Shown: positions 1 through 41,468 of the stretch, piece after piece
Layout: every line of letters starts with the position of its first letter
How positions within the stretch are numbered: position 1 is the stretch's first letter
DNA from: Escherichia phage HK106
Sequence record: NC_019768.1
DNA length: 41,468 nucleotides
Reading direction: 5' to 3' (one strand)
Program-made: the position numbers and the translations under genes
Notes under the pieces: generated by a model
What the model was told of the DNA's origin: nothing
The model's input: the letters and a program-made list of their open reading frames with translations, nothing else
Databases searched by the model: none

Positions 1-486
1 ATGGCAGATAAACGAATCCGTTCCGACAGTTCGGCGGCAGCGGTTCAGGCCATGAAAAATGCAGCTGTGGACACCATCGATCCGCCGTCCCATGCAGGTT
101 TGGAGAAAAAAGCCGAACCATTCTGGCATGACAATATCAGATCGAAAGCTCTGGACAGCTGGACGCCTGCCGACCTTCTAGCCGCCGTAGAACTTGCTAA
201 TAATCAGCTCTATATCACCGTTTTACGCAAGGATTTACGCAAAGAAGAGCGCATACGCGGGGAGGAGCGAGACGAAGGCCTTATAAAAGACCTCCGCAAG
301 CAAATTGTTGAGCTACAACGAACTATCCTGGCTCAGCGCCGCGACCTCCAGATCCACTCCCACGCAACCAACGGCGAAAGTCGCGACCAGAAGAAACGTA
401 ATCAGAACGATCGTGATGCACGGAATACCAAAAACGAGCATCAGGACCAGGACGATAACCTGATCGCCTTTCCCAAGCACGGATAA
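1..486 (+). CDS. terminase small subunit (P27-family-like)
   Basis: 161-aa ORF with ATG at base 1, charged and coiled-coil rich, immediately upstream of the large terminase; order TerS-TerL-portal-protease-capsid as in HK97-like phages. Confidence 0.7.
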   Translation: MADKRIRSDSSAAAVQAMKNAAVDTIDPPSHAGLEKKAEPFWHDNIRSKALDSWTPADLLAAVELANNQLYITVLRKDLRKEERIRGEERDEGLIKDLRKQIVELQRTILAQRRDLQIHSHATNGESRDQKKRNQNDRDARNTKNEHQDQDDNLIAFPKHG

Positions 487-492
487 AAGACT

Positions 493-2007
493 ATGACGCG
501 AGGTGAGCGTGTAATAGCGTTCATTGAGCGCTTTTGCATCGTGCCAGAAGGCAAGCTTATCGGCCAACCTATGCGGTTGGACCCCTTTCAGAAAGATTTC
601 ATCCTGGCGGTTTACGACAATCCAGCCGGAACGGATATGGCGATCCTCTCCATCGCCCGAAAAAATGGTAAGACTGGCCTGATTGCCGGAATTCTGCTGG
701 CTCACCTGGTGGGGCCTGAAGCGGTGCAGAACACGCAGATTGTCAGCGGTGCACTCAGCCGGGAACAGGCGGCCATCGTTTTTAACCTCGCGGTGAAGAT
801 GGTTAACCTGAACCCCAAGCTGCAGGAGATTGTGCACATTACGCCCAGCGGCAAAAAGCTGATCGGCCTGCCGTGTAACGTCGAATACAAGGCTTTATCC
901 GCAGAAGGTAAGACGACGCACGGCCTTTCCCCCATTCTGGCCATTCTCGATGAAACAGGGCAGGTTAGGGGCCCGCAGGATGATTTTATCGATGCAATAA
1001 CTACGGCGCAGGGGGCTCATGAAAACCCGCTGCTAATCGTTATCAGTACGCAGGCAGCAAACGATGCTGACCTGCTTAGCATCTGGATTGATGATGCGGT
1101 CAAATCGAAAGATCCGCACATCGTGTGCCACGTTTATGAAGCGCCAAAAGACGCTGATATCAGTAAACGCGAGTCCTGGCTGGCTGCGAACCCGGCACTG
1201 GGAACATTCAGGTCAGAAAAAGACATGGCGCGCCAGGCTGAGAAAGCTGGCCGAATGCCAAGCTTCGAAAACACCTTCCGAAACCTCAACCTCAATCAGC
1301 GCGTGTCTACCGTATCGCCGTTTATCTCCCGCAGCGTGTGGGAGCTTTGCGGAGAGATGCCGATTAACACCCCGAGGAAGTGGTACGCGGGGCTGGATCT
1401 GTCAGCCAGGAACGACTTAACGGCGCTGGTTATCGCTGGTGAAGCAGATGATGGTGTCTGGGATGTTTTCCCCTTCTTCTGGACACCGCAAAAGACTCTT
1501 GAAGAGCGAACCAAAACGGACCGAGCACCCTATGACGTTTGGGTGAGGGAGGGGCTGCTGCGCACCACGCCAGGAGCTTCGGTGGATTACTCATTCGTCG
1601 TTGCGGATATCGCTGAAATTATCGGTGATTTCGACCTTACCTCGATGGCTTTTGACCGCTGGCGCATTGACCAGTTCAGGAAGGATGCCGATGCCATTGG
1701 GCTGAGCCTCCCGCTGGTCGAGTTCGGCCAGGGCTTTAAGGATATGGGGCCAGCTGTAGACACGCTGGAGTCTCTGATGCTTAACGGGCGCGTGAGGCAT
1801 GGCATGCACCCCGTATTAACGATGTGTGCTGTGAATGCGGTGGTGGTGAAAGATGCTGCTGGCAACCGCAAGCTCGATAAATCCAAAGCAACGGGCCGTA
1901 TTGATGGCATGGTCGCAATGACAATGTCCGTTGGTGCTGCTAATGGGGAAGTTACCGAACAGGGTGGTGACTTCGACGACTTCATTTTCCGACCGCTGAG
2001 CATGTGA
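493..2007 (+). CDS. terminase large subunit
   Basis: 504-aa ORF; ATPase-like segment (ILAILDETGQ) followed by a nuclease-like C-terminal half; position between TerS and portal. Confidence 0.85.
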   Translation: MTRGERVIAFIERFCIVPEGKLIGQPMRLDPFQKDFILAVYDNPAGTDMAILSIARKNGKTGLIAGILLAHLVGPEAVQNTQIVSGALSREQAAIVFNLAVKMVNLNPKLQEIVHITPSGKKLIGLPCNVEYKALSAEGKTTHGLSPILAILDETGQVRGPQDDFIDAITTAQGAHENPLLIVISTQAANDADLLSIWIDDAVKSKDPHIVCHVYEAPKDADISKRESWLAANPALGTFRSEKDMARQAEKAGRMPSFENTFRNLNLNQRVSTVSPFISRSVWELCGEMPINTPRKWYAGLDLSARNDLTALVIAGEADDGVWDVFPFFWTPQKTLEERTKTDRAPYDVWVREGLLRTTPGASVDYSFVVADIAEIIGDFDLTSMAFDRWRIDQFRKDADAIGLSLPLVEFGQGFKDMGPAVDTLESLMLNGRVRHGMHPVLTMCAVNAVVVKDAAGNRKLDKSKATGRIDGMVAMTMSVGAANGEVTEQGGDFDDFIFRPLSM

Positions 2008-3281
2008 TGGAAGAACCTAAATACACGATTGACCTGCGAACCAATAACGGCTGGTGGGCAAGGCTGCAGTCCTGGTTTGTCGGCGGGCGTTTAGTCACCC
2101 CAAATCAGGGCTCACAGACGGGGCCTGTTTCGGCCCACGGACACCTGGGCGATTCATCCATTAACGATGAACGGATACTGCAAATTTCGACTGTGTGGCG
2201 CTGCGTGAGCCTGATTTCAACGCTCACGGCATGCTTACCGCTTGATGTCTTCGAAACAGACCAGAATGACAACCGTAAAAAAGTGGATTTGAGCAATCCA
2301 CTGGCGCGACTGCTGCGCTACTCACCGAATCAGTACATGACCGCCCAAGAATTCAGGGAGGCCATGACGATGCAGCTCTGTTTCTACGGTAACGCATATG
2401 CACTTGTGGACCGCAACAGCGCAGGTGACGTGATCAGCCTTCTCCCGCTTCAGTCTGCCAATATGGATGTGAAGCTCGTCGGAAAAAAAGTGGTTTATCG
2501 CTATCAACGCGACAGCGAATACGCCGACTTTTCGCAGAAAGAGATTTTTCACCTTAAAGGCTTCGGATTCACCGGGCTTGTAGGCCTGTCACCCATTGCT
2601 TTTGCCTGTAAATCGGCAGGTGTGGCAGTTGCGATGGAGGACCAGCAGCGAGATTTCTTTGCCAACGGCGCCAAGTCTCCGCAAATCCTCTCAACTGGCG
2701 AAAAAGTGCTAACTGAACAGCAGCGCTCCCAGGTCGAAGAGAACTTCAAAGAGATCGCCGGCGGCCCGGTAAAAAAACGCCTCTGGATTCTGGAAGCGGG
2801 TTTTTCTACATCGGCAATTGGCGTAACTCCGCAGGATGCCGAAATGATGGCGTCCCGAAAATTTCAGGTAAGTGAACTGGCGCGATTCTTTGGCGTACCG
2901 CCTCACCTTGTCGGCGACGTCGAGAAATCAACGAGCTGGGGATCGGGCATCGAGCAGCAGAATCTCGGCTTCCTGCAGTACACCCTGCAGCCCTATATCT
3001 CCAGGTGGGAAAACAGCATTCAGCGGTGGCTTATTCCTGCTAAGGATGTTGGCCGCATTCATGCTGAGCACAACCTCGACGGCCTGCTGAGGGGCGATTC
3101 GGCATCCCGCGCTGCCTTTATGAAGGCAATGGGAGAGGCAGGGCTACGCACCATCAACGAGATGCGACGAACGGACAACCTCCCGCCATTGCCGGGTGGC
3201 GATGTGGCAATGCGCCAGTCGCAATACGTGCCGATCACCGATTTAGGAACCAACAAAGAGCCCCGTAATAACGGGGCTTAA
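2007..3281 (+). CDS. portal protein (HK97 family)
   Basis: about 424 aa; ATG at 2007 overlaps the terminase stop (TGATG); track start 2004 is GTG; size and position typical of HK97-type portal. Confidence 0.85.
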   Translation: MEEPKYTIDLRTNNGWWARLQSWFVGGRLVTPNQGSQTGPVSAHGHLGDSSINDERILQISTVWRCVSLISTLTACLPLDVFETDQNDNRKKVDLSNPLARLLRYSPNQYMTAQEFREAMTMQLCFYGNAYALVDRNSAGDVISLLPLQSANMDVKLVGKKVVYRYQRDSEYADFSQKEIFHLKGFGFTGLVGLSPIAFACKSAGVAVAMEDQQRDFFANGAKSPQILSTGEKVLTEQQRSQVEENFKEIAGGPVKKRLWILEAGFSTSAIGVTPQDAEMMASRKFQVSELARFFGVPPHLVGDVEKSTSWGSGIEQQNLGFLQYTLQPYISRWENSIQRWLIPAKDVGRIHAEHNLDGLLRGDSASRAAFMKAMGEAGLRTINEMRRTDNLPPLPGGDVAMRQSQYVPITDLGTNKEPRNNGA

Positions 3282-3286
3282 TTTTT

Positions 3287-3976
3287 ATGGGGGCCGTAAT
3301 GCCTGAAATCGTAAAAACGCTGTCCTTCGACGAGACAGAAATCAAATTCACCGGTGACGGTAAACAGGGGATTTTTGAAGGCTACGCCTCTGTTTTTAAT
3401 AACACCGATTCCGCTGGCGACATCATTCTGCCCGGGGCGTTTAAAAACGCGCTGGCGAACCAGACCCGAAAAGTGGCGATGTTTTTTAACCACAGGACGT
3501 GGGAACTGCCGGTTGGCAAATGGGACAGCCTGGCTGAAGACGAAAAAGGCCTGTATGTGCGCGGTCAACTTACCCCAGGACACAGCGGCGCCGCTGACCT
3601 GAAAGCGGCAATGCAGCACGGTACGGTTGAAGGTATGTCGGTTGGCTTTTCCGTTTCGAAAGACGATTACACCATCATTCCAACAGGCCGCATTTTTAAG
3701 AATATCCAGGCTCTGCGAGAAATCAGCGTCTGCACTTTCCCCGCCAACGAACAGGCTGGCATCGCAGCCATGAAAAGTGTCGATGGCATTGAAACGATTC
3801 GTGATGTGGAGAACTGGCTGAGGGATTCAGTCGGCCTCACCAAATCACAGGCAGTTGGGCTAATTGCCCGGTTTAAGTCAGCGATTCGGAGCGAGTCCGA
3901 GGGCGACGGAAACGAAGCACAAATAAACGCTCTGCTTCAGAGCATCAAATCTTTCCCTTCTAACTTAGGTAAATAA
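3287..3976 (+). CDS. prohead maturation protease (HK97 gp4-like)
   Basis: 229-aa ORF between portal and major capsid protein; alternative in-frame ATG at 3299. Confidence 0.8.
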   Translation: MGAVMPEIVKTLSFDETEIKFTGDGKQGIFEGYASVFNNTDSAGDIILPGAFKNALANQTRKVAMFFNHRTWELPVGKWDSLAEDEKGLYVRGQLTPGHSGAADLKAAMQHGTVEGMSVGFSVSKDDYTIIPTGRIFKNIQALREISVCTFPANEQAGIAAMKSVDGIETIRDVENWLRDSVGLTKSQAVGLIARFKSAIRSESEGDGNEAQINALLQSIKSFPSNLGK

Positions 3977-3978
3977 TT

Positions 3979-5133
3979 ATGTCTGAACTCGCTCTCATTC
4001 AAAAAGCTATCGAAGAATCCCAGCAGAAAATGACCCAGCTTTTCGATGCGCAGAAAGCAGAAATCGAAAGCACAGGCCAGGTTTCCAAACAGTTGCAGTC
4101 CGACCTGATGAAAGTACAGGAAGAGCTGACCAAATCCGGCACTCGCCTCTTCGATCTGGAACAGAAACTGGCATCCGGCGCTGAGAATCCTGGTGAGAAG
4201 AAATCCTTCTCTGAACGGGCTGCTGAAGAGCTTATTAAGTCATGGGACGGTAAACAGGGCACCTTTGGCGCTAAAACGTTTAACAAGTCACTAGGCAGTG
4301 ACGCTGGTTCGGCTGGCTCACTGATCCAGCCTATGCAGATCCCAGGCATCATCATGCCAGGCCTGCGCCGTCTTACCATTCGTGATCTGCTGGCTCAGGG
4401 CCGCACTTCCAGTAACGCTCTGGAATATGTGCGTGAAGAGGTGTTTACCAATAACGCCGACGTGGTGGCAGAGAAAGCACTGAAGCCAGAATCGGATATC
4501 ACCTTCAGCAAACAAACCGCGAACGTGAAGACCATCGCGCACTGGGTGCAGGCATCACGTCAGGTGATGGATGATGCGCCAATGCTTCAGTCCTACATTA
4601 ACAACCGCCTCATGTACGGCCTGGCACTGAAGGAAGAGGGCCAGCTGCTGAACGGCGACGGTACCGGAGATAACCTGGAAGGGCTGAACAAAGTGGCAAC
4701 CGCCTATGACACCTCGCTGAATGCCACCGGCGACACCCGCGCTGACATTATCGCTCACGCTATTTATCAGGTGACCGAGTCTGAGTTCAGCGCTTCCGGT
4801 ATCGTCCTGAACCCGCGCGACTGGCACAACATCGCGTTGCTGAAAGACAATGAAGGCCGCTATATCTTCGGTGGTCCTCAGGCATTCACCAGTAACATCA
4901 TGTGGGGCTTGCCAGTGGTTCCGACTAAGGCGCAGGCCGCCGGCACCTTTACCGTAGGCGGTTTCGATATGGCCTCACAGGTCTGGGATCGCATGGATGC
5001 CACCGTGGAAGTTAGCCGTGAAGACCGCGATAACTTCGTGAAAAACATGCTGACCATCCTGTGCGAAGAGCGTCTGGCGCTGGCGCATTATCGCCCGACA
5101 GCAATCATCAAGGGCACCTTCTCTGCTGACTAA
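3979..5133 (+). CDS. major capsid protein, HK97 fold (gp5-like)
   Basis: 384-aa protein whose N-terminus (MSELALIQKAIEESQQKMTQLF...) and overall sequence match HK97 gp5 as I recall it; follows the protease. Confidence 0.9.
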   Translation: MSELALIQKAIEESQQKMTQLFDAQKAEIESTGQVSKQLQSDLMKVQEELTKSGTRLFDLEQKLASGAENPGEKKSFSERAAEELIKSWDGKQGTFGAKTFNKSLGSDAGSAGSLIQPMQIPGIIMPGLRRLTIRDLLAQGRTSSNALEYVREEVFTNNADVVAEKALKPESDITFSKQTANVKTIAHWVQASRQVMDDAPMLQSYINNRLMYGLALKEEGQLLNGDGTGDNLEGLNKVATAYDTSLNATGDTRADIIAHAIYQVTESEFSASGIVLNPRDWHNIALLKDNEGRYIFGGPQAFTSNIMWGLPVVPTKAQAAGTFTVGGFDMASQVWDRMDATVEVSREDRDNFVKNMLTILCEERLALAHYRPTAIIKGTFSAD

Positions 5134-5142
5134 TGATGGAGG

Positions 5143-5166
5143 GGGCGGGGAAACCCGCCCTTTTAA
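5143..5166 (+). terminator. intrinsic terminator-like hairpin after the capsid gene
   Basis: GGGGCGGG-gaaa-CCCGCCC followed by TTTTAA directly after the capsid stop codon. Confidence 0.5.
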
Positions 5167-5169
5167 CGT

Positions 5170-5496
5170 ATGGCGATAGATGTTCTGGATGTAATTCCCC
5201 TCAGTCTGTTTAAGCAGCAGATTGAGTTTGAGGAAGACGACAGGGACGAGCTGATCACGCTGTACGCCCAGGCCGCTTTTGACTACTGCATGCGCTGGTG
5301 CGATGAACCAGCATGGAAGGTTGCGGCTGATATTCCTGCCGCCGTTAAGGGCGCCGTTCTGCTTGTCTTTGCTGACATGTTTGAACACCGGACGGCACAA
5401 AGTGAAGTGCAGCTTTATGAGAATGCAGCCGCCGAACGCATGATGTTCATTCATCGCAACTGGCGCGGTAAAGCCGAATCAGAGGAGGGCTCCTGA
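5170..5496 (+). CDS. head-tail connector / DNA packaging protein (gp6-like)
   Basis: 108-aa ORF immediately after the capsid gene, typical position and size. Confidence 0.6.
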   Translation: MAIDVLDVIPLSLFKQQIEFEEDDRDELITLYAQAAFDYCMRWCDEPAWKVAADIPAAVKGAVLLVFADMFEHRTAQSEVQLYENAAAERMMFIHRNWRGKAESEEGS

Positions 5497-5834
5497 TGGA
5501 ACCGGGACGATTCAGGCACCGGGTAAAAATTCTCACCTTCACAACCTCGCGTGATCCATCTGGCCAGCCGGTTGAATCGTGGAGGGGTGGCAGGCCGATT
5601 TCTGCCGAGGTGAAGGGGATCAGCGGCAGAGAGCAGATGTCAGGCGGCGTGGAGACGGCGCAGGCAACTATTCGCGTCTGGATGCGCTTCAGGGCTGACC
5701 TGAACGCCTCTTCTCGTCTGGAAGTGCTAAGCGGGCCGTATAAAGGCCAGGTGCTAAATATCATCGGTCCTCCGGTAGCAAATTCGACCGGCACTCGCCT
5801 GGAAATTCTTTGCAAAACGGGAGCTGAAAAATGA
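5496..5834 (+). CDS. head closure / head-tail adaptor protein
   Basis: 112-aa ORF, ATG overlaps upstream stop (TGATG); position in head-tail joining block. Confidence 0.6.
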   Translation: MEPGRFRHRVKILTFTTSRDPSGQPVESWRGGRPISAEVKGISGREQMSGGVETAQATIRVWMRFRADLNASSRLEVLSGPYKGQVLNIIGPPVANSTGTRLEILCKTGAEK

Positions 5835-6280
5835 TAGAAACGAGCCTCGATTTTTCCGGCCTGAATGACATAGCAAAGGATCTGGAGGCGCTTAGCCGCG
5901 CTGAAAACAATAAGGTTCTTCGTGATGCCACGCGCGCCGGCGCGGAAGTGCTTAAGGAAGAAGTGATCGCACGTGCACCGGTACGCACCGGAAAACTGAA
6001 AAAAAACGTGGTGGTGGTTACCCAAAAAAGCCGCCGCCGCGGGGAGATTTCTTCCGGCGTCCATATTCGTGGCGTTAACCCGCGCACCGGCAACAGCGAT
6101 AACACGATGAAGGCGAATAACCCGAGAAACGCCTTTTACTGGCGATTCGTTGAGCTGGGCACCGCGAACATGCCTGCACATCCGTTTGTGCGACCCGCTT
6201 ACGATACGCGCGAGGAAGAGGCCGCCAGCGTCGCCATTGCCAGGATGAATCATGCTATTGATGAGGTATTGAGCAAGTGA
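5831..6280 (+). CDS. HK97 gp10-like tail component
   Basis: 149-aa ORF, ATGA start/stop overlap with upstream gene; position. Confidence 0.55.
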   Translation: MIETSLDFSGLNDIAKDLEALSRAENNKVLRDATRAGAEVLKEEVIARAPVRTGKLKKNVVVVTQKSRRRGEISSGVHIRGVNPRTGNSDNTMKANNPRNAFYWRFVELGTANMPAHPFVRPAYDTREEEAASVAIARMNHAIDEVLSK

Positions 6281-6624
6281 ATGAAGATAATATCTACGCC
6301 TTGCTTTCTCCCCTGGCAGAGGGGCGGGTATACCCCTATGTTGCGCCATTAGGTAGTGACGGGAAACCGTCTGTCTCTCCACCCTGGATTATCTTTTCCA
6401 TCGTCGATGATGTTTCCGCTGACGTACTGTGTGGCCAGGCAGAGAGCAGGGTTTCCGTTCAGGTCGATGTGTATGCCACAACGATCACTGAATCACGATC
6501 CCTGAGAGATTTGGCGCTCGCTTCGCTTAAGCAGTTAAACCCTACAGAGGTGGTAAAAATCCCCGGGTACGAGCCAGATTATCGGCTCTACCGTGCCACC
6601 CTGGATTTTAAAGTTACCCCCTGA
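6277..6624 (+). CDS. tail completion / tail terminator-like protein
   Basis: 115-aa ORF with GTG start overlapping upstream stop; last gene before the major tail protein. Confidence 0.5.
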   Translation: MNEDNIYALLSPLAEGRVYPYVAPLGSDGKPSVSPPWIIFSIVDDVSADVLCGQAESRVSVQVDVYATTITESRSLRDLALASLKQLNPTEVVKIPGYEPDYRLYRATLDFKVTP

Positions 6625-6635
6625 CGATTAATTCA

Positions 6636-6670
6636 CCCAACGAACCCGCCTGATGGCGGGTTTTCTTTTT
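6636..6670 (+). terminator. terminator-like hairpin upstream of major tail gene
   Basis: AACCCGCC-tgat-GGCGGGTT followed by TTCTTTTT. Confidence 0.4.
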
Positions 6671-6683
6671 CCAGGAGACAGCT

Positions 6684-7388
6684 ATGTCTGCACTTTATGA
6701 AAAATCGCAGCTGACGAAGATCCTTATTTCCTCCCTGCCAGCCACCAAAGAAACGATGGATTCCGCCACCTTTCTCGATCTGAGTTGCACCATCAAAGAA
6801 ATTCAGTTCACTGGTGGCCAGAAGCAGGATATCGACGTAACAACACTTTGCTCTACCGAGCAGGAGAACATCAACGGCCTGCCTTCTCCGTCAGAAATCT
6901 CTCTGTCCGGCAACTTCTACAATAATCCAGCGCAGGACGCCTTGCGTGATGCGTATGACAACGACACCACTTACGGCTTCCAGATCATCTTCCCGTCAGG
7001 TAATGGTTTTAAGTTCCTGGCCGAAGTTCGCCAGCATACCTGGTCATCTGGTACCAATGGTGTTGTGGCAGCTACATTCTCACTGCGCCTTAAAGGCAAG
7101 CCTGTCCCGATTGACTCTGTACTTAAACTGACCACTGATCTTCCTTCCTCACTGTCTGTAGCGGTGGGGGCTGCGATCAGCATGGCTGTAGTAGCTGCCG
7201 GTGGTAAGCCTCCGTATGCCTACACCTGGAAGAAGGCAGGTAGCACCGTCAGCGGGCAGACATCCGATACCTTTAATAAAGCCACCGCAGTTTCAGGTGA
7301 TGCAGGTGATTACACCTGTGTGGTTACGGATTCTTCTTCTCCGGTCAAAACGGTTACCTCAGCTGCCTGCACCCTTACTATCAGTTAA
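6684..7388 (+). CDS. major tail protein with C-terminal Ig-like domain
   Basis: 234-aa ORF with SD CAGGAG; C-terminal about 80 aa resemble a bacterial Ig-like domain (…GDAGDYTCVVTDSSSPVKTVTSAACTLTIS); precedes the G/GT chaperone pair. Confidence 0.75.
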   Translation: MSALYEKSQLTKILISSLPATKETMDSATFLDLSCTIKEIQFTGGQKQDIDVTTLCSTEQENINGLPSPSEISLSGNFYNNPAQDALRDAYDNDTTYGFQIIFPSGNGFKFLAEVRQHTWSSGTNGVVAATFSLRLKGKPVPIDSVLKLTTDLPSSLSVAVGAAISMAVVAAGGKPPYAYTWKKAGSTVSGQTSDTFNKATAVSGDAGDYTCVVTDSSSPVKTVTSAACTLTIS

Positions 7389-7422
7389 TGGAGATGCCGG
7401 GTTGTCCCGGCATGGATAAGCG

Positions 7423-7809
7423 ATGTCGCAAACTTTAAAACAATTAGCCATGGCGAAAATGGCTGGCTTTCGCCATAAGACGGTCGTTGTCCCTGAGTGG
7501 GAAGGTGTCAAAGTGGTTCTCCGTGAGCCGTCAGGTGAAGCCTGGCTGCGCTGGCAGGAGGTGGTGAAAGGGGGGGCCGACGATGAAAATGTGTCGGTAT
7601 CGGAAAAGGCGCACCGTAATCTTTGCGCTGACGTGGTGCTCTTCATTGACGTTCTGTGTGACACCGATAAGCAACCGGTATTCAGCGTAGACGAAGAAGA
7701 GCAGGTGCGTGAAATTTACGGGCCAGTGCACTCACGTCTGCTCAAACAGGCGCTTGACCTGATCAACAATGCGGACGAAGCGCGGGAAAAGTCTCAACCC
7801 CCGGCGTAA
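7423..7809 (+). CDS. tail assembly chaperone G
   Basis: 128-aa ORF between major tail and tape measure genes; overlapped at its 3' end by a -1 frame ORF. Confidence 0.7.
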   Translation: MSQTLKQLAMAKMAGFRHKTVVVPEWEGVKVVLREPSGEAWLRWQEVVKGGADDENVSVSEKAHRNLCADVVLFIDVLCDTDKQPVFSVDEEEQVREIYGPVHSRLLKQALDLINNADEAREKSQPPA

Positions 7810-8096
7810 AGTTTCTGATGTCGCTTGCGCTCCGGATGGGGCGCACGCTCTCAGAGCTTCGGCAGAATATGACGGCAAGCGAGCTTCTGATGTGGATTGA
7901 GTACGACAGGCAAAGCCCGGTTGGCGATATTCGCGGTGATATCCATGCAGCGCAGATTGTCTCTGCCATCTACGGCTCGCAGGGGGCAAAAGTACCGCTG
8001 GACGATGCGATCCTGCGCTGGGGTGGTGATGAGCAATCAGAACCGAAGGACCCGTTTGCAGGGCTTGAGGCGGCACTTACAGCTGCGACACAATAA
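7423..8096 (+). CDS. tail assembly chaperone GT fusion (predicted programmed -1 frameshift)
   Basis: -1 frame is open from at least 7782 to 8096 and overlaps the end of G; candidate slippery run GGGAAAAG at 7784-7791; downstream product resembles the phage tail assembly protein T family. Confidence 0.5.
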
Positions 8097-8153
8097 TTGC
8101 TTCACATGCCTTCAATGTAGCGATACGCTCTTTCCTTAAGTAAAGGAGGCGTT

Positions 8154-8342
8154 ATGGAACCACTGGTAGTAGTGTTTGGAATATTCGGCTGGCTGATAAA
8201 TCTAATTGTGATTTTTTATTTATTACGGTTTAGCACAAGGGCAAATGAACAAGTTGAAGCCCTTAAAGAGATAAATAAAAAGCAAGATGCGCAAATAGAT
8301 TTATTAATACAAGTCGCTCACCAAAGAAAAGACAGTTTATAA
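8154..8342 (+). CDS. small single-TM moron protein, HK97 gp15 / YebO-like putative superinfection exclusion protein
   Basis: 62 aa, strong SD AAGGAGG, N-terminal hydrophobic helix then charged helix; sits between GT and tape measure where HK97 carries the gp15 moron; followed by its own terminator. Confidence 0.55.
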   Translation: MEPLVVVFGIFGWLINLIVIFYLLRFSTRANEQVEALKEINKKQDAQIDLLIQVAHQRKDSL

Positions 8343-8345
8343 CTC

Positions 8346-8372
8346 ACGACCCGCTATCAAGCGGGTTTTTTT
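8346..8372 (+). terminator. intrinsic terminator
   Basis: CCCGCT-atca-AGCGGG followed by TTTTTTT. Confidence 0.7.
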
Positions 8373-8384
8373 ATGGGTGAAAAT

Positions 8385-11300
8385 ATGGCTACGTTGCGCG
8401 AACTGATCATCAAAATATCTGCAAACTCTCAGTCATTCCAGTCTGAAATTTCTCGTGCTTCAAGAATGGGGAATGACTATTACCGGGTAATGCAGACTGG
8501 AGGACGCCAATCGGCCGCAGCTTCGCGTGAAACTCAGCGTGCCTTGGCTGAGGTAACTAGTCAAATAAACACCGCGAAGGCCTCAGCACTGGGAATGGCT
8601 GGTGCATTTGCTGGAGCATTTGCGACTGGTCATCTTATATCGCTGGCCGATGAATGGAGCTCTATTAATGCCAGGCTAAAGCAGGCTTCCCAGTCGTCAG
8701 ATGATTTCACGGAGTCCCAGCGGGCGCTGATGGATATTAGCCAGCGAACCGGAACCGCCTTCTCTGATAATGCGAGTCTTTTTGCGCGTTCAGCCGCTTC
8801 TATGCGTGAATATGGCTACAGTTCAGAAGAGGTTCTGAAGGTAACCGAGGCTATATCAACAGGGCTTAAGCTGTCAGGCGCAAGCGCGTCTGAAGCGAGT
8901 TCGGTAATCACGCAGTTCAGCCAGGCTCTGGCGCAGGGTGTTCTTCGAGGCGAGGAATTTAACTCCGTCAACGAAAACGGTGATCGAGTTATCCGTGCTC
9001 TTGCCGCAGGGATGGGTGTAGCTCGTAAAGATCTGAAGGCAATGGCCGATCAGGGGATGCTAACCGCAGATAAAGTTGTCCCGGCCCTGATAAGTCAACT
9101 TGGCACTATGCGTGGTGAATTTGAGGCAATGCCGCAGACCGTTTCTGCTGCCACGACGAAAGTCGAAAATGCTTTCATGGCATGGGTAGGTGGCGCTAAT
9201 GAAGCCACTGGTGCGACAAGTACTCTTGTTGCCGTATTGAATACGGTTTCTGACAATATAGACACTGTGGCTACGGCTGCCGGAGCTTTGGCTGCGATAG
9301 GTGGAGCTCGCTATCTTGGAGGGATGTTTGGCGATCTTGGGAACCAGACGGCGCAATTAATAGATGCCAGAAAGAACGAAATTGCGCTCGCAGCTGCAAG
9401 GGCTGAATCTGCTACCCAATCACAACGCAAGGCCGCCGCCGATGCTATTGCTGCTGAGCGAGCTTACCAGCTTGCTCAGTCAGAACTTGTGCTGGCAAAG
9501 AATACTAATGCTGAGGCTACTGCCACTCAAAATGCCATATCCAAGCGCCGGGCAATGATTACAGCAAATGCGGCACTGGTACAGTCAAACAGAGCCGTTG
9601 CAGCCTCTCAGCAGGCACTTAACTCTGCAACATCAGTGCTGGGGCTTGTAAAAACTGGCGCTACGGGTCTTTTGTCGTTAGTTGGTGGTTTGCCAGGAAT
9701 TTTAATGTTGGGTGCTGGGGCGTGGTACACGATGTATCAACGCCAAGAACAAGCCAGGGAATCTGCAATCAAATATGCGGACACAATAGAGCAGGTACGA
9801 GATAATCTGAAATCAATGTCTCAGACGCAGATATCCGCCAACCTTGGACAGGCGAATATTTCACTGGATGCTCAGAATAGTGCGATTGAACAGCAGAAGC
9901 AGAAAGTTGCTGAATTATCCAATCAACTTTATAACGCAAAATTAGCAGCCAATTCTGCTTCAGAGGGGACATGGCTGTATAACGATGCGGTTGAGAAAGC
10001 CGCAGACTTTGCTTCAGAACTTGCGGTTGAAGAAGGCCGACTTGAGCAAATGCTCAATAAAAGAAAGCAAACACAACAGTTAATAAACGACATAACTGAT
10101 CAGGCTATAAATAAAACAGTAGAAATGGCTGGCGCCGTAAGTTCTCTTACAGAGATGTATGACCGGCTGAACAAGGTTTCCAGACAGTCTACAGCAGTGT
10201 CCCCACCAAAATATGCAGGACCTGTACTTCCTGCGCTTGATAATAAGCAACAACAAGCTATTGAGAAAGCACAGCGACAGCTTGAGTTATCTGGCCTTCA
10301 GGGTTTGGATAAGGCTCGAAAGCAGGCAGAATTCGATGCATCTGATCTGAACCTTCCAGCTGGTTGGCGTGAGAAATATGTCAGCATGGAAGTTGAGTCT
10401 GCCAGGCAATTACAAGCAATTCGTAACTCAAGCCGCCATAAGGGTGGAAAATCCGAGGCGGAAAAAACAGCTGATACCTATGACAAGCTGATCAAGCAGC
10501 AAAAAGAGCAGATCGCTCTGCAAGGGCAGAATACCGAGCTGGCAAAGGTTAAATATCAGGTAAGCCAGGGTGAGCTTTCTACGCTAAGTCAGGCCCAGAA
10601 AGCCGAAGTTATGCGTAATGCTGCTCTCATCGATCAGGTTAAATTGCGTGAGCAACTGCGAAATTACGAAGCCAACCTTGCTGACAGTAACGCCAGCGCC
10701 CGCGCAGCCAATGAAGCGCAACTGCTGGGATACGGGCAGGGAACCAGGTTCCGTGAAAGACTTCAGGAGCAGTTCAATCTGCGTAAGGAGTTTGAGCAGA
10801 AGAATACCGATCTTCTCCGCCAGCGTCAGGCTGGTGAAATCGACGAGACGTTCTATCAGCAGGGGCTGGCACTTAATAAGCGCTACCTCGAAGAGCGCCT
10901 GCGCGACCAGGAGGGATATTACGCAGCTTCTGATGCGCAGCGTGACGACTGGATGACGGGACTGTCTGAGGGTTATGCGAACTGGGTGGACGAAGCGACA
11001 GATTACTCCTCCATGGCCGCTGACGGCATGAAGCAGGCCATGGGTGGCGCGGTCACCACGATCACCGACATGCTCAATGGCAACGTTGACAGCTGGAAGG
11101 ACTGGGGCGTGAGCGTACTGAAGATCATCCAGAACGTTCTGGTGAACATGGCTGTTGCTAACGGCGTCAGTTCAATTGGTTCTCTCTTCAGCTTTGGCGC
11201 ATCTTCCGCCGCTGCCGCCAGTAGCGGTACTGCAATTCAGAACGCTGGCGCGAACTTCACCTTTAACGCGAAGGGTAATGTTTACGACTCTCCGTCCCTG

Positions 11301-11651
11301 AGCGCATACAGCAATGGCGTGTTTCAGACCCCTCAGCTTTTTGCTTTTGCCAAAGGAGCGGGTGTGTTTGCAGAGGCTGGACCTGAAGCCATTATGCCGC
11401 TTACCCGTGCTGCTGATGGTTCGCTTGGCGTTCGGGCTGTTGGCACTGGTGGTGGTCAGGCTGTATCTTCGGCTCCACAGGTTTACATCACCATCGATGG
11501 CAACGGAAATACTTCCACGCAGACTTCACCCGGCCTTGAGCAATTTGGTGCTGATGTCGGTAAATATATTGATCAGCGATATAAGCAGAACATCATGCGA
11601 GATATTCGCCCTGGCGGTGACATCTGGAACGCAATGAAAGGAACCCGATAA
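8385..11651 (+). CDS. tail tape measure protein
   Basis: about 1088 aa, long alpha-helical/coiled-coil protein with Gly/Ala-rich C-terminal region; an in-frame ATG at 8373 lies inside the terminator T-tract, so 8385 is preferred. Confidence 0.9.
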   Translation: MATLRELIIKISANSQSFQSEISRASRMGNDYYRVMQTGGRQSAAASRETQRALAEVTSQINTAKASALGMAGAFAGAFATGHLISLADEWSSINARLKQASQSSDDFTESQRALMDISQRTGTAFSDNASLFARSAASMREYGYSSEEVLKVTEAISTGLKLSGASASEASSVITQFSQALAQGVLRGEEFNSVNENGDRVIRALAAGMGVARKDLKAMADQGMLTADKVVPALISQLGTMRGEFEAMPQTVSAATTKVENAFMAWVGGANEATGATSTLVAVLNTVSDNIDTVATAAGALAAIGGARYLGGMFGDLGNQTAQLIDARKNEIALAAARAESATQSQRKAAADAIAAERAYQLAQSELVLAKNTNAEATATQNAISKRRAMITANAALVQSNRAVAASQQALNSATSVLGLVKTGATGLLSLVGGLPGILMLGAGAWYTMYQRQEQARESAIKYADTIEQVRDNLKSMSQTQISANLGQANISLDAQNSAIEQQKQKVAELSNQLYNAKLAANSASEGTWLYNDAVEKAADFASELAVEEGRLEQMLNKRKQTQQLINDITDQAINKTVEMAGAVSSLTEMYDRLNKVSRQSTAVSPPKYAGPVLPALDNKQQQAIEKAQRQLELSGLQGLDKARKQAEFDASDLNLPAGWREKYVSMEVESARQLQAIRNSSRHKGGKSEAEKTADTYDKLIKQQKEQIALQGQNTELAKVKYQVSQGELSTLSQAQKAEVMRNAALIDQVKLREQLRNYEANLADSNASARAANEAQLLGYGQGTRFRERLQEQFNLRKEFEQKNTDLLRQRQAGEIDETFYQQGLALNKRYLEERLRDQEGYYAASDAQRDDWMTGLSEGYANWVDEATDYSSMAADGMKQAMGGAVTTITDMLNGNVDSWKDWGVSVLKIIQNVLVNMAVANGVSSIGSLFSFGASSAAAASSGTAIQNAGANFTFNAKGNVYDSPSLSAYSNGVFQTPQLFAFAKGAGVFAEAGPEAIMPLTRAADGSLGVRAVGTGGGQAVSSAPQVYITIDGNGNTSTQTSPGLEQFGADVGKYIDQRYKQNIMRDIRPGGDIWNAMKGTR

Positions 11652-11653
11652 AA

Positions 11654-11992
11654 ATGGCTATCGAAACTTTCACCTGGTGCCCACGACTTAACGCTGAGGC
11701 AGATATAAATTTCCGCGTCAGGAAAGCACAGTTTGGTGATGGATATGAGCAGGTTTCAGGGGATGGATTGAACACCAGAACCCAGCAATGGACGCTCAAC
11801 TTCACTGGCAACGAAACCTACATTTCTGCCATTAAATCTTTTCTCGACAGGCATGAAGGAACGAAAGCCTTTCAATGGAAGCCACCGCTCGAACCTTTGG
11901 GTTTGTATCGTTGCGAAACGTATAAACCCACCGGGCTTGGCGCGGGGAAATTCAACCTTGAAGCAACATTCATCCAGGCATTTAAACCATGA
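11654..11992 (+). CDS. minor tail protein M
   Basis: 112 aa directly after tape measure, lambda M-like size and position. Confidence 0.8.
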   Translation: MAIETFTWCPRLNAEADINFRVRKAQFGDGYEQVSGDGLNTRTQQWTLNFTGNETYISAIKSFLDRHEGTKAFQWKPPLEPLGLYRCETYKPTGLGAGKFNLEATFIQAFKP

Positions 11993-12747
11993 GCTTAAAC
12001 GCAGATTATCAGAAGCTGGAATCCGGAAACGATGTTCGTCTGATTGAGGTGGACGGTTCTTCCTTTGGGCTAACGGACGTTCTCCGCTTTCACAATTACA
12101 GCATTCCCCACACAGAAGCGGAAATCATCGCCGCTGGTGGGGATGAGTCCAAGCTTCCGGCGAAACCAATCTGGTGGCAGGGAAATGAATACGCCGCCTG
12201 GCCGTATCAGCTGGAAGGTCTGGAGAAATCAACCAGTGGGAGCAATGCAACGCCATCACTGACGGTTGCGAACATCGAAAGCTCCATTTCTGCTCTGTGT
12301 CTTGCGTATGACGATCTGCTGCAGGCTAAAGTCACTATTCACGACACAAAAGAGAAATATCTCGATGCCAGGAATTTCGCAGACGGTAACCCTTCTGCAG
12401 ACCAGACTCAGGAAAAGCTGCAGGTCTGGTATATCGACGGGAAAACGGGCGAGCTTGCCGGTGAAACCGTTGAATTTGTTCTGTCCAGCCCGATGGACCT
12501 GCAGGGGCAAATGATCCCGACGCGACAGCTTCATTCCCTGTGTACCTGGTGCATCCGGAATAAATATCGCACCGGCGACGGCTGCGACTATGCCGGCACC
12601 CGCTATTTCGACAAAAACAACAACCCGGTAAGCGATCCGTCGCTGGATGAATGCAACGGCACGCTGACGGCCTGCAAACTCCGATTCGGCGAAAATAACG
12701 AACTCTCGTTTGGTGGCTTCCCGGGCACGTCTTTGATCAGGAGTTGA
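11989..12747 (+). CDS. minor tail protein L
   Basis: 252 aa, ATGA overlap with M; Cys-rich C-terminal region as in lambda L. Confidence 0.8.
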   Translation: MSLNADYQKLESGNDVRLIEVDGSSFGLTDVLRFHNYSIPHTEAEIIAAGGDESKLPAKPIWWQGNEYAAWPYQLEGLEKSTSGSNATPSLTVANIESSISALCLAYDDLLQAKVTIHDTKEKYLDARNFADGNPSADQTQEKLQVWYIDGKTGELAGETVEFVLSSPMDLQGQMIPTRQLHSLCTWCIRNKYRTGDGCDYAGTRYFDKNNNPVSDPSLDECNGTLTACKLRFGENNELSFGGFPGTSLIRS

Positions 12748-12748
12748 T

Positions 12749-13459
12749 ATGCGTCAGAAAACCGTCGATGAGATTATGGCGCATGCTGCAGCTGAATATC
12801 CTCGCGAGTGTTGCGGCGTGGTGGCGCAGAAAAGCCGTGTTGAACGTTATTTCCCGTGCCGGAATCTTGCCGCGGCGCCGGAGGACAATTTTGTCCTTTG
12901 CCCGGAAGATTACGCAGCTGCTGAGGACTGGGGTACGGTGATCGCCATCGTTCACAGTCACCCTGACGCCACAACGCAACCGAGCGAACTGGATAAAGCG
13001 CAATGCGACGCAACGCTTTTACCCTGGCACATCGTGAGCTGGCCTGAGGGGGATTTGCGCACCATCCAGCCGCGTGGGGAACTGCCGCTGCTGGAGCGTC
13101 CGTTTGTGCTTGGCCACTTCGACTGCTGGGGTCTGGTAATGAGCTATTTCCGGCAAACGCATGGTATCGAGCTCCACGATTACCGGGTTGATTATCCCTG
13201 GTGGGAAAACGACTATCCGGACAACTTCTATCAGGATTGCTGGTATGAGTGCGGATTCCGTGAATTCGACGGACCACCGAAACCCGGCGATATGGTGATC
13301 ATGCAGGTCCAGGCTGATAAGTGGAACCACGCTGGAATTCTGCTGGAGGGCAATATGCTGCTGCACCACCTGTACGGACATCTGAGCCAGCGCGTGCCGT
13401 ATGGTGGCTACTGGCAGGAAAGGACGATGAAGATTCTTAGACATCAGAATTTTATTTAA
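12749..13459 (+). CDS. tail assembly protein K (MPN/JAB + NlpC/P60-like)
   Basis: 236 aa; HSHP metal-binding motif and a later DCWG cysteine motif, as in lambda K. Confidence 0.8.
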   Translation: MRQKTVDEIMAHAAAEYPRECCGVVAQKSRVERYFPCRNLAAAPEDNFVLCPEDYAAAEDWGTVIAIVHSHPDATTQPSELDKAQCDATLLPWHIVSWPEGDLRTIQPRGELPLLERPFVLGHFDCWGLVMSYFRQTHGIELHDYRVDYPWWENDYPDNFYQDCWYECGFREFDGPPKPGDMVIMQVQADKWNHAGILLEGNMLLHHLYGHLSQRVPYGGYWQERTMKILRHQNFI

Positions 13460-13506
13460 CAAACTGTCACTGATACTATCGTGTAGTACACGGCAAGGAG
13501 AACGAT

Positions 13507-13731
13507 ATGTATACAGTTGGGTTTGGTTGGATCTTCGTCGGTATTTTTATTGGGTTAATTCTCTGGTTTTTCATCAACCGCGCCAGCGTCAGAGCGAACA
13601 GGCAGGTTGAATTACTTGAGTCTATCGACCAGAAATTATCAAAAATAGTAGATCCAAACTTCGAGGCAAATAACAAAGACCAGTCGAAAGAAAACTACCT
13701 TGAAGAAGCAAGGAAAAAAGCTGGGCTTTGA
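13507..13731 (+). CDS. second small single-TM moron protein, paralog of the 8154-8342 product
   Basis: 74 aa, SD AAGGAG; N-terminal TM helix then shared motif R-A-S/T-V/R-R-A-N-x-Q-V-E-x-L; own terminator downstream; inserted between K and I. Confidence 0.55.
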   Translation: MYTVGFGWIFVGIFIGLILWFFINRASVRANRQVELLESIDQKLSKIVDPNFEANNKDQSKENYLEEARKKAGL

Positions 13732-13740
13732 GAGCGTAAA

Positions 13741-13770
13741 TTAATAAACCACCTACGGGTGGTTTTTTTA
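13741..13770 (+). terminator. intrinsic terminator
   Basis: AACCACC-tacg-GGTGGTT followed by TTTTTTA. Confidence 0.7.
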
Positions 13771-13780
13771 TGGGGGCAGC

Positions 13781-14389
13781 ATGCAAGAGGTAATGACAAG
13801 AATTGAGCTAAGTGGCGTGCTAGCTAAGACATATGGAAGGGTTCATCACCGTCTGGTTCGCACTACTGCTGAAGCCATTAATGCACTCGCGAAAACCATC
13901 AATGGATTCGAGAAATTCTTAAACACAAGCAAAGCCCGAGGGCTGACGTATGCCGTTTATAGAGATAAAAAGAATATTGGCGTTGATGATCTCGGCTTTC
14001 CCGTCACCGGCGAAGTGATCCGGATTGTCCCTGTAGTAATAGGGAGTAAAAAGGCTGGTCTTTTGCAGACGATCTTGGGGGCCGTGCTTATTACTGCTGC
14101 TGTGTTGACTGGCCCCGGCGGTATTGGCGCTGCTTTCGCTGCTGGTGGATTGACGGGGTTTGCTGCTGCCACTGGTGCCTCGTTGGTCCTCGGTGGGGTT
14201 ATTCAGCTGCTTTCACCGCAGCCATCAGGCATAGCCAGTAAACAAAGCGCAGATAACCGTGCATCGTATGCGTTTGGCGGGGTAACCAACACTGCAGCGC
14301 AAGGCTACCCGGTGCCTCTGCTTTATGGTAAGCGTCGAATCGGCGGAGCGATTATTTCTGCCGGAATTTATGTCGAAGATCAGCAGTAG
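13781..14389 (+). CDS. tail assembly protein I
   Basis: 202 aa; N-terminal ubiquitin-like region and Gly/Ala-rich hydrophobic C-terminal half resembling lambda I. Confidence 0.8.
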   Translation: MQEVMTRIELSGVLAKTYGRVHHRLVRTTAEAINALAKTINGFEKFLNTSKARGLTYAVYRDKKNIGVDDLGFPVTGEVIRIVPVVIGSKKAGLLQTILGAVLITAAVLTGPGGIGAAFAAGGLTGFAAATGASLVLGGVIQLLSPQPSGIASKQSADNRASYAFGGVTNTAAQGYPVPLLYGKRRIGGAIISAGIYVEDQQ

Positions 14390-14401
14390 ATAACTAACCT
14401 T

Positions 14402-14431
14402 TTTTCTGGCCACCTTCGGGTGGCTTTTTTA
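14402..14431 (+). terminator. intrinsic terminator between I and J
   Basis: GGCCACC-ttcg-GGTGGC followed by TTTTTTA. Confidence 0.65.
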
Positions 14432-14441
14432 TGGGCGCAAT

Positions 14442-17400
14442 ATGGCTACAGATAAAGTGTTAAAAGGCCGCAAGGGCGGCAGCTCAAGTTCCCGAACTCC
14501 TACCGAACAGCCTGATGATCTGCAATCTGTAGCGAAGGCAAAAATCCTCGTTGCGCTTGGGGAAGGTGAGTTTGCAGGGCAGCTCACCGGCAAAGATATC
14601 TACCTGGACGGAACAGCGCTGGAGAATGCTGACGGCTCCCAAAACTTCAGCGGGGTAACGTGGGAGTTTCGCGCGGGAACTCAGGCGCAAAAATATATTC
14701 AGGGTATTCCCGGTACCGAAAACGAGATCAGCGTAGGAACTGAGGTATCAAGTGCCACAGCCTGGACGCGCACGTTTACCAATACGCAGCTTTCAGCAGT
14801 TCGCCTGCGTCTTAAATGGCCCTCGCTTTTCAAACAGGAGGACGACGGCGATCTGGTGGGTTACTCGGTCAATTATGCAATTGACCTGCAGACGGACGGC
14901 GGCGCATGGCAGACGGTACTCAATACCAGCGTGACCGGAAAAACGACGTCTGGTTATGAGCGCAGCCACCGTATCGATTTACCGCAGGCTGGCAGCACCT
15001 GGACAATACGTCTGCGTAAGATTACCTCTGACGCCAACAGCGCGAAGATCGGCGACACGATGATGCTGCAGAGCTTCACCGAGGTGATTGACGCCAAACT
15101 GCGCTACCCGAACACCGCGCTGCTCTACGTCGAATTCGACTCAAGCCAGTTCAACGGCTCTATTCCTCAAATTTCATGCGAACCGCGCGGCCGCGTTATC
15201 CGCGTTCCAGATACCTACGACCCTGAAACCCGCACTTATAGCGGTACATGGACCGGTGCGTTTAAGTGGGCATGGACGGATAACCCTGCGTGGATTTTTT
15301 ACGACCTGGTTGTTTCTGACCGGTTCGGCCTTGGGCACCGTTTGACCGCTGCGAATATTGATAAATGGACGCTTTATCAGGTTGCTCAGTATTGTGATCA
15401 GATGGTACCAGACGGCAAAGGGGGCAACGGTACAGAACCACGTTATACCTGCAACGTGTACATTCAGGACCGGAACGACGCCTACACAGTCCTGCGTGAT
15501 TTTGCCGCTATCTTCCGTGGCATGACCTACTGGGGCGGGGATCAGATTGTGGCCCTGGCTGACATGCCGCGCGATGTTGATTACAGCTATACGCGCGCTA
15601 ACGTTGTTGGCGGTCGCTTCACCTATTCGAGCAGCACCACGAAAAGCCGCTACACCACAGCGCTGGTTTCATGGTCAGACCCGGGTAACGCTTATGCCGA
15701 CGCGATGGAGCCGGTATTTGAGCAGGCGCTGGTGGCGCGGTACGGCTTCAATCAGCTGGAAATGACAGCCATCGGCTGCACCAGGCAGTCAGAGGCGAAC
15801 CGAAAGGGGCGCTGGGGTATTCTCACCAATAACAAGGATCGCGTTGTTTCGTTTGATGTCGGGCTGGACGGAAACATTCCGCAGCCGGGCTACATCATCG
15901 CCGTGGCAGACGAGCTGCTTTCCGGAAAGGTTATGGGCGGCCGCATCAGCGCCGTTAACGGTCGCGTTATCAAACTTGACCGCGTAGCTGATGCAGCACC
16001 AGGTGATCGCCTTATTCTCAACCTACCTTCCGGAGCGTCGCAGAGCAGGACCATTCAGGCCGTGAACGGGGAATCAGTCACAGTCACCACGGCATACAGT
16101 GAGACGCCACAGGCCGAAGCTGTTTGGGTGGTTGAATCTGACGAGCTTTACGCGCAGCAGTATCGTGTTGTCAGCGTCTCCGACAACGGTGATGGCACTT
16201 TCTCAATCACCGGCGCATGGCACGACCCGGATAAATATGCCCGCATCGATACCGGAGCCATCATTGACCAGCGGCCGGTGAGCGTGATCCCGCCTGGTAA
16301 CCAGTCGCCGCCTGCGAACATCGTGATCAGCTCGTTTTCCGTGGTTCAGCAAAATATCAGCGTCGAAACAATGCGCGTGAGCTGGGACCAGGCGCAGAAC
16401 GCTATCGCCTATGAAGCGCAATGGCGCCGCAACGACGGGAACTGGGTTAACGTGCCGCGCACCTCCACCACGTCATTCGACGTCCCGGGGATTTATGCCG
16501 GGCGCTACCTGGTGCGGGTGCGCGCAATCAATGCCGCAGAAATTTCATCCGGATGGGGCTATTCAGAAGAGAAAACGCTGACGGGTAAAGTGGGCAATCC
16601 ACCGAAGCCTGTTGGCTTTATCGCCTCTGAAAACGTGGTGTTCGGTATCGAGCTGAACTGGGGATTCCCGGCGAATACCGACGACACGCTGAAGACGGAA
16701 ATTCAGTACAGCCTGACCGGTACTGAAGACGATGCCATGCTGCTGGCCGATGTGCCTTACCCGCAGCGCAAATATCAGCAGATGGGCCTTAAGGCTGGGC
16801 AGATTTTCTGGTACCGCGCGCAGCTGGTTGACCGCAGCGGTAACGAGTCAGGTTATACCGGCTGGGTTCGTGGGCAGGCCAGTATCGATGTTTCTGACAT
16901 CACAGATGTGATCCTTGAAGACATCAAAGGGTCTGAGACGTTCAAAGACCTGATCGAGAACGCTGTGGACAGCAATGAAAAAATTGCTGGCATGGCTGAC
17001 GACATCAAACAGGCCAATGATGAACTTGAGCAGCATGCGAAGGATATCGCCAAAAACGCCCAGGACGTCGGGAAGGTTCAGACCAGCGTTAATGAGCTTT
17101 CCAGCACGGTCGGGAATGTTTCGTCTTCACTCAGTCAGCTTGAGCAGACCGTTGCGACGGCTGATACCGCGCTGGGCCAGCGAATCGACAGCATCAGTGT
17201 GTCTATGGACGGCATGACGGGTGGGGTCAAGAACTCAGCCATTGCCATTATCCAGAACGGGCTGGCGCAGGTGGCTGCGCGTAAAACCCTGTCTGCATCG
17301 GTCGCCGGCAACAGCGCGAATCTGGACCGTATTGATGAGGTGATTGTCAACGACAGGGAGGCAACGGCGCGCTCGCTGCTTAGCCTGCAGACGGACGTCA

Positions 17401-17993
17401 ACGGCAACAAGGCATCCATCAATAGCCTGAATCAGACGTTCTCCGACTATCAGCAGGCTACGGCCACGCAGATAAACGGCATAACGGCGACGGTGAACGG
17501 GCATACCTCCGCCATCACCACTAACGCTCAGGCGATAGCCAACGTTAATGGCGACCTCAGCGCGATGTACAACATCAAGGTTGGCGTTTCCAGCAACGGT
17601 CAGTATTACGCCGCGGGGATGGGTATCGGCGTGGAGAATACGCCATCCGGCATGCAGTCGCAGGTTATCTTCCTGGCTGATCGCTTCGCCGTCACCACGG
17701 CAGCCGGAAATAGCGTGGCTTTGCCGTTTGTGATCCAGAATGGACAGACATTCATCCGGGCCAGTTTCATCCAGGACGGCACTATCAGCAACGCAAAGAT
17801 TGGTAATTTTATCCAGTCGAACAATTATGTTGCTGGTTCTGCTGGCTGGAAGCTTGATAAAGGGGGGACGTTTGAGAACTACGGTTCGACTGCTGGTGAG
17901 GGAGCCATGAAACTGACAAATCAGACGATCAGCGTCAAAGATGGCAGTAATGTTCTTAGGGTGCAGGTTGGCCGATTAACGGGAGTATTCTGA
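14442..17993 (+). CDS. host specificity protein J (central tail fibre / tip attachment protein)
   Basis: 1183 aa, colinear with lambda J through the N-terminal and central regions. Confidence 0.9.
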   Translation: MATDKVLKGRKGGSSSSRTPTEQPDDLQSVAKAKILVALGEGEFAGQLTGKDIYLDGTALENADGSQNFSGVTWEFRAGTQAQKYIQGIPGTENEISVGTEVSSATAWTRTFTNTQLSAVRLRLKWPSLFKQEDDGDLVGYSVNYAIDLQTDGGAWQTVLNTSVTGKTTSGYERSHRIDLPQAGSTWTIRLRKITSDANSAKIGDTMMLQSFTEVIDAKLRYPNTALLYVEFDSSQFNGSIPQISCEPRGRVIRVPDTYDPETRTYSGTWTGAFKWAWTDNPAWIFYDLVVSDRFGLGHRLTAANIDKWTLYQVAQYCDQMVPDGKGGNGTEPRYTCNVYIQDRNDAYTVLRDFAAIFRGMTYWGGDQIVALADMPRDVDYSYTRANVVGGRFTYSSSTTKSRYTTALVSWSDPGNAYADAMEPVFEQALVARYGFNQLEMTAIGCTRQSEANRKGRWGILTNNKDRVVSFDVGLDGNIPQPGYIIAVADELLSGKVMGGRISAVNGRVIKLDRVADAAPGDRLILNLPSGASQSRTIQAVNGESVTVTTAYSETPQAEAVWVVESDELYAQQYRVVSVSDNGDGTFSITGAWHDPDKYARIDTGAIIDQRPVSVIPPGNQSPPANIVISSFSVVQQNISVETMRVSWDQAQNAIAYEAQWRRNDGNWVNVPRTSTTSFDVPGIYAGRYLVRVRAINAAEISSGWGYSEEKTLTGKVGNPPKPVGFIASENVVFGIELNWGFPANTDDTLKTEIQYSLTGTEDDAMLLADVPYPQRKYQQMGLKAGQIFWYRAQLVDRSGNESGYTGWVRGQASIDVSDITDVILEDIKGSETFKDLIENAVDSNEKIAGMADDIKQANDELEQHAKDIAKNAQDVGKVQTSVNELSSTVGNVSSSLSQLEQTVATADTALGQRIDSISVSMDGMTGGVKNSAIAIIQNGLAQVAARKTLSASVAGNSANLDRIDEVIVNDREATARSLLSLQTDVNGNKASINSLNQTFSDYQQATATQINGITATVNGHTSAITTNAQAIANVNGDLSAMYNIKVGVSSNGQYYAAGMGIGVENTPSGMQSQVIFLADRFAVTTAAGNSVALPFVIQNGQTFIRASFIQDGTISNAKIGNFIQSNNYVAGSAGWKLDKGGTFENYGSTAGEGAMKLTNQTISVKDGSNVLRVQVGRLTGVF

Positions 17994-17994
17994 A

Positions 17995-18297
17995 ATGGCT
18001 TATGGAATACAGACCTGGGATGCTTCAGGAAAACCCAACAACTATGGCATCAAACCCGTTTCCGTCGTTGGGCGAATACAGCTGGCTGCCGGGCAAACCT
18101 CCGGCAGCTGGTCTTTTACGGTGCCCTCAGGAATGAAAGTTGGTTTTGTTCTTTCACTTGATGAAGGAGGTAACAGCGTAGGGCGGCGCATTGTCGCGTC
18201 AGGGAGCACAATAACCGTAAGCGCTGCATCTTCTGTAGGTCTGGGTAATTATCCGGCCTCAAAGTGTGAAGTGGTCGTTTTCATGGAGAAAGCATAA
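17995..18297 (+). CDS. hypothetical protein (tail operon, downstream of J)
   Basis: 100-aa ORF, ATG 2 nt after J stop; shares a W-D-x-S-G-K motif with the next ORF. Confidence 0.5.
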   Translation: MAYGIQTWDASGKPNNYGIKPVSVVGRIQLAAGQTSGSWSFTVPSGMKVGFVLSLDEGGNSVGRRIVASGSTITVSAASSVGLGNYPASKCEVVVFMEKA

Positions 18298-18935
18298 TGG
18301 CCGAATTTGGCGCGATGATATTAATGGACAACGGGAACCCATTTGTAACGCCCCAGTCAACGCCTTTTTGTCTTTACGGCAAGTACACTTTCAACTCCTC
18401 TGCTAATGGCAGTTCGCAGCAGGTTGCTCAGAATATTGCATTAAATGCTGACTACCCTGTGATGGTATTTATCAGGACCACAAATACCGCCCAGCCCACG
18501 CCAGTAATATCTTACCGGAACGGCGGAAATATATATGTCGCGGGGGTTAATCCCTATAACCAGAGCTTCACGTTAACCGCATATATTTTTGCCATATTTC
18601 CCCAGACGTTACCGAAATGGGGGATGGCCATCTGGGATTCGAGCGGGAAGCTGGTACTCACTAATGAGTCCCGCGTGCTGTCAGACTTGCAGACAATCGG
18701 AACGCCTGGAGCAAACGGCGGGATTAACATTGACCAGACGCTTGATGGTTCATGGGCAGTGGCTCCATCAAGGCTGGGGCAAGTGAACAGAAACGACGCT
18801 TACTCATCTTGTAGGTATTCAGGCACAAGTACAAGAATAAACGCCGGTACAGCCGCAAATACACCTGGCGGTGCTGGAGGGGTGATAAATAATGGAATTA
18901 TCCTGACAGCAATTAAAACAGACGCCTATGATTGA
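18297..18935 (+). CDS. hypothetical protein (tail operon, downstream of J)
   Basis: 212-aa ORF, TAATG overlap with the upstream ORF. Confidence 0.5.
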   Translation: MAEFGAMILMDNGNPFVTPQSTPFCLYGKYTFNSSANGSSQQVAQNIALNADYPVMVFIRTTNTAQPTPVISYRNGGNIYVAGVNPYNQSFTLTAYIFAIFPQTLPKWGMAIWDSSGKLVLTNESRVLSDLQTIGTPGANGGINIDQTLDGSWAVAPSRLGQVNRNDAYSSCRYSGTSTRINAGTAANTPGGAGGVINNGIILTAIKTDAYD

Positions 18936-19042
18936 TTGTTTTGAGCGATCAATAACAAATAATTTATCTATCTAATCAATTATATCCATCGATTATGTAT
19001 TGGTATCTTCGAAGCTACTGAATACCTCTGGATACTATCAAA

Positions 19043-19276
19043 ATGAAAAGGCTAATTATCTGCATAGCGGGCGCTTTAATGCTGTCTGGTTGCGCTGGTG
19101 TACTTGAGAAACAGAAACCGATTTGCAGCGGCACGGCATATATGGGTGGCCATGAGAATACCGTTATGATTTACGCCGTTCGAAAGCAAAACAACCAGAC
19201 GCAATACCGGGCCGGATATCCCTTTAACTGGCGCTGGGTAAGTGCGAACACATTCACAAGCACGACATGTAAATAA
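19043..19276 (+). CDS. small lipoprotein, Cor-like putative superinfection exclusion protein
   Basis: 77 aa; signal peptide with lipobox LSGC; AT-rich upstream region and own terminator; position downstream of J where cor is found in phi80/HK022-type phages. Confidence 0.5.
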   Translation: MKRLIICIAGALMLSGCAGVLEKQKPICSGTAYMGGHENTVMIYAVRKQNNQTQYRAGYPFNWRWVSANTFTSTTCK

Positions 19277-19294
19277 CTCATGATTTTCAATGCA

Positions 19295-19320
19295 AACCTC
19301 GCCTCGGCGGGGTTTTTTAT
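19295..19320 (+). terminator. intrinsic terminator
   Basis: CCTCGCC-tc-GGCGGGG followed by TTTTTTA. Confidence 0.6.
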
Positions 19321-19334
19321 TGCCTGGAGAAAAT

Positions 19335-20288
19335 ATGCTTTATAACACTGGAACCATCGCCATTAACGGAAACAGCGCCACCGGCACGGGCACGAACTGG
19401 ACGGCACCCGCCAGCCAGGTTCGCGCTGGCCAGACGATTATCGTGATGTCTAACCCGGTGCAGCTGTTTCAGATTTCATCCGTGAACAGCGCCACGTCAA
19501 TGACGGTTACTCCAGCTGCTTCCCCTGCGCTGAGCGGCCAGAAGTATGGAATTCTGGTATCAGACAATATCTCGGTTGATGGGCTGGCGCTGGCCATGTC
19601 GCAGCTTATCAAGGAGTATGACGAGAATATTGGTGCGTGGGAGACGTTCGCCACAACCTCAGCAAACCAAAGCATCACAGTTACCATCAACGGCACCGCC
19701 GTAACCATCCCAGGCATCGGTAAACTTGCGCAGAAAGGGAGCAACGGTGCGGTTACTGTCGCAGACGGCGGAACCGGCGCAACGAATGCCGCAGACGCTC
19801 GCACAAACCTTGGTTTGGGAGAAGGCTCTGCATTACCTGTTGGTGTCCCTGTTCCGTGGCCTTCCGCCACTCCGCCAACAGGCTGGCTGAAATGCAACGG
19901 TGCGGTTTTTTCTGCTGAAGAATACCCGGAACTGGCAAAGGCTTATCCAACAAATAAATTGCCAGATTTACGTGGTGAGTTTATTCGTGGCTGGGATGAC
20001 GGGCGTGGGGTCGATTCAGGGCGAGCGCTGCTGTCCGCACAAGGTGATGCTATAAGGGACATATCAGGGAAGCTCTTGGGACTTATGACCACTGCGGGAA
20101 GCCAGATGACAGCAGACGAGTGGGTAACAGGGGCATTTAATGCTGTATACGAAGGCGGCGCTGGTCAAACAACCTCATCGCCCGGTAGTAGGTATGACGT
20201 AGGTTTTTCCGCCGCCAGAGTTGTACCAACTGCGGAAGAAAACCGACCACGTAACATTGCATTTAACTACATTGTAAGGGCATCATGA
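19335..20288 (+). CDS. side tail fibre protein with C-terminal collar-like domain
   Basis: about 317 aa from the ATG at 19335 (SD GGAG); C-terminal motif LPDLRGEFIRGWDDGRGVDSGR typical of phage tail fibre collar domains; the track start 19290 lies inside the terminator. Confidence 0.8.
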   Translation: MLYNTGTIAINGNSATGTGTNWTAPASQVRAGQTIIVMSNPVQLFQISSVNSATSMTVTPAASPALSGQKYGILVSDNISVDGLALAMSQLIKEYDENIGAWETFATTSANQSITVTINGTAVTIPGIGKLAQKGSNGAVTVADGGTGATNAADARTNLGLGEGSALPVGVPVPWPSATPPTGWLKCNGAVFSAEEYPELAKAYPTNKLPDLRGEFIRGWDDGRGVDSGRALLSAQGDAIRDISGKLLGLMTTAGSQMTADEWVTGAFNAVYEGGAGQTTSSPGSRYDVGFSAARVVPTAEENRPRNIAFNYIVRAS

Positions 20289-20896
20289 TGACCACAAAAA
20301 AAATCACTTTGGATGAAAACGGATTTGCAACAGAAGCTGGCTTCATCACCGTTTACAACTACAGCGGTGAAACGCGGGAATATATTTCCACATCAACTGA
20401 ATATCTTGCCGTTGGTGTCGGTATCCCGGCATGTTCTTGTTTAGATGCACCAGTTACACATAAAGCTGGTTATGCAATCTGCCGTTCTGCAGATTTTAAC
20501 TCATGGGAATATGTGCCAGACCATCGCGGTGAAATCGTTTTTAGCACCGAAACAGGGGAATCAAAAGAAATCACAGCTCCGGGTGATTACCCTGATAATA
20601 CAACCACTATCGCCCCGTTAACCCCATACGATAAATGGGATGGTGAGAAATGGGTGACGGATACCGAGGCACAGCACGGCGCAGCAGTAGATGCAGCAGA
20701 AGCACAGCGCCAGTCGCTGATTGATACTGCAATGGCCTCCATCAGTCTGATTCAGCTGAAATTGCAGGCCGGACGTAAACTGACGCAGGCAGAAACAACC
20801 CGCCTTAACGCTGTGCTGGATTACATTGACGCGGTGACGGCAACAGATACCAGCACCGCGCCGGATGTCATCTGGCCTGAACTGCCGGAGGCGTAG
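20285..20896 (+). CDS. tail fibre assembly protein (Tfa)
   Basis: 203 aa, ATGA overlap with the fibre gene; Tfa-like sequence. Confidence 0.8.
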   Translation: MMTTKKITLDENGFATEAGFITVYNYSGETREYISTSTEYLAVGVGIPACSCLDAPVTHKAGYAICRSADFNSWEYVPDHRGEIVFSTETGESKEITAPGDYPDNTTTIAPLTPYDKWDGEKWVTDTEAQHGAAVDAAEAQRQSLIDTAMASISLIQLKLQAGRKLTQAETTRLNAVLDYIDAVTATDTSTAPDVIWPELPEA

Positions 20897-21224
20897 GCCA
20901 TTCAATATCTGGCGCACCGGAAGTATCGACCAGCTCCAGTGCGTCCAGTTGACATCCTCCACGCCCTGAAGGACGGGGTTTTACGGCGCACCGGATAAAT
21001 CCAAATGGAGTTTCGGGAGATAAATGAAACCGCAGCCACGTCGTATGCAAGAACGTGCTGCGGCTGGCTGGCGAACTTTCGATAGTGCGAGTATTGAATG
21101 ATTTCCAGCCGTTACCGATTTTACTATGTTTTCAGTAGAACGCTTAGACAAAACTGAGGCGCACAAAGCTTTGCACTGGACTGCAAGGTGTTGTGCTTCT
21201 CTGGAGTGCGATATGTTTGATGAC

Positions 21225-21262
21225 AAAAAATTAGCGCAAGAGGACAACAAATCACCTTGCGC
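21225..21262 (-). terminator. sib / tI-like hairpin terminator downstream of int
   Basis: GCGCAAG…CTTGCGC hairpin with a T-tract on the minus strand; same arrangement as lambda sib/tI next to attP. Confidence 0.5.
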
Positions 21263-21411
21263 TAATGCTCTGCTACAGGTCACTAATACTATCTAAGTAG
21301 TTGATTCATAGTGACTGGATATGTTGTGTTTTGTCGCATTATGTAGTCTATTTTTTAGACTAAATATATTGTAATGCATTGATATTAATGGTTTTTAATG
21401 TTTCACGTTCA

Positions 21412-21426
21412 GCTTTTTTATACTAA
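21412..21426. other. attP core, lambda type
   Basis: CAGCTTTTTTATACTAAGTTGG with AT-rich arm sequences on both sides, adjacent to int; core is present once and intact. Confidence 0.85.
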
Positions 21427-21499
21427 GTTGGCATTATAAAAAAGCATTGCTTATCAATTTGTTGCAACGAACAGGTCACTATCAGTCAAAATAAAATCA

Positions 21500-22570
21500 T
21501 TATTTGATTTCAATTTTGTCCCACTCCCTGCCTCTGTCATCACGATACTGTGATGCCATGGTGTCCGACTTATGCCCGAGAAGATGTTGAGCAAACTTAT
21601 CGCTTATCTGCTTCTCATAGAGTCTTGCAGACAAACTGCGCAACTCGTGAAAGGTAGGCGGATCCCCTTCGAAGGAAAGACCTGATGCTTTTCGTGCGCG
21701 CATAAAATACCTTGATACTGTGCCGGATGAAAGCGGTTCGCGACGAGTAGATGCAATTATGGTTTCTCCGCCAAGAATCTCTTTGCATTTATCAAGTGTT
21801 TCCTTCATTGATATCCCGAGAGCATCAACATGCAATGTTGTAGGTATGGCAATTTTTACGCCTGTTTTGCTTTGCTCGACATAAAGATAGCCATCTACGA
21901 TATCAGACCACTTCATTTCGCATAAATCACCAACTCGTTGCCCGGTAACAACAGCCAGTTCCATTGCAAGTCTGAGCCAACATGGTGATGATTCTGCTGC
22001 TTGATAAATTTTCAGGTATTCGTCAGCTGTAAGTCTTGATCTCCTTACCTCTGATTTTGCTGCGCGAGTGGCAGCGACCGGGTTTGTTGTTATATGGCCT
22101 TCAGCTATTGCCTCTCGGAATGCATCGCTCAGTGTTGATCTGATTAACTTGGCTGATGCCGCCTTGCCCTCGTCTATGTATCCATTGAGCATTGCCGCAA
22201 TTTCTTTTGTGGTGATGTCTTCAAGTGGAGCATCAGGCAGACCCCTCCTTATTGCTTTAATTTTGCTCATGTAATTTATGAGTGTCTTCTGCTTGATTCC
22301 TCTGCTGGCCAGGATTTTTTCGTAGCGATCAAGCCATGAATGTAACGTAACGGAATTATCACTGTTGATTCTCGCTGTCAGAGGCTTGTGTTTGTGCCCT
22401 GAAAATAACTCAATGTTGGCCTGTATAGCTTCAGTGATTGCGATTCGCCTGTCTCGGCCTAATCCAAACTCTTTACCCGTCCTTGGGTCCCTGTAGCAGT
22501 AATATCCATTGTTTCTTATATAAAGATTAGGGGGTAAATCCCGGCGCTCATGACTTCGCCTTCTTCCCAT
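21500..22570 (-). CDS. int: tyrosine integrase (lambda Int-like)
   Basis: 356 aa, matches lambda Int over its whole length as I recall it; overlaps xis. Confidence 0.95.
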   Translation of the reverse strand: MGRRRSHERRDLPPNLYIRNNGYYCYRDPRTGKEFGLGRDRRIAITEAIQANIELFSGHKHKPLTARINSDNSVTLHSWLDRYEKILASRGIKQKTLINYMSKIKAIRRGLPDAPLEDITTKEIAAMLNGYIDEGKAASAKLIRSTLSDAFREAIAEGHITTNPVAATRAAKSEVRRSRLTADEYLKIYQAAESSPCWLRLAMELAVVTGQRVGDLCEMKWSDIVDGYLYVEQSKTGVKIAIPTTLHVDALGISMKETLDKCKEILGGETIIASTRREPLSSGTVSRYFMRARKASGLSFEGDPPTFHELRSLSARLYEKQISDKFAQHLLGHKSDTMASQYRDDRGREWDKIEIK

Positions 22571-22766
22571 TTCTGATCCTCTTCAAAAGGCTACCTGTTA
22601 CTGGTCGATTTAAGTCAACCTTTACCGCTGATTCGTGGAACAGATACTCTCTTCCATCCTTAACCGGAGGTGGGAATATCCTGCACTCGCGTACCCATCG
22701 ACGAACTGTTTCAAGGCTTCTTGGGCGTCGCTGGCGAGCGTTCCACTCCTGAAGTGTCAAGTACAT
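22548..22766 (-). CDS. xis: excisionase (lambda Xis-like)
   Basis: 72 aa MYLTLQEWNARQRRPRSLETVRRWVRECRIFPPP…, overlaps int start. Confidence 0.95.
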   Translation of the reverse strand: MYLTLQEWNARQRRPRSLETVRRWVRECRIFPPPVKDGREYLFHESAVKVDLNRPVTGSLLKRIRNGKKAKS

Positions 22767-22790
22767 CGCAAAGTCTCCGCAATTACACGC

Positions 22791-22815
22791 AAGAAAAAAC
22801 CGCCATCAGGCGGTT
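22791..22815 (-). terminator. intrinsic terminator-like hairpin upstream of xis
   Basis: minus strand AACCGCC-tgat-GGCGGTT followed by TTTTTTCTT; overlaps the stop of the 55-aa ORF. Confidence 0.45.
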
Positions 22816-22973
22816 TGGTGTTCTTTCAGTTCTTCAATTCGAATATTGGTTACGTCTGCATGTGCTATCTGCGCCCACAGCATCCAGTGGTCATAGCAGT
22901 CGTTGATGTCCTCTGCTTCGATAACTCTGTTGAATGGCTCTCCATTCCATTCACCTGTGACTCGGAAGTGCAT
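22806..22973 (-). CDS. hypothetical 55-aa protein
   Basis: ATG with SD GGAGA 7 nt upstream; below the 60-aa track cut-off; hand-translated MHFRVTGEWNGEPFNRVIEAEDINDCYDHWMLWAQIAHADVTNIRIEELKEHQTA. Confidence 0.4.
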   Translation of the reverse strand: MHFRVTGEWNGEPFNRVIEAEDINDCYDHWMLWAQIAHADVTNIRIEELKEHQTA

Positions 22974-23030
22974 TTATCATCTCCATAAAACAAAACCCGC
23001 CGTAGCGAGTTCAGATAAAAGAAACCCGCA

Positions 23031-23831
23031 TTAAGCGGCGTCGGTGAATTCAAATAAAAAACCGGCTTGCGCCGGCTCTCTCATCTTTCTGTCTACCCAC
23101 GCTGATATCGATGGTGGGTGTACCTTTTCAATAGCTGCGCGAAGTACAGCTGTACGTGCCAGTTTGTCGGTAATCTCAGGAAATCGCTTCTCTGTCTTCG
23201 GTACGTTAACAGCAACATTAGTAGAATCCGCACTGGCGAACGGATACATACCAAGAACTCTCACGTCGAGCATTCGAAGACCATGAATTTTCACTTTCAA
23301 ATTACGATTGATATAAAGCTCAGTGAAAACTTCATCCATTCTCTGTTCCCACCATTTAGAGCGTATGTTCCTGTGTGGGCCGCAGCATCCAATCGCCACC
23401 CATTCACATTTTCCAGAAAGGCGTAAAAGACGTTCAATTGATTCGTCGGTATGCCAGACCGGAACCGCTTTTGATTTTAGCCAATCAGGAACCAACTCAA
23501 TCTGCTCGTCGTTTTCTTCCTCTGTCCCTTCGATAACATCAGGTATAAGAAACCATTCAATTCTGCTGAACCACTTCCCAACAAAGTCGTAGAATTTTGC
23601 TCGTCTCTTACTCCAGTCTACCGGAGTGCCTTTCTTTAATGCTTTCATCCAGTCGCTAAAAGCGCCGTTATCAAGGCGTATATCACAAGGGAACATGGCA
23701 ATCTTTTTCATCTGCTCTGGTCTTGCAAATGAAACAAAAGCCCCACCATCACGGTAAAGGGCTTTAATCAGCATATCTGTAGGGGCATGCTCATCCCCCC
23801 ATATTGGGCTGCCGTGAAAGTGGATGGTCAT
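23031..23831 (-). CDS. hypothetical protein, 266 aa, unknown function
   Basis: long uninterrupted ORF in the early-left operon next to xis; no family recognised from sequence. Confidence 0.6.
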   Translation of the reverse strand: MTIHFHGSPIWGDEHAPTDMLIKALYRDGGAFVSFARPEQMKKIAMFPCDIRLDNGAFSDWMKALKKGTPVDWSKRRAKFYDFVGKWFSRIEWFLIPDVIEGTEEENDEQIELVPDWLKSKAVPVWHTDESIERLLRLSGKCEWVAIGCCGPHRNIRSKWWEQRMDEVFTELYINRNLKVKIHGLRMLDVRVLGMYPFASADSTNVAVNVPKTEKRFPEITDKLARTAVLRAAIEKVHPPSISAWVDRKMREPAQAGFLFEFTDAA

Positions 23832-23959
23832 ATTATCCCCATATAAAAGAAATCCCCGCGAGTGCGAGGATTGTTATTGTCTTTGCTTCGTGCATTTGTC
23901 GCACTTTCGGCACCATCCAGATAGGCACATCCGTCCGCAATTAACACATATAGGCCACA

Positions 23960-24241
23960 TCATTTTTCCTCTTTTGGTTTATGAATCTGAATGGTCATGC
24001 CGCTTTGAGTGGTGACTACAATGACAGAACCAGGCTGAAGGCTGTTAAGATTGAATGCTTCGTAAAACGAATCCAATGCCAGTGCTTTTTTATTCTTTCG
24101 GTTCCACCAACGCCATCCCTTGCTACAGGCTACACTGACAATCCACTGCCCACTCCTGTAAGCCATATAAAACCAGATGAGCAAAACCTGAAGGAATGCT
24201 ATCCAGTCAATAATCGTATATTTCGCGAAGGAGTCCATCAT
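23960..24241 (-). CDS. small membrane protein, unknown function
   Basis: 93 aa from ATG at 24241 (SD AGGAGG, ATGA overlap with the upstream gene); one hydrophobic helix (IIDWIAFLQVLLIWFYMAY). Confidence 0.5.
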   Translation of the reverse strand: MMDSFAKYTIIDWIAFLQVLLIWFYMAYRSGQWIVSVACSKGWRWWNRKNKKALALDSFYEAFNLNSLQPGSVIVVTTQSGMTIQIHKPKEEK

Positions 24242-25056
24242 TTCGCCTCCTGCGGCGGTTCTGGTAGCGGCATCCAGTGGGTTACTCCATGCCATATACC
24301 AGTTAAGGTTTCAAACCTTGGCTCTCTGCCTTTCTGTGTCTTGGCATATTCATTCCTTGTATATACGCATTGTCTAACTGCATATCCATTCCATCCAATA
24401 ACTGTTTGTCTAATTTCAGGCATTCGCTCACTACAGCTTATCCAACCATCCTGAGTTACCGGAGAATTGCCAGACAGCTCGTTCAACTTGTAAGTTTGGC
24501 TTACAGGTTCGGCTTCCAGTTCTGCAATGCGCTTCTCTGTGGCTTCCAGCTTCTCGCGCATATCATCAACGTACTCGACCAGAGATCCGCCAGCAGGAAT
24601 TTCGCACTCCTCGACCAGTTGGAAGTAGATATCAGCTGCGGACCGTGTGTTGCTATGCCTAGCGTCGCCCATCTCACCTTCACGAAGAGCATCGCGTTCT
24701 GCGGTAAGATTGGCTATTTTGCTGTCTTTGCCTTCCAGCTCAACACGCAGTTTCCCTACCGTTAGCGCAATTTCCTCGTTCTCCTGGTCACGGCGTTTGA
24801 TGTATTGCTGGTTTCTTTCCCGTTCATCCAGCAACGCCTGCACTACTTCAGGGTTGAAAGCTGCGATATAACGCGCGTTATTCTCTGCGTTTTCCTGTCC
24901 ATCAAAGCCGGTCCATTTGATAACGTCTTCACATCGTTTATCACCGGGTGTATGCACCGCATATGTACCAGTACCCGACGAAATAAATGCGACCCATTCG
25001 CCTTGTGTTGCCTGTTTTGCTATCTCACGCAGTGCCTGGTAATTAATTTCGCTCAC
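24238..25056 (-). CDS. Ead/Ea22-like protein with C-terminal DUF551-like domain
   Basis: GTG start at 25056 with SD AGGAGG; N-terminus VSEINYQALREIAKQATQGEW typical of Ea22-like proteins; central coiled coil; C-terminal DGWISCSERMPE region. Confidence 0.6.
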   Translation of the reverse strand: MSEINYQALREIAKQATQGEWVAFISSGTGTYAVHTPGDKRCEDVIKWTGFDGQENAENNARYIAAFNPEVVQALLDERERNQQYIKRRDQENEEIALTVGKLRVELEGKDSKIANLTAERDALREGEMGDARHSNTRSAADIYFQLVEECEIPAGGSLVEYVDDMREKLEATEKRIAELEAEPVSQTYKLNELSGNSPVTQDGWISCSERMPEIRQTVIGWNGYAVRQCVYTRNEYAKTQKGREPRFETLTGIWHGVTHWMPLPEPPQEAK

Positions 25057-25276
25057 TGGTTGCCTCCTTTGCTCGCTGATTCCACTCAGCTCTAACCTCT
25101 GAATAAAAAATCGCGCAGTCATTTCCAGGAGCTGCATATTTGCTACCAGATTGAGCGCGACACGTACCGCATCGAACGAAATAGAATCGACCGCCAGAGC
25201 CATATTCAGGGTGATCTGCTTCGCTGGCAACGTGCGCTGCGCCGCCACAGAATGGACATGGTAGTAGGTTGCTCAT
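25043..25276 (-). CDS. Lar-family restriction alleviation-like protein
   Basis: 77 aa from ATG at 25276 (ATGA overlap); CPFCGG … CGTC zinc-ribbon pattern and AEWNQRA motif. Confidence 0.55.
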   Translation of the reverse strand: MSNLLPCPFCGGAAHVASEADHPEYGSGGRFYFVRCGTCRAQSGSKYAAPGNDCAIFYSEVRAEWNQRAKEATSERN

Positions 25277-25749
25277 GAATGCACTCTCTTGCGAAGTTGG
25301 TCTGCACAATGCAGCAGGGCGTCCGTCGCTTCTTTCACCGTAACGATATCGCCATCGTCCAGCCCGGCAACCGTCGCGTCCTTAACGAACACCGAGCAAA
25401 GGTCATTAAACGCCTGCGCCCGTACTTCAGCCAGAAAAGCATCGGTAGCTGGAGTTTCAGTAACATCATCTTCCCATTCGCTAAACTCCTCACGACAAAA
25501 GTCATTAAATTCCTTCTCAGATTGCTTAAGCGATGTATTTTCAGCAGCCATCTTCGCGCATTTAGCCTCAAGGTTATCAATCGTGATTCCAGCAGAACGA
25601 CACTCCCGCAACGCAGTTTCCAGTTTTGATTCAAGCTCACCGAACTTACGCACCAGATATTCAGCGTTTGTTTCGTTAACCTTTAAATCTCGTGGAATGC
25701 ATTTACCTTTCAGAAATCCATCCATCTCAATTAGTGTCATTTGTTTCAT
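25273..25749 (-). CDS. hypothetical protein, about 158 aa
   Basis: ORF with ATGA coupling to the upstream gene; coiled-coil rich; no family recognised. Confidence 0.5.
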
Positions 25750-25928
25750 TTCTTCCCACTCCGCCACATTGCATTCAGATATTTGTTGTCATTAACAGAA
25801 CCGAAACTCTTTCTCTTAAGCAATTCCTCTCTCGATGGCATTGGCTTTACGCGTTGGCGAATAATCATTTCTGCCGGAAGAATGCCGGGATTGTATGCAA
25901 GTCCTCTCATGGTAAATTCCTCAGTCAT
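25746..25928 (-). CDS. hypothetical small protein (start uncertain)
   Basis: short ORF between two better supported genes; several candidate ATGs, one with SD GAGGAA. Confidence 0.3.
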
Positions 25929-26214
25929 TACTGATAGCGCCATAGCGTGAGCGGTAATTACGCAGGCGCGGGTCAATTTCAGGGAAGTGGGTATATGTGG
26001 CTTTGCGGAATGGTCGGATTGATGTCTGGTAAATTCGCTCTCGTTCTTCTTTCTCTGCAAGCCATATACAGTGGCGAAATTCCTTTTCCTCTTTCGTTTC
26101 CTGCGGTAGCGACATTATCCGATCGTAGTTTTTTCTGAATTTATCCAGCACCTCCGATACGGAATTGCCGGAACATCGGCGTGGGTCATCCTCACCATAC
26201 AGAGGCGCTGGCAT
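25921..26214 (-). CDS. hypothetical 97-aa protein (position and size reminiscent of P22 Abc2, unverified)
   Basis: ATG with SD AAGGA; lies downstream of erf/ssb in the recombination block. Confidence 0.45.
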
Positions 26215-26237
26215 AATGGAATCCTTATTTTTCTATA

Positions 26238-26621
26238 TCAGAATGGGATGGAATCGTCGTATACAGGAGTGTTCTGCTGGTTACTACTTTGCTGCTGCGG
26301 GCCATTTCCTGAAGCTGCAAATCCAATCTTTGCATTCAGTAATTCAAGAGTGATTGATTGACCATTTTGCCCCTGATAAACATCAACCCTGATGTTTTCT
26401 CCGGTAATTTCAACAATGCCTCCTTCAACCAGAACGCTACGGTAGTAATCCGCTTGCGCTCCCGGCTTGGCAAATACAACGGCGCTGTAGTTTGTCCATT
26501 CTTTCTTTTTTGTCTGGCGATCGTAATACTGAACGCCAGCACGGATGTTGAATCCGATATTTTCCCCGGCCTGAAACTCTCTTACGGGCTTGTTTAGTCT
26601 TACAGTAATCGAATGTGCCAT
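26238..26621 (-). CDS. ssb: single-stranded DNA-binding protein (short OB-fold SSB with acidic C-terminal tip)
   Basis: 127 aa from ATG at 26621 (TAATG overlap with erf); C-terminus …PVYDDSIPF resembles the conserved SSB tail DDDIPF. Confidence 0.6.
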   Translation of the reverse strand: MAHSITVRLNKPVREFQAGENIGFNIRAGVQYYDRQTKKKEWTNYSAVVFAKPGAQADYYRSVLVEGGIVEITGENIRVDVYQGQNGQSITLELLNAKIGFAASGNGPQQQSSNQQNTPVYDDSIPF

Positions 26622-27226
26622 TAAGCAGCCGCTCCTTCTAATTCGTCTCGTCTGATGTTGTAAACGTCCTGCGCTTTGTGCTGCTCCGGTGTGCCTTCGA
26701 GCATCTTCCACGCTTTGGCGAACGCCTGTTTAAGCTCTTCCACGGTGTTTTTCTGCAATGCTGCGTCAGTGAATGCTTTTAGAACCTGTTCAGGTGTAGG
26801 TGATGGTTTTGATTGCTTTGCTGCTGCGTTCTGCTGATGTTTATGCTCGTCTGTATCTGCATCTTTCGCATCATCTATGCCGAACAAACCATTGAGGCAA
26901 TACTTGCGTGCATAAGAGCTTGTAGCTCCAGTAACTTGTGCAGAATCCATTCCTTTCTTGCTTTCTTCCTCTCGTGCAAGAGCGGTTGCCGTATGACTGT
27001 TTTCGCCATCGGTAATAGTTGCCGTGGCTTTCACGTAATACCGATCACCAATCAACACAACTTCATCGCTGATTGATAAAAACAGGCCATTCAGTAACGG
27101 CTTAACGCCTTCAAGAATGTCTTCGCAGCTTCTGTATTTATATTTGCCGAATGAGTTGTACTGATTCTTTGGCGCGTTCAGATTCTCCTGAATAGCTGCC
27201 AGTCTTGCGTAAAATTCTTTGCTCAT
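26621..27226 (-). CDS. erf: Erf-family single-strand annealing protein
   Basis: 201 aa from ATG at 27226; MSKEFYARLAAIQENLNAPKNQYNSFGKYKYRSCEDILEG… closely resembles P22 Erf as I recall it. Confidence 0.85.
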   Translation of the reverse strand: MSKEFYARLAAIQENLNAPKNQYNSFGKYKYRSCEDILEGVKPLLNGLFLSISDEVVLIGDRYYVKATATITDGENSHTATALAREEESKKGMDSAQVTGATSSYARKYCLNGLFGIDDAKDADTDEHKHQQNAAAKQSKPSPTPEQVLKAFTDAALQKNTVEELKQAFAKAWKMLEGTPEQHKAQDVYNIRRDELEGAAA

Positions 27227-27482
27227 ATGATTGTTCTCAGAATGGACACGGCCCAAGGAAATAACGCTGATTTAATACTTCGACTCGGGACAAATTAAGG
27301 CATACCCGCATTCCTTCGCGGTCGCCATTATGGCGATACCAGAGAGCTTTCTGCGTGTACATGCGTCTCTGTAACTTGCTCTCCTTCACTGTGGTTGCAA
27401 GTGACATGAATATCTCCTTCGTTACCGATTAATTCTTTCATCTGACGAATGAATTCTTCGTCTGACCAGTTATCTGCAAAAC

Positions 27483-27635
27483 TCATTTCCTGCGATACCA
27501 CGGAAGGTTGATAGCTGATTTCATCGCTTTATTTGCTTCAAGCCACATTTTGGAATCACCAATAAATCTGGCTATTACTGCTTTGTTCTGTGCAGCACGA
27601 AGCATCTGGTGATTGATGGCTATTTCATTGCGCAT
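27483..27635 (-). CDS. Kil-like host-killing / cell division inhibitor protein
   Basis: 50-aa hand-translated ORF (MRNEIAINHQMLRAAQNKAVIARFIGDSKMWLEANKAMKSAINLPWYRRK) overlapping the cIII 3' end; resembles lambda Kil core; below track cut-off. Confidence 0.5.
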   Translation of the reverse strand: MRNEIAINHQMLRAAQNKAVIARFIGDSKMWLEANKAMKSAINLPWYRRK

Positions 27636-27754
27636 AACGCCTCCAGTTGTTTCTTTGCTGCTCTGATTAATTGTTTAACTCGGCGTGATAATTCAGATTC
27701 GTGCGGGTAGAAAGCGGACATGACGCCGCTACCCGCGAGCTGAAAGTGCATCAT
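27620..27754 (-). CDS. cIII: cIII-like protease inhibitor
   Basis: 44 aa from ATG at 27754 with SD AAGGAG; MMHFQLAGSGVMSAFYPHESELSRRVKQLIRAAKKQLEAL… cIII/C3 pattern. Confidence 0.7.
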   Translation of the reverse strand: MMHFQLAGSGVMSAFYPHESELSRRVKQLIRAAKKQLEALCAMK

Positions 27755-27818
27755 GGGTAACTCCTTATATTTGATTGCATAACGAAAACGCCTCGAGTGA
27801 AGCGTTATTGGTATGCAT

Positions 27819-27844
27819 ATAAAAAAGCCCTCACACTGGAGGGC
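27819..27844 (-). terminator. intrinsic terminator (tL-like) upstream of cIII
   Basis: minus strand GCCCTCC-agtgt-GAGGGC followed by TTTTTTAT. Confidence 0.45.
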
Positions 27845-27980
27845 AAAGAAGATTTCCAATAATCAGAACAAGTCGGCTCCTGTTTAGTTACGAGCGACAT
27901 TGCTCCGTGTATTCACTCGTTGGAATGAATACACAGTGCAGTGTTTATTCTGTTATTTATGCCAAAAATAAAGGCCACCA

Positions 27981-28232
27981 TCAGGCAGCCTTGTTGTAAA
28001 TGTTGCAGGTATCAAGTAAGTAATTAGATGGAGCGCCATAAATTATGAATTCATCGTTTGTCGGGTCCATCTCCATCTCTTGGCCTATTGCCATTCTTGC
28101 GTCAGTGTCATCAGCGGCGAAGCATAAAACAGCCCACGCACCCATTGTTTTAAAAAGAACTGCAATTGGCTGTGGTTTTACTGAATTTGCGTTAGCGCGA
28201 AAATCACAAATCGCACTTTCATGAAATTCCAT
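27981..28232 (-). CDS. hypothetical 83-aa protein
   Basis: ATG with SD GAGGTGA; located between N and cIII. Confidence 0.55.
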   Translation of the reverse strand: MEFHESAICDFRANANSVKPQPIAVLFKTMGAWAVLCFAADDTDARMAIGQEMEMDPTNDEFIIYGAPSNYLLDTCNIYNKAA

Positions 28233-28290
28233 ATATCACCTCAAATAAGTGGTTTGCTGCCTAATTTTATTTTCTGGCGACCAACACAAG

Positions 28291-28674
28291 TCACCTTGCT
28301 GTCAGTTGTTTTGATTTCCTGTAGCCTGCCGCGTAAAGAGCTACATTTGGAAGACATACACCAGTTTCTGGTTGCCTATGCCCAAACTCATTCGCGTACA
28401 CAATGGCCGCTCTCTCCAGATTGCGTCTGTATTCTTTCTGTTGCCAGATCACGTCCTGTGCCATGAACTTAATTGGCTTAGCGTCTTCTATGCGCTCAGG
28501 CGTTTCGTGAGTACCTTTAGCCTGAATCTGCGCTCTGCTTAGAGTAGGGCGGTGTAATACTTCTGAACTTATTGCTTCTTCGCGGGCCAGTACGCCGTTA
28601 GCTAATGCCTTTGCCTTTAAACGCTCACGACGACGAGAACGTGAATTGCCTTTGAACTGAGTTCTGCGTGTCAT
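28291..28674 (-). CDS. N-family antiterminator, P22 gene 24-like
   Basis: 127 aa, SD AGGAGG; N-terminal arginine-rich motif (GNSRSRRRERLKAKALA) and C-terminal …LPNVALYAAGYRKSKQLTAR resembling P22 gp24. Confidence 0.75.
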   Translation of the reverse strand: MTRRTQFKGNSRSRRRERLKAKALANGVLAREEAISSEVLHRPTLSRAQIQAKGTHETPERIEDAKPIKFMAQDVIWQQKEYRRNLERAAIVYANEFGHRQPETGVCLPNVALYAAGYRKSKQLTAR

Positions 28675-28839
28675 ATAGACCTCCTGATGAACTTTGGTGG
28701 TGTGGTAGGTGGGAGACCCATTTCGACCTGTTTCGGCCTACTTCAATTCGGCAATAGTCCCGCAGGCCTCGCCGCTTTACGTGCGACATATTCCCGTCCA
28801 TGAACCCTTCACCACACCCCAAAGTTCACTTTGGTTATT

Positions 28840-28854
28840 GCGCTTTGTCAGCGC
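28840..28854 (-). promoter_or_regulatory. nutL boxB-like hairpin (P22 type)
   Basis: minus-strand GCGCTGACAAAGCGC in the leader between PL and the N-like gene. Confidence 0.5.
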
Positions 28855-28922
28855 CGTAGATTCATCTCTGAATCGTTGTATATTCACCGCCCTGGTGAGT
28901 AGTGCGTCCTGCTGATGTGTTT

Positions 28923-28985
28923 AGTATCACCGCCAGTGGTATTTATGTCAACACCGCCAGAGATAATTTATCACCGCAGATGGTT
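28923..28985 (-). promoter_or_regulatory. OL1-OL2-OL3 operators and PL promoter (lambda type)
   Basis: TATCACCGCCAGTGGTA (28925-28941), CAACACCGCCAGAGATA (28949-28965), TATCACCGCAGATGGTT (28969-28985); minus-strand -35 TTGACA and -10 GATACT. Confidence 0.85.
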
Positions 28986-29136
28986 ATCTGTATGTTTTTT
29001 ATATAGATTTATTTTTTTGCAGGGGTGTGTGGCTTGGGAGGTGATCGAGAGATCTGAATTGCGATGTTTAGTGAGTTGTATCTATTAATTTTCAAATAAA
29101 TACAATTGGTTATGTGTTTTGGGGCGAACGTGAGGC

Positions 29137-29162
29137 AAAGAAAACCCGGCGCGGTGGCCGGG
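29137..29162 (-). terminator. tImm-like intrinsic terminator ending the cI-side operon
   Basis: minus strand CCCGGCC-accgc-GCCGGG followed by TTTTCTTTG, 7 nt after the stop of the 141-aa ORF. Confidence 0.55.
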
Positions 29163-29169
29163 TTGGAGA

Positions 29170-29595
29170 TTATTTTCTAGATGATGTTGGGGACCAAGGT
29201 AACGTTATAGTATCTAACACTGTGTTTTTGAACATATTTTCAAAAACTGTTTTTGTACATACATATACATAATTTTCAAAAAACCAAGCATTTTCATTAT
29301 AAAAATCCTCAGTTACTTCTTCATCGAGGTCACACTCAAATGTTAGTGTCAAGGTAGCCTCTGCCTTGAACAATACATCCTCACCATCATCAAAATCTTT
29401 TTTATCGCGAGGGAAACCAGTTATCGATGGCTTAACTTCAATAAAGAGCCAATTTCCATCTTCATCTTTTTGAGGAACAACGTGATGCTCAGAAAATTTT
29501 AAGCTATATTTTCCGCCTTCAGAATTATCACTGTCGTCGATAAAAAGGGAAGAACCCTCGAGATCAAATCCCTTAAAGCGAATTTTATCAAGCAT
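29170..29595 (-). CDS. hypothetical acidic protein, 141 aa, third gene of the hicAB cassette
   Basis: ATG at 29595 overlaps the hicB stop (TGATG); strongly acidic (about 29 D/E against 15 K/R); AT-rich codon usage; no family recognised. Confidence 0.6.
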   Translation of the reverse strand: MLDKIRFKGFDLEGSSLFIDDSDNSEGGKYSLKFSEHHVVPQKDEDGNWLFIEVKPSITGFPRDKKDFDDGEDVLFKAEATLTLTFECDLDEEVTEDFYNENAWFFENYVYVCTKTVFENMFKNTVLDTITLPWSPTSSRK

Positions 29596-30068
29596 CAATG
29601 TGGCACTCCGTTGTCTACTGAAACTTCCCAATAGGTCTCTTCTGTACGTCTACGGGATGAGAAGAAAGTAACTTCTCTAACATCCCTCGGTTTTTCAAAG
29701 TGGTAGTGAACCTCTTTTTTCCCATTAACTGACTCACTGACAGCCTGTTTTACATAATCGTTTAAAGTCATATTCTTAGCTTTAGCAGCTAAATATGCTT
29801 TTTTATGCAGGGATTCACCTATCCGGATGTTAAACGAACCACTCATTGTCTTATCTGGAGATTTTCCTATCTCTTCACAAGTGGAGAGGTAATCGTCCAC
29901 GGCCTCCTCAAAGGCTGCACGGAGTTCTGCAACCGTTGCACCCTCATAAGTGACGAGATCATTTATACATTCGAGTTTTCCATGCATCACCCCATCTTCA
30001 AATGAAATGCTGGAGCTACCATAGTAACCTTTGTATTTCATCAAGTTATTCATGATCATCAATCTCAT
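29595..30068 (-). CDS. hicB: HicB-family antitoxin (RNase H-like fold plus RHH DNA-binding region)
   Basis: …MKYKGYYGSSSISFEDGVMHGKLECINDLVTYEGATVAELRAAFEEAVDDYLSTCEEIGKSP…SFNIRIGESLHKKAYLAAKAKNMTLNDYVKQAV matches HicB pattern; overlaps hicA 3' end. Confidence 0.75.
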   Translation of the reverse strand: MRLMIMNNLMKYKGYYGSSSISFEDGVMHGKLECINDLVTYEGATVAELRAAFEEAVDDYLSTCEEIGKSPDKTMSGSFNIRIGESLHKKAYLAAKAKNMTLNDYVKQAVSESVNGKKEVHYHFEKPRDVREVTFFSSRRRTEETYWEVSVDNGVPH

Positions 30069-30300
30069 CTAACAGCTGTTTAACTTCTTCCAAGACGTAC
30101 CTTTTGAGGGTGTTTTCAGGATGAGGCTCATGAAAAATGACCAATCTATCAACACGTTGGTTGTAAAATTTACGGCCAGAACCTCGTTTAGCATTCAAAA
30201 GCTTGAAGCCATACTGGTTCATGAGAGTAACGAACTCATCCCAAGTAAAATTTTTGGGTAAGCCGTCTAACTTTGACTTTAGCTTTTCCTTTCTTCCCAC
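30046..30300 (-). CDS. hicA: HicA-family mRNA interferase toxin
   Basis: 84 aa, GTG start; …GSGRKFYNQRVDRLVIFHEPHPENTLKRYVLEEVKQLL fits the HicA/YcfA pattern; precedes hicB as in hicAB operons. Confidence 0.7.
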   Translation of the reverse strand: MGRKEKLKSKLDGLPKNFTWDEFVTLMNQYGFKLLNAKRGSGRKFYNQRVDRLVIFHEPHPENTLKRYVLEEVKQLLDEIDDHE

Positions 30301-30326
30301 GAAGGATACATCCTCTGTTAAAGGTA

Positions 30327-30349
30327 GTGCAACTGAAATCTAGTTGCAA
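30327..30349 (-). promoter_or_regulatory. inverted repeat, candidate HicB operator in the hicA promoter region
   Basis: TTGCAACT-n7-AGTTGCA(c) palindrome about 30 bp upstream of the hicA start in an AT-rich spacer. Confidence 0.35.
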
Positions 30350-30460
30350 GCTATGCTATCTATAGACAAAATGTTTCATTGTTATATCAGAAGATACCCG
30401 ATCTGTTTCACCTTCAACTACTATAATTTGTTATAAGCTATCAACCGGTGGAACTGCGAA

Positions 30461-30559
30461 TTAGCCGCTGGGTGTTGCGTATCCATCGATGATAAACCAT
30501 GCCATAAACCCCATAGCTACGATGAACACCAAGATCGGAAACACTATACCAATTCTCAT
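30461..30559 (-). CDS. possible 32-aa hydrophobic peptide (single TM)
   Basis: hand-translated MRIGIVFPILVFIVAMGFMAWFIIDGYATPSG; weak SD; between cI and hicA. Confidence 0.25.
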   Translation of the reverse strand: MRIGIVFPILVFIVAMGFMAWFIIDGYATPSG

Positions 30560-30663
30560 GATTTTATCCCTGTCTACCCATGCTTCCTGGGCACCAGCGG
30601 CTCGTTACTCGGCATCACCCTTAATCCGCCGCCCCATGTGTTTGTTGTGATCCGTTGCTGGCC

Positions 30664-31380
<717 letters not shown>

Positions 31381-31387
31381 TTAAATC

Positions 31388-31453
31388 TATCACCGCAAGG
31401 GATAAATATCTAACACCGTGCGTGTTGACTATTTTACCTCTAGCGGTGATAAT
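31388..31453. promoter_or_regulatory. OR3-OR2-OR1 operators with divergent PRM and PR (lambda type)
   Basis: TATCACCGCAAGGGATA (31388-31404), TAACACCGTGCGTGTTG (31411-31427), TACCTCTAGCGGTGATA (31435-31451); PR -35 TTGACT 31424-31429 and -10 GATAAT 31448-31453. Confidence 0.85.
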
Positions 31454-31468
31454 GGTTGCATGTACTAA

Positions 31469-31678
<210 letters not shown>

Positions 31679-31685
31679 GTAACAC

Positions 31686-31731
31686 CGCTCTTTTCACAAT
31701 GGACATTCGTCCTACGTCGCTGACAAAGCGA
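31686..31731 (+). promoter_or_regulatory. nutR-like site: boxA CGCTCTTTT and boxB hairpin TCGCTGACAAAGCGA
   Basis: boxA consensus-like 9-mer 8 nt after cro stop; boxB stem-loop with the same GACAAAG loop as the leftward boxB. Confidence 0.5.
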
Positions 31732-31816
31732 GTCCCAATATATCTGACCAACTAAGGCCATATGCGTTTCCACGCATACCTTTCAACTAACTATTCACTA
31801 TTGGAAATCTTAAGAA

Positions 31817-32113
31817 ATGGAAAGAACAAGTTACAGCAAACTATCACAGCGTGACGTTGATCGCGCAGAAACAGATTTACTCATCAACCTGTCAACGCTT
31901 ACCCAGCGCGGTCTGGCAAAGATGATTGGCTGTCATGAATCGAAGATAAGCAGAACGGACTGGAGATTTATTGCTTCGGTCTTGTGTGCTTTTGGAATGG
32001 CATCAGACATCAGTCCGATTAGCAGGGCTTTTAAGTATGCGCTTGATGAAATCACAAAGAAAAAATCCCCGGCCGCCACCGAGGATTTTAAGCAAATTGA
32101 TATGCAATTCTGA
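31817..32113 (+). CDS. CII-like transcriptional activator (not lambda cII)
   Basis: 98 aa; C-terminus …KKKSPAATEDFKQIDMQF parallels lambda CII …NKKRPAATERSEQIQMEF, remainder divergent. Confidence 0.7.
   Translation: MERTSYSKLSQRDVDRAETDLLINLSTLTQRGLAKMIGCHESKISRTDWRFIASVLCAFGMASDISPISRAFKYALDEITKKKSPAATEDFKQIDMQF
31826..31839 (-). promoter_or_regulatory. candidate CII-binding site (TTGC-N6-TTGT) of a PRE-like promoter
   Basis: minus-strand TTGCTGTAACTTGT inside the first codons of the cII-like gene, the position where lambda PRE sits. Confidence 0.3.
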
Positions 32114-32145
32114 GGGAATTACTGGATCAATCCACAGGAGTAATT

Positions 32146-32307
32146 ATGACAAAACGTCGTAAGAAATACCAGGAAAAAGAAGAGATTCGACACCCTGATT
32201 CACCTGAGGGATTAGTGGTAGCCGCAGCAAATAACAGGGCGTTCGCAGAGCGCCTTGTTGGTGTTTACAGACTAGCCAAAGCAGGAGTGAAGCATGGGCG
32301 TCGTTAA
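32146..32307 (+). CDS. possible small basic protein, 53 aa
   Basis: ATG with SD CAGGAG 5 nt upstream; hand-translated MTKRRKKYQEKEEIRHPDSPEGLVVAAANNRAFAERLVGVYRLAKAGVKHGRR; below track cut-off. Confidence 0.35.
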   Translation: MTKRRKKYQEKEEIRHPDSPEGLVVAAANNRAFAERLVGVYRLAKAGVKHGRR

Positions 32308-33184
32308 GTTAGCTGATTACAGGCATAACCCTGTACAACATCAGGAGGCATCCAGTATGGGGTATGTCTCTATACACCGCCAGTTTATGGACAGCAGGCT
32401 CTATAAGGACTCTCAGGCAGTACATCTTTGGCTTCACTTAATCCTCAAGGCTAATCACGAATCTACTGTCGTCAATACGGATATCGGTCCGATAACTGTT
32501 GATCGCGGTCAGATGATAACTGGACGCCCGTCGCTGGTCAGAGAAACATTCATCCCCGACAACAAAGTTCGGAGCTTATTACGGACTTTTGAGTCGAAAG
32601 GGATGCTTAATATTTGCTCGATGGGGAAGAAATTTAGCCTGTTTACAATCGTTAAATATGACGATTTTCAGGCAAAAAATTGTCCAACGGTTGTCCAACG
32701 GTTGTCCAACGCAAACACCAGTAATGGCGCGGATCTCAGCGGAGATTGTCCAACGGTTGTCCAACGGTTGTCCATAAACAATAATATAAATAATATCTCT
32801 AATACTGACGTATTAGAGAGTGCCACAGCAGACAAAAAGTCTGACAAGAAAAAACCTTCCGTTAGCTGTCAGGATGTTGTCGATGCTTACCACGAAATCC
32901 TTCCTGAAGCGCCAAGAATCCGCGCACTGAATGACAAGCGTAAAAACCAGATCCGAACGTTCTGGCGCAAAGCCGGAGTGATAACCCGTCAGCTTGACGG
33001 GCATGGGTTCACGATGCAGGACTGGAGAAATTATTTGAGCTACGTAGGCGAAAATTGCCGATGGATGTTCGAAGAGCGCCCAAACCATCAACGCGGAACC
33101 GTCTGGCACAAAAAGGGATTTGATTTCCTGCTTAACGATAATACCTACCTGAAAGTTCGTGAGGGTGAACACGATGACCGATAA
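32294..33184 (+). CDS. replication initiator protein (O-like, origin-binding)
   Basis: 296 aa, SD AGGAG; contains the iteron cluster inside its coding sequence; followed by the helicase gene. Confidence 0.7.
   Translation: MGVVKLADYRHNPVQHQEASSMGYVSIHRQFMDSRLYKDSQAVHLWLHLILKANHESTVVNTDIGPITVDRGQMITGRPSLVRETFIPDNKVRSLLRTFESKGMLNICSMGKKFSLFTIVKYDDFQAKNCPTVVQRLSNANTSNGADLSGDCPTVVQRLSINNNINNISNTDVLESATADKKSDKKKPSVSCQDVVDAYHEILPEAPRIRALNDKRKNQIRTFWRKAGVITRQLDGHGFTMQDWRNYLSYVGENCRWMFEERPNHQRGTVWHKKGFDFLLNDNTYLKVREGEHDDR
32680..32775 (+). repeat. origin iterons: two clusters of three tandem 11-bp TTGTCCAACGG repeats, followed by an AT-rich stretch
   Basis: units at 32680, 32691, 32702 and 32746, 32757, 32768 (last partial); AT-rich 32776-32810; lambdoid ori architecture inside the initiator gene. 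Confidence 0.75.
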
Positions 33185-34610
33185 TTTTTATGCGCCGCCC
33201 CATAGTATCGAGGCAGAGCAGGCGGTGATTGGTGGATTGCTTCTGGATGATGACAGCAGTGAGCGCGTCCAGAAAGTTCTGGCGATACTGAAGCCTGATT
33301 CATTTTACAGCCGACCACACAAAATCCTTTTCGAAGAAATAACCAGAATGCACCGTGAGCAAAAGCCAGTAGATGGCCTGACGCTTTTCGATGAACTGGA
33401 GCGTAAATCGTTAACGGCGTCTGTTGGCGGTTTTGCTTATATCGCTGAGATCGCAAAGAACACGCCAAGCGCAGCAAACATCGTTGCTTATGCAATGCAG
33501 GTTCGCGAAACCGCAATGGAACGCTACGCCATCAACCGCATGACTGAAGCGACGGAATTGCTCTATTCCCGCAACGGAATGACTGCAACGCAGAAGTACG
33601 AAGCTATTCAGTCGATTTTCACGCAACTGACAGACCATGCAAAAACCGGATCGCGTCGCGGCCTTCGCTCATTTGGTGAGGTCATGGAAGACTGGGTTAG
33701 CGACCTTGAGAAGCGATTTGACCCGTCAGGCGAACAACGAGGAATGAGCACAGGGATCCCATCGTTGGACAGGATGCTGTCACCGAAAGGTCTGGTAAAA
33801 GGCTCTCTGTTTGTCATTGGCGCTCGCCCTAAGATGGGGAAAACGACGCTATACAGCCAGATGGCAATCAACTGCGCAGTGCATGAGAAAAAGCCCGCTC
33901 TGATGTTCAGCCTTGAAATGCCAGGTGACCAGATACTGGAAAAACTGGTAGGGCAGAAGTCAGGTGTGAACCCGAATATTTTTTACCTTCCGGCGACAAA
34001 TGACGCTGATGACGGCTATCAGGGTGATTACGATGGTGACTTCAACAGGGCGATCGAGACAGCCAATCGCTTGAGTGAAATCGACCTGCTTTACATCGAC
34101 GACACGCCGGGATTATCTCTGGCTCAAATCGTCAGCGAAAGCCGTCGAATCAAACGAGAAAAAGGATGCGTTGGCATGATTCTGGTCGATTACCTGACGC
34201 TAATGACCGCTGAAAAGGCCGATCGCAACGACCTTGCATACGGCATGATCACCAAAGGACTGAAGAACCTTGCCAAAGAGCTTGATTGCGTTGTTGTGCT
34301 TCTGACACAGCTTAACCGCGCATTGGAAAGCCGAACCAATAAACGCCCATTACCATGTGACTCGCGCGATACAGGGCAGATTGAACAGGATTGCGATTAT
34401 TGGGTGGGGATCCATCGGGAAGGTGCTTTTGATGACAGTGTTCCACCTGGTGAAACCGAACTAATCCTTCGTCTCAACCGTCATGGCAATACCGGCACGG
34501 TGTATTGCATTCAGGCAAATGGCGCTATTTATGACACAGACCAACAGTCTGCTGAAATGCGCCGCCGTGAACGCGAGGAACCGCAATCCAAGAAGAAAGG
34601 AGGATTCTGA
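33174..34610 (+). CDS. replicative DNA helicase, DnaB family
   Basis: about 478 aa from ATG at 33174; N-terminal DnaB-like region (SIEAEQAVIGGLLLD) and RecA-like core with Walker A GARPKMGKTT. Confidence 0.85.
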   Translation: MTDNFYAPPHSIEAEQAVIGGLLLDDDSSERVQKVLAILKPDSFYSRPHKILFEEITRMHREQKPVDGLTLFDELERKSLTASVGGFAYIAEIAKNTPSAANIVAYAMQVRETAMERYAINRMTEATELLYSRNGMTATQKYEAIQSIFTQLTDHAKTGSRRGLRSFGEVMEDWVSDLEKRFDPSGEQRGMSTGIPSLDRMLSPKGLVKGSLFVIGARPKMGKTTLYSQMAINCAVHEKKPALMFSLEMPGDQILEKLVGQKSGVNPNIFYLPATNDADDGYQGDYDGDFNRAIETANRLSEIDLLYIDDTPGLSLAQIVSESRRIKREKGCVGMILVDYLTLMTAEKADRNDLAYGMITKGLKNLAKELDCVVVLLTQLNRALESRTNKRPLPCDSRDTGQIEQDCDYWVGIHREGAFDDSVPPGETELILRLNRHGNTGTVYCIQANGAIYDTDQQSAEMRRREREEPQSKKKGGF

Positions 34611-34638
34611 TGACCATCTACATCACTGAGCTAATAAC

Positions 34639-34670
34639 AGGCCTGCTGGTAATCGCAGGCCTTTTTATTT
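34639..34670 (+). terminator. intrinsic terminator (tR2-like) between helicase and ninB
   Basis: AGGCCTGC-tggtaatc-GCAGGCCT followed by TTTTATTT. Confidence 0.6.
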
Positions 34671-34686
34671 GGGGGAGAGGGAAGTC

Positions 34687-35127
34687 ATGAAAAAACTAAC
34701 CTTTGAAATTCGATCTCCGGCACATCAGCAAAACGCTATTCACGCGGTACAGCAAATTCTTCCAGACCCAACCAAACCAATCGTAGTAACCATTCAGGAA
34801 CGCAACCGCAGCTTAGACCAAAACAGGAAGCTATGGGCCTGCTTAGGTGACGTCTCTCGTCAGGTTGAATGGCATGGTCGCTGGCTGGATGCAGAAAGCT
34901 GGAAGTGTGTTTTTACAGCAGCATTAAAGCAGCAGGACGTTGTTCCTAACCTTGCCGGGAATGGCTTTGTGGTAATAGGCCAGTCAACCAGCAGGATGCG
35001 TGTAAGCGAATTTGCGGAGTTATTAGAGCTTATACAGGCATTCGGTACAGAGCGTGGCGTTAAGTGGTCAGACGAAGCGCGACTGGCTCTGGAGTGGAAA
35101 GCGAGATGGGGAGACAAGGCTGCATGA
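34687..35127 (+). CDS. ninB: NinB (Orf family recombination mediator)
   Basis: 146 aa [56 protein letters not shown]…, lambda NinB-like. Confidence 0.9.
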
Positions 35128-35300
35128 GACGACAGCGACGAAGTATCACCGACATCATCTGTGAAAACTGCAAATACCTTCCAACGAAACGCTCCAGAAA
35201 TAAACGCAAGCCAATCCCAAAAGAATCTGACGTAAAAACCTTCAACTACACGGCTCACCTGTGGGATATCCGGTGGCTAAGACATCGTGCGAGGAAATGA
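35124..35300 (+). CDS. ninD: NinD-like zinc-ribbon protein
   Basis: 58 aa [42 protein letters not shown]…, ATGA overlap with ninB. Confidence 0.7.
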
Positions 35301-35302
35301 CA

Positions 35303-35665
35303 ATGGATTATTCACAGTTAAGTGATTTTGAAATTAACAAGCGAGTGGCAATTTGCTGTGGATTTGCTCCCGAAGATTGCGAAATCGCAAAGTTGGGAAC
35401 ATCAATCGTTGGTGTTGAGTGGGATGACGAAACTGGTTATGCAATAAAAACGGTTGATTACTGTAAAAGACCATCAGACGCATGGCCGATTATCACTGAA
35501 AACAACATCAGCATAATTTTAGACAATCCCTCAATGCCGTGCGCTACAGACAACGCAAGGGACTTGTTTGATGATGCCGGACCGAATGTTGGTGTCGCAT
35601 ATGACAATCCACTCCGTGCCGCCATGATTGTCTTTCTCATGATTCAGGACGCCAATAATGCTTAG
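35303..35665 (+). CDS. NinX-like protein
   Basis: about 120 aa from ATG at 35303 (SD GAGGAA); MDYSQLSDFEINKRVA… pattern. Confidence 0.55.
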   Translation: MDYSQLSDFEINKRVAICCGFAPEDCEIAKLGTSIVGVEWDDETGYAIKTVDYCKRPSDAWPIITENNISIILDNPSMPCATDNARDLFDDAGPNVGVAYDNPLRAAMIVFLMIQDANNA

Positions 35666-35834
35666 CCCATCCCAATCCCTTCAATACCAGAAAGAAAGCG
35701 TCGAGCGGGCATTAACGTGCGCTAACTGCGGTCAGAAGTTGCATGTGCTGGAAGTTCACGTGTGTGAGCACTGCTGCGCAGAACTGATGAGCGATCCGAA
35801 TAGCTCAATGTACGAGGAAGAAGACGATGGCTAA
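35658..35834 (+). CDS. ninF: NinF-like protein
   Basis: 58 aa [58 protein letters not shown]. Confidence 0.7.
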
Positions 35835-36438
35835 ACCAGCGCGAAGACGATGTAAAAACGATGAATGTCGGGAATGGTTTCACCCTGCATTCGCCAATCA
35901 GTGGTGGTGCTCTCCAGAGTGTGGAACCAAGATAGCACTCGAACGACGAAGTAAAGAACGCGAAAAAGCGGAAAAAGCAGCAGAGAAGAAACGACGACGA
36001 GAGGAGCAGAAACAGAAAGATAAACTTAAGATTCGAAAACTCGCCTTAAAGCCCCGCAGTTACTGGATTAAACAAGCCCAACAAGCCGTAAACGCCTTCA
36101 TCAGAGAAAGAGACCGCGACTTACCATGTATCTCGTGCGGAACGCTCACGTCTGCTCAGTGGGATGCCGGACATTACCGGACAACTGCTGCGGCACCTCA
36201 ACTCCGATTTGATGAACGCAATATTCACAAGCAATGCGTGGTGTGCAACCAGCACAAAAGCGGAAATCTCGTTCCGTATCGCGTCGAACTGATTAATCGC
36301 ATCGGGCAGGAAGCAGTAGACGAAATCGAATCAAACCATAACCGCCATCGCTGGACTGTCGAAGAGTGCAGGGCCATCAAGGCGGAGTATCAGCAGAAAC
36401 TCAAAGACCTGCGAAATAGCAGAAGTGAGGCCGCATGA
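35827..36438 (+). CDS. ninG: NinG / Rap recombination-promoting nuclease
   Basis: 203 aa, lambda NinG-like. Confidence 0.9.
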
Positions 36439-36641
36439 CGTTCTCAGTAAAAACCATTCCAGACATGCTCGTTGAAGCATACGGAAACCAGACAGAAGTA
36501 GCACGCAGACTGAAATGTAGTCGCGGTACGGTCAGAAAATACGTTGATGATAAAGACGGGAAAATGCACGCCATCGTCAACGACGTTCTCATGGTTCATC
36601 GCGGATGGAGTGAAAGAGATGCGCTATTACGAAAAAATTGA
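36435..36641 (+). CDS. ninH: NinH
   Basis: 68 aa, lambda NinH-like. Confidence 0.85.
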
Positions 36642-37284
36642 TGGCAGCAAATACCGAAATATTTGGGTAGTTGGCGATCTGCACGGATGCTACACGAACC
36701 TGATGAAAAAACTGGAGACGATAGGATTCGACACCAAAAAAGACCTGCTTATCTCGGTTGGCGATTTGGTCGATCGCGGTACAGAGAACGTCGAATGCCT
36801 GGAATTAATCACATTCCCCTGGTTCAGAGCTGTACGTGGAAACCATGAGCAAATGATGATTGATGGCTTATCAGAGCGCGGAAACGTCAATCACTGGATG
36901 CTTAATGGCGGTGGCTGGTTCTTTAATCTCGATTACGACAAAGAAATTCTGGCTAAAGCTCTTGCCCATAAAGCAGATGAACTTCCGTTAATCATCGAAC
37001 TGGTGAGCAAAGATAAAAAATATGTCATCTGCCACGCCGATTATCCTTGTGACGAATACGAGTTTGGAAAGCCAGTTGATCATCAGCAGGTAATCTGGAA
37101 CCGCGAACGAATCAGCAACTCACAAAACGGGATCGTGAAAGAAATCAAAGGCGCGGACACGTTCATCTTTGGTCATACGCCAGCAGTGAAACCACTCAAG
37201 TTTGCCAACCAAATGTATATCGATACCGGCGCAGTGTTCTGCGGAAACCTAACATTGATTCAGGTACAGGGAGAAGGCGCATGA
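36619..37284 (+). CDS. ninI: NinI serine/threonine protein phosphatase (lambda phosphatase)
   Basis: 221 aa from ATG at 36619; metallophosphoesterase motifs GDLHG, GDLVDRG, GNHE. Confidence 0.9.
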
Positions 37285-37904
37285 GACTCGAAAGCGTAGC
37301 TAAATTTCATTCGCCAAAAAGCCCGATGATGAGCGACTCACCACGGGCCACGGCTTCTGACTCTCTTTCCGGTACTGATGTGATGGCTGCTATGGGGATG
37401 GCGCAATCACAAGCCGGATTCGGTATGGCTGCATTCTGCGGTAAGCACGAACTCAGCCAGAACGACAAACAAAAGGCTATCAACTATCTGATGCAATTTG
37501 CACACAAGGTATCGGGGAAATACCGTGGTGTGGCAAAGCTTGAAGGAAATACTAAGGCAAAGGTACTGCAAGTGCTCGCAACATTCGCTTATGCGGATTA
37601 TTGCCGTAGTGCCGCGACGCCGGGGGCAAGATGCAGAGATTGCCATGGTACAGGCCGCGCGGTTGATATAGCAAAAACAGAGCAGTGGGGGAGAGTTGTT
37701 GAGAAAGAGTGCGGAAGATGCAAAGGTGTCGGCTATTCAAGGATGCCAGCAAGCGCCGCATATCGCGCTGTAACGATGCTAATCCCAAACCTTACTCAAC
37801 CCACCTGGTCACGCACTGTTAAGCCGCTGTATGACGCTCTGGTGGTGCAATGCCACAAGGAAGAGTCAATCGCAGACAATATCTTGAATGCGGTCACACG
37901 TTAG
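37281..37904 (+). CDS. Q: Q late-gene antiterminator
   Basis: 207 aa, lambda Q-like including the zinc-binding CRDCHGTG…CGRCKG region. Confidence 0.9.
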
Positions 37905-37946
37905 CAGCATGATTGCCACGGATGGCAACATATTAACGGCATGATA

Positions 37947-37975
37947 TTGACTTTTTGAATAAAGTTGGGTAAATT
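37947..37975 (+). promoter_or_regulatory. late promoter PR' (-35 TTGACT, -10 TAAATT)
   Basis: 17-bp spacing; directly downstream of Q, as in lambda. Confidence 0.7.
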
Positions 37976-38013
37976 TGACATCAACGATGGATAAATTCAC
38001 TCGTTAAATAAAG

Positions 38014-38041
38014 CCCTGAGTTAATATCTCGGGGTTTTTTG
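38014..38041 (+). terminator. tR'-like terminator (defines a short 6S-like leader RNA)
   Basis: CCCTGAG-ttaatat-CTCGGGG followed by TTTTTT about 40 nt downstream of the PR' -10. Confidence 0.6.
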
Positions 38042-38338
38042 CGTTTTAAGCACGGCCTTTCTGAAAGCACATCAAACCAAATACCAGACAGACAAAAATA
38101 ATCAACTTATCCGCTGTGGCTACGGTGCGGTGTGCTTTGCATAAAAGAAAACCAGCGCAATGGCTGGCTTCGTGAAAGCGGGTGGCATGAGGTTGCCCTA
38201 ACAACCTCCTGCCGTTTTGCCCGTGCATATCGGTCACGAACAAATCTGATTACTAAACACAGTAGCCTGGATTTGTTCTATCAGTAATCGACCTTATTCC
38301 TAATTAAATAGAGCAAATCCCCTTATTGGGGGTAAGAC

Positions 38339-38662
38339 ATGAAGATGCCAGAAAAAAATGACCTGTTAGCCGCCATTCTCGCGGCAAAGGAACAAGGCAT
38401 CGGGGCAATCCTTGCGTTTGCAATGGCGTACCTTCGCGGCAGATATAATGGCGGTGCGTTTACAAAAACAGTAATCGACGCAACGATGTGCGCCATTATC
38501 GCCTGGTTCATTCGTGACCTTCTCGGCTTCGCCGGACTAAGTAGCAATCTCGCTTATATAACGAGCGTGTTTATCGGCTACATCGGTACTGACTCGATTG
38601 GTTCGCTTATCAAACGCTTCGCTGCTAAAAAAGCCGGAGTAGAAGATGGTGGGAATCAATAA
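38339..38662 (+). CDS. S: holin S (dual-start S107/S105)
   Basis: 107 aa [43 protein letters not shown]…, lambda S-like with Met1-Lys2-Met3 dual start. Confidence 0.95.
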
Positions 38663-39122
38663 TCAACGTAAGGCGTTCCTCGATATGCTGGCATGGTCAG
38701 AGGGAACTGATAACGGACGTCAGAAAACCAGAAATCATGGTTATGACGTCATTGTTGGCGGAGAGCTATTCACTGATTACTCCGATCACCCTCGCAAACT
38801 TGTCACGCTAAACCCGAAACTCAAATCAACAGCCGCCGGACGCTACCAGCTTCTTTCCCGTTGGTGGGATGCCTATCGTAAGCAGCTTGGCCTGAAAGAC
38901 TTCTCTCCGAAAAGCCAGGATGCGGTGGCGTTACAGCAGATTAAAGAACGCGGCGCGCTGCCGCTGATTGATCGGGGTGATATTCGTCAGGCTATTGATC
39001 GTTGCAGCAATATTTGGGCTTCATTGCCCGGTGCTGGCTACGGTCAGTATGAACACAAGATCGATAGTCTGATTGCCAAATTCAAAGAAGCTGGCGGGGT
39101 GGTTAATGAAACTTCGCTATAA
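38646..39122 (+). CDS. R: endolysin R (lytic transglycosylase)
   Basis: 158 aa, lambda R-like. Confidence 0.95.
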
Positions 39123-39567
39123 GCTGGTTATTTCTGCTTTCCTCCTGACTTTATTCGGTTCTCTCGTCTGGTCAGCTAATCATTACCACAATAAAGCCAT
39201 TGAATACAAAAAACAGCGCGACGAAAACGCTATGGCATTAGATTCGGCTATGGCGACGATCTCTGATATGCAGAAGCGTCAACGTGACGTAGCAGAACTC
39301 GATGCCAGATATACAAAGGAGCTTGCTGATGCTAACGCGACTATCGAAAGTCTCCGTGCTGATGTTTCTGCTGGTCGTAAGCGCCTGCAAGTCGCCGCCA
39401 CCTGTGCAAAGTCAACGACCGGAGCCAGCGGCATGGGCGATGGAGAAAGCCCAGGACTTACAGCAGATGCTGAACTCAATTATTACCGTCTCCGAAGTGG
39501 AATCGACAGGATAACCGCGCAGGTTAACTACCTGCAGGAGTACATCAGGACGCAATGCCTGAAATAA
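39106..39567 (+). CDS. Rz: spanin inner-membrane subunit Rz (i-spanin)
   Basis: about 153 aa from ATG at 39106; N-terminal TM helix and coiled coil; central region resembles lambda Rz, ends divergent. Confidence 0.8.
   Translation: MKLRYKLVISAFLLTLFGSLVWSANHYHNKAIEYKKQRDENAMALDSAMATISDMQKRQRDVAELDARYTKELADANATIESLRADVSAGRKRLQVAATCAKSTTGASGMGDGESPGLTADAELNYYRLRSGIDRITAQVNYLQEYIRTQCLK
39329..39514 (+). CDS. Rz1: spanin outer-membrane lipoprotein Rz1 (o-spanin), embedded in Rz in the +1 frame
   Basis: about 61 aa from the in-frame ATG at 39329; signal peptide with lipobox VSAC and proline-rich mature region. Confidence 0.7.
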   Translation: MLTRLSKVSVLMFLLVVSACKSPPPVQSQRPEPAAWAMEKAQDLQQMLNSIITVSEVESTG

Positions 39568-39599
39568 TTTTTTTGCAAATCACAAAGTCCATTTAATGA

Positions 39600-39622
39600 G
39601 CCTCGCGATGCGGGGCTTTTTT
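39600..39622 (+). terminator. intrinsic terminator after the lysis cassette
   Basis: GCCTCGCG-at-GCGGGGC followed by TTTTTTA. Confidence 0.55.
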
Positions 39623-39765
39623 ATGTCCGCAGTAAACGCGCATCTCACGCGCATATTAACGAGAGCCTTTCAGTAAGCGAGCCTGAGAAATGCCGTTATA
39701 GGTGGCGACCTCTCTCGGGCGGCTTTTCTGTGAGACAGGCTCACTTTCTAAAAGGTAAAGACGCT

Positions 39766-40254
39766 ATGAACCAATTAGAAGAAAAGCTTCAAAGAATGAT
39801 TTCCTTATACAAGGAAGATAACTGCCAAAAAGTTCCTGAAAACATCGCAGAGTTAATGGAATTGGCAAGTGAATTTTCTGGCATGCTTAAGTCGTCAGGT
39901 GTTCGGTCAGCGTTCTTTGTTGAAATGCTGATGCACGGCGGACTTAGGGCAACAATGAGACGTGTAATGGAAGACCAGAGAAAAGAACCTCCTCAGGTAT
40001 ACGTTTTGTCATCGAAGAAAACTGGGCTAACCAAAATTGGGTATTCATCCAACATTCCACAACGCATCAAATCGCTTGGCAACTCTGGACCAGACTGCTT
40101 GAAGCTTGAGTGCCTGATCCCTGGTGGAAGAGAAACTGAAAACATGCTTCATCGCAAATTTGCCGCAAAGAGAAAGCACGGTGAATGGTTCGCCCTGTCC
40201 AAGGATGACATTGAGGGATTGAAATCTGTAGCGATTACTTCTGATGGCTATTAA
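39766..40254 (+). CDS. T5orf172-domain (GIY-YIG-like) protein, unknown function
   Basis: about 162 aa from ATG at 39766 (track start 39730 is GTG); C-terminal VYVLSS…KIGYSSN…R…E…HRKF…GEWF pattern of the T5orf172 / MUG113 domain. Confidence 0.6.
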   Translation: MNQLEEKLQRMISLYKEDNCQKVPENIAELMELASEFSGMLKSSGVRSAFFVEMLMHGGLRATMRRVMEDQRKEPPQVYVLSSKKTGLTKIGYSSNIPQRIKSLGNSGPDCLKLECLIPGGRETENMLHRKFAAKRKHGEWFALSKDDIEGLKSVAITSDGY

Positions 40255-40737
40255 TGCTTGTTTAGAGCAATTTTCATAACAACTCTTCATTCCAAAGCCC
40301 ATCTACGGGTGGGCTTGATAATGAAACCGTGATTTACATCCCTCACAATCCAGGTATGTAAAAGCTGGATCATGCGAGAACGGATTTAACTAAATCTGTG
40401 CGCCACCAGTTAACGGCAGCACCGCGAAACAACCCAAGCCAGTAAGTGGGGAAATAACACTGGCAGCCACTGAAAGATGAACCTCCTGCCTTATGGCAAA
40501 AAAGATTCTTTGTGGTGGCGGACTGATGGAAAGACATCGGTTATTGCAGAGACCATTCAATGAGTGGTCTCGACAATAGCTTATACCCTACACGGGATAA
40601 CTTAACTGATATCCCTTTTAACGGATAAACGGAGCCAACAATGGCAGAGATTATTCTCATGACTGAAGAACAGAAATTCCAGTTAGAGATTTACAAACTG
40701 GTCATGAACCAGAACGCCGCCGTGCATGGAGACTGGC

Positions 40738-41079
40738 ATGAACAAAGAGCCCCGCGTATATGGCAGCCGATGGGATAAGGCCCGTCTGCGTTTTCTCCAG
40801 CAGCACCCACTGTGTGTGATGTGCGAGCAGCAGGGGCGCATAACACCAGCAACGGTGGTCGACCATATCGTGCCCCACAAACTGAAAGATGCGCTTAAGT
40901 CAGGTAACCCTCTGGCCATATCGAAAGCACAGCTCCTGTTCTGGAGTAAAGAGAACTGGCAGCCACTGTGCAAAGCGCATCATGACTCAACGAAACAGAG
41001 AATGGAGAAGAGCGGCGCGGTAATCGGTTGTGATGCCAACGGCTACCCGCTCGATCCTGCGTCTCACTGGAGCACGTAA
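40738..41079 (+). CDS. HNH endonuclease (HK97 gp74-type, terminase-associated)
   Basis: about 113 aa from ATG at 40738 (SD GGAGA; in-frame ATG also at 40726); …CVMCEQQGRITPATVVDHIVPH…LCKAHH… HNH motif; last gene before the terminase genes. Confidence 0.8.
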   Translation: MNKEPRVYGSRWDKARLRFLQQHPLCVMCEQQGRITPATVVDHIVPHKLKDALKSGNPLAISKAQLLFWSKENWQPLCKAHHDSTKQRMEKSGAVIGCDANGYPLDPASHWST

Positions 41080-41282
41080 TGAAAGACCTCATCATTGAAT
41101 ACCGAGACGGTAAGTTTGTTCAGCTGGCGATTGATGGCGTGGAGATGAAGCGCGTAACGTCTATCCAGTTCTCCCACACCTTAGGCGAGGACGTACCGAC
41201 ATTGACCGTGTCAGGACATGTGTGGTCCGAGTATGGGAAAGGCGATCACAAACTCGAACAGGTAGACAAACATTCGGCATAG
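41079..41282 (+). CDS. hypothetical 67-aa protein
   Basis: ATG overlaps the HNH stop (TAATG). Confidence 0.45.
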   Translation: MKDLIIEYRDGKFVQLAIDGVEMKRVTSIQFSHTLGEDVPTLTVSGHVWSEYGKGDHKLEQVDKHSA

Positions 41283-41468
41283 CGCGGCGGCGGCAAGTAG
41301 ATTATCTATCATGTGAAATCATTTCAAATGCAACGATATCAAATGAGAATGAATCGCATTCAGGGCAGGGGGGGGGGATCAAATCTTCAAAACCTTTGCC
41401 CCAAATGACCGCCGCCAAAGTTTGAATTTAACGCTAACCCGATTTTTTTAGTTTTAAGGTGTTGACAT
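41283..41468. other. putative cos / packaging-initiation region containing a G10 tract
   Basis: non-coding stretch between the HNH gene block and the small terminase gene at position 1; homopolymer G10 at 41368-41377; the exact cleavage site cannot be read from sequence alone. Confidence 0.3.

Follow-up and report, generated by a model that had tools for sequence, protein, structure and literature searches.

The product of gene 15 of bacteriophage HK97 is the textbook phage moron and was the first element to be given this name. The definition of a moron is said to stem from Juhala et al. in 2000. It was reportedly Cumby et al. who in 2012 (said to be J Bacteriol 194:5012) described HK97 gp15 as a superinfection exclusion protein, and the work on exclusion is said to have been published between 2012 and 2015. 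As described in excerpts of a commentary by the primary authors, the prophage expresses gp15, and the protein is inserted into the inner membrane (PMC3594210). There it keeps HK97 and HK75 from injecting their genomes and leaves adsorption unaffected; the block is independent of the immunity group and of repressor immunity, and it is relieved if the tail region is swapped for that of HK022 (excerpts of PMC3594210 and PMC10883804). Hybrids that carry the tail tube and tape measure protein (TMP) genes of HK022 escape gp15 (excerpt of PMC10883804). Neither overexpression nor deletion of yebO, a chromosomal gene of E. coli, had an effect on HK97 in the experiments summarized in the excerpted commentary (PMC3594210). 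According to an excerpt of a secondary review from 2026, which cites Cumby et al. 2012 and 2015, gp15 acts via the complex of TMP and PtsG (PMC12939059); the excerpts of the primary authors' commentary (PMC3594210) and of a 2024 paper (PMC10883804) call the precise molecular mechanism of gp15 unknown.

SieA of phage P22, Ltp of Streptococcus phage TP-J34, and Sie2009 of Lactococcus phage Tuc2009 are likewise envelope proteins that a prophage produces and that stop DNA entry once the incoming phage has adsorbed. For both Ltp and gp15, escape has been traced to the tape measure or tail region (excerpt of PMC10883804). In sequence and architecture, all three are unrelated to gp15; Ltp is a lipoprotein, SieA is polytopic in the membrane and larger, and no homology of gp15 to SieA, Ltp, or Sie2009 was detected.

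Identity of gene 15

The stretch of DNA analyzed here (the window; 41,468 nucleotides) contains an open reading frame (ORF) on the plus strand at 8154–8342, stop codon included, that was taken from the ORF list. It starts with ATG and its 62 codons translate to MEPLVVVFGIFGWLINLIVIFYLLRFSTRANEQVEALKEINKKQDAQIDLLIQVAHQRKDSL. This protein is identical to HK97 gp15 (AAF31105.1) at 61 of 62 residues. The exception is position 14 in the membrane helix, which is leucine here (CTG) and methionine in the experimentally tested HK97 allele (ATG), a conservative replacement. Most alleles have L14, and tblastn recovered a 100% identical L14 protein in HK75, HK446, mEp234, HK544, HK633, and mEpX1. On the DNA level, the gene 15 cassette differs from that of HK97 by one substitution and by one fewer T in the T-run of the terminator, and the larger interval 7400–8900 matches mEp234 at 100% identity and HK446, mEpX1, HK75, HK633, and HK97 at 99.7–99.8%. 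The HK97 record AF069529 annotates the matching gene as "15: Gp15, moron product", followed by a terminator, and in mEp234 the ORF mEp234_013 (AFM76292.1) is annotated at 8154–8342 with a terminator at 8349–8372. The window does not differ from mEp234 at the gene 15 locus, whereas elsewhere it is approximately 99% identical but covers 78–85% of the mEp234 genome.

Length, position, Shine-Dalgarno sequence, terminator, and the flanking genes G and T all match those of gene 15 in HK97. Judged by these alignments, the ORF at 8154–8342 is gp15 itself and not merely a gp15-like protein. The element is already known, and what is reported here is its correct identification rather than a new finding. 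It is very probable that this feature corresponds to the gene 15 moron known from the HK97 group, with a product that blocks injection by phages with HK97-type tails.

Anatomy of the gene 15 cassette

Gene 15 is embedded in the tail operon (Pfam and annotated coordinates as given below, all on the plus strand). It is preceded by the tail assembly chaperone genes G (7423–7809; Pfam Phage_TAC_1, E = 1.6e-60) and T (7818–8096; Pfam Phage_tail_T, E = 1.5e-20), and the HK97 annotation has T produced as a G-T fusion via a -1 frameshift. Downstream follows the tape measure gene (8385–11651), which has about 1090 codons, an annotated start at 8385, and a further in-frame ATG at 8373. Its product represents the presumed target class of gp15. 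The cassette between T and the tape measure gene stands out by its base composition: the GC content is 33% in the gene 15 ORF, 31–39% in the cassette, 55–58% in the flanks, and 49% in the whole window.

The start codon of gene 15 is preceded by the Shine-Dalgarno sequence AAGGAGG (8143–8149, plus strand), which was read from the sequence, matches the consensus at seven of seven bases, and ends 4 nt before the ATG. A strict sigma-70 consensus scan of positions 7300–8700 found no promoter. In a relaxed scan, a candidate sigma-70 promoter, TTCACA-N17-TACGCT, was obtained on the plus strand at 8101–8129 with eight of 12 matches, a score no higher than that of other chance matches nearby. Although the intergenic sequence around it has diverged in the Citrobacter prophages that carry gene 15 orthologues, TTCACA and the spacing are retained there, with TACGAT as the -10 element.

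An intrinsic terminator of the form GACCCGCT-ATCA-AGCGGGTT with a subsequent T-run occupies positions 8348–8372 of the plus strand. Its hairpin (8348–8367) begins six bases past the stop codon and has a stem of 8 bp with five G-C pairs, and the run of seven T ends at 8372. The predicted folding energy is -14.9 kcal/mol, corresponding to z = -3.0 against dinucleotide shuffles. Terminators after gene 15 are annotated in the HK97 and mEp234 records, too. Moreover, a terminator hairpin follows the gene in all three lineages, i.e., in the phage studied here, in the Citrobacter prophages, and in Klebsiella phage P7641, and the stem sequences differ among them. That hairpins with different stems occupy the equivalent place across lineages argues for selection on the terminator structure. 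A search of positions 7000–14500 against Rfam retrieved no structured RNA at the gathering threshold.

The gp15 protein and its relation to YebO

The gp15 sequence contains one hydrophobic segment, located at residues ~3–24 with a Kyte-Doolittle mean of 2.5 over 19 residues, and a C-terminal half with many K, E, Q, and D residues. AlphaFold2, supplied with an alignment of 21 relatives, modeled the protein as one continuous helix from residue 2 to 61 (mean pLDDT 83). In line with these models, gp15 is predicted to be a small single-pass inner-membrane protein. The positive-inside rule further suggests that the N-terminus is periplasmic, with about three residues exposed, and that the conserved charged helix is cytoplasmic, because no basic residues precede the membrane helix and R25 and R29 directly follow it. 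If the charged helix indeed faces the cytoplasm, interference with TMP or PtsG would need to happen inside the membrane or on its cytoplasmic surface.

Among gp15 orthologues, the C-terminal helix, INKKQDAQIDLLIQ(I/V)AH, hardly varies. Between gp15 and the orthologues from Citrobacter, 24 synonymous and 12 non-synonymous differences were counted (pN/pS 0.13), a ratio indicating that gene 15 is conserved under purifying selection. Together with a Pfam score above the threshold and the occurrence of the gene in an equivalent slot in several genera, this places gene 15 beyond chance.

The Pfam match is to the YebO family (PF13974), with 38.7 bits versus a gathering cut-off of 27 and E = 1.2e-9 over gp15 residues 14–59. 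Pairwise alignment to YebO of E. coli K-12 (b1825) yields 38% identity over 48 residues, and the similarity is concentrated where the membrane helix ends and in the motif R-x-S-x-R-x-N-x-Q. The conserved core common to both proteins is I-x-L-I-x-x-F-x-x-x-R-x-S-x-R-x-N-x-Q. E. coli YebO is an uncharacterized protein of 95 aa that is encoded at a chromosomal, non-prophage locus adjoining mgrB and ends in a long acidic tail. Thus gp15 and YebO have the Pfam family and a single transmembrane helix in common, but the C-terminal part of gp15 has diverged and is much shorter, and the acidic tail is absent. On the basis of these comparisons, gp15 belongs to the YebO family without being an orthologue of the chromosomal yebO product.

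An earlier note, prepared from the nucleotide sequence of the window and its ORFs, had anticipated much of this. It had described a 62-aa protein with one transmembrane helix and a charged C-terminal helix, as the ORF list, the Kyte-Doolittle profile, and the AlphaFold2 model confirm, and had pointed to the strong Shine-Dalgarno sequence (AAGGAGG at 8143–8149) and to a terminator of its own, which the 8-bp stem, the T7 run, and the folding energy of -14.9 kcal/mol bear out. Its placement of the gene between the tail chaperone and tape measure genes agrees with the Pfam matches of G and T upstream and the tape measure gene downstream, and the slot is the one that holds "Gp15, moron product" in AF069529. 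The alignments that it had proposed, with HK97 gp15 and with E. coli YebO, were run and gave the relationships described above (61/62 residues, and 38% over 48 residues). Finally, the block of DNA entry by HK97-like phages that it had attributed to gp15 is indeed found in the literature (excerpts of PMC3594210 and PMC10883804).

The junction between T and the tape measure gene

Proteins 74–86% identical to gp15 occur in Citrobacter, Klebsiella michiganensis, Raoultella, and other Enterobacteriaceae, and the prophage copies are named "YebO family protein" in RefSeq. At the five loci examined, in Citrobacter and other enterobacterial prophages, a 59-aa orthologue is located after genes with the Phage_TAC_1 and Phage_tail_T domains and before a gene for a TMP of 1094 aa with the Phage_HK97_TLTM domain. 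Klebsiella phages possess a YebO-family gene whose product is 47% identical to gp15 in the equivalent slot, directly before the gene of a 1128-aa TMP. Among 5426 complete E. coli genomes, the gene 15 cassette is rare and was found in six. Compared to the TMP encoded in the window, those of Citrobacter and Klebsiella are 74% and 50% identical, respectively, and the similarity is best in the N-terminal 300–400 residues. This N-terminal similarity could reflect functional coupling or simply physical linkage.

Other relatives have different contents at the same position. SaltyDalty, AsXd-1, and LAU1 have G and T genes that are 93–95% identical to those of the window, and the similarity stops at 8092, short of the end of T by four bases. 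At the junction of T and the tape measure gene, SaltyDalty (L012, 2204–2497) carries an unrelated ORF of 97 aa with a signal-peptide-like N-terminus, and LAU1 (L013, 3395–3562) an unrelated ORF of 55 aa. HK022 has no gene between the chaperone and tape measure genes, i.e., between gp14 and gp16. As SaltyDalty and LAU1 contain unrelated ORFs there and HK022 contains nothing, the junction represents a variable slot. Gene 15 has several features of a moron, namely patchy presence among close relatives at this junction, a deviant GC content, and its own terminator, and the cassette with its 33% GC is probably of horizontal origin.

Lambda-type immunity region

The repressor gene cI (30667–31377, minus strand) encodes a protein identical to lambda cI (J02459) at 235 of 237 residues, with the substitutions T3A and K71N. 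The adjacent PRM/OR/PR interval (31378–31480) is identical to lambda at 102 of 103 positions; the sole difference lies in OR1, which reads TACCTCTAGCGGTGATA here versus TACCTCTGGCGGTGATA in lambda. The cro gene also matches lambda. At the same time, the cI-cro-cII region is 98.8% identical to HK97, and mEp234 and HK106 match the immunity region at 100% identity. The place of lambda rexA and rexB, left of cI, is taken on the minus strand by the toxin-antitoxin genes hicB (29595–30068) and hicA (30046–30300), and the arrangement in mEp234 is identical.

The whole left arm with the virion module is of the HK97 type at 97–99% identity, and the nearest complete genome is that of mEp234. The possibility of a lambda-like virus with a borrowed HK97 gene was rejected, given that the entire left arm is HK97-type at this level of identity. 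The earlier note had viewed the combination of lambda immunity with an HK97-type injection blocker as layered exclusion. The lambda immunity was confirmed by the matches of cI and the operator region, but the implied novelty was not: the immunity region of HK97 itself shares 98.8% identity, and the idea that lambda immunity and gp15 form an unusual pairing was rejected for this reason. In the HK97 phage group, it is normal for repressor immunity to be combined with exclusion by gp15.

A second YebO-family moron in the tail operon

Gene 20 (13507–13731, plus strand), between the tail genes K (12749–13459) and I (13781–14389), encodes a single-transmembrane protein of 74 aa that also belongs to the Pfam YebO family. 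It is equipped with the ribosome-binding site AAGGAGA and a terminator at approximately 13743–13770. The gp20 and gp15 proteins are 43% identical over 44 residues, both belong to PHROG 5031, and they are paralogues. It is gp20 that is closer to E. coli YebO, with 73% identity over 30 residues. A homologue in Klebsiella phage P7641 (L006, 4983–5216; 77 aa) resembles gp15 in the central helix, KQSAQIDLLIALAH, and has the C-terminal motif YLEEARKKAGL that is otherwise known from gp20. This mixture of both proteins suggests that gp15 and gp20 arose from a single ancestral phage YebO gene.

The counterpart of gene 20 in HK022 is annotated as "gp20, moron gene product" (AAF30371.1) and is intact, as is the copy in the window. 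HK97 gene 20 is unannotated and is interrupted by an amber stop at codon 33, where CAG is changed to TAG. All phages that carry gp15 also have gene 20, and without gene 15 it is found in mEp235, HK542, mEp506, ECP1, and HK022, which have HK022-type tails. In the literature searched, no functional study of gp20 was found. Since the exclusion experiments used HK97, in which gene 20 is truncated, they left room for a role of gp20 in exclusion. It is conceivable, although we would sooner expect otherwise, that gp20 also blocks injection, with a different specificity, and that the two paralogues render exclusion by lysogens of this phage broader than that by HK97 lysogens. Its target might be, for example, phages with a different TMP or another route of entry through the inner membrane.

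Further along the tail operon, the genes I and J are only 52 bp apart (14390–14441). As HK97 and HK022 carry the moron pair gp22/gp23, one gene forward and one reverse, at the I/J junction, the phage is without this pair.

Alternative explanations

The family assignment invites the view that gp15 acts like chromosomal YebO, as a lysogenic-conversion factor for the physiology of the host envelope, and that exclusion is not its real role. This would agree with the Pfam membership, the core motif in common with E. coli YebO, and the RefSeq naming as "YebO family protein". However, the resemblance amounts to 38% over 48 residues, the C-terminal half has diverged, and the acidic tail is missing. 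Moreover, gp15 excludes HK97, whereas overexpression or deletion of yebO had no effect on this phage (excerpt of PMC3594210), and the consistent linkage of gene 15 to HK97-type tape measure genes also speaks against a role in host physiology, which we regard as very unlikely.

Even less probable is a function in the lytic cycle of the phage itself, with gene 15 being a virion or tail assembly accessory or an injection helper instead of a moron expressed by the lysogen. Such a function might be read from the location of the gene inside the tail operon and on the matching strand, from late co-transcription by read-through, and from the tape measure gene that adjoins it in every lineage seen. Yet SaltyDalty, AsXd-1, and LAU1 are without gene 15 despite 93–95% identical G and T, other small ORFs are found in the slot, and HK022 makes tails without the gene. 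The deviant GC content and the separate terminator are likewise difficult to reconcile with a tail component, as is the reported expression from the prophage (excerpt of PMC3594210). At the far end of the scale, a short, AT-rich gene whose PHROG 5031 is labeled "unknown function" and for which PADLOC has no model could be mistaken for a chance ORF or a decaying, functionless remnant in an AT-rich spacer. This explanation has next to no probability: pN/pS is 0.13, the Pfam score exceeds the threshold, the Shine-Dalgarno sequence follows the consensus, and the terminator is conserved via different stems, a pattern of conservation that effectively refutes it. The experimental literature on gp15 (excerpts of PMC3594210 and PMC10883804) also speaks against a functionless ORF.

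Proposed mechanism of exclusion

For gp15 as the exclusion protein of the HK97 group, the layout of the locus suggests the following course of events. The cassette would consist of the candidate weak promoter, the strong ribosome-binding site, the 62-aa ORF, and the terminator, inserted between T and the tape measure gene. In the lysogen it would be transcribed alone, and the terminator would keep the transcript out of the tape measure gene. During lytic growth, as may be expected from lambdoid biology, Q-modified RNA polymerase would pass the terminator and proceed to the tape measure gene and beyond. Late transcription that reads through moron terminators is the standard explanation for lambdoid phages. 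The phage encodes a Q-like antiterminator (37281–37904, plus strand; PHROG 127 "anti-termination protein Q-like", E = 6.6e-83), whose presence fits such late read-through.

Located in the inner membrane as a single-pass protein, gp15 would prevent the genomes of superinfecting phages with HK97-type tails from crossing this membrane and would leave their adsorption unaffected. Following published work as presented in the secondary review, the block may occur where TMP engages the inner-membrane glucose transporter PtsG. The TMP encoded in the window is identical to that of HK97 at 1082 of 1089 residues (99.4%) and shares 28% identity with that of HK022. Because of this near-identity to the HK97 protein, the phage itself falls into the class excluded by gp15, and self-exclusion is expected. 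Lysogens would then exclude their own kind and HK75-like phages at the injection step, whatever the immunity type of the superinfecting phage, and this barrier would add to the lambda-type immunity conferred by cI.

Implications

As a discovery gene 15 carries little weight, but its identification is useful for annotation. Most GenBank records call gp15 a "hypothetical protein", PHROG 5031 bears the label "unknown function", and no PADLOC model matched gp15 or gp20. Because of these labels, the name "YebO family protein", and the lack of a PADLOC model, automated pipelines miss a characterized anti-phage gene. The intact gp20 offers an inexpensive lead. In prophages of Escherichia, Citrobacter, and Klebsiella, gp15-like genes are found together with HK97-type tape measure genes, and this conserved linkage is consistent with TMP as the target of exclusion.

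Follow-up and report, generated by a model that had tools for sequence, protein, structure and literature searches.

Read-through of internal terminators is an established property of Q-modified RNA polymerase. In the moron concept of Juhala et al. 2000, as recounted in PMC3594210, a gene with its own promoter and terminator is inserted into the late operon, and the published model, again as given there, combines insulation in the lysogen with read-through under Q. Expression of gp15 from the prophage has been reported (PMC3594210). In P22-like phages, variation at one late-operon slot has been explained by insertions and deletions recurring at a single ancestral site, and it may affect read-through into the next structural gene (PMC2629481). 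The core of what we describe here, that the moron slots of the HK97-type late operon are bounded by terminators, is textbook knowledge. Beyond existing annotation, we add a reading of the shared ATGGG as a Shine-Dalgarno (SD) element, an empty slot as the norm before gene J, a fourth copy of the arrangement, the paralogy of two YebO-family genes, and a 35-nt repeat.

The window, the whole 41,468-nt stretch of Escherichia phage HK106 that we analysed, belongs to an HK97-family lambdoid phage and is 99.8% identical to mEp234 across the tail stretch. HK97 (AF069529) and mEp234 (NC_019715) carry these elements at the corresponding junctions, with 98-99.8% identity over the stretch, and the GenBank records of both already annotate the T/H, K/I, and I/J terminators (that at T/H as rho-independent; in HK97 as putative terminators at 8398-8422, 13799-13824, and 15107-15129). 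HK97 has genes 22/23 upstream of its I/J terminator, which the window lacks; otherwise, nothing material sets the two apart. The preliminary description had reported a hairpin, a T-tract, and ATGGG at three junctions, with the next start within 10-15 nt and no moron in front of the third, and these observations hold: the trio lies at 8348-8387, 13746-13783, and 14408-14444, each start codon falls 11-12 nt past the end of the T-tract, and the stop of gene I at 14389 leaves 18 nt to the third hairpin. The genes and terminators concerned are as follows.

8154-8342, plus strand: gp15-like moron gene of the YebO family in the T/H slot, GC 0.35-0.39
8348-8372, plus strand: T/H intrinsic terminator; stem CCCGCT/AGCGGG at 8350-8365 (extended 8348-8367), loop ATCA, T7 at 8366-8372
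13507-13731, plus strand: another moron gene of the YebO family, occupying the K/I slot, GC 0.38-0.44
13746-13769, plus strand: K/I intrinsic terminator; stem (AAA)CCACC/GGTGG(TTT) at 13749-13762 (extended 13746-13765), loop TACG, T7 at 13763-13769
14408-14430, plus strand: I/J intrinsic terminator; stem GGCCACC/GGTGGCT at 14408-14425, loop TTCG, T6 at 14425-14430

All three sites have the anatomy of intrinsic terminators, with GC-rich stems of 6-8 pairs (at least 5 bp being expected), tetraloops, predicted folding energies of -13 to -17 kcal/mol in the direction of late transcription, and an uninterrupted U-tract directly 3' of the stem (T7, T7, and T6, where at least 5-6 is expected). The minus strand of the K/I site scores as a terminator too. 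TTTTTTATGGG has three exact matches in the window and five when up to one mismatch is allowed, compared to 1.04 +/- 0.93 expected, and the three sites form the top direct-repeat family in a repeat search. We rejected a chance origin of the shared motif, as none of 100 shuffles reached five matches and the repeat search ranked the sites first. In a small and closely related sample of relatives, 97.4% of I/J stem cells were paired, compared to 31-57% in slid controls, and two of the six stem pairs showed compensatory change while the loops varied freely. This retention of pairing through substitutions, small and closely related as the sample is, suggests that the I/J hairpin is kept by selection. 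The spacer upstream of it is variable among relatives. Minimum-energy folds also contain an outer helix of 3-5 bp, in which upstream ACUCA, CCU, or CCA pairs with UGGGU, GGG, or UGG and covers the SD; this helix is probably fortuitous.

The I/J hairpin is U-rich on both sides (CCTTTTTTCTG-hairpin-TTTTTT), and the Hfq small RNA PreS of lambda has its 3' end in an operon terminator, tL2a (bioRxiv 10.1101/2024.10.31.621285), which raises the idea that gene I gives rise, from its 3' portion, to an Hfq-binding small RNA ending in the I/J element. We consider this highly improbable: no promoter is evident, the upstream spacer varies, and Rfam at gathering threshold gave 0 matches in the window and in the tail regions of HK97, HK022, and lambda, so a known RNA family was rejected. 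The small RNAs of Tree et al. 2014 map to the PR' moron site, outside the tail genes (PMC4104026), and the PreS paper makes no mention of I/J (bioRxiv 10.1101/2024.10.31.621285), which leaves the comparison as an analogy.

The late operon that holds all of these sites is preceded, by similarity, by the parts of a Q-dependent lambdoid system, which lie before the lysis and morphogenesis genes.

37281-37901, plus strand: Q antiterminator gene, 99.5% identical to mEp234 Q
37947-37975, plus strand: PR'/qut-like site, by similarity only
38010-38038, plus strand: tR'-like terminator, by similarity only

Together, these features suggest, with a probability of roughly 0.7, that rho-independent terminators (a GC-rich hairpin with U6-7) are packed right against the ribosome-binding sites of H, I, and J at moron slots, and that they would stop transcription in the lysogen and be read through under Q. 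In this proposal, the T/H, K/I, and I/J junctions would be slots whose cargo lies between the upstream stop codon and the hairpin, and the terminator-ribosome-binding-site module would persist with or without cargo. Transcripts from moron or stray promoters would be halted before H, I, or J in a lysogen, while after induction, Q-modified RNA polymerase starting at PR' would read through, with the Q, PR'/qut-like, and tR'-like set driving the operon. The anatomy and conservation of the elements and the occurrence of Q and PR' are observed, whereas we infer termination, read-through, and insulation at these sites; the sequence is compatible with the earlier suggestion of an insulator that only Q antitermination makes readable. 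A simple scan for sigma-70-like sites (at least 9/12) found none before 8154 or 13507, so any promoter that the terminators would insulate against is putative.

The arrangement recurs at a junction that has no moron, and hairpins occur at further junctions of the late operon.

3258-3301, plus strand: fourth copy, at the portal/protease junction; hairpin 3258-3279, TAA, TTTTT, ATGGGGG at 3287-3293, CCGTA, protease ATG at 3299
19294-19338, plus strand: cor-like moron terminator, then ATTGCCTGGAGAAAAT and ATG; same layout without ATGGG
3258, 5142, 6642, 7394, 8348, 13746, 14408, and 19294, plus strand: eight late-operon junction hairpins, half of them without a moron

The fourth copy is one of the two one-mismatch matches to TTTTTTATGGG, and the 3' end of the portal gene contains its hairpin. 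HK97 has a putative terminator annotated at the counterpart (3309-3335), with the protease start placed at the second ATG. The arrangement is conserved in 80 loci, although the sampled relatives are all at least 96% identical, so this says little beyond conservation. Four of the eight hairpins carry both the T-tract and ATGGG; the cor-like moron terminator is instead followed by ATTGCCTGGAG.

Since half of the eight plus-strand hairpins lack a moron, it is possible, though we think it rather unlikely, that they act mainly in lytic growth, as partial attenuators, 3' stabilisers, or processing points of Q-driven late mRNA. Such hairpins would tune head and tail protein ratios and would not insulate during lysogeny, a role that is compatible with our main explanation. 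Several lie behind genes of high copy number (major head, major tail). Conservation of the I/J hairpin extends out to lambda; its U-tract is broken there (TTTTGTCATTT) and the terminator apparently weak. A moron in P22 is believed to affect how much read-through reaches the tailspike gene (PMC2629481). On the other hand, the uninterrupted T6-T7 tracts at our three sites are typical of efficient terminators, and two of the three come after morons, not after abundant structural genes.

ATGGG is better read as part of the next gene's ribosome-binding site than as a separate motif.

8373-8387, plus strand: SD and start of H, the tape-measure gene; ATGGGTGAAAAT + ATG, with ATGGG at 8373-8377, GGGTGA at 8375-8380, and the start ATG at 8385
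13770-13783, plus strand: SD and start of the tail gene I; ATGGGGGCAGC + ATG, with ATGGG at 13770-13774, SD GGGGG, and the start at 13781
14431-14444, plus strand: weak SD and start of J, a conservation island; ATGGGCGCAAT + ATG, with ATGGG at 14431-14435 and the start at 14442

ATGGG, presented in the preliminary description as a motif in its own right, consists of the first non-T bases (A, T) past the U-tract, followed by the G-rich SD of the downstream gene. The best anti-SD windows are AUGGGUGA for H (-6.7 kcal/mol, 25 nt upstream scanned) and AUGGGGGC for both gene I and the protease (-8.4 kcal/mol each). For these three genes, the pairing lies 4-12 nt upstream of the start, at the exact AUGGG window, and the energies (-6.7 to -8.4 kcal/mol) are inside the range of the phage's other genes. 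In relatives, ATTGGGTGA, ATTAGGTGA, or CGTCCGGAGAA stands in place of AUGGGUGA at T/H, and ATGGAGAA, ATTTGGAGG, or ATTGGAG occupies the SD position of gene I. T5 plus ATGGG is found in 11 of 37 distinct T/H alleles and 7 of 51 distinct K/I alleles; the others have ATTGGGTG, ATTAGGTG, ATTTGGAGG, ATTGGAG, or CGTCCGGAG, with the G-run retained and the ATG lost. Lambda-type I/J sites vary among ATGGAG, ACGGAG, and CTGGAG. Overall, the G-run is conserved in relatives, but another triplet stands where the ATG would be in several lambda-type I/J alleles, about half of those at K/I, and most at T/H.

The SD reading alone does not account for everything. Anti-SD pairing at J is weak (-2.4 kcal/mol), yet ATGGGCGCAAT has a minority frequency of 0.057, while in the J coding sequence the value is 0.13 for codon positions 1+2 and 0.30 for position 3. 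So poor an SD does not explain a conservation higher than that of the J coding sequence. The sharing of ATGGG by 4/8 hairpins also exceeds what a loose constraint of A/T followed by a G-run predicts, and common descent covers K/I and I/J only. A functional AUG, as an alternative start or as a mini-ORF that couples or tunes downstream translation, could draw on the in-frame ATGs at H (8373) and the protease (3287) and on T5+ATGG in 47/47 distinct HK97-type I/J alleles. We rejected it as very improbable because the frame is inconsistent and the ATG unconserved: neither the ATG at 13770 nor that at 14431 shares the frame of its gene (I and J, respectively), the in-frame ATG at 8373 is itself not conserved, and many alleles at T/H, at K/I, and at lambda-type I/J sites have ATT, ACG, CTG, or CGT instead of ATG and still retain the G-run. 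Furthermore, these ATGs have no SD of their own, only a U-tract preceding them, and the HK97 annotation puts the starts at the downstream ATGs.

The cargo at T/H and K/I has the marks of extra genes. Both moron ORFs match Pfam YebO above cutoff, and an alignment with 43% identity across 44 aa (E = 5e-9) makes them paralogs. Their GC differs from that of the flanks (about 0.52-0.60 overall, about 0.55 around the T/H gene); the I/J junction, which has no cargo in the window, shows no GC dip. In relatives, the T/H junction without cargo measures 45-47 nt, and in HK022 it is down to 19 nt; K and I overlap in lambda. The HK97 copy of the K/I moron gene has a CAG>TAG change. A terminator ends each cargo unit, but the same terminator also stands in empty junctions. 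Import of the terminator with a host yebO gene was rejected for K-12, where the yebO 3' hairpin differs and has neither T-tract nor ATGGG.

Among 78 HK97-type relatives, the I/J terminator is present in essentially all; the junction is empty in about 67 loci (gap about 52 nt), and the remaining loci, about 11, hold cargo that lies upstream of this hairpin. HK97 genes 22/23 are one example of such cargo. The third terminator, singled out earlier for having no moron, indeed has none, but this is the usual state and not an anomaly. When we queried E. coli genomes with the 52-nt I/J element, it was present in 12/5426, each time at J, which carries little information. Empty T/H sites likewise retain the hairpin, T-tract, and SD. 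The K/I and I/J terminator-ribosome-binding-site elements form a 35-nt repeat matching at 30/35 positions (86%) in the window, where the longest exact run is 11 nt, and in some relatives, they are exact repeats of 27-29 nt that end at ATGG. They are possibly copies of one another with a common origin. The proposal of repeated insertion of one cassette type is thus borne out in part, by the paralogous YebO morons, the K/I-I/J match, and the occurrence of related cargo genes in different slots in different phages; it does not explain why the terminator stays without cargo at I/J and T/H, or the fourth copy at the non-moron portal/protease junction.

These patterns invite two evolutionary readings. 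In the first, which we regard as unlikely, hairpin, T-tract, and ATGG are portable homology for the gain, loss, and movement of morons, and their conservation reflects that role. At T/H as well as at I/J, the right-hand joint between filled and empty junctions coincides with the hairpin's 5' foot (at T/H, homology between the filled locus L158 and the empty L153 restarts there), the exact K/I-I/J repeats end at ATGG, cargo families common to the T/H and K/I slots share 53-57% amino acid identity, two relatives (L041 and L043) have K/I elements similar to the T/H element of the window, and the I/J element is an island of conservation amid more variable I and J alleles. However, homology of 20-30 bp is short, as is the 11-nt run in the window; T/H hairpin sequences vary with cargo type, as expected if each cargo brought its own terminator; and selection acting on random joints would yield the same picture. 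In the second, offered tentatively and with low confidence, the I/J module would be an old resident of lambda-like tail clusters with a constrained sequence, and not a by-product of moron insertion. It would have been copied to K/I, where it gave gene I a new ribosome-binding site after a moron broke the K-I overlap, and orphan terminators would be docking sites installed in advance. If so, docking sites would make promoter-bearing cargo harmless and supply homology for moron exchange between junctions and phages.

What terminators with and without cargo add is modest and evolutionary: a terminator can outlast or precede its cargo, and the I/J hairpin is shared with lambda. Follow-up would help explain why morons build up at a few junctions, and whether terminator or cargo came first.

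Compared to known systems, the T/H and K/I units resemble the moron concept exemplified by HK97 gene 15, being low-GC extra genes that end in a terminator inside a Q-dependent late operon, and at T/H the cargo corresponds to the superinfection-exclusion gene of HK97 for gp15, which is YebO-like. They depart from it in that the terminator is not exclusive to cargo and is kept in empty I/J and T/H junctions and in the lambda I/J gap. The 3' hairpin of present-day K-12 yebO is unrelated to the phage terminators. The P22-like "ant moron" slot is alike in being a single late-operon junction with a high flux of cargo, but it belongs to another phage group and junction, and no common terminator-ribosome-binding-site sequence has been described there (PMC2629481). 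Lambda is a parallel for the machinery, as the window has the same parts of Q/PR'/tR' antitermination (Q gene, PR'/qut-like, and tR'-like sites) upstream of the late genes. The empty I/J gap of lambda also holds a counterpart of the I/J hairpin, with stem CCGCC/GGCGG, found in 76 lambda-type loci, and lambda has ATGGAGCG at the place equivalent to J's ATGGGCGCAAT.

The preliminary description placed a hairpin, a T-tract and ATGGG just ahead of a start codon at three tail-gene junctions, and sequence inspection found all three sites as described, preceding genes H, I and J (T/H, K/I and I/J). The gene order here is tail chaperone genes (G/T), tape-measure H, M, L, K, I and tip protein J, and since a Q antiterminator gene and PR'/qut-like and tR'-like sites are present, the tail genes form part of a Q-dependent late operon of the lambda type.

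Junction elements and Q-system features of HK106
8348-8387, plus strand: T/H element; CCCGCT-ATCA-AGCGGG, T7, ATGGGTGAAAAT, ATG at 8385
13746-13783, plus strand: K/I element; CCACC-TACG-GGTGG, T7, ATGGGGGCAGC, ATG at 13781
14408-14444, plus strand: I/J element; GGCCACC-TTCG-GGTGGCT, T6, ATGGGCGCAAT, ATG at 14442
3258-3279, plus strand: hairpin of a fourth copy at the portal/protease junction, in the portal 3' end; then TAA, TTTTT, ATGGGGG, CCGTA, ATG at 3299
37281-37901: Q antiterminator gene
37947-37975: PR'/qut-like site
38010-38038: tR'-like terminator

We found three exact occurrences of TTTTTTATGGG, and allowing up to one mismatch gave 5 matches against 1.04 expected, a count that no shuffle attains. 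Aligned by a repeat search, the three sites form the first-ranked direct-repeat family, and K/I and I/J are a 35-nt repeat at 86% in the window. The three hairpins have folding energies of -13 to -17 kcal/mol, and the sites have the predicted anatomy of efficient intrinsic terminators adjoining ribosome-binding sites, a pairing that we call the module. All three sites are annotated as rho-independent terminators in the RefSeq record of Escherichia phage mEp234, which is 99.8% identical to the window over 7400-15000 (mEpX1, HK75, HK97 and HK633, 97-99%), and as putative terminators in the HK97 GenBank record AF069529. The left arm of the window is near-identical to mEp234, and 19820-27820 (tail-fibre/integrase/early-left) matches it in patches only, so HK106 is a mosaic relative of mEp234 and not mEp234 itself.

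The nature of ATGGG was examined with the help of three sets of 80 loci each, taken around gene I, the H N-terminus and lambda gpI. Within the 25 nt ahead of the H, I and protease genes, the best 16S anti-Shine-Dalgarno pairing is exactly AUGGGUGA or AUGGGGGC, with energies (-6.7 to -8.4 kcal/mol) inside the range of the phage's other genes. A T-tract followed by ATGGG occurs in 11 of 37 distinct T/H alleles and 7 of 51 distinct K/I alleles; the remainder carry ATTGGGTGA, ATTAGGTGA, ATTTGGTGA, CGTCCGGAGAA, ATGGAGAA, ATTTGGAGG or ATTGGAG, lambda-type I/J sites carry ATGGAG, ACGGAG or CTGGAG, and ATTGCCTGGAGAA lies directly 3' of the cor-like moron terminator at 19294. Judged from these alleles, the constant feature of the module is a G-rich Shine-Dalgarno directly after the U-tract, and the ATG is incidental. 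A functional AUG within ATGGG is unlikely; this ATG shares the frame of H and of the protease gene, and not that of I or J. The HK97 protease is annotated to start at the second ATG of its site (the equivalent of 3299). I/J is the exception: T5 plus ATGG is present in 47/47 distinct HK97-type alleles, the 14 nt preceding J have a minority frequency of 0.057 compared to 0.131 at J codon positions 1+2 and 0.301 at position 3, and the Shine-Dalgarno before J is weak (-2.4 kcal/mol), which leaves residual conservation beyond what a Shine-Dalgarno explains.

The third terminator had been described as lacking a moron, and since gene I ends 18 nt 5' of its hairpin, no gene indeed precedes it. HK97 and HK022 have the same hairpin-T-tract-ATGG(G/A)CGC-ATG ahead of J, and there 500-700 bp with genes 22 and 23 separate gene I from the hairpin. 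Of 78 relatives, essentially all with this hairpin, about 67 have 46-56 nt between I and J (empty, as in the window) and about 11 have 318-879 nt. In lambda and 76 loci of its type, the gap is empty and 60 nt long, with the equivalent hairpin CCGCC-NNNN-GGCGG, TTTTGTCATTT, then ATGGAG. Pairing in the I/J stem holds in 97.4% of cells (26 distinct alleles) compared to 31-57% for slid controls, with compensatory change in 2 of 6 pairs and loops free to vary. By this sampling, the empty I/J state of the window is the common one. The element is unlikely to be the 3' end of an sRNA. Six filled I/J loci (L006, L009, L016, L027, L037, L059) carry a conserved structured non-coding stretch, absent from the window and without an Rfam match, about 140 nt 5' of the I/J terminator, between it and the start of reverse moron 23. 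Its hairpin covaries (CCAGTG/CACTGG, CCAGCG/CGCTGG, TCAGCG/CGCTGA), and no pair is broken on the minus strand, where plus-strand C-A positions become G-U; the stretch is therefore probably a 5' leader belonging to the reverse moron gene and not a plus-strand sRNA.

Likewise at T/H, about 14 loci whose gap measures 45-47 nt retain the hairpin, T8 and Shine-Dalgarno, and in filled loci L158 and L164 the module is exactly as in empty loci, with homology restarting at the hairpin's 5' foot. Since empty and filled T/H and I/J loci alike keep the module, cargo lies 5' of a module whose presence does not require it. A recurrent T/H cargo of relatives (L130-L136, L158, L164) encodes a protein of about 125 aa whose translation shows, by eye, hydrophobic stretches and a CxxC...CxxC zinc-ribbon-like motif; its two alleles have little detectable nucleotide similarity (blastn of L137 against L130 gave no match across the cargo) and an identical terminator hairpin, AACCGCTTCGGCGG.

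The portal/protease copy, one of two one-mismatch matches to TTTTTTATGGG, indicates that the arrangement is not tied to morons. It is among the 4 further plus-strand late-operon terminators in AF069529 (portal/protease, after the major head gene, and before and after the major tail gene), and a moron is absent at 4 of the 8 plus-strand late-junction hairpins (3258, 5142, 6642, 7394, 8348, 13746, 14408, 19294). After the major head gene (5134-5172), GGGCGGG-GAAA-CCCGCCC precedes TTTTAACGT and the ATG of the next gene with no Shine-Dalgarno between; GGAGG lies directly 5' of the hairpin, whose folding might place it near the start codon. After the major tail gene (7394-7425), GCCGGG-TTGT-CCCGGC runs directly into ATGGATAAGCG-ATG of gene G, a further hairpin-ATGG-start arrangement. 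The HK97 and mEp234 records list this hairpin as a terminator; it lacks a T-tract, and its standing as an intrinsic terminator is doubtful.

Repeated cassette insertion, or an element insulating morons, had been proposed, and our findings support this in part: the paralogous morons and the K/I-I/J repeat favor repeated insertion, while the module's presence without cargo does not. Moron ORFs 8154-8342 and 13507-13731, both within GC troughs, are 43% identical over 44 aa (E = 5e-9) and score above the Pfam YebO (PF13974) cutoff, which identifies both as predicted YebO-family small membrane proteins. HK97 gp15 is a superinfection-exclusion protein. In HK97 (L002 6560-6895 versus window 13455-13790), CAG>TAG interrupts the K/I moron ORF, intact in the window and HK022, and probably accounts for the absent gene 20 annotation. 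Further cargo families are common to the K/I and T/H slots of different phages (53-57% aa identity), and the modules may, non-exclusively, be linkers at which recombination exchanges morons. Between genomes, the K/I and I/J terminators match exactly over 27-28 nt, and within genomes at least 20 exact nt are common in 13/79 loci, 8 of these repeats being 27-29 nt and ending at ...ATGG. Since K and I overlap in lambda, it is reasonable to infer that the I/J module was copied to K/I, where it would have given gene I a new ribosome-binding site. K-12 yebO was rejected as the terminator source, its terminator being unrelated.

Q-modified polymerase reads through terminators. In the published moron model, an own promoter and terminator allow expression from a repressed prophage (PMC3594210). 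Together with the terminator-RBS anatomy, these suggest a likely function for the module: in a lysogen, it would keep non-antiterminated transcription out of H, I and J, and after induction it would be read through. Hairpins acting as attenuators or mRNA stabilizers in lytic growth would be compatible with such a block. As terminators, the elements were known and annotated before; only mildly new are the paralogy of the two YebO-like morons, the repeat relating K/I to I/J, and the orphan terminators that persist back to lambda.

What the first reader, a model, noticed from the sequence alone, without database searches (positions are those of the whole stretch)
13507..13770. Moron 2: a second, paralogous single-TM protein inserted between tail genes K and I
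This 74-aa protein shares architecture and a conserved motif (R-A-S/T-V/R-R-A-N-x-Q-V-E-x-L after the TM helix) with the 8154-8342 product. It also has its own SD and terminator. Two diverged copies of one moron family at different points of a single tail operon is unusual and suggests either different targets or a cooperating pair.
Basis: seen in the sequence. Interest (0 to 1): 0.6.

Follow-up and report, generated by a model that had tools for sequence, protein, structure and literature searches.

The report
Second YebO-like moron in phage tail operon
This small gene between tail genes K and I is the already catalogued "gp20" add-on gene of HK97/HK022-like phages; it is a distant relative of the phage's known entry-blocking protein gp15, its own function has never been tested, and it most likely also blocks incoming phage DNA.

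Summary
ORF 13507-13731 (74 aa) has a Shine-Dalgarno site, an intrinsic terminator (13746-13769) and a GC dip. It sits between tail genes K and I.

Its product is related to the 8154-8342 product beyond the membrane helix (BLASTP E=5e-9). Both match Pfam YebO (PF13974) and PHROG 5031.

The window is an HK97-like coliphage, nearly identical to mEp234 in its left arm. The 8154 gene is HK97 gp15, a characterised superinfection-exclusion protein. The 13507 gene is identical to HK022 gp20, which was labelled a moron product in 2000 and has no tested function in any paper I could search.

The two genes are not a recent duplication, because they share no DNA similarity. They are two old lineages of one phage-borne family that occupies three tail-operon junctions (T|H, H|M, K|I). 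Recombination of modules brought them together: gp15 travels with the HK97-type tube and tape-measure module, and gp20 travels with the tip module. Each occurs without the other, so they are not an obligate pair.

The gp20 lineage is under strong purifying selection (dN/dS 0.04-0.08) and carries a conserved extended -10-like element. In HK97 itself, gene 20 has an amber codon.

Best guess (about 0.45): a prophage-expressed inner-membrane protein that blocks DNA injection, with a specificity different from gp15. Interest is modest.

The parts
13471..13479 (+). Candidate extended -10 promoter element TGATACTAT (-10 hexamer TACTAT at 13474-13479). It predicts a transcript starting near 13486.
   Evidence: There is a single match in the window. 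A TGnTAnnnT element lies 30-45 nt before the start codon in 14 of 21 diverged family loci at all three insertion sites, against 0.72 expected from shuffles. The strict sigma-70 scan found nothing here. Function is not shown.
13495..13500 (+). Shine-Dalgarno AAGGAG, 6 nt upstream of the ATG
   Evidence: Read directly from the sequence. AAGGAG is unchanged in seven of the eight aligned phages in this region.
13507..13731 (+). gp20-type YebO-family gene. The 74-aa product has a membrane helix at about residues 5-23, a juxtamembrane motif NRASVRANRQVELLESID, a variable linker and a C-terminal motif YLEEARKKAGL.
   Evidence: Supported. Hydropathy and flanking charges were computed. AlphaFold2 gives helix 2-48, a break, then helix 52-71, with mean pLDDT 74. 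dN/dS is 0.04-0.08.
13746..13769 (+). Intrinsic terminator of the moron (8-bp stem, loop TACG, T-run)
   Evidence: Found by the terminator scan and supported by folding. It is annotated as a rho-independent terminator in mEp234.
12749..13459 (+). Tail gene K (upstream neighbour)
   Evidence: Pfam Prok-JAB plus NlpC/P60. mEp234 annotation.
13781..14389 (+). Tail gene I (downstream neighbour)
   Evidence: Pfam Lambda_tail_I. In relatives that lack the insert, K and I overlap by 8 nt (L007).
8154..8342 (+). The gp15 gene: the other YebO-family moron, a 62-aa protein 98% identical to HK97 gp15
   Evidence: Supported. HK97 gp15 is a characterised superinfection-exclusion protein (PMC3594210).
8101..8129 (+). 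Candidate promoter of the gp15 moron: TTCACA-N17-TACGCT
   Evidence: Read. The Citrobacter gp15-type loci have TTCACA-N17-TACGAT at the same distance. The strict scan does not detect it.
8348..8373 (+). Intrinsic terminator of the gp15 moron
   Evidence: Found by the terminator scan.

Best explanation
The gene is the gp20-type member of the phage-borne branch of the YebO family. It is a self-contained moron (candidate promoter, SD, ORF, terminator) inserted at the K|I junction of a lambdoid tail operon.

Its product is a 74-aa single-pass inner-membrane protein. It is predicted to have about four residues in the periplasm and a helical tail of about 50 residues in the cytoplasm. It would be made from the repressed prophage, and also late in lytic growth by read-through of the tail operon.

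By homology with HK97 gp15, it most likely blocks the inner-membrane step of DNA injection by superinfecting siphophages. It would act independently of gp15 and with a different specificity. Together with gp15 and the Cor lipoprotein (19043-19276), this would give the lysogen layered entry blocks.

Shown here: gene structure, family membership, purifying selection, independence from gp15 in distribution, and dispensability for phage growth. Inferred: membrane topology, expression from the prophage, and any anti-phage activity.
For: - Family: it matches PF13974 and phrog_5031 together with gp15. Pairwise E is 5e-9, with most identities outside the membrane helix.
[quoted passage not shown] - Moron anatomy: terminator, SD, GC dip, and 'empty' K/I junctions in relatives.
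- Promoter hint: a TGnTAnnnT element lies at a constant distance in 14 of 21 diverged loci, against 0.72 expected.
- Selection: dN/dS is 0.04-0.08 in unsaturated pairs. The ORF is intact in every surveyed locus except HK97.
- Location: the family is found only inside lambdoid tail operons, at T|H, H|M or K|I, next to the tape-measure or tip genes.
- Link between the two lineages: a Klebsiella phage protein combines a gp15-like middle with the gp20-like C-terminus.
- Topology: hydrophobic helix at residues 5-23, no charge before it, and three positive charges within nine residues after it.
- Independence from gp15: gp20 occurs alone in HK022, mEp235, mEp506, ECP1 and HK542, while gp15-type occurs alone in Citrobacter, Klebsiella and Raoultella prophages.
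Against: - No experiment on gp20 was found in the searchable literature. The primary gp15 paper could not be read.
- Homology does not guarantee function. E. coli YebO shares the same core motif and is closer to gp20 than gp15 is (local alignment score 116.5 against 85). Yet overexpressing or deleting it had no effect on HK97 (PMC3594210).
- gp20 lacks the gp15-specific middle region and has its own C-terminal motif.
- An identical gp20 protein accompanies tape-measure proteins that are only 44-51% identical or have a different domain architecture. A gp15-style tape-measure-specific 'self' exclusion therefore cannot apply in all these phages.
- No strict sigma-70 promoter was detected.
- PADLOC has no model for it.
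Confidence: 0.45

Rival explanations
1. Lysogenic-conversion protein unrelated to phage defence. In this reading, gp20 mimics or perturbs the still unknown cellular role of host YebO, through the shared juxtamembrane motif that presumably binds a conserved host partner. It would change host envelope physiology rather than phage entry.
For: - gp20 shares IGLILWFFINRAS-R-N-Q-ELLE almost exactly with E. coli YebO.
- The most invariant part of the gp20 subfamily is this host-shared motif. That points to a conserved host partner rather than a fast-evolving phage target.
- The same gp20 protein is kept across phages with very different tape-measure proteins.
- YebO itself has no effect on HK97.
Against: - The only characterised family member is anti-phage.
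- Every phage copy surveyed sits inside a tail operon next to injection-machinery genes, not at the usual lysogenic-conversion sites.
- The phage clade has its own C-terminal motif (YLEEARKKAGL) in place of the chromosomal ...IPER ending.
Confidence: 0.25
2. Late-phase function for the phage's own benefit. Made mainly by read-through of the tail operon, gp20 would stop sibling virions (or the phage's own tape-measure or tip proteins) from engaging the inner membrane of the already infected, lysing cell. It would not be a prophage-expressed function.
For: - The gene lies in the late operon in the same orientation. No strong promoter was found by the strict scan.
- It is co-inherited with the tip module M-L-K-I-J: Spearman 0.48-0.61, against 0.05-0.32 for V, G and H.
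Against: - A promoter-like element conserved at a fixed distance, plus a dedicated terminator, argue for autonomous expression.
- HK97 grows well with an amber codon in gene 20, so any lytic role is dispensable.
- gp15 is expressed from the prophage.
Confidence: 0.12
3. Obligate cooperating pair. In this reading, gp15 and gp20 form a hetero-oligomer in the membrane and only work together.
For: - They share a homologous membrane helix and juxtamembrane helix that could pack together.
- They co-occur in seven sequenced E. coli phages besides the window.
Against: - Each occurs alone in many genomes.
- gp15 excludes phages from the HK97 prophage, whose gene 20 is interrupted.
- Their co-occurrence follows module boundaries.
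Confidence: 0.06
4. Decaying passenger. In this reading the ORF is a non-functional remnant that hitch-hikes with gene I.
For: - In E. coli phages its near-invariance is shared with a low-diversity block covering 13350-14240, so it is not specific to the gene.
- HK97 carries a nonsense allele.
- It is rare in E. coli genomes: 7 of 5426.
Against: - dN/dS is 0.04-0.08 between diverged orthologues.
- Two motifs are invariant across Escherichia, Enterobacter, Serratia and Pantoea.
- The ORF is intact in all other loci, with a conserved SD, promoter-like element and terminator at three different insertion sites.
Confidence: 0.04

Closest known systems
HK022 gp20 / mEp234_018 (and the equivalents in HK75, HK446, HK544, HK633, HK542, mEpX1, mEp235, mEp506 and ECP1)
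   Same: - The protein is identical wherever compared: full length in the surveyed loci, and residues 24-74 by tblastn in all eleven phages.
- It sits at the same K|I position with the same terminator.
- HK022_20 is annotated 'moron gene product'.
   Different: Nothing structural differs. None of these genes has an assigned function.
HK97 gp15 superinfection-exclusion protein (Cumby et al. 2012, J Bacteriol 194:5012; commentary PMC3594210)
   Same: - Same Pfam and PHROG family.
- Same architecture: a short N-terminus, one membrane helix, and the R-x-S-x-R-A-N-x-Q-V-E-x-L motif.
- A moron with its own terminator inside the tail operon.
   Different: - Overall identity is about 30%, or 43% over the 44 residues aligned by BLASTP. 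There is no DNA similarity.
- gp15 sits at T|H and always accompanies an HK97-type tape-measure protein, whereas gp20 sits at K|I and follows the tip module.
- gp15 lacks the YLEEARKKAGL tail. gp20 lacks the KEINKKQDAQIDLLIQVAH segment.
- Activity has been tested only for gp15.
Chromosomal YebO of E. coli and other Enterobacterales (PF13974; b1825, next to mgrB)
   Same: The membrane helix and juxtamembrane core are nearly identical to gp20 (GLILWFFINRAS).
   Different: - YebO is longer (95 aa), with an N-terminal extension and a C-terminal ...IIRLVAER ending.
- It is chromosomal and not in a prophage.
- DNA is only 71% identical over 101 nt, so this is not a recent capture.
- Its function is unknown, and it has no effect on HK97.
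Klebsiella phage 77-aa YebO-like protein (e.g. phage P7641, at the T|H position)
   Same: It has the same phage-clade C-terminus, YLEEARKKAGL, and the same core motif.
   Different: Its middle region is gp15-like, and it occupies the gp15 position. It therefore bridges the two lineages.
Cor (HK022/N15/phi80) and T5 Llp: entry-exclusion lipoproteins encoded near tail genes
   Same: These are small envelope proteins from the tail region that protect the lysogen at the entry step. A cor gene is present in this window at 19043-19276.
   Different: They are lipoproteins that inactivate the outer-membrane receptor FhuA (PMC3594210). gp20 has no signal peptide or lipobox and is unrelated in sequence.
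DicB and SgrT: small proteins that inhibit PTS permeases used by phages at the inner membrane (PMC6832061)
   Same: They are a possible mechanistic analogue: a small protein acting on an inner-membrane host factor needed for siphophage DNA entry.
   Different: There is no sequence relationship, and those proteins are not encoded in tail operons. This is an analogy only.

Membership tests
Pfam PF13974 YebO-like family | Profile score above the curated gathering threshold | tested here: met
   47.7 bits against a cut-off of 27, E=1.8e-12. RefSeq names the identical gene 'YebO family protein'.
Pfam PF13974 YebO-like family | A single N-terminal membrane helix followed by the juxtamembrane motif NRAS-R-x-N-x-Q-x-ELLE | tested here: met
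   The peak of the Kyte-Doolittle profile covers residues 5-23. The motif is invariant in the subfamily and shared with YebO.
Orthologue of chromosomal YebO | Chromosomal locus next to mgrB, an N-terminal extension, and a C-terminal ...[IV][PA]ER ending | tested here: not met
   The gene lies in a phage tail operon. Its N-terminus has 4 residues before the helix, and its C-terminus is YLEEARKKAGL.
HK97 gp15-type superinfection exclusion | Sequence homology to gp15 | tested here: met
   BLASTP E=5e-9. Both are in phrog_5031.
HK97 gp15-type superinfection exclusion | Location at the T|H junction, linked to an HK97-type tape-measure protein (PF06120) | tested here: not met
   gp20 sits at K|I. 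The identical protein also occurs with the HK022-type tape-measure protein, which lacks PF06120. All gp15-type loci are at T|H.
HK97 gp15-type superinfection exclusion | The gp15-specific middle and C-terminal segment (KEINKKQDAQIDLLIQVAH) | tested here: not met
   In gp20 this is replaced by ESIDQKLSKIVDPNFE...YLEEARKKAGL.
HK97 gp15-type superinfection exclusion | Inner-membrane localisation | not testable with these tools
   Only predicted, from hydropathy and the positive-inside rule and from a helical model.
HK97 gp15-type superinfection exclusion | Expression from the repressed prophage | tested here: inconclusive
   A conserved extended -10-like element is present, but the strict sigma-70 scan gave no hit. 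No transcript data are available.
HK97 gp15-type superinfection exclusion | Blocks DNA entry without blocking adsorption | not testable with these tools
   This needs plating, adsorption and DNA-entry assays.
Moron (sense of Juhala et al. 2000, as summarised in PMC3594210) | An extra gene between conserved neighbours that is absent from related genomes | tested here: met
   K and I overlap by 8 nt in relatives without the insert (L007). Here they are 321 nt apart.
Moron (sense of Juhala et al. 2000, as summarised in PMC3594210) | Own terminator and deviating base composition | tested here: met
   Terminator. GC is 0.40-0.42 against 0.50-0.60 in the flanks.
Moron (sense of Juhala et al. 2000, as summarised in PMC3594210) | Own promoter | tested here: inconclusive
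   TGATACTAT lies at 13471-13479 and is positionally conserved across the family. This is not verified experimentally.
Cor/Llp-type exclusion lipoproteins | Signal peptide with a lipobox cysteine | tested here: not met
   The gp20 sequence contains no cysteine at all. Contrast Cor at 19043-19276, with LSGC.

The most novel reading that the evidence does not exclude
The phage branch of the YebO family is marked by a short N-terminus and the C-terminal YLEEARKKAGL motif; gp15 would be a truncated offshoot of it. This branch could be an old family of injection blockers that lives in tail operons and moves between three operon junctions together with its own extended -10 promoter and terminator.

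Within that family, gp20-type proteins could form a second class that is not specific for the tape-measure protein. They might act on a conserved host inner-membrane factor or on the tip module. HK97-like prophages would then carry two mechanistically different inner-membrane entry blocks plus Cor.

The amber codon in gene 20 of laboratory HK97 would explain why this second layer has not been reported.
Probability: 0.3. Interest if true: 0.5.

Novelty: new member of a known kind. Interest (0 to 1): 0.33.

Why it matters
gp15 is the textbook 'first moron' and one of the few known proteins that block siphophage DNA injection at the inner membrane of Gram-negative bacteria. Its mechanism is still unknown.

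A natural, diverged homologue in the same operon offers a ready-made comparison:
- the membrane core is the same;
- the cytoplasmic tail is different;
- the linkage is different (tip module rather than tape-measure module).

Chimeras and escape mutants between the two could show which part sets specificity. They could also show what the shared YebO motif binds, and so shed light on the uncharacterised host protein YebO.

Practically, it would add another entry-exclusion determinant to consider when predicting host range of lambdoid phages. The scope is narrow. The whole family has only 81 representatives at 50% identity among 1.84 billion proteins. The gene occurs in 7 of 5426 complete E. coli genomes.

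Tried and rejected
- **Recent intragenomic duplication: rejected.** blastn with word size 7 finds no significant similarity between the two morons. gp20 is closer to chromosomal yebO (71% over 101 nt) than to gp15.
- **Recent capture of E. coli yebO: rejected** by the same 71% figure.
- **Special nucleotide-level conservation of gp20: rejected.** Only 1 of its 225 positions varies among the eight aligned sequences. However, the gene lies inside a low-diversity block (13350-14240) that also covers most of gene I.
- **gp20 targets tail protein I: set aside.** gp20 co-varies best with I (rho 0.61), and I has hydrophobic helices. But lambda gpI is proposed to insert into the outer membrane (PMC11101478, PMC12617516), and physical linkage confounds the correlation.
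- **Searches that found nothing useful:**
  - PADLOC gave no hit.
  - NCBIfam gave nothing above cut-off.
  - Rfam gave no match in the whole window.
  - The strict sigma-70 scan found no promoter upstream of either moron.
  - A scan of one genome per species found only 5 gp20-type loci.
- **Literature:**
  - The primary gp15 paper (PMC3430355) is not held.
  - An unrestricted 'YebO' search was swamped by the surname Yeboah.
  - Searches for HK022 gp20 returned only P22 gp20, which is unrelated.
- **Structure:** no fold search was run on the AlphaFold model, because a two-helix 74-aa model would not give informative matches.

Full report
**1. What is in the sequence**

The ORF at 13507-13731 (+) encodes 74 aa: MYTVGFGWIFVGIFIGLILWFFINRASVRANRQVELLESIDQKLSKIVDPNFEANNKDQSKENYLEEARKKAGL.
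- AAGGAG lies at 13495-13500, 6 nt before the start codon.
- An intrinsic terminator follows the stop: stem 13746-13765, loop TACG, T-run to 13769. Its fold energy is -15.4 kcal/mol, z = -3.0 against shuffles.
- The neighbours are K (12749-13459; Prok-JAB plus NlpC/P60) and I (13781-14389; Lambda_tail_I).
- GC falls to 0.40-0.42 over 13400-13800, and to 0.36-0.40 over the other small gene at 8100-8400. The flanks are 0.50-0.60.

The finding's end coordinate simply includes the terminator.

**2. Is the similarity to the 8154-8342 product real?**

Yes.
- BLASTP of the two proteins gives E=5e-9, with 19 identities in 44 aligned positions. Twelve of the 19 lie after the hydrophobic helix, in R-[A/F]-S-[V/T]-R-A-N-x-Q-V-E-x-L-x-x-I-x-x-K.
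- Both proteins exceed Pfam's gathering score for PF13974 'YebO-like' (47.7 and 38.7 bits against 27).
- Both belong to phrog_5031.

**3. What the window is, and what the two genes are called**

The left arm of the window is 99.8-100% identical to Escherichia phage mEp234, at the same coordinates, and 93-98% identical to other HK97-like phages. The right arm is a mosaic: only 67% is covered by mEp234.
- The 8154 gene is HK97 gene 15 (98-100% identical protein).
- The 13507 gene is mEp234_018, annotated as similar to HK022 gp20. HK022_20 has been annotated 'moron gene product' since the HK97/HK022 genome paper.
- RefSeq annotates both genes in E. coli prophages as 'YebO family protein'.

HK97 gp15 was the first moron product described. 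[quoted passage not shown] It belongs to the YebO family. Overexpressing or deleting E. coli YebO had no effect on HK97 (PMC3594210). [quoted passage not shown]

I found no paper that tests gp20 or notes that it is a second YebO-family gene in the same operon. The primary gp15 paper is not in the library, so I cannot exclude that it mentions gp20.

**4. Anatomy of the protein and the family**

- Hydropathy places one membrane helix at residues 5-23. No charged residue precedes it, and three positive charges fall within the nine residues after it. The positive-inside rule therefore predicts N-terminus out and C-terminus in.
- AlphaFold2 on a 15-sequence alignment gives one long helix (2-48), a break at DPN, and a second helix (52-71), with mean pLDDT 74.
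- Thirty-eight gp20-type clusters were found in Escherichia, Enterobacter, Serratia, Pantoea and metagenomes. In an alignment of fifteen of them, W20, R25-N31, Q33, L36-I40, L44, E67 and K70 are invariant. That gives two conserved blocks, NRASVRANRQVELLESID and YLEEARKKAGL, separated by a variable linker.
- A profile search of 1.84 billion representative proteins found only 81 family members at E<=1e-3.
- These members sort into four groups:
  - chromosomal YebO types, about 90-107 aa, with an N-terminal extension and a C-terminal ...IPER/VAER ending;
  - phage types with a short N-terminus and the YLxEARKKxG ending;
  - short gp15-like forms without that ending;
  - a few forms of about 150 aa with an extra C-terminal domain.
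- A 77-aa Klebsiella phage protein bridges the two lineages. Its middle (KEISEKQSAQIDLLIALAHKKE) is gp15-like, and its end (YLEEARKKAGLI) is gp20-like. gp15 therefore looks like a C-terminally shortened offshoot of the same phage clade.

**5. Not a duplication: two modules brought together**

The two morons share no detectable DNA similarity. gp20 is closer to chromosomal yebO (71% over 101 nt; protein alignment score 116.5) than to gp15 (score 85).

Across 63 fetched loci, a YebO-like gene occurs only inside lambdoid tail operons, at three junctions:

| Junction | Who carries it |
|---|---|
| T\|H | all gp15-type loci; also Klebsiella and some Pantoea gp20-type loci |
| H\|M | Pantoea and related loci |
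| K\|I | Escherichia, Enterobacter, Serratia |

Each junction also exists in an 'empty' state. K and I overlap by 8 nt, and T and H are 28 nt apart, in L007. H and M are 2 nt apart in the window.

Two copies in one operon occur only in the E. coli HK97 group: HK97, HK75, HK446, HK544, HK633, mEp234, mEpX1 and this window.
- gp15-type genes always precede an HK97-type tape-measure protein (PF06120), whatever the tip module.
- The identical gp20 protein accompanies three tape-measure types. These are 44-51% identical to each other, only over the C-terminal third for the HK022 type (full length for HK97 vs ECP1); the HK022 type lacks PF06120. The M-L-K-I-J module stays within 11% divergence.
- Over 27 distinct loci, gp20 distances track I, M, K, J and L (Spearman 0.48-0.61) much better than V, G and H (0.05-0.32). 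Physical linkage confounds this, so it is a hint about inheritance, not about a target.

**6. Is it a working gene?**

- dN/dS between diverged gp20 orthologues is 0.04-0.08 wherever synonymous sites are not saturated. For example, the window against L040 gives dN 0.046 and dS 0.74.
- The ORF is intact in every surveyed locus except HK97. There, the only variable position in the whole coding sequence among eight aligned phages is C->T at the position equivalent to window 13603. This turns the invariant Q33 codon into TAG.
  - This explains why gene 20 is not annotated in HK97.
  - It shows the gene is dispensable for plaque growth.
  - It means that work on HK97 lysogens would not have seen any gp20 activity.
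- The near-invariance of gp20 among E. coli phages is not special. It is shared with a low-diversity block from 13350 to 14240.

**7. Expression signals**

The strict sigma-70 scan finds no promoter upstream of either moron. However, TGATACTAT (13471-13479) fits the extended -10 pattern TGnTAnnnT.
- The same pattern lies 30-45 nt before the start codon in 14 of 21 diverged representatives from all three junctions. Composition-matched shuffles give 0.72 on average and never more than 4.
- The loci are homologous, so this measures conservation rather than independent occurrence.
- The gp15 lineage instead has TTCACA-N17-TACGCT or TACGAT at the equivalent place.
- Nearly every locus also has its own hairpin-plus-T-run terminator.

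Together these fit the definition of a moron as an autonomous transcription unit. Transcription itself is not shown.

**8. Most likely mechanism**

I commit to the following. gp20 is a prophage-expressed, single-pass inner-membrane protein. It interferes with the inner-membrane step of DNA injection by incoming siphophages. It works independently of gp15 and has a different specificity. My confidence is about 0.45.

- Steps shown: family membership, membrane-protein architecture, moron anatomy, purifying selection, independent distribution, and dispensability.
- Steps inferred: topology, prophage expression, and anti-phage activity.

The main reasons for caution:
- YebO carries the same core motif and is inactive against HK97.
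- gp20 lacks the gp15-specific region.
- One gp20 sequence serves phages with very different tape-measure proteins. If it excludes phages, its determinant is probably a conserved host factor or the tip module rather than the tape-measure protein.

If the predicted topology is right, only about four residues face the periplasm. Action would then have to occur within the bilayer or at the cytoplasmic face. DicB and SgrT, small proteins that inhibit PTS permeases used by phages, are a possible analogue (PMC6832061).

**9. Rivals**

| Rival | Confidence | Main point |
|---|---|---|
| Lysogenic-conversion protein acting on the unknown YebO pathway | 0.25 | Shares the host YebO core motif |
| Late-phase function for the phage itself | 0.12 | Lies in the late operon |
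| Obligate gp15-gp20 pair | 0.06 | Contradicted by independent occurrence and by gp15 working in HK97, whose gene 20 is interrupted |
| Decaying passenger | 0.04 | Contradicted by dN/dS and conserved signals |

A targeting of tail protein I was considered because of the co-variation and I's hydrophobic helices. However, lambda gpI is proposed to enter the outer membrane, not the inner membrane.

**10. Verdict**

It misses that both genes are catalogued and that one is characterised.
- The double arrangement is a product of modular recombination, not duplication.
- This is a new, uncharacterised member of a known kind.
- Interest is modest (0.33). What is useful here:
  - a clean, testable hypothesis;
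  - the HK97 amber explanation;
  - the three-junction distribution;
  - the conserved promoter-like element;
  - the family anatomy.

Noticed in passing
L001 1404-1406 (HK97, AF069529 position ~13656); equivalent to window 13603: In HK97 itself, gene 20 carries CAG->TAG at the invariant Q33 codon, leaving a 32-aa ORF. It is the only variable position in the coding sequence among eight aligned phages, and the gene is not annotated in the HK97 records. A glutamine-inserting supE host would restore the wild-type protein.
   Followed up: yes
window 14408-14431: An intrinsic terminator (GGCCACCTTCGGGTGGC plus a T-run) lies between I and J with no gene of its own. At this junction HK97 and HK022 carry the gp22 and gp23 (srb) morons. 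Its core CCACCTTCGGGTGG closely resembles the gp20 terminator and the terminators of gp20-type morons at other junctions (L007, L046).
   Followed up: partly
window 8362-8375, 13763-13775, 14425-14435: All three tail-operon terminators are followed by the same string, T-run then ATGGG (TTTTTTTATGGGTG, TTTTTTTATGGGGG, TTTTTTATGGGCA). This could be a shared moron 3' boundary or a coincidence. It is unexplained.
   Followed up: no
window 19043-19276: A cor gene (77-aa lipoprotein with lipobox LSGC) lies downstream of J. This phage therefore carries three small envelope proteins in its tail region that are known or suspected entry blockers: gp15, gp20 and Cor.
   Followed up: partly
L004 3929-4162 (Klebsiella phage P7641) and about 20 other Klebsiella phage records: A single 77-aa YebO-like gene sits at the T|H junction. 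Its product joins a gp15-like middle to a gp20-like C-terminus, which makes it a natural chimera useful for mapping specificity. It is unannotated in several records.
   Followed up: partly
L061 8962-9426, L062 8962-9426, L063 8947-9411: These are 154-aa family members with the usual helix and motif plus an extra C-terminal domain of about 90 aa. They sit just after the tape-measure gene in prophages with a different tip module.
   Followed up: no
window 13350-14240: A low-diversity block covers the end of K, the moron and the first three quarters of I. It has 0-4 variable columns per 100 nt among eight phages, against 18-26 per 100 nt in other parts of K. This suggests a recently shared recombinant segment.
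   Followed up: partly
L010 (mEp506, PV340542) 2173-5452 and 6550-7259: In this record the tape-measure gene is split into three ORFs and K into two. These are either frameshift sequencing errors or genuine disruptions.
   Followed up: no
window 17000-41468: mEp234 covers the right arm only 67% (98.7% identity), and HK97 or HK022 cover about 53%. The window is therefore a mosaic relative of mEp234 rather than mEp234 itself.
   Followed up: partly

Follow-up and report, generated by a model that had tools for sequence, protein, structure and literature searches.

FhuA is the receptor of phage HK022 (PMC6814406) and of phage phi80 (PMC10373560), and phages of this kind can carry a small gene, cor, whose product shuts the same receptor off. 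The Cor phenotype has been published for HK022, N15, phi80 and mEp167 (PMC3594210; bioRxiv 10.64898/2026.03.26.714494). According to PMC3594210 (citing Uc-Mass et al. 2004), FhuA is inactivated by the Cor proteins of HK022, N15 and phi80, with reduced ferrichrome uptake and protection from colicin M; across the family, cells that carry cor resist T1, T5, phi80 and HK022-like phages as well as colicin M, and pay for it in ferrichrome uptake. FhuA-dependent phages with a cor gene are reported as frequent among faecal lambdoid phages (Hernandez-Sanchez et al. 2008). The gene order in which J is followed by two ORFs and then by cor was already noted by Wietzorrek et al. 2006, according to the summary in PMC13164509, and detachable receptor-binding proteins have been proposed for Drexlerviridae/T1-like phages (PMC8594841, 10.64898/2026.04.02.716166).

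A 2026 preprint on the FhuA:Llp complex (10.64898/2026.03.26.714494) states that the molecular mechanism of Cor has not been elucidated, and that predicted Cor structures, that of HK022 included, resemble Llp, which is phage T5's lytic conversion lipoprotein. The mechanism of Llp itself was solved in PMC9586334: the lipoprotein binds the FhuA plug from the periplasm, with refolding of EL7/EL8. An AF3 model for a T1-type Cor is reported in PMC13164509.

The cor locus described here lies in a stretch of 41,468 nucleotides, called the window below, that amounts to an almost complete genome of a lambdoid phage in the HK97/HK022 group (Hendrixvirinae). Judged from its sequence, the 77-aa ORF at 19043-19276 is cor, the gene for the phage exclusion lipoprotein of HK022/phi80/N15-type phages, and we put the probability of this at about 0.9. 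The gene as such is already known: many phage and E. coli genomes have been deposited with it annotated, and its phenotype is published. What is added to the existing annotation is the placing of the cassette boundaries relative to HK97, and the finding, reached independently, that among solved structures Llp matches best. The features of the locus are, by position in the window:

17863-17993, + strand: 3′ end of J, the FhuA-type J tip, belonging to the same exchanged module as the genes that follow
17995-18297, + strand: 100-aa ORF of the HK022 p24 / N15 gp22 family (PHROG 557, E = 2.4e-36), first cassette gene after J
18297-18935, + strand: 212-aa ORF of the HK022 p25 / N15 gp23 family (PHROG 425, E = 9.7e-75), second cassette gene
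18903-18932, + strand: candidate sigma-70-like promoter CTGACA-18-TATGAT (10/12), inside the 3′ end of the 212-aa ORF
18936-19042, + strand: AT-rich leader or intergenic spacer, 107 bp, 29% G+C, aligned with HK022, phi80 and N15
19043-19276, + strand: cor gene for a 77-aa prolipoprotein, from the ORF, identity with HK022, NCBIfam NF047972, PHROG 1119, the lipobox and an AlphaFold2 model
19294-19315, + strand: intrinsic terminator of cor, with a 9-bp stem, a 4-nt loop and a T-run to about 19321

The cor gene and its relatives

The cor ORF starts at an ATG, its protein begins MKRLIICIAGALMLSGCAGV, and the full 77-aa sequence encoded in the window is MKRLIICIAGALMLSGCAGVLEKQKPICSGTAYMGGHENTVMIYAVRKQNNQTQYRAGYPFNWRWVSANTFTSTTCK. 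The signal peptide occupies residues 1-16, with the n-region MKR (charge +2) and an h-region of 10 aa, LIICIAGALM; it leads into the lipobox L-S-G-C, of which Cys17 is the predicted lipidation site and the +2 residue is Ala. By the sorting rule of the Lol system, Ala instead of Asp at +2 predicts transfer to the outer membrane, and an outer-membrane destination is therefore expected for Cor. Under these established rules the protein would be lipidated on Cys17 through Lgt/LspA/Lnt processing and then delivered to the periplasmic leaflet of the outer membrane. The mature part comprises 61 aa (6.9 kDa) and is basic (pI 9.5), and the G+C content of the gene is 47%, against 49% in the window as a whole.

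Across the whole coding sequence there are 0 nucleotide differences from HK022 cor, and at the protein level identity is 100% with Cor as annotated in HK022 (NP_037685), HK75, mEpX1, mEp234, mEp235, HK446 and HK544; annotated Cor proteins with this same 100% identity occur in more than 20 phage records. Protein identity is 79% with phi80, 64% with N15 and 36% with T1. The NCBIfam equivalog NF047972, “phage exclusion lipoprotein Cor”, matches residues 1-76 of the 77 with 138.8 bits against a cutoff of 31, and PHROG 1119, “Cor superinfection exclusion protein”, matches at E = 2.4e-37; Pfam holds no family for Cor or for the two ORFs upstream of it. In the alignment of five Cor sequences C28, G35, G36, E38, R56-F61 (RAGYPF) and C76 are invariant, and the lipobox residues L14, G16 and C17 (L-x-G-C) are unchanged in HK022, phi80, N15 and T1. 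In a set of 30 homologues C76, G58, P60, F61 and W65 never vary, and C28 hardly does. The codon differences from phi80 cor number 24 synonymous against 16 non-synonymous, as expected under purifying selection.

The earlier note on this DNA had read a Cor-like lipoprotein of 77 aa with the lipobox LSGC from the letters alone. The lipoprotein stands, with MKR, a 10-residue hydrophobic core and LSGC ending in Cys17, and “Cor-like” can be strengthened to cor itself on the nucleotide identity with HK022 and the two family matches; the alignment with Cor sequences that the note had proposed as a check has given the identities listed above. What it had said of the surroundings holds too: the region upstream is AT-rich (29% G+C in the 107-bp spacer against 49% in the window), the gene has its own terminator (the hairpin and T-run at 19294-19315, conserved with a compensatory change), and the ORF coordinates place it between the J-associated ORFs and the side tail fibre gene. 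Its statement that a lipoprotein at this position in phi80/N15/HK022-type phages excludes FhuA-dependent phages agrees with the published function of the family (PMC3594210). From the identity with HK022 cor we infer that this exact phage would exclude in the same way. The identity of the protein and its phenotype are near certain, and we grade them well above the step of the mechanism, discussed below, that likens Cor to Llp.

The homologues form 114 protein clusters, many of them named Cor, mostly from Escherichia, Enterobacter, Citrobacter, Salmonella and Klebsiella, and 242 phage records encode one, T1-like and Dhillonvirus phages included. The 601 bp around cor are 100% identical in HK446, mEpX1 and mEp234 and 99.5-99.8% identical in HK75, HK022, HK544, HK542, mEpX2, mEp235 and HK633, and in all the phages that match these 601 bp the ORF is annotated as Cor. 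RefSeq labels the same 385 bp (18936-19320) as cor in E. coli chromosomes. This allele with its leader and terminator is uncommon there, being found in 9 of 5,426 complete E. coli genomes, and it is always annotated cor. One of these nine genomes belongs to the cloning strain XL10-Gold; its copy is 79% identical, just as phi80 cor is, and in our reading it is probably a phi80-type cor.

Compared with HK022, the window has the same Cor protein, coding sequence, leader and terminator, at the same position after J/p24/p25. About 2 differences separate the two in 601 bp (99.7%), none of them in the gene and one of them at the last base of the candidate -10 hexamer. The Cor proteins of phi80 and N15, the original lysogenic-conversion genes, share the length, the lipobox, the two conserved cysteines, RAGYPF, the gene order and a homologous terminator, whereas the signal peptide and residues 29-45 have diverged and in N15 cor and the terminator stand about 170 bases further apart. 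More distant are Cor of T1 and of other Drexlerviridae/Dhillonvirus phages (30-46% identity), which are also FhuA-dependent and have the same two small ORFs linked beside a J-like gene (PMC13164509); unlike the phage in the window these phages are virulent, and in T1 transcription of cor, on the opposite strand, converges with that of the tail module.

Leader, promoter candidate and terminator

At its upstream edge the leader begins within a hairpin (18931-18953; ATTGATTG / CGATCAAT, with GATC in the 3′ arm) that overlaps the stop codon of the 212-aa ORF. It folds at -8.1 kcal/mol (z = -3.3); phi80 has both arms without a mismatch, and N15 retains part of them. An operator or an RNA element may be behind it, or chance.

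A promoter consensus scan near cor gave 1 match, against 1.9 expected in shuffles. In the columns that correspond to the candidate at 18903-18932, N15 reads TTGACG-18-TACGAT, while HK022 and phi80 read TATGAC, with the final T missing; when the aligned leaders of the window, HK022, phi80 and N15 were scanned with relaxed sigma-70 hexamers, no candidate was common to all four. Co-regulation of cor with fhuA by iron through a Fur box was considered and rejected: the best match between 18900 and 19045 agrees with the 19-bp consensus at 10/19 positions, below the shuffle mean. A search around cor for direct and inverted repeats, as scars of insertion, returned short AT-rich matches and small palindromes, and no flanking direct repeats.

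The terminator hairpin starts 18 bases past the cor stop codon and is followed by TTTTTTATT. Its folding energy is -15.6 kcal/mol (z = -4.3), a value reached by 0/200 shuffles. It is kept in HK022, phi80 and N15, with N15 showing a compensatory change of a C-G pair to T-A and, besides, C-G in place of a G-T wobble, and it is annotated in the records of HK446, mEp234 and phi80. Directly behind it lies the ribosome-binding site of stf (GGAG, 19326-19329). The mechanically called tail fibre ORF begins further upstream, at an ATG ahead of the hairpin, as it does in the RefSeq record of mEpX1 at the base equivalent to 19290; from a start at 19290 the tail fibre coding sequence would run through the terminator hairpin. 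A start at the ATG at 19335, with GGAG ahead of it, is more plausible, and agrees with the phi80 annotation and with the boundary of the homology to HK97.

A receptor-specificity cassette behind J

Upstream of cor lie J (14442-17993, with GpJ and tail-tip domains) and then the two small ORFs; downstream follow the side tail fibre gene stf (start 19335, Collar domain) and tfa (20285-20896). The order J, 100-aa ORF, 212-aa ORF, cor is common to the window, phi80, N15 and HK022. HK97 has a lambda-like J, no cor and neither of the small ORFs, and as the one cor-lacking relative compared it defines the limits of what differs. Homology to HK97 is lost after 17862, with 44 codons of J still to come, and is found again from 19334, the base directly ahead of the stf start codon. 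The block from 17863 to 19333 thus has 1,471 bp where HK97 has 676 bp, and from these breakpoints the exchanged unit consists of the J tip, the 100-aa ORF, the 212-aa ORF, cor and the terminator; at the same place HK97 has a longer J C-terminus.

On this comparison, calling cor the final gene of a receptor-specificity cassette describes it better than calling it a lone insertion or moron. A moron, a term reportedly defined by Juhala and colleagues in 2000, is said to be an independent transcription unit added to a phage genome. The earlier note had called cor a moron, and part of that stands, given that the gene has its own terminator and that the HK022 record labels cor a moron product. What does not stand is a discrete unit relative to HK97, against which the whole block 17863-19333 has been swapped. 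These boundaries fit the current view in which receptor-binding genes and the matching receptor-blocking lipoprotein are one exchangeable module, and within it cor would be inherited as the last gene of a cassette made of the J tip, the 100-aa ORF, the 212-aa ORF, cor and the terminator.

HK97 J, which binds LamB, is longer than the J protein of the window by 113 aa. The last 136 aa of the window's J are 100% identical to phi80 J, and over its last 230 aa the identity with HK022 J is 98%. Since the J tip is like those of phi80 and HK022, both of them users of FhuA, this phage is very probably FhuA-dependent, and its Cor very probably blocks the phage's own receptor. For annotation this is useful, as cor marks the phage as a FhuA-dependent member of the HK97/HK022 group.

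Neither the 100-aa nor the 212-aa ORF has a signal peptide or a transmembrane segment (maximum Kyte-Doolittle means over 19 residues of 1.27 and 0.82), and searches of Pfam and NCBIfam matched neither. Databases name some of these ORFs “membrane protein”, names that look unfounded because there is no signal peptide and no hydrophobic segment. Perhaps, in HK022/phi80-type phages, FhuA is recognised by these two small proteins (17995-18935) and not by the C-terminus of J, with cor as the cognate exclusion factor; the 1.5-kb block 17863-19333 would then be a portable cassette of “receptor plus antidote”. The exchange of the block as a unit relative to HK97, the shortening of J by 113 aa and the two ORFs without an export signal are compatible with this, and the linkage of the two ORFs to the J tip fits the proposal of detachable receptor-binding proteins (PMC8594841). 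We hold it tentatively, at somewhat less than even odds.

The genome around the cassette is itself a mosaic, matched at 97-99% identity over shared parts by HK97, HK633, HK75, mEpX1 and mEp234. The mEpX1 match stops at about 19816, inside stf. Beyond that point mEpX1 encodes another fibre C-terminus and a DNA invertase, while in the window the end of stf is HK97-like and is followed by tfa and a lambda-type integrase gene (21500-22570, - strand); the position near 19816 is thus another mosaic joint, within stf (region 19816-21300).

Action on FhuA and competing explanations

An AlphaFold2 model of Cor built with 30 homologues has a mean pLDDT of 82, rising above 90 over the mature domain, and shows five beta strands. 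A Foldseek search of the model against the PDB gave nothing significant; the best solved-structure match is T5 Llp in its FhuA-bound form (PDB 8A60 chain B, 7QJF), with 11% identity in the structural alignment, and the predicted model has an Llp-type fold. In the viral structure library BFVD the top matches of the model are phage superinfection-exclusion proteins and T5-like lipoproteins. By sequence the two proteins do not meet: neither the single Cor sequence nor a 30-sequence profile found an Llp chain in the PDB at E <= 10, the matches that did appear being signal-peptide-level noise (TraV, DotD, TrwH), and no match in NCBIfam, PHROG or Pfam links Cor to Llp. The Llp-like resemblance of Cor is also concluded in PMC9586334, PMC13164509 and the 2026 preprint. 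Cor and Llp are alike in being small outer-membrane lipoproteins of about 60 residues with an intramolecular disulfide (a probable one in Cor), encoded beside the receptor-binding gene, that inactivate FhuA; they differ in that there is no detectable sequence homology between them and that it is only for Llp that attachment to the plug of FhuA from the periplasm has been shown (PMC9586334).

Going by the model, an Llp-like mechanism is the most likely one for Cor, and we consider it fairly probable. The 61-residue, beta-rich mature protein, probably with a Cys28-Cys76 disulfide, would bind the periplasmic face or the plug of FhuA as T5 Llp does. Binding would lock the extracellular loops of FhuA in a state that receptor-binding proteins cannot use, the loops being allosterically folded over the site of the receptor-binding protein as they are for Llp. 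A lysogen whose own receptor is blocked in this way would be protected from relatives of other immunity types, and during lytic growth Cor would probably save progeny from being lost on debris. Because lysogenic conversion has been published, expression of cor from the prophage is implied, and so a promoter for it must exist; in lytic growth cor would also be transcribed within the late operon, where, going by the biology of lambda, polymerase modified by Q would pass the cor terminator and go on into stf.

Several other explanations bear on these points. That the ORF is a chance one, or an unrelated small lipoprotein that merely sits at the position of cor, is suggested by its small size and by nothing else, and runs against the equivalog-level match to NF047972, the nucleotide identity with HK022 cor together with the excess of synonymous differences from phi80, and the 114 clusters of homologous proteins, many of them named Cor; the Cor alignment, the family match and the codon comparison refute it, and we give it next to no weight. 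A more serious question is whether Cor jams FhuA one to one, or instead acts through other outer membrane proteins such as porins and OmpA, or together with the two co-inherited small proteins. An interaction of Cor with other outer membrane proteins is attributed to Arguijo-Hernandez et al. 2018 (cited in PMC11893012), and a need for such proteins could also complement an Llp-like step; PMC13164509 speculates that the two upstream proteins take part; the lack of a detectable sequence relation to Llp points the same way. Against such indirect exclusion, the best structural match of the Cor model is FhuA-bound Llp, and the two upstream ORFs, with neither a signal peptide nor a membrane segment, are unlikely partners in the envelope of a lysogen. 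In published work on N15 and phi80, moreover, cloned cor alone is reported to convert cells, which also counts against indirect exclusion, and we regard it as unlikely.

The time at which Cor does its work is a separate matter. Instead of a lysogenic-conversion moron with transcription of its own, cor might be chiefly the last gene of the receptor module in the late tail operon, expressed mainly in the lytic cycle as in the virulent phages T1 and T5, with the role of keeping progeny off debris and off cells already infected. The exchange of cor along with the J tip and the two ORFs would suit this, as would the homologues in virulent phages (T1, Drexlerviridae) and the want of a conserved strong sigma-70 promoter, the 10/12 match being without its last T in HK022 and phi80 and no more matches turning up than in shuffles. 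However, protection has been reported for lysogens of HK022, N15 and phi80 (PMC3594210) and calls for expression from the prophage, the HK022 record carries the moron label, and a 107-bp AT-rich spacer with a dedicated terminator is typical of a separate transcription unit. We therefore think a mainly lytic role improbable, while noting that late-operon and lysogenic roles are not mutually exclusive.

With Cor acting on FhuA in the lysogen, as we prefer to read it, lysogens of this phage are predicted to resist T1, T5, phi80 and colicin M and to be impaired in ferrichrome uptake. The same logic is seen in Rtp45, an exclusion lipoprotein of phage Rtp: a small protein encoded beside the receptor-binding locus attaches to the phage's own receptor on its periplasmic side and so keeps the receptor-binding protein from binding (PMC12685063), but the target differs, being LptD (LptDE).

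Follow-up and report, generated by a model that had tools for sequence, protein, structure and literature searches.

The interval 20897-22766 of the Escherichia phage HK106 record (NC_019768.1; the whole stretch of 41,468 nucleotides that was analysed is referred to here as the window) extends from the base after the stop codon of tfa (20285-20896) to the start codon of xis. On its minus strand it carries int (21500-22570), which encodes a lambda-type heterobivalent tyrosine integrase of 356 aa, and xis (22548-22766), which encodes a 72-aa winged-helix excisionase, lies just upstream of int and overlaps its start by 23 bp, as it does in lambda. The phage attachment site occupies 21278-21503, and a hairpin corresponding to the tI terminator and sib element of lambda is found at 21224-21272.

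An initial sequence-only reading had taken Int and Xis to match lambda, and alignment bears this out: identity extends to 353 of 356 residues for Int (the substitutions being H164P, A245T and I248V) and to 71 of 72 for Xis (G59S). Int is a single residue apart from the HK97 enzyme (A245T), while Xis is 100% identical to the Xis proteins of HK97 and HK022. Profile and structure searches point in the same direction. Int matches Pfam PF00589 (E 1.7e-40) and, over residues 1-69, PF09003 (Bacteriophage lambda integrase, Arm DNA-binding domain; E 7e-33); it matches the lambda Int chains of PDB 5j0n, 1z1g and 1z1b over its full length and 1kjk over residues 1-64. Xis matches Pfam PF07825 (E 3.9e-41) as well as PDB 1pm6 and 1lx8. 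NCBIfam was uninformative, with matches to Int that were of Xer type and all sub-threshold and no useful match to Xis. The catalytic residues R212, K235, H308, R311 and H333 and the nucleophile Y342 are invariant when Int is aligned with those of lambda, HK97 and HK022. At the nucleotide level int differs from lambda at 13 positions, and the differences are strongly biased to synonymous sites, with a pN/pS of 0.11 against lambda and of 0.02 against both HK97 and 434.

Regulatory elements around int and xis

The pI promoter drives int expression as lysogeny is established. Its CII-binding repeat, TTGC-N6-TTGC, lies on the minus strand at 22779-22792 (TTGCGTGTAATTGC) and is identical to the lambda sequence from 29104; the homologous site of phage 434 is annotated as a CII-controlled pI promoter. 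A symmetric, G+C-rich terminator-like hairpin, found by a terminator scan at 22797-22816, forms the right boundary of the att-int-xis cassette, and the HK97 and 434 records label its homologue a terminator. The lambda-like block extends further to the right, where a 55-aa ORF on the minus strand (22806-22973) is homologous to lambda orf55 (lambdap35). It belongs to phrog_676, a family of unknown function, and is also present in 434, HK022 and ev099 and absent from HK97.

The tI/sib hairpin is read on the int-sense (minus) strand, is followed by a U-run, and lies to the left of P1, across the core from int. It departs from lambda -195..-148 in its apical part alone, by one substitution and one inserted nucleotide, and in a fold comparison lambda and HK97 give this same long hairpin; the homologous 50 bp of HK97 are annotated as 'sib retroregulation site'. 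The retroregulation element is apparently retained, and RNase III cleavage is predicted. A scan of the whole window at the Rfam gathering threshold gave no match, and there is no curated RNA family for sib. We considered whether the additional lambda-like sequence at 21158-21215 is needed for lambda's sib and rejected this idea: the hairpin is contained wholly within 21224-21272 and does not depend on that stretch, since it is also present in HK97, which is devoid of it. A small ORF overlapping the hairpin (21126-21296, plus strand, 56 aa) belongs to no PHROG family and was not taken as a gene.

The attP site and its specificity

The 15-bp lambda common core, GCTTTTTTATACTAA, has a single exact match in the window, at 21412-21426 on the plus strand. 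It includes the 7-bp overlap TTTATAC, in which strand exchange takes place. No second or degenerate copy of the kind expected of attL or attR was found with up to two mismatches anywhere in the window, where 0.07 chance matches would be expected. From P1 through P'3, attP (strandless) equals lambda -142..+83; we delimited its sub-sites by the lambda definitions and compared them site by site with lambda, HK97, 434 and ev099. Neither insertions nor deletions occur along this length, so that attP measures 226 bp in the window as in lambda, and the five arm sites stand at lambda's distances from the core. Most sites are free of mismatches to lambda: P1 (21278-21287), the IHF site H1 (21294-21306), P2 (21308-21317), the Xis site X1 (21320-21332), the inverted core-type sites C (CAGCTTT, 21410-21416) and C' (TAAGTTG, 21424-21430) with the overlap O between them (21417-21423), the IHF site H' (21438-21464), P'1 (21473-21482), P'2 (21483-21492) and P'3 (21493-21503). 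The 'int 4' binding feature of the lambda record (27814-27854) was set aside as a guide to P'1-3, since it is misaligned with their motifs, placed at 27785-27815, and the motifs were used instead. The inventory and order of sites in lambda attP have been described (PMC4880445).

Divergence is concentrated in the P arm between X1.5 and C, where 21 substitutions relative to lambda are found in all, each position being counted once. Four of the seven positions of X1.5 (21333-21339) differ, one of the 15 in X2 (21340-21354), three of 15 in the Fis site (21346-21360; one in common with X2, with the outer G and C kept), four of 11 in the spacer between Fis and H2, two of 13 in H2 (21372-21384) and eight of 25 in the spacer between H2 and C. 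Both mismatches in H2 fall at N positions of the IHF consensus, WATCAANNNNTTR (TATCAATGCATTA on the opposite strand). Because of these 21 substitutions, Xis/Fis cooperativity could differ quantitatively from lambda; the P-arm allele would probably be equivalent to lambda's.

These substitutions, together with the three differences in Int, could be read as signs that the cassette has decayed and has lost its function in integration or excision. Such decay is very improbable. Both reading frames are intact and int shows the low pN/pS given above, the specific protein-binding sites are either intact or keep their consensus, and their spacing is unchanged. The variants of the P arm are held in common with HK97 and 434, both known temperate phages, and HK97 forms lysogens at this very junction. 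Moreover, most of the set formed by HK97, 434, ev099 and one integrated prophage has P164, T245 and V248, which makes reference lambda Int the outlier.

A further possibility is that specificity has shifted as in HK022, so that the phage would integrate elsewhere than at lambda attB. This deserves attention, as about five substitutions can switch the site of a lambda-family Int, and the HK022 cassette is homologous (77% DNA identity) and encodes the same Xis. Work by Dorgai, Yagil and Weisberg in 1995 reportedly identified N99, S282, G283, R287 and E319 as the five Int specificity residues. Elsewhere N99 and H329 are named as specificity determinants (PMC10863862) and 'five key residues' are mentioned (PMC6007267); our literature search by name for the five specificity substitutions found only N99D. 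The window has the lambda residue at each of these positions (N99, S282, G283, R287, E319, H329), unlike HK022 (D, P, K, K, R and R, respectively), and core, overlap, C and C' are likewise those of lambda. The sequence-only reading would have been overturned by a core or Int differing from lambda at specificity-determining positions, and no such difference was found. A scan of the whole window for tRNA and tmRNA genes gave no match, which rules out a tRNA-type att site.

Integrated relatives give indirect support for the lambda site. A prophage of E. coli IR53017 is 100% identical to the window from the first core base (21412) through xis (1389 bp) and is flanked by ybhC on the attL side and by ybhB-bioA on the attR side, which is the position of lambda attB; the identical int/core/P' allele has thus integrated at the canonical site, whereas in the P arm the prophage has another allele again, with 88.8% identity to the window. 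Among the 25 best chromosomal matches, 17 start exactly at the core (21412), and about 2,000 of 5,426 complete E. coli genomes contain a match to the int-xis-att stretch. Primers for the junctions of HK97 lysogens have been published (PMC11237771; PMC12671112). The phage primers of these studies match the window exactly, the host primer abuts the core, and the primers also fit attL of IR53017. Altogether, a shift in specificity is most unlikely, and the phage is predicted to lysogenise at lambda attB between ybhC and ybhB-bioA, in agreement with the gal-bio location proposed by the sequence-only reading.

Genome form and cassette boundaries

The window ends in ...CCGCCGCCAAA, which is the right end of HK97, joined to GTTTGAATTT...GTTGACAT, which corresponds to HK97 nt 1-49. 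These are the final 49 bases of the window, which begins at the terS ATG (HK97 nt 50). The closed cos junction accordingly lies at 41410-41430 (approximately 41419/41420), and closure of cos inside the window indicates that the record gives a complete phage genome in circular form, opened at the start codon of terS, for which the attP form is to be expected. This agrees with the single core flanked by complete P and P' arms, from which phage form had been proposed at the outset, and the absence of a second core at up to two mismatches rules out an integrated prophage.

The host genome is that of an HK97-like (Hendrixvirinae) siphovirus with an HK97-type head and tail arm. The head genes had been assigned to the HK97 type from the letters alone, and the alignments uphold this: window 1-14397 is 98.0% identical to HK97 and 14409-17862 is 95.9% identical, and most of 1-21029 is HK97-like at 93-98%, while blastn found no match to lambda of at least 80 bp within 1-21029. 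Identity to mEpX1, mEp234 and HK75 reaches 98-99% over 1-19820.

Similarity to lambda begins at 21158, and window 21158-23027 aligns to lambda 27471-29339 with 96.7% identity over 1870 bp. A joint between HK97-like and lambda-like sequence had been placed at around 20900-21230. The start of lambda similarity does fall within that range, but the joint is not a crossover from HK97 to lambda, because HK97 carries the same module and its similarity (97.7%) continues through 21216-22803. Between tfa and the integration module lies a shared non-coding left flank (21030-21223, strandless) with several mosaic breakpoints, at 21124/21125, 21132/21133, 21157/21158, 21187 and 21223. It stands ahead of different integration modules. 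HK75 is 88% identical to window 21021-21223 and then continues into another integrase, mEp234 is 92% identical to 21030-21187 and has a 2851-type attP, Stx phages are 98% identical to 21040-21187, and the lambda b region (24162-24265) matches 21030-21132 at 89%. HK97 lacks 91 bp on the left side of the sib hairpin (window 21125-21215). The boundary recurring from phage to phage falls at 21216-21224, on the left margin of the tI/sib hairpin; on the right, the similarity of HK97, 434 and HK022 stops at 22797-22803. HK75 and mEp234 have their structural arm and left flank in common with the window and differ in their integrases and att sites, and the cassette is apparently one of several interchangeable integration modules that occupy the interval from tfa to the early left operon in HK97-like phages which otherwise hardly differ. 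A cassette of about 1.6 kb with the same hairpin-delimited boundaries is found in lambda-like, HK97-like and P22-like genomes.

One could go further and propose both that the P-arm allele with its 21 substitutions was selected to retune the dependence of excision on Xis and Fis, rather than arising by drift, and that the flank at 21030-21223 and the hairpins at 21224-21272 and 22797-22816 are dedicated recombination linkers by which lambda-type, HK75-type and 2851-type cassettes are swapped in HK97-like phages. We regard this combined proposal as unlikely.

The lambda-like block might also be an artefact: laboratory lambda DNA could have been joined to the genome during assembly, or the phage could be a lambda/HK97 hybrid made by engineering. 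Contamination with lambda is frequent in laboratories, and a record labelled phi80 (FN582354) has the same left joint together with a lambda-type P arm, which hints at circulating hybrid stocks. Contamination would, however, give approximately 100% identity to reference lambda, whereas the block reaches just the 96.7% reported above, with 13 differences in int; the 100% identity is instead to an allele of a wild E. coli prophage. Both flanks are continuous with sequence common to other natural phages and HK97 has the same arrangement, so that we see hardly any likelihood of an artefact.

Predicted function and comparison with known phages

Taken together, window 21224-22816 is very probably a complete lambda-type integration/excision cassette, comprising tI/sib, the 226-bp attP, int, xis and the CII-dependent pI, in a complete and circularly represented HK97-like genome. 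This integration kit is intact and almost certainly functional. After infection, as the near-identity to lambda suggests, CII would activate pI within the start of xis and thereby lead to the synthesis of Int without Xis. The N-terminal domain of Int would bind the arm sites and its C-terminal domains the C and C' core sites, while IHF would bend the DNA at H1, H2 and H'. The resulting intasome is expected to capture bacterial attB (CTGCTTTTTTATACTAA...) between ybhC and ybhB-bioA, and strand exchange over TTTATAC would generate attL and attR. Upon induction, the pL transcript would yield both Int and Xis, and binding of Xis at X1, X1.5 and X2, with the help of Fis, would re-bend the P arm and drive excision. 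In the unintegrated phage, read-through of tI/sib from pL would probably generate a target for RNase III and so destabilise int mRNA (retroregulation); sib and int would be parted by integration.

At lambda attB the phage would be expected to compete with prophages of lambda, 434 and HK97, or to recombine with them. Att tools, primers and Int-based cloning systems developed for lambda and HK97 should work unchanged on it. It adds one more clean case of modular exchange in lambdoid phages and leaves current understanding unchanged. The suggestion that the mosaic is novel does not hold: a lambda-type cassette in an HK97-like genome is already known from HK97 itself, the record of which annotates int, xis, sib and an 'attachment site core; identical to lambda att site core'.

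HK97 (AF069529 / NC_002167, nt 21035-22621) has its cassette in the corresponding place, bounded by tfa and the early left operon, and in the same genome type. It agrees with the window in the core, the P' arm and every Int, IHF and X1 site, and the P arms differ by a few single bases in the part from X1.5 to H2. HK97 lacks the orf55 block (window 22804-23027), and its lambda-like stretch measures approximately 1.59 kb, compared with approximately 1.87 kb in the window. In lambda (NC_001416), the tI/sib hairpin and orf55 are conserved with the window, whereas the structural arm shows no DNA-level relationship and a b region of 3.2 kb (ea31, ea59; nt 24266-27470) stands in place of 25 bp (21133-21157). 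Phages 434 and ev099 carry the same cassette with its left boundary at 21215-21221 and 97.6-98.0% identity to the window; like the window they have the '434/HK97-type' P-arm allele and Int P164/T245/V248, but their modules reside in lambda-like rather than HK97-like genomes. Unlike the window, 434 combines the C' variant TAAGTAG with Int S129, and ev099 has Int K264. The homologous cassette of HK022 lies in an HK97-like genome within the same boundaries (21221-22803) and has the same architecture, yet its identity to the window is no higher than 77% for DNA and 75% for Int, and its different core specificity goes along with D99, P282, K283, K287, R319 and R329, none of which is found in the window.

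Integrase and excisionase genes

The segment 20897-22766 opens at the first base past the end of tfa (20285-20896), the tail-fibre assembly gene, whose stop codon it adjoins, and closes with the start codon of an ORF of 72 aa. This ORF is xis (22548-22766, minus strand), and the 356-aa ORF at 21500-22570 on the same strand is int. Both had been called lambda-like from sequence alone, and the proteins bear this out: Int is identical to lambda Int at 353 of 356 residues (H164P, A245T and I248V being the changes) and Xis to lambda Xis at 71 of 72, the latter being 100% identical to Xis of HK97 and HK022. Int contains the Pfam domains PF00589 and PF09003, the lambda-specific arm-DNA-binding domain, and aligns along its whole length with the solved chains 5j0n, 1z1g and 1z1b of lambda Int; Xis corresponds to PF07825 and to the PDB entries 1pm6 and 1lx8. 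P164, T245 and V248 are the majority alleles among HK97, 434, ev099 and one integrated E. coli prophage, and reference lambda is the outlier at these residues. Codon changes in int number 9 synonymous and 3 non-synonymous relative to lambda, and 15-16 synonymous and 1 non-synonymous relative to 434 and HK97 (pN/pS 0.02-0.11); with changes so overwhelmingly synonymous, the gene is under purifying selection.

Lambda-type specificity had been named beforehand as the point on which the reading could fail. A four-way Int alignment reveals the lambda residues in the window Int at N99, S282, G283, R287, E319 and H329, where HK022, which integrates at a site other than that of lambda, has D, P, K, K, R and R; the catalytic residues R212, K235, H308, R311, H333 and Y342 are invariant. 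The exact five specificity residues were reportedly listed by Dorgai, Yagil and Weisberg in 1995. Lambda and HK022 specificities are set apart by 'five key residues' (PMC6007267), and the determinants include N99 and H329 (PMC10863862).

The attachment site and its regulatory elements

The core GCTTTTTTATACTAA occurs in a single copy on the plus strand (21412-21426) of the 41,468-bp window, which holds no second copy even when 2 mismatches are tolerated; the core is thus single, as had been proposed. The protein-binding sites of lambda attP were placed on an alignment that joins the window to lambda, HK97, 434 and ev099. The inventory comprises P1, H1, P2, X1, X1.5, X2, Fis, H2, C, C', H' and P'1-3 (PMC4880445). 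P1, H1, P2, X1, C, O, C', H', P'1, P'2 and P'3 are identical to lambda, and the P1-to-P'3 spacing is free of indels and measures 226 bp in both phages, so that distances and helical phasing are kept. H2 has 2 differences, both where the IHF consensus has N, X2 has 1 mismatch, the Fis site 3 and X1.5 differs at 4 of 7 positions; with 12 more substitutions in the Fis-H2 and H2-C spacers, 21 positions differ in total between X1.5 and the C site. Decay of the P arm was considered and rejected, since very similar variants are present in HK97, 434 and ev099, which marks the aligned P arm as a natural '434/HK97-type' allele. This allele may change the quantitative dependence on Xis and Fis. In the lambda record NC_001416.1, the feature 'int 4' (27814-27854) does not coincide with the P'1-P'3 arm sites, placed by motif at 27785-27815, probably because of a legacy annotation offset.

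To the left of P1, the tI/sib hairpin (21224-21272, minus strand) is conserved and folds as in lambda and HK97; its differences from lambda, 1 substitution and 1 inserted nucleotide, are both in the apical part. The pI CII box TTGCGTGTAATTGC (22779-22792, minus strand), directly upstream of the xis start codon, is identical to lambda, and a terminator-like hairpin (22797-22816) lies at the right end of the module. An extra hairpin is predicted at 21159-21200 (minus strand), just past tI/sib on the int-sense strand; it is kept in lambda (27471-27528) and deleted in HK97. We infer from this near-identity, backed by natural and published junctions, that the module would follow the textbook lambda pathway of Int, IHF, Xis and Fis, with CII-pI control and sib retroregulation.

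Phage form and integration site

The window starts at the terS ATG (HK97 nt 50) and ends with the HK97 right end fused to HK97 nt 1-49 (the last 49 bases of the window), cos being closed at ~41419/41420 and thus inside the window (41410-41430). The record is a phage genome, complete, circularised and circularly permuted rather than linear from cos to cos, and its single attP is intact; attP rather than integrated prophage form is hence both correct and expected.

When 21300-22800 was queried against complete E. coli genomes, matches were found in 2069 of 5426, and 17 of the best 25 begin exactly where the core does, at query base 113 (window 21412). The prophage of E. coli IR53017 (NZ_CP064103.1) shows 100% identity to the window over the 1389 bp that run from the core, by way of the P' arm and int, to the end of xis. 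One of its ends reads ...TGAATCCGTTGAAGCCT, the core GCTTTTTTATACTAA and GTTGGCATTA..., directly downstream of ybhC; at the opposite end the core is followed by CTTTAGCGAAACGGG, adjoining ybhB-bioA. These junctions place the prophage at the canonical attB of lambda, between gal and bio. Two papers detect HK97 lysogens by PCR over 'the known phage-host junctions', in which attBF primes on the host side and HK97_lys_R and HK97_lys_R2 prime on the phage side (PMC11237771, PMC12671112). The 3 final bases of attBF, found at 5984-6003 of one IR53017 locus (L004), are the first three of the core, and both phage primers have exact matches in the window, at 22771-22790 and 21526-21544. The published PCR lends independent experimental support to this site, and together with the IR53017 junctions it supports the prediction that the window phage would integrate there. 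In the IR53017 prophage (loci L004 and L006) the P arm has diverged further, being 88.8% identical to that of the window, and the C site at attR is the variant CAACTTT. The prophage also has a P22-like tailspike, so that the cassette occurs with a third kind of structural arm as well.

Mosaic boundaries, neighbouring genes and known relatives

Whole-window blastn against the complete lambda and HK97 genomes confirms the non-lambda, HK97-type structural arm: HK97 matches 1-14397 at 98.0%, 14409-17862 at 95.9%, 19334-20053 at 92.8% and 20217-21124 at 96.3%, and no lambda match of at least 80 bp occurs in 1-21029. Lambda 27471-29339 aligns to 21158-23027 (96.7% over 1870 bp, megablast and blastn). 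The HK97 match resumes at 21216-22803 (97.7%), so HK97 similarity does not end at the onset of lambda similarity; int-xis-att is lambda-like, yet equally present in HK97. A joint formed by HK97/lambda crossover is therefore rejected; what stands is the lambda onset at 21158, and the sequence-only reading was essentially right except in this framing. Relative to HK97, the window has 91 additional bases on the left (21125-21215) and an orf55 block on the right (22804-23027), both lambda-like. Relative to lambda, 21030-21132 resembles b-region 24162-24265 (89%), which makes the lambda ea31-ea59 segment (~3.2 kb) an indel at 21133-21157. Between window 21030-21157 and lambda 24162-27470, this block corresponds to only 25 bp of the window, either through moron-like insertion in lambda or through deletion in the window phage.

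The left match begins at 21215-21221 in HK97, 434, ev099 and HK022, and the right break lies at 22797-22803 in HK97, 434 and HK022. HK75, with a different integrase, has the left flank in common as far as 21223 and diverges beyond it; for mEp234, whose attP is 2851-type and whose integrase also differs, and for the Stx phages, the shared part reaches 21187. The cassette is therefore bounded by the tI/sib and 22797-22816 hairpins, and HK97-like phages that are nearly identical carry one or another of several integration modules at this locus, this cassette among them.

Phi80 has a different att site. It is thus unexpected that FN582354.1, a record labelled 'phage phi80 partial sequence 5' end', ends (2982-3341) in a sib hairpin and P arm of lambda type (P1, H1, P2, X1, X2), which may reflect a hybrid stock; this stretch is 96% identical to window 21020-21381, and the record is the only one with the window's exact left joint.

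The region 23028-25554 is absent from both HK97 and lambda. It holds, directly right of the lambda-like block, a 266-aa ORF (23031-23831, minus strand) that matches phrog_887, 'queuine tRNA-ribosyltransferase' (E 9e-102), but nothing in Pfam or NCBIfam. Its product appears to be a DpdA/Tgt-like 7-deazaguanine transglycosylase of phage type, and may serve in DNA modification. On the other side, a 77-aa lipoprotein ORF (19043-19276, plus strand; MKRLIICIAGALMLSGC...) matches phrog_1119, the family of the superinfection exclusion protein Cor. HK75, mEp234 and phi80 have homologues that are annotated as cor, and the phi80 record states that the protein blocks FhuA, which suggests a FhuA-dependent phage. 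A lambda-type immunity region appears to accompany lambda-type integration, as 30668-31692 shares 97.7% identity with the lambda stretch that holds cI, the OR operators and cro (37231-38255), and 98.7% with the homologous region of HK97.

The HK97 GenBank record itself annotates sib, int, xis and an 'attachment site core; identical to lambda att site core'. A lambda-type module on an HK97-type arm is already known from HK97, and the combination is therefore not new.

Follow-up and report, generated by a model that had tools for sequence, protein, structure and literature searches.

A putative stand-alone DpdA transglycosylase in the early-left region of the lambdoid coliphage HK106

Introduction

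Two neighbouring genes in the early-left region of Escherichia phage HK106 raise a simple question: what do their products, of 266 and 93 aa, do, and do they do it together? We addressed it within the window formed by the whole 41,468-nt record NC_019768.1. The evidence favours a stand-alone phage DpdA, a 7-deazaguanine DNA transglycosylase, as the product of the larger gene, a reading to which we give a probability of roughly 0.7.

Results

Organization of the locus

HK106 is an HK97-like lambdoid phage. Bases 1-22803 align with HK97 at 97.5% identity (84% of the query covered), and the right half carries N, a cI-like repressor, a DnaB-type helicase, the nin genes, Q and a lysis cassette. The two ORFs are both present at the coordinates reported before, the smaller one forming part of a longer ORF of 111 aa. 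An earlier note on this DNA had placed them in the early-left accessory region, which is correct for this lambdoid phage, and had described the region as a hotspot for anti-defence genes. Indeed, the same operon contains a Lar-like restriction-alleviation gene and the anti-RecBCD gene abc2 (Table 1).

Two other points of the layout have to be revised. The 266-aa gene had been placed next to xis, from which it is in fact separated by a 55-aa gene similar to lambda orf55. Moreover, the two genes had been described as coupled, and the start of the 93-aa gene instead shares the sequence ATGA (24238-24241) with the stop codon of the Ea22/DUF551 gene that precedes it. This start is preceded by GGAGG, and the sequence indicates that it is to this Ea22-like gene that the 93-aa gene is translationally coupled. 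On its other side, 128 bp of spacer lie between it and the 266-aa gene, hereafter dpdA. They contain a mini-ORF of 29 aa and a terminator-like hairpin, and the ribosome-binding site of dpdA (GGGGA) comes right after the hairpin. Terminator-like hairpins are enriched in this stretch, with 7 observed against 1.9 +/- 1.4 in shuffled sequences.

Table 1. Features of the early-left region of HK106, listed from erf to int.
Feature	Coordinates	Strand	Region, evidence or remark
Erf	26621-27256	-	Early-left region
Probable SSB	26238-26711	-	Early-left region
Abc2 anti-RecBCD	25921-26214	-	Early-left region
Coiled-coil protein	25273-25767	-	Early-left region
Lar-like protein, restriction alleviation	25043-25309	-	Early-left region
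Ead/Ea22+DUF551 protein	24238-25248	-	Early-left region
DUF4752 gene, 93 aa	23960-24241	-	Pfam PF15944, phrog_667, hydropathy
Cys-rich mini-ORF, 29 aa (MMWPICVNCGRMCLSGWCRKCDKCTKQRQ), status uncertain	23874-23963	-	Translation of the DUF4752-dpdA spacer; DNA conserved in mEp213
Terminator-like hairpin with T-tract, directly upstream of the dpdA ribosome-binding site; upstream cassette edge	23851-23872	-	Terminator scan
Direct repeat GG(A/G)TTTCTTTTAT(A/C)TG, upstream copy	23840-23855	-	Local alignment of both junctions and the mEp213 sequence
dpdA-like gene, 266 aa; short TIM-barrel DNA guanine transglycosylase (predicted), singleton DpdA clade	23031-23831	-	
Direct repeat GG(A/G)TTTCTTTTAT(A/C)TG, downstream copy, overlapping the second hairpin	23012-23027	-	Junction alignment, mEp213
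Second terminator-like hairpin	22993-23012		Terminator scan
lambda-orf55-like gene, 55 aa	22806-22973	-	Between dpdA and xis
xis	22548-22766	-	Early-left region
int	21500-22570	-	Early-left region

The 266-aa protein belongs to the family of phage DpdA enzymes

Both proteins had been presented as having no assignable family, and for both a family can be named. The smaller one is a member of Pfam DUF4752 (see below). The larger one matches phrog_887 of the PHROGs collection, 'queuine tRNA-ribosyltransferase', over its full length with an E-value of 9e-102. The same profile is matched by the DpdA of Escherichia phage CAjan (E 8e-96), by that of Salmonella phage 7-11 and by a homologue in Pectobacterium phage PEAT2, and deletion of dpdA in CAjan abolishes dPreQ0 in the DNA of this phage (PMC6884629). 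In tblastn searches of phage genomes, the best relatives were found in PEAT2 (64% identity), phage 7-11 and its relatives (~58%) and the Pantoea phage MED16 (43%); no protein of the phage collection is more than 64% identical to the HK106 one. The family is large, with 1769 representatives (clustering at 50% identity, E <= 1e-3), most of them short, at ~230-270 aa.

The connection to a DpdA of established function is also seen in profile alignment. With hhalign, a 39-sequence family profile aligned with CAjan DpdA over 196 columns with a probability of 95% and an E-value of 3.7e-8, and brought together the motif pairs LDNGAF/LDSGAF, VWH/CFH, IHG/LHA and SADS/SCDS (HK106 family/CAjan DpdA). The HK106 protein is a new member of the clade of singleton DpdAs described for gamma-proteobacterial phages.

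General databases do not recognize it. Pfam, NCBIfam and PADLOC give no match to the HK106 protein, and the Pfam TGT family (PF01702) matches none of 48 family members, even at E-values up to 1. The PADLOC DpdA model gives a weak match to CAjan DpdA only (E 1.3e-3) and none to the HK106 protein. Searches of PDB sequences, one with the protein alone and two with profile HMMs, returned no TGT or DpdA, only spurious coiled coils. These failures explain why the protein was left without a family in the earlier note and is called hypothetical in the RefSeq records listed. The hhalign comparison of the family profile with E. coli TGT likewise gave no match, either with the single sequence or with a 13-sequence TGT alignment, the latter being a shallow profile, as the database search yielded only relatives of more than 83% identity.

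The gene is under purifying selection. Compared with a 76%-identical homologue, we counted 145 synonymous differences at 171 sites and 99 non-synonymous differences at 628 sites; synonymous sites are thus saturated against a pN of ~0.16. With the copy in E. coli W, dN/dS is 0.18. We considered whether dpdA could be a decaying relic and rejected this in view of the strong purifying selection.

Predicted fold and active site

The AlphaFold2 model of the 266-aa protein, built on the family alignment, is of high confidence (pLDDT 91, pTM 0.87) and contains eight beta-alpha units. In a structural comparison of this predicted model, the bacterial DpdA of S. Montevideo (PDB 7UI4) came out as best match; Cap10, a TGT-like protein (14.8), came next, then archaeosine TGT (14.0) and bacterial TGT (13.7), all of them in the top six. 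Sequence identity in these comparisons of the predicted model is 16% to DpdA and 9% to Cap10. A Foldseek search of the PDB returned generic TIM barrels only (best E 7e-4) and was not discriminating.

In a 48-sequence alignment with identities down to 17%, the residues D54, A57, H127, H183, D202 and S203 never change, and D98 is nearly invariant. In the model, D54, D98, H127, H183 and D202/S203 are predicted to lie at the C-terminal ends of successive barrel strands. The general acid/base motif D-x-G-x-F is present as D54-N-G-A-F58, opposite LDSGAF of CAjan in the alignment, and D54 closes strand 50-54. The candidate nucleophile is D202, followed by S203, at the end of strand 200-203 and aligned with SCDSS of CAjan. 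H127 also aligns with a CAjan His, and D98 falls three residues off a CAjan Asp in hhalign.

In the bacterial DpdA, Asp95 to Phe99 provide the general acid/base and a base-stacking gate, Asp130 and His181 recognize the base, and Asp256 is the nucleophile; mutation of Asp95 or Asp256 abolishes guanine exchange (PMC10164549). Along the sequence, the conserved HK106 positions match this series in order and spacing, and they would be the counterparts of Asp95...Phe99 and Asp256 and, more tentatively, of Asp130 and His181.

Two elements of the bacterial enzyme are missing. The zinc motif CXCX2CX22H is absent from the 266-aa protein, which has no Cys past residue 150, and because only 64 residues follow the nucleophile Asp there is no room for the Ins8 DNA-binding insertion. 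The validated CAjan DpdA is likewise without the zinc motif. Its absence sets phage DpdAs apart from bacterial DpdA and TGT, and is no argument against activity.

Fusions and neighbours point to DNA and to a 7-deazaguanine

What the enzyme may act on is best approached through its relatives. The 76%-identical homologue mentioned above (P0006, 460 aa) is a fusion of DpdA with a Dam methylase, and its start codon shares bases with the stop of a Vut_1 gene. Vut_1 is a YhhQ-type preQ0 transporter, and QueD/PTPS is an enzyme of preQ0 synthesis. The Vut_1 and DpdA-Dam pair was found in three independent assemblies, in a temperate prophage that has its recombination/exonuclease genes on one side of the pair and its integrase on the other; this is the same early-left place as that of dpdA in HK106. 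In further family members the fusion partner is a D12-class adenine DNA methylase or QueD/PTPS. The PEAT2 homologue adjoins a VUT gene, and those of several Vibrio, Escherichia and other phages adjoin VUT or putative preQ0-transporter genes. These fusions and neighbourhoods are strong evidence, of a genomic kind, that the substrate would be DNA and the donor a 7-deazaguanine.

They bear directly on the reading in which the protein is a tRNA-guanine transglycosylase altering host or phage tRNA, and no DNA enzyme. The PHROG and RefSeq name of the family suggests it, as does the presence of TGT enzymes among the best matches of the predicted structure. However, the zinc subdomain and the tRNA-binding C-terminal parts of TGT are absent, Pfam TGT does not match, relatives are fused to DNA adenine methylases, and the homologous CAjan enzyme is required for modification of DNA (PMC6884629). 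We consider a tRNA enzyme very unlikely.

Cap10 of type IV CBASS handles a deazaguanine-protein conjugate, and the HK106 protein could likewise act on a protein or a small molecule, for example by interfering with a deazaguanine-dependent defence. Such a role is highly improbable: identity is lower with Cap10 than with DpdA, the methylase fusions point to DNA, and the profile link is with the DNA enzyme of CAjan.

Where would the base come from? When the accessory ORFs of the HK106 window, both early and late, were scanned with Pfam, we found no folE, queD, queE, queC, queF, VUT, DpdB or DpdC-like gene. As the phage has neither synthesis nor transporter genes, the base would have to come from the host queuosine pathway. 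The 9g DpdA alone, when expressed in E. coli, inserts dPreQ0 into plasmid DNA (PMC6884629); the preQ0 pool of E. coli can therefore feed a phage DpdA.

dpdA is a cassette independent of its neighbour

Comparison with related phages delimits the dpdA insertion closely. Phage mEp213 matches HK106 at 22794-23027 and 23840-24254, and both pieces abut in mEp213. Positions 23028-23839 (812 bp) are therefore an insertion in HK106 that corresponds almost exactly to the ORF. It is flanked by an imperfect direct repeat, GG(A/G)TTTCTTTTAT(A/C)TG, which is the T-tail of a terminator-like hairpin. A prophage of E. coli W shares with HK106 only 22971-23878, similarity stopping at 23878, and the genes upstream of its dpdA encode an ASCH-domain protein and a DUF551 protein, not DUF4752.

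Some part of 22806-24241 (the orf55-like gene, dpdA or DUF4752) is held by ~2580 of the 5426 complete E. coli genomes. dpdA itself is present in 82 of them, strain W included, at a nucleotide identity of at least 90% (at least 95% in 81 of the 82). The RefSeq hits listed are all annotated 'hypothetical protein', and our search of the literature found no report of a DpdA in temperate coliphages, lambdoid ones included.

These data also bear on a possible two-gene system, made of an enzyme and a membrane partner. In relatives, a membrane protein of the VUT/YhhQ type often comes before the enzyme, and the layout in HK106 is superficially similar. However, DUF4752 has a single TM helix and no similarity to VUT, and a hairpin and the 128-bp spacer lie between the genes. 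Furthermore, dpdA and DUF4752 are adjacent in only 10 of the 82 dpdA-positive genomes, with an ASCH gene between them in 7 of these 10; mEp213 lacks dpdA but has DUF4752, and the reverse holds for E. coli W. We regard such a system as extremely improbable. The two genes are independent mosaic modules.

The DUF4752 protein

The 93-aa protein matches Pfam DUF4752 (PF15944) with an E-value of 2.5e-36 and 124 bits, for a gathering cut-off of 27, residues 9-92 covering profile positions 2-84 of 84; phrog_667 (PHROG 667) is also matched. The family counts only 49 clusters, all from enterobacterial prophages and phages: it is limited to Escherichia, Citrobacter and Enterobacter prophages and to a Salmonella phage, ST104, which the mEp213 annotation cites. 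The HK106 protein is an ordinary member of DUF4752/PHROG 667, from which it does not differ.

By hydropathy it has one N-terminal TM helix (approximately residues 9-28), then a Trp/Arg/Lys-rich stretch and a short conserved C-terminal segment. The latter is predicted to form a small beta hairpin in an AlphaFold2 model of low confidence (pLDDT 72, pTM 0.29). Our best guess, held with low confidence and drawn from topology and location, is that it works at the cell envelope as a small accessory protein of the inner membrane, for instance a moron of the superinfection-exclusion or lysis-timing type. We also considered DUF4752 as a stand-in for the VUT transporter, and rejected it on topology and co-occurrence. 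The gene is a common lambdoid accessory gene, unrelated to dpdA.

Discussion

A possible mode of action

The dpdA gene lies on the same strand as N and downstream of it, and would thus probably be transcribed in the early-left (pL-type) operon, with N possibly allowing read-through of the terminator-like hairpins on either side. The enzyme would bind double-stranded DNA and flip out a guanine. Its glycosidic bond would be cleaved, Asp202 serving as the nucleophile and Asp54 as the general acid/base, then re-formed with a 7-deazaguanine base, a double displacement that we infer from the conserved Asp pair. The inserted base would be host-made preQ0 or its amide ADG, and only a small, probably sequence-specific, share of the guanines of phage DNA would be modified, at a level as low as in 7-11 and MED16. 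The gene itself arrived as a self-contained cassette of ~0.8-0.9 kb, bounded by the terminator-like repeats.

The likely benefit would be escape from some DNA-targeting defences, for example particular restriction or CRISPR systems. A possible cost would be exposure to GrwAB (PMC12137116) or to Dag glycosylases (bioRxiv 10.1101/2025.10.29.685425). An anti-defence role of the kind suggested earlier is plausible: the DpdA family has a documented role in counter-defence (PMC6884629) and is not a housekeeping family unconnected with defence, but the two proteins are neither without family nor paired. Nothing in our analysis points to toxicity or host takeover.

Which base would be inserted?

DpdA-only phages, 7-11 among them, were the largest group of DpdA-encoding phages in a 2019 survey (76 phages). 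They carry no synthesis genes, and the queuosine pathway is complete in their hosts (PMC6884629). In that survey the singleton DpdAs of gamma-proteobacterial phages formed a cluster of their own in the similarity network, and Hutinet et al. noted that the proteins of this cluster may have diverged in function (PMC6884629). Phage 7-11 DNA contains 50 dADG per 10^6 nucleotides, ~0.02% of G, and no dPreQ0 (PMC6884629). In MED16 DNA the figure is 354 dADG per 10^6 nucleotides, ~0.13% of G, and this DNA is still cut by all guanine-site restriction enzymes tested, with no protection (PMC8306585).

It may be, then, that the HK106 protein is a DNA transglycosylase with a donor other than preQ0, the singleton clade inserting ADG directly or converting preQ0 to ADG. 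We hold this to be rather unlikely, but it would account for the dADG of DpdA-only phages. The 7-11 and MED16 phages carry dADG and little or no dPreQ0, neither has a recognized DpdC-type nitrile hydratase (PMC6884629, PMC8306585), and the singleton proteins are a separate sequence cluster (PMC6884629). On the other hand, all DpdA enzymes assayed insert preQ0 or, once, preQ1 (PMC10516641), another phage or host enzyme that has escaped recognition could make the amide after insertion, and the sequence identifies no extra catalytic site in the 266-aa barrel.

An ADG donor would be a variant of the stand-alone DpdA reading, and the two are not mutually exclusive.

A more far-reaching version, which we think unlikely and put forward only as a speculation, is that the singleton clade as a whole differs in function from the preQ0 insertases. 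Its enzymes would put in ADG, directly or via a built-in nitrile hydration, at few specific sites, and the result would be a sparse epigenetic mark on temperate-phage DNA, not a bulk camouflage. If this is true, the mark could allow escape from particular defence systems or recognition by them, and the presence of the gene in a lambdoid E. coli phage would make the idea genetically testable for the first time.

Significance and comparison with known systems

The DpdA-only phages are the largest group of DpdA phages and the least understood, and the two analysed so far carry an unexpected dADG at trace level. HK106 offers a clean dpdA cassette of ~0.8-0.9 kb in a lambdoid coliphage, and natural relatives such as mEp213 differ by exactly the presence of dpdA. 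It is thus a convenient system in which to ask which base is inserted, at which sites, and which defences are evaded or triggered, including GrwAB and the Dag glycosylases that attack 7-deazaguanine DNA. The gene also marks a gap in annotation, being carried by the 82 E. coli genomes above with no Pfam or NCBIfam model to detect it. To a specialist, the finding of a dpdA in HK106 would be unsurprising.

Among known systems, the closest are the singleton DpdAs, 7-11 gp032, MED16 gp38 and PEAT2 gp19. They belong to the same PHROG as the HK106 protein, at 58%, 43% and 64% identity respectively, are of similar length (~235-270 aa), and occur in phages that have no genes for making preQ0 and are expected to obtain the base from their host. 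They differ in their setting. The HK106 gene lies between the Ea22-like region and xis of a temperate HK97-like lambdoid phage, whereas 7-11, MED16 and PEAT2 are non-lambdoid phages of 46-90 kb; unlike that of PEAT2, it has no adjacent VUT transporter.

The DpdA1 enzymes of the Queuovirinae (CAjan, 9g) also share the PHROG, the aligned catalytic motifs and the lack of a zinc motif with the HK106 protein, but are only ~18% identical to it. Moreover, these Escherichia phages themselves encode a folE-queD-queE-queC cluster, and 25-32% of the G in their DNA is replaced, in contrast to at most ~0.13% in the DpdA-only phages.

The bacterial DpdA (7UI4) is a TIM barrel, as the HK106 protein is predicted to be; in both, strand 3 bears the D-x-x-x-F motif of the general acid/base and strand 8 the nucleophile Asp. 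However, its crystal chain has 413 residues, with Ins8 and a zinc site, and it needs the DpdB ATPase, none of which is found in HK106. The Dpd partners, namely the DpdB ATPase, DpdC and the restriction genes dpdD-K, are absent from the accessory ORFs, which by Pfam are ordinary lambdoid genes. Compared with bacterial TGT and ArcTGT, finally, the HK106 protein has no PF01702 match and no zinc subdomain and is shorter by ~110 residues; the substrate of TGT is tRNA, whereas that of the HK106 protein is probably DNA.

Gene neighbourhood and 3′ end of dpdA

In most of the dpdA-positive E. coli prophages that we examined, an ASCH-domain gene, and not the DUF4752 membrane-protein gene, lies directly upstream of dpdA, as in the E. 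coli W prophage (L001, 6844-7128) and matches H99-H105. One RefSeq genome of 4.83 Mb carrying dpdA bears the label 'E. coli DH5alpha' (L005, NZ_CP026085.1, 1431658-1450458); it has the csc sucrose genes, and its dpdA prophage is that of E. coli W, with identical protein accessions. This record looks mislabelled, and its dpdA is no evidence for DpdA in true DH5alpha.

Between the DUF4752 gene and dpdA, we noticed a 29-aa mini-ORF whose start overlaps the DUF4752 stop (ATGATG) and whose cysteines follow the pattern C-x2-C...C-x2-C-x2-C; its product could be a tiny zinc-ribbon peptide. Phage mEp213, which has DUF4752 without dpdA, keeps this DNA, annotated there as gp28 in another frame that is probably spurious.

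At the other end of dpdA, a terminator-like hairpin and T-tract encode the final ~15 codons (REPAQAGFLFEFTDAA), a tail that is disordered in the predicted model (pLDDT below 50).

Features of the HK106 window by coordinate and strand
Feature	Position	Strand	Remark
Terminator-like GC hairpin + T-tract	23056-23081	-	within dpdA 3′ end
Cys-rich mini-ORF, 29 aa	23874-23963	-	MMWPICVNCGRMCLSGWCRKCDKCTKQRQ
Lar-like ORF, 88 aa	25043-25309	-	Pfam Lar_restr_allev, E 2e-9
HicB-family antitoxin-like protein	29595-30068	-	
84-aa ORF	30046-30300	-	upstream of HicB-like gene, overlapping
T5orf172/MUG113-domain protein	39730-40254	+	
HNH endonuclease	40726-41079	+	

Other accessory genes

The Lar-like ORF shares the early-left operon with dpdA. 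The matched Pfam family is that of the restriction alleviation protein Lar, and the ORF is the second candidate in this region for an anti-restriction function. In the immunity region, the HicB-like gene and the 84-aa ORF, located between N and the gene for the cI-like repressor, are a possible toxin-antitoxin or defence moron. The T5orf172/MUG113 and HNH genes lie near the right end, downstream of the lysis genes.

The DpdA-Dam fusion

The prophage found in three assemblies (L006-L008) is temperate and integrated beside fliE; its early region has a SIR2_2-domain gene at its edge. There, a YhhQ-like Vut_1 gene overlaps the start of the DpdA-Dam fusion gene (L006, 5540-7383; also L007 and L008). 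The fusion (P0006) retains the tail segment EPAQAGFL as a linker, and would provide two different DNA modifications from one polypeptide.

Follow-up and report, generated by a model that had tools for sequence, protein, structure and literature searches.

What does a phage of lambda immunity carry where lambda has rexA and rexB, and could the replacement do the work of Rex? The question is raised by the 41,468-nucleotide stretch analysed here (the window; sequence record NC_019768.1 of Escherichia phage HK106), in which a first-pass annotation had placed a HicA-like toxin gene, a HicB-like antitoxin gene and a coupled third ORF between cI and OL/PL, and had found no named defence family for the set. 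We consider it likely that the locus holds a HicAB-type toxin-antitoxin-chaperone (TAC) moron, lodged in the rexAB slot of an HK97-like phage with lambda immunity and excluding other phages. Taken by itself, the identification of the cassette as a HicAB-type TAC module is made with high confidence, and a role in anti-phage defence, which we argue from analogy, is an evenly balanced proposition.

The whole sequence is a complete HK97-like genome, whose left arm resembles those of HK97 and HK633 and whose right arm is 99% mEp234. Positions 29000-30700 share 100% identity with the mEp234 and HK106 immunity regions, as well as with mEp234 genomes. The locus is already known rather than newly found, having been annotated since 2007: the GenBank record EF120460 (2007) marks hicA, hicB, a hypothetical protein, Timm, OL1-3, PL and PRM here, and a 2025 record (PV340539.1) labels the three genes HicA toxin, HicB antitoxin and "HicC chaperone". 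Our literature search found no paper explaining or testing this last label; we use hicC for the third gene in what follows.

The insertion could be delimited exactly by blastn against lambda. Positions 28884-29164 correspond to lambda 35550-35826 with 89.7% identity, the lambda segment stopping at the rexB stop codon, and the match restarts 4 nt into the end of cI, where 30668-31692 correspond to lambda 37231-38255 with 97.7% identity. The intervening 1503 bp are therefore an exact substitute for lambda rexB-rexA (1404 bp) (Table 1). From cI through the YoaK-like ORF, hicA, hicB and the third ORF to the terminator, all elements lie on the minus strand in that order, and the N gene was confirmed beyond PL/OL1-3. 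The terminator consists of an 8-bp stem with six GC pairs, running from 29164 to 29143, followed by TTTTCTTT; it begins 5-7 nt past the stop codon of the third ORF, folds with -14.6 kcal/mol (z = -3.7) and lies within the segment that is 89.7% identical to lambda. The cassette has a GC content of 0.398, its flanks have 0.452 and 0.438, and the genome as a whole has 0.493; only 0.7% of 1503-bp segments are as low, and the cassette is the lowest-GC 1.5 kb of the genome. The first-pass observation is borne out in all its details, and these results confirm three of its claims, namely that co-directional genes occupy the rexAB position between cI and OL/PL, that a tImm-like terminator directly follows the last gene, and that the cassette is AT-rich relative to its flanks.

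Table 1. Features of the cassette and of its surroundings, with positions in the window.
Feature	Position	Strand	Basis and remarks
PL promoter with OL1-OL3, downstream boundary of the locus	28923..28985	-	promoter scan TTGACA-17-GATACT; EF120460 annotation
lambda tImm-homologous intrinsic terminator	29143..29164	-	terminator scan; T-run to about 29137; Timm in EF120460
inserted cassette (yoaK-like, hicA, hicB, hicC)	29165..30667	-	replaces lambda rexB-rexA; blastn against lambda, GC
hicC, 141-aa acidic SecB-like chaperone candidate	29170..29595	-	SecB-like predicted fold; pI 4.36
hicB, 152-aa antitoxin	29595..30053	-	ATG at 30053 likely start; longest ORF 29595-30068, 157 aa
HicB C-terminal tail, residues 114-152, EVHYHFEKPRDVREVTFFSSRRRTEETYWEVSVDNGVPH	29598..29714	-	candidate chaperone-addiction (ChAD) element
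hicA, 84-aa toxin, GTG start	30046..30300	-	Pfam PF07927, fold search
palindrome TGCAACT-n7-AGTTGCA	30328..30348	.	putative operator of HicB; lies 27 nt before the hicA start
gene of a 32-aa YoaK-family small membrane protein	30461..30559	-	between cI and hicA; NCBIfam NF033821, E 4.9e-15, 54.9 bits (cut-off 32)
cI repressor, lambda immunity	30664..31377	-	Pfam HTH_3 and Peptidase_S24; 97.7% identity to lambda
PRM	31384-31412		PRM and OR coordinates transferred from EF120460

The translational coupling and the palindrome upstream of hicA that had been noticed on first reading are also there. An 8-nt overlap (ATGAATAA) joins hicA to hicB, with hicB starting at the ATG that is the start called in its homologues, and the hicB stop codon shares one base with the ATG of the third ORF (TGATG). 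The palindrome is a perfect repeat, unique in the genome and found in none of 100 shuffles. Its arms are invariant in four diverged cassettes, where only the 7-nt spacer differs and the sequence further upstream is unalignable, and it overlaps a weak promoter-like sequence, TTGCAA-17-TACCTT, that was read by eye and falls under the scan threshold. The conserved repeat can be regarded as a phylogenetic footprint, as would fit an operator recognised by an RHH-type HicB. The interval from cI to hicA yielded no terminator in the scan, which makes joint transcription from PRM plausible, with read-through to tImm in lysogens as for rexAB.

Both proteins of the putative toxin-antitoxin pair belong to the families first proposed for them. 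It had been allowed that profile searches might place the 84-aa and 157-aa products outside HicA and HicB; each scores above its Pfam gathering threshold. HicA matches PF07927 with 32.1 bits against a threshold of 27. A sequence search matched no solved HicA structure, the protein being too divergent, and hhalign produced no alignment with HicA of E. coli K-12; membership was instead settled by a fold search, which confirms the double-stranded-RNA-binding-like fold of HicA RNase toxins. In the clade to which this HicA belongs, an invariant G40-S41 is followed by G or R and then by R43, giving GS(G/R)RKF, and H57 and H60 are also invariant; the K-12 protein has GSNH where the cassette clade has GSGR. 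In the HicA toxins that have been studied, a GSH-type loop histidine is usually regarded as catalytic. This canonical histidine appears to be absent from the present HicA, so its RNase activity is not assured. The HicA partners of tail-less HicB proteins show the same GS(G/R)RKF without the loop histidine, and its apparent absence is therefore a trait of the HicA clade and not of TACs.

HicB matches PF05534 with 66.9 bits (E 1.5e-18) and the HicB-like antitoxin family PHROG 9151 with E 5e-55 over residues 6-124 of the 157-aa ORF, together with a weaker match to the Arc-like repressor family PHROG 582 (E 3e-4). We found 590 homologues. No solved HicB structure was matched by sequence search, and no alignment with K-12 HicB was obtained by hhalign. 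The protein is laid out as a HicA-binding core at the N-terminus, a DNA-binding region of the RHH type and a tail at the C-terminus, and as read from sequence it combines a HicB domain and an RHH/Arc-like region with a putative operator in its own promoter.

The tail extends 39 residues past the 119-position PHROG HicB profile, past PF05534 and past the end of tail-less homologues, which stop at about residue 113-120. Across the four diverged cassettes, H116-Y-H-F-E-K-P-R123, F130, W142 and E143 are invariant, so that all four tail aromatics (Y117, F119, F130 and W142) are kept in every case, the tail being otherwise variable in sequence. TAC antitoxins are canonical antitoxins that carry a C-terminal ChAD, variable in sequence and length, which is bound by the cognate SecB-like chaperone via aromatic residues (PMC5105189; bioRxiv 10.1101/2024.02.24.581848).

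The third protein is acidic, as SecB is, and its only match in the family databases is a PHROG of unknown function, Pfam, NCBIfam and PADLOC giving none. The structure prediction proposed for it by the first-pass annotation yielded what the sequence-profile routes did not, an assignment to a fold. Template-free AlphaFold (AF2) was run on a shallow alignment of 11 sequences, and one of the five models is confident (pLDDT 77.8, the other four being at about 44). This best model shows four long strands followed by a long helix. Searched with Foldseek, it gave 17 matches below E 1e-3, and all 17 are SecB or Rv1957 (E 7e-6 to 3e-4); the closest solved structure is the TAC chaperone of Mycobacterium tuberculosis with a bound ChAD peptide (5mtw). 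The third protein is thus predicted to have a SecB-like fold, though SecB is not recognisable by sequence profile. The Pfam SecB model matches none of 55 HicC family members, family profiles built from 11 and from 55 sequences matched nothing among PDB sequences, and the hhalign comparison of the family with E. coli SecB is not significant (E 0.17), the stretch that it aligns being the topologically equivalent strand 4 and helix. Bordes et al. are said to have recognised TAC chaperones as SecB homologues in 2016, whereas the Pfam SecB model fails to detect the HicC of this cassette; the chaperone of the Methylomonas methanica system was compared by description only. An exhaustive profile search over 1.84 billion cluster representatives returned 61 third-protein clusters, of which about 50 are full-length (131-155 aa; clusters at 50% identity). 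A family of this kind, missed by Pfam, NCBIfam and PADLOC, means that sequence-based surveys undercount TAC systems.

If the tail is the client of the third protein, the two should travel together, and this is what we observed. We examined loci encoding a tailed HicB (146-162 aa) in Pantoea, three metagenomic prophages, Enterobacter, E. coli, Vibrio and Pseudomonas, and in every one a coupled gene of 141-155 aa comes next. hicA, a tailed hicB and the third gene follow one another in this order in Pantoea, Enterobacter, E. coli, Vibrio and the metagenomic prophages. The third genes of Enterobacter, E. coli and Vibrio encode HicC homologues of 24-30% identity (hhalign E 2e-21, 1e-20 and 4e-10, respectively). 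The Pseudomonas locus (L021) has the same three-gene layout, and its third gene, which aligns with the HicC family at E 0.012 over 22 columns by hhalign, is a positional analogue only. Both complete loci with a tail-less HicB (124 and 126 aa) are plain two-gene hicAB operons without a third gene, a count that leaves out a third such locus (L017) running off the end of its contig. Among the loci examined, therefore, no HicB tail comes without a third gene and no third gene without the tail. Such co-occurrence is predicted by chaperone addiction and would not be shown by an unrelated passenger gene.

The cassette is also found, at 99.6-99.7% identity, next to quite different repressors, among them that of a Rac-like prophage of E. 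coli, which shows that it is mobile as a unit. It is rare, at least 80% of it being present in 6 of 5426 complete E. coli genomes. Less similar cassettes immediately follow S24-type repressors in prophages of Pantoea, Enterobacter and Pseudomonas as well as in metagenomic lambdoids; one occupies the nin region of a lambdoid from E. coli, where it is flanked by hok and rusA-Q, and in Vibrio the neighbours are an integrase and alpA-vapE. These are sites where prophages and satellites bear accessory and defence genes.

Taken together, these data argue against the view that the set belongs to no named family. The predicted SecB-like fold of the third protein, the ChAD-like tail of HicB and the TAC architecture (PMC5105189) make the module assignable to TAC systems, and another TAC, HigBAC, occupies the same slot. 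The features by which TACs are known can be found one by one: a toxin of a type II family used by them (HigB, MqsR, HicA or CmdT), here HicA; an antitoxin with a C-terminal extension; a co-directional operon in which tail and chaperone are linked; and a SecB-like chaperone, recognised here by predicted structure and not by the Pfam SecB profile. PADLOC-DB v2 has no model that matches any of the four cassette proteins (HicA, HicB, the product of the third ORF and the YoaK-like protein), even with an E limit of 1.

The strongest precedent for the proposed mechanism is HigBAC of E. coli NT1F31, which defends against lambda-vir (Mets et al., bioRxiv 10.1101/2024.02.24.581848). It is likewise an operon of a toxin, a ChAD antitoxin and a SecB-like chaperone, and in its lambdoid prophage it is found at the variable site that follows cI, the slot of rexAB in lambda, as is the present cassette (bioRxiv 10.1101/2024.02.24.581848). 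Its ChAD is also recognised via aromatic residues (bioRxiv 10.1101/2024.02.24.581848), but it employs a HigB/HigA pair and its ChAD has about 97 residues, against about 39 in the HicB described here. A precedent of the same toxin-antitoxin type is the Mmet-TAC of M. methanica, a HicAB pair whose antitoxin extension (residues 119-159) needs the cognate SecB-like chaperone, and which validates the HicAB-type TAC as chaperone-dependent (PMC5105189, Bordes et al. 2016). Antitoxin length and tail position are similar in the two systems; however, Mmet-TAC is chromosomal in a methanotroph and is not reported to be phage-borne or defence-tested (PMC5105189). HigBA1-SecB^TA of M. tuberculosis (Rv1955-Rv1957, 5mtw) shows 13% sequence identity, and differs in having a HigBA pair, a chromosomal location and a role described as stress-responsive.

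CmdTAC and MqsRAC share with the cassette a TAC architecture on mobile elements, and both defend E. coli against phages (PMC9519451, PMC11618068). In CmdTAC, loss of the antitoxin upon infection frees the toxin, and in both systems induced extra chaperone abolishes protection (PMC9519451, PMC11618068). They differ in their toxins, an mRNA ADP-ribosyltransferase and MqsR, and in their location (a P2-like hypervariable region). A phage protein competing for the chaperone has been shown to trigger defence only for HigBAC and CmdTAC (bioRxiv 10.1101/2024.02.24.581848; PMC9519451, PMC11618068). Lambda RexAB, for its part, has the same genomic position, probably the same transcription from PRM to tImm and the same expected role in exclusion by lysogens, but it consists of a sensor and a membrane protein without sequence or fold kinship to the cassette; we found no homology to RexA or RexB, and no cassette protein matches the PADLOC Rex models. 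HicAB of E. coli K-12 is a two-component system without antitoxin tail or third gene, and shows no significant profile similarity to the cassette HicA or HicB. Systems of this kind had been established before, as had their mechanism and their presence at this location; the cassette is an incremental addition to them.

By analogy with HigBA1 of M. tuberculosis, Mmet-HicAB, HigBAC and CmdTAC, the following mechanism can be proposed. A tetramer of HicC would bind the aromatic-rich tail of HicB and thereby keep the antitoxin soluble and stable, as in the studied TACs; HicB, so kept functional, would neutralise HicA, and would also repress the cassette promoter via the conserved palindrome. In a lysogen, the cassette genes would be read in addition from PRM through to tImm. 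Upon infection, an abundant protein of the incoming phage might compete for HicC and displace the HicB tail; HicB would then be lost, HicA would cut RNA and the infection would abort, providing a functional equivalent of Rex exclusion. A bolder version, which we put forward only tentatively, is that HicC represents a clade of the SecB fold overlooked by sequence surveys and is the phage-sensing part of a Rex-like exclusion system of mEp234/HK106 lysogens, with a trigger other than lambda gpV, and that HicA, having no loop histidine, relies on another catalytic arrangement or has another target.

This scheme has to be weighed against a role without phage exclusion, in which the cassette, as a TA or TAC module, would act only as a selfish addiction or prophage maintenance element or as a stress-responsive growth regulator. 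TA modules are indeed classic addiction elements, and the founding TAC, HigBA1-SecB of M. tuberculosis, was described as stress-responsive and not as defence (PMC3581621). The two-gene HicAB2 of a Pseudomonas putida prophage is a working TA pair that gave no defence against the phages tested (PMC12894663), and the rarity of the cassette in E. coli genomes points in the same direction. However, HicAB2 gave no stabilisation phenotype either (PMC12894663), the present cassette lies exactly in the slot of lysogen-expressed exclusion systems, and its relatives occupy further recognised hot spots of defence genes (sites following repressors, the nin region, an integrase-AlpA island). Moreover, the three other TAC types tested so far (HigBAC, MqsRAC and CmdTAC) all defend against phages. 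We regard a purely selfish or regulatory role as unlikely.

Two other readings concern the third protein and are far less probable. The finding that its sequence resembles neither SecB nor an annotated family, and the low confidence of four of its five AF2 models, would fit an unrelated passenger or a spurious SecB-like prediction, leaving a plain two-gene HicAB as the unit; in view of the joint occurrence of tail and third gene described above, we give this very little credence. It is similarly improbable that the protein has the SecB fold and is something other than a ChAD chaperone, such as a second antitoxin binding HicA, or an anti-defence or assembly factor for the phage's own proteins. 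SecB-fold proteins do bind many unfolded clients, and with a HicA apparently devoid of the canonical GSH histidine the textbook mechanism may not apply; yet the strict co-occurrence with the HicB tail suggests that this tail is the client, the solved structure most like the protein is that of a TAC chaperone in complex with its ChAD peptide, and the movement of the cassette as a unit among unrelated prophage backbones argues against a role in the assembly of one phage.

A HicAB-type TAC at this position joins HigBAC, already shown in the same slot, and the interval from cI to tImm in lambdoids emerges as a natural swap site for exclusion systems expressed by lysogens. The searchable literature yielded no HicAB-type TAC that had been assayed for defence against phages; since E. 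coli K-12 supports the growth of mEp234 and HK106, the present module is easy to test.

Concerning the remaining content of the locus, plus-strand ORFs and promoter-like sites within the cassette occur at chance level and were dismissed, and Rfam gave no match in the genome at gathering thresholds. The small gene between cI and hicA that encodes a YoaK-family protein had been missed by the first-pass annotation; it is carried by two of the related loci (L002 and L009) and missing from three others (L004-L006), and is an optional passenger of the cassette.

Modules homologous to hicA, tailed hicB (that is, hicB encoding the C-terminal extension at residues 114-152) and hicC, the gene for the candidate SecB-like chaperone, are not confined to the rexAB-replacing segment of the immunity region, as we also found them at other hot spots of mobile elements, including a lambdoid nin region, an integrase-alpA-vapE island and positions directly 3' of S24 repressors (see table). 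In the assembly collection, the Enterobacter variant has entries in more than 1000 blocks.

The segment that replaces rexAB contains a further gene, lying between cI and hicA and coding for a small membrane protein of the YoaK family. This gene is shared with the cassettes of a Rac-like E. coli prophage and of Pantoea, and is absent from other cassettes.

Concerning the toxin, residues 40-45 of HicA read GS(G/R)RKF, a motif that is invariant across the clade, while E. coli K-12 HicA has GSNH there. This HicA clade thus seems to lack the usual histidine of the loop; H57-E-P-H60-P is also invariant in it. HicA proteins paired with a tail-less HicB in two-gene loci have this feature too.

Features of the cassette region (window coordinates) and related modules elsewhere (locus coordinates)
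Feature	Position	Strand	Details
YoaK-family gene	30461-30559	-	32 aa; NCBIfam NF033821, 54.9 bits vs cut-off 32
HicA residues 40-45 and 57-61	gene at 30046-30300	-	
Non-coding spacer between OL3 and tImm	28986-29142		
Module, E. coli lambdoid nin region	L013/L014 2260-3396		order hok-hicABC...rusA-Q
Module, Vibrio integrase-alpA-vapE island	L015/L016 2253-3429		
Module, Enterobacter prophage	L011/L012 2259-3381		directly 3' of S24 repressor
Module, Pseudomonas prophage	L021 1736-2887		directly 3' of S24 repressor; third gene a positional analogue only

At the scale of the whole window (1-41468), the sequence appears to be an HK97-like phage genome, complete and mosaic, with ~97.5% identity to HK97 or HK633 over 1-22800 and ~99% identity to mEp234 over 26480-41468, and with an immunity region identical to that of mEp234 and HK106. 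An Rfam scan of the whole window at gathering thresholds returned no RNA family. Conservation with lambda (89.7% across 28884-29164) includes the spacer that separates OL3 from tImm. This spacer is very AT-rich, and the lowest-GC 1.5-kb intervals of the whole sequence start at 28851-29051.

Finally, the HicC profile gave many repeated short-stretch matches within very large, repeat-rich proteins (1000-3600 aa) among the cluster representatives (P0171, P0194, P0196, P0207 and P0216), P0171 for instance having 10 matches to profile positions 2-36; these are probably compositional or beta-repeat artefacts.
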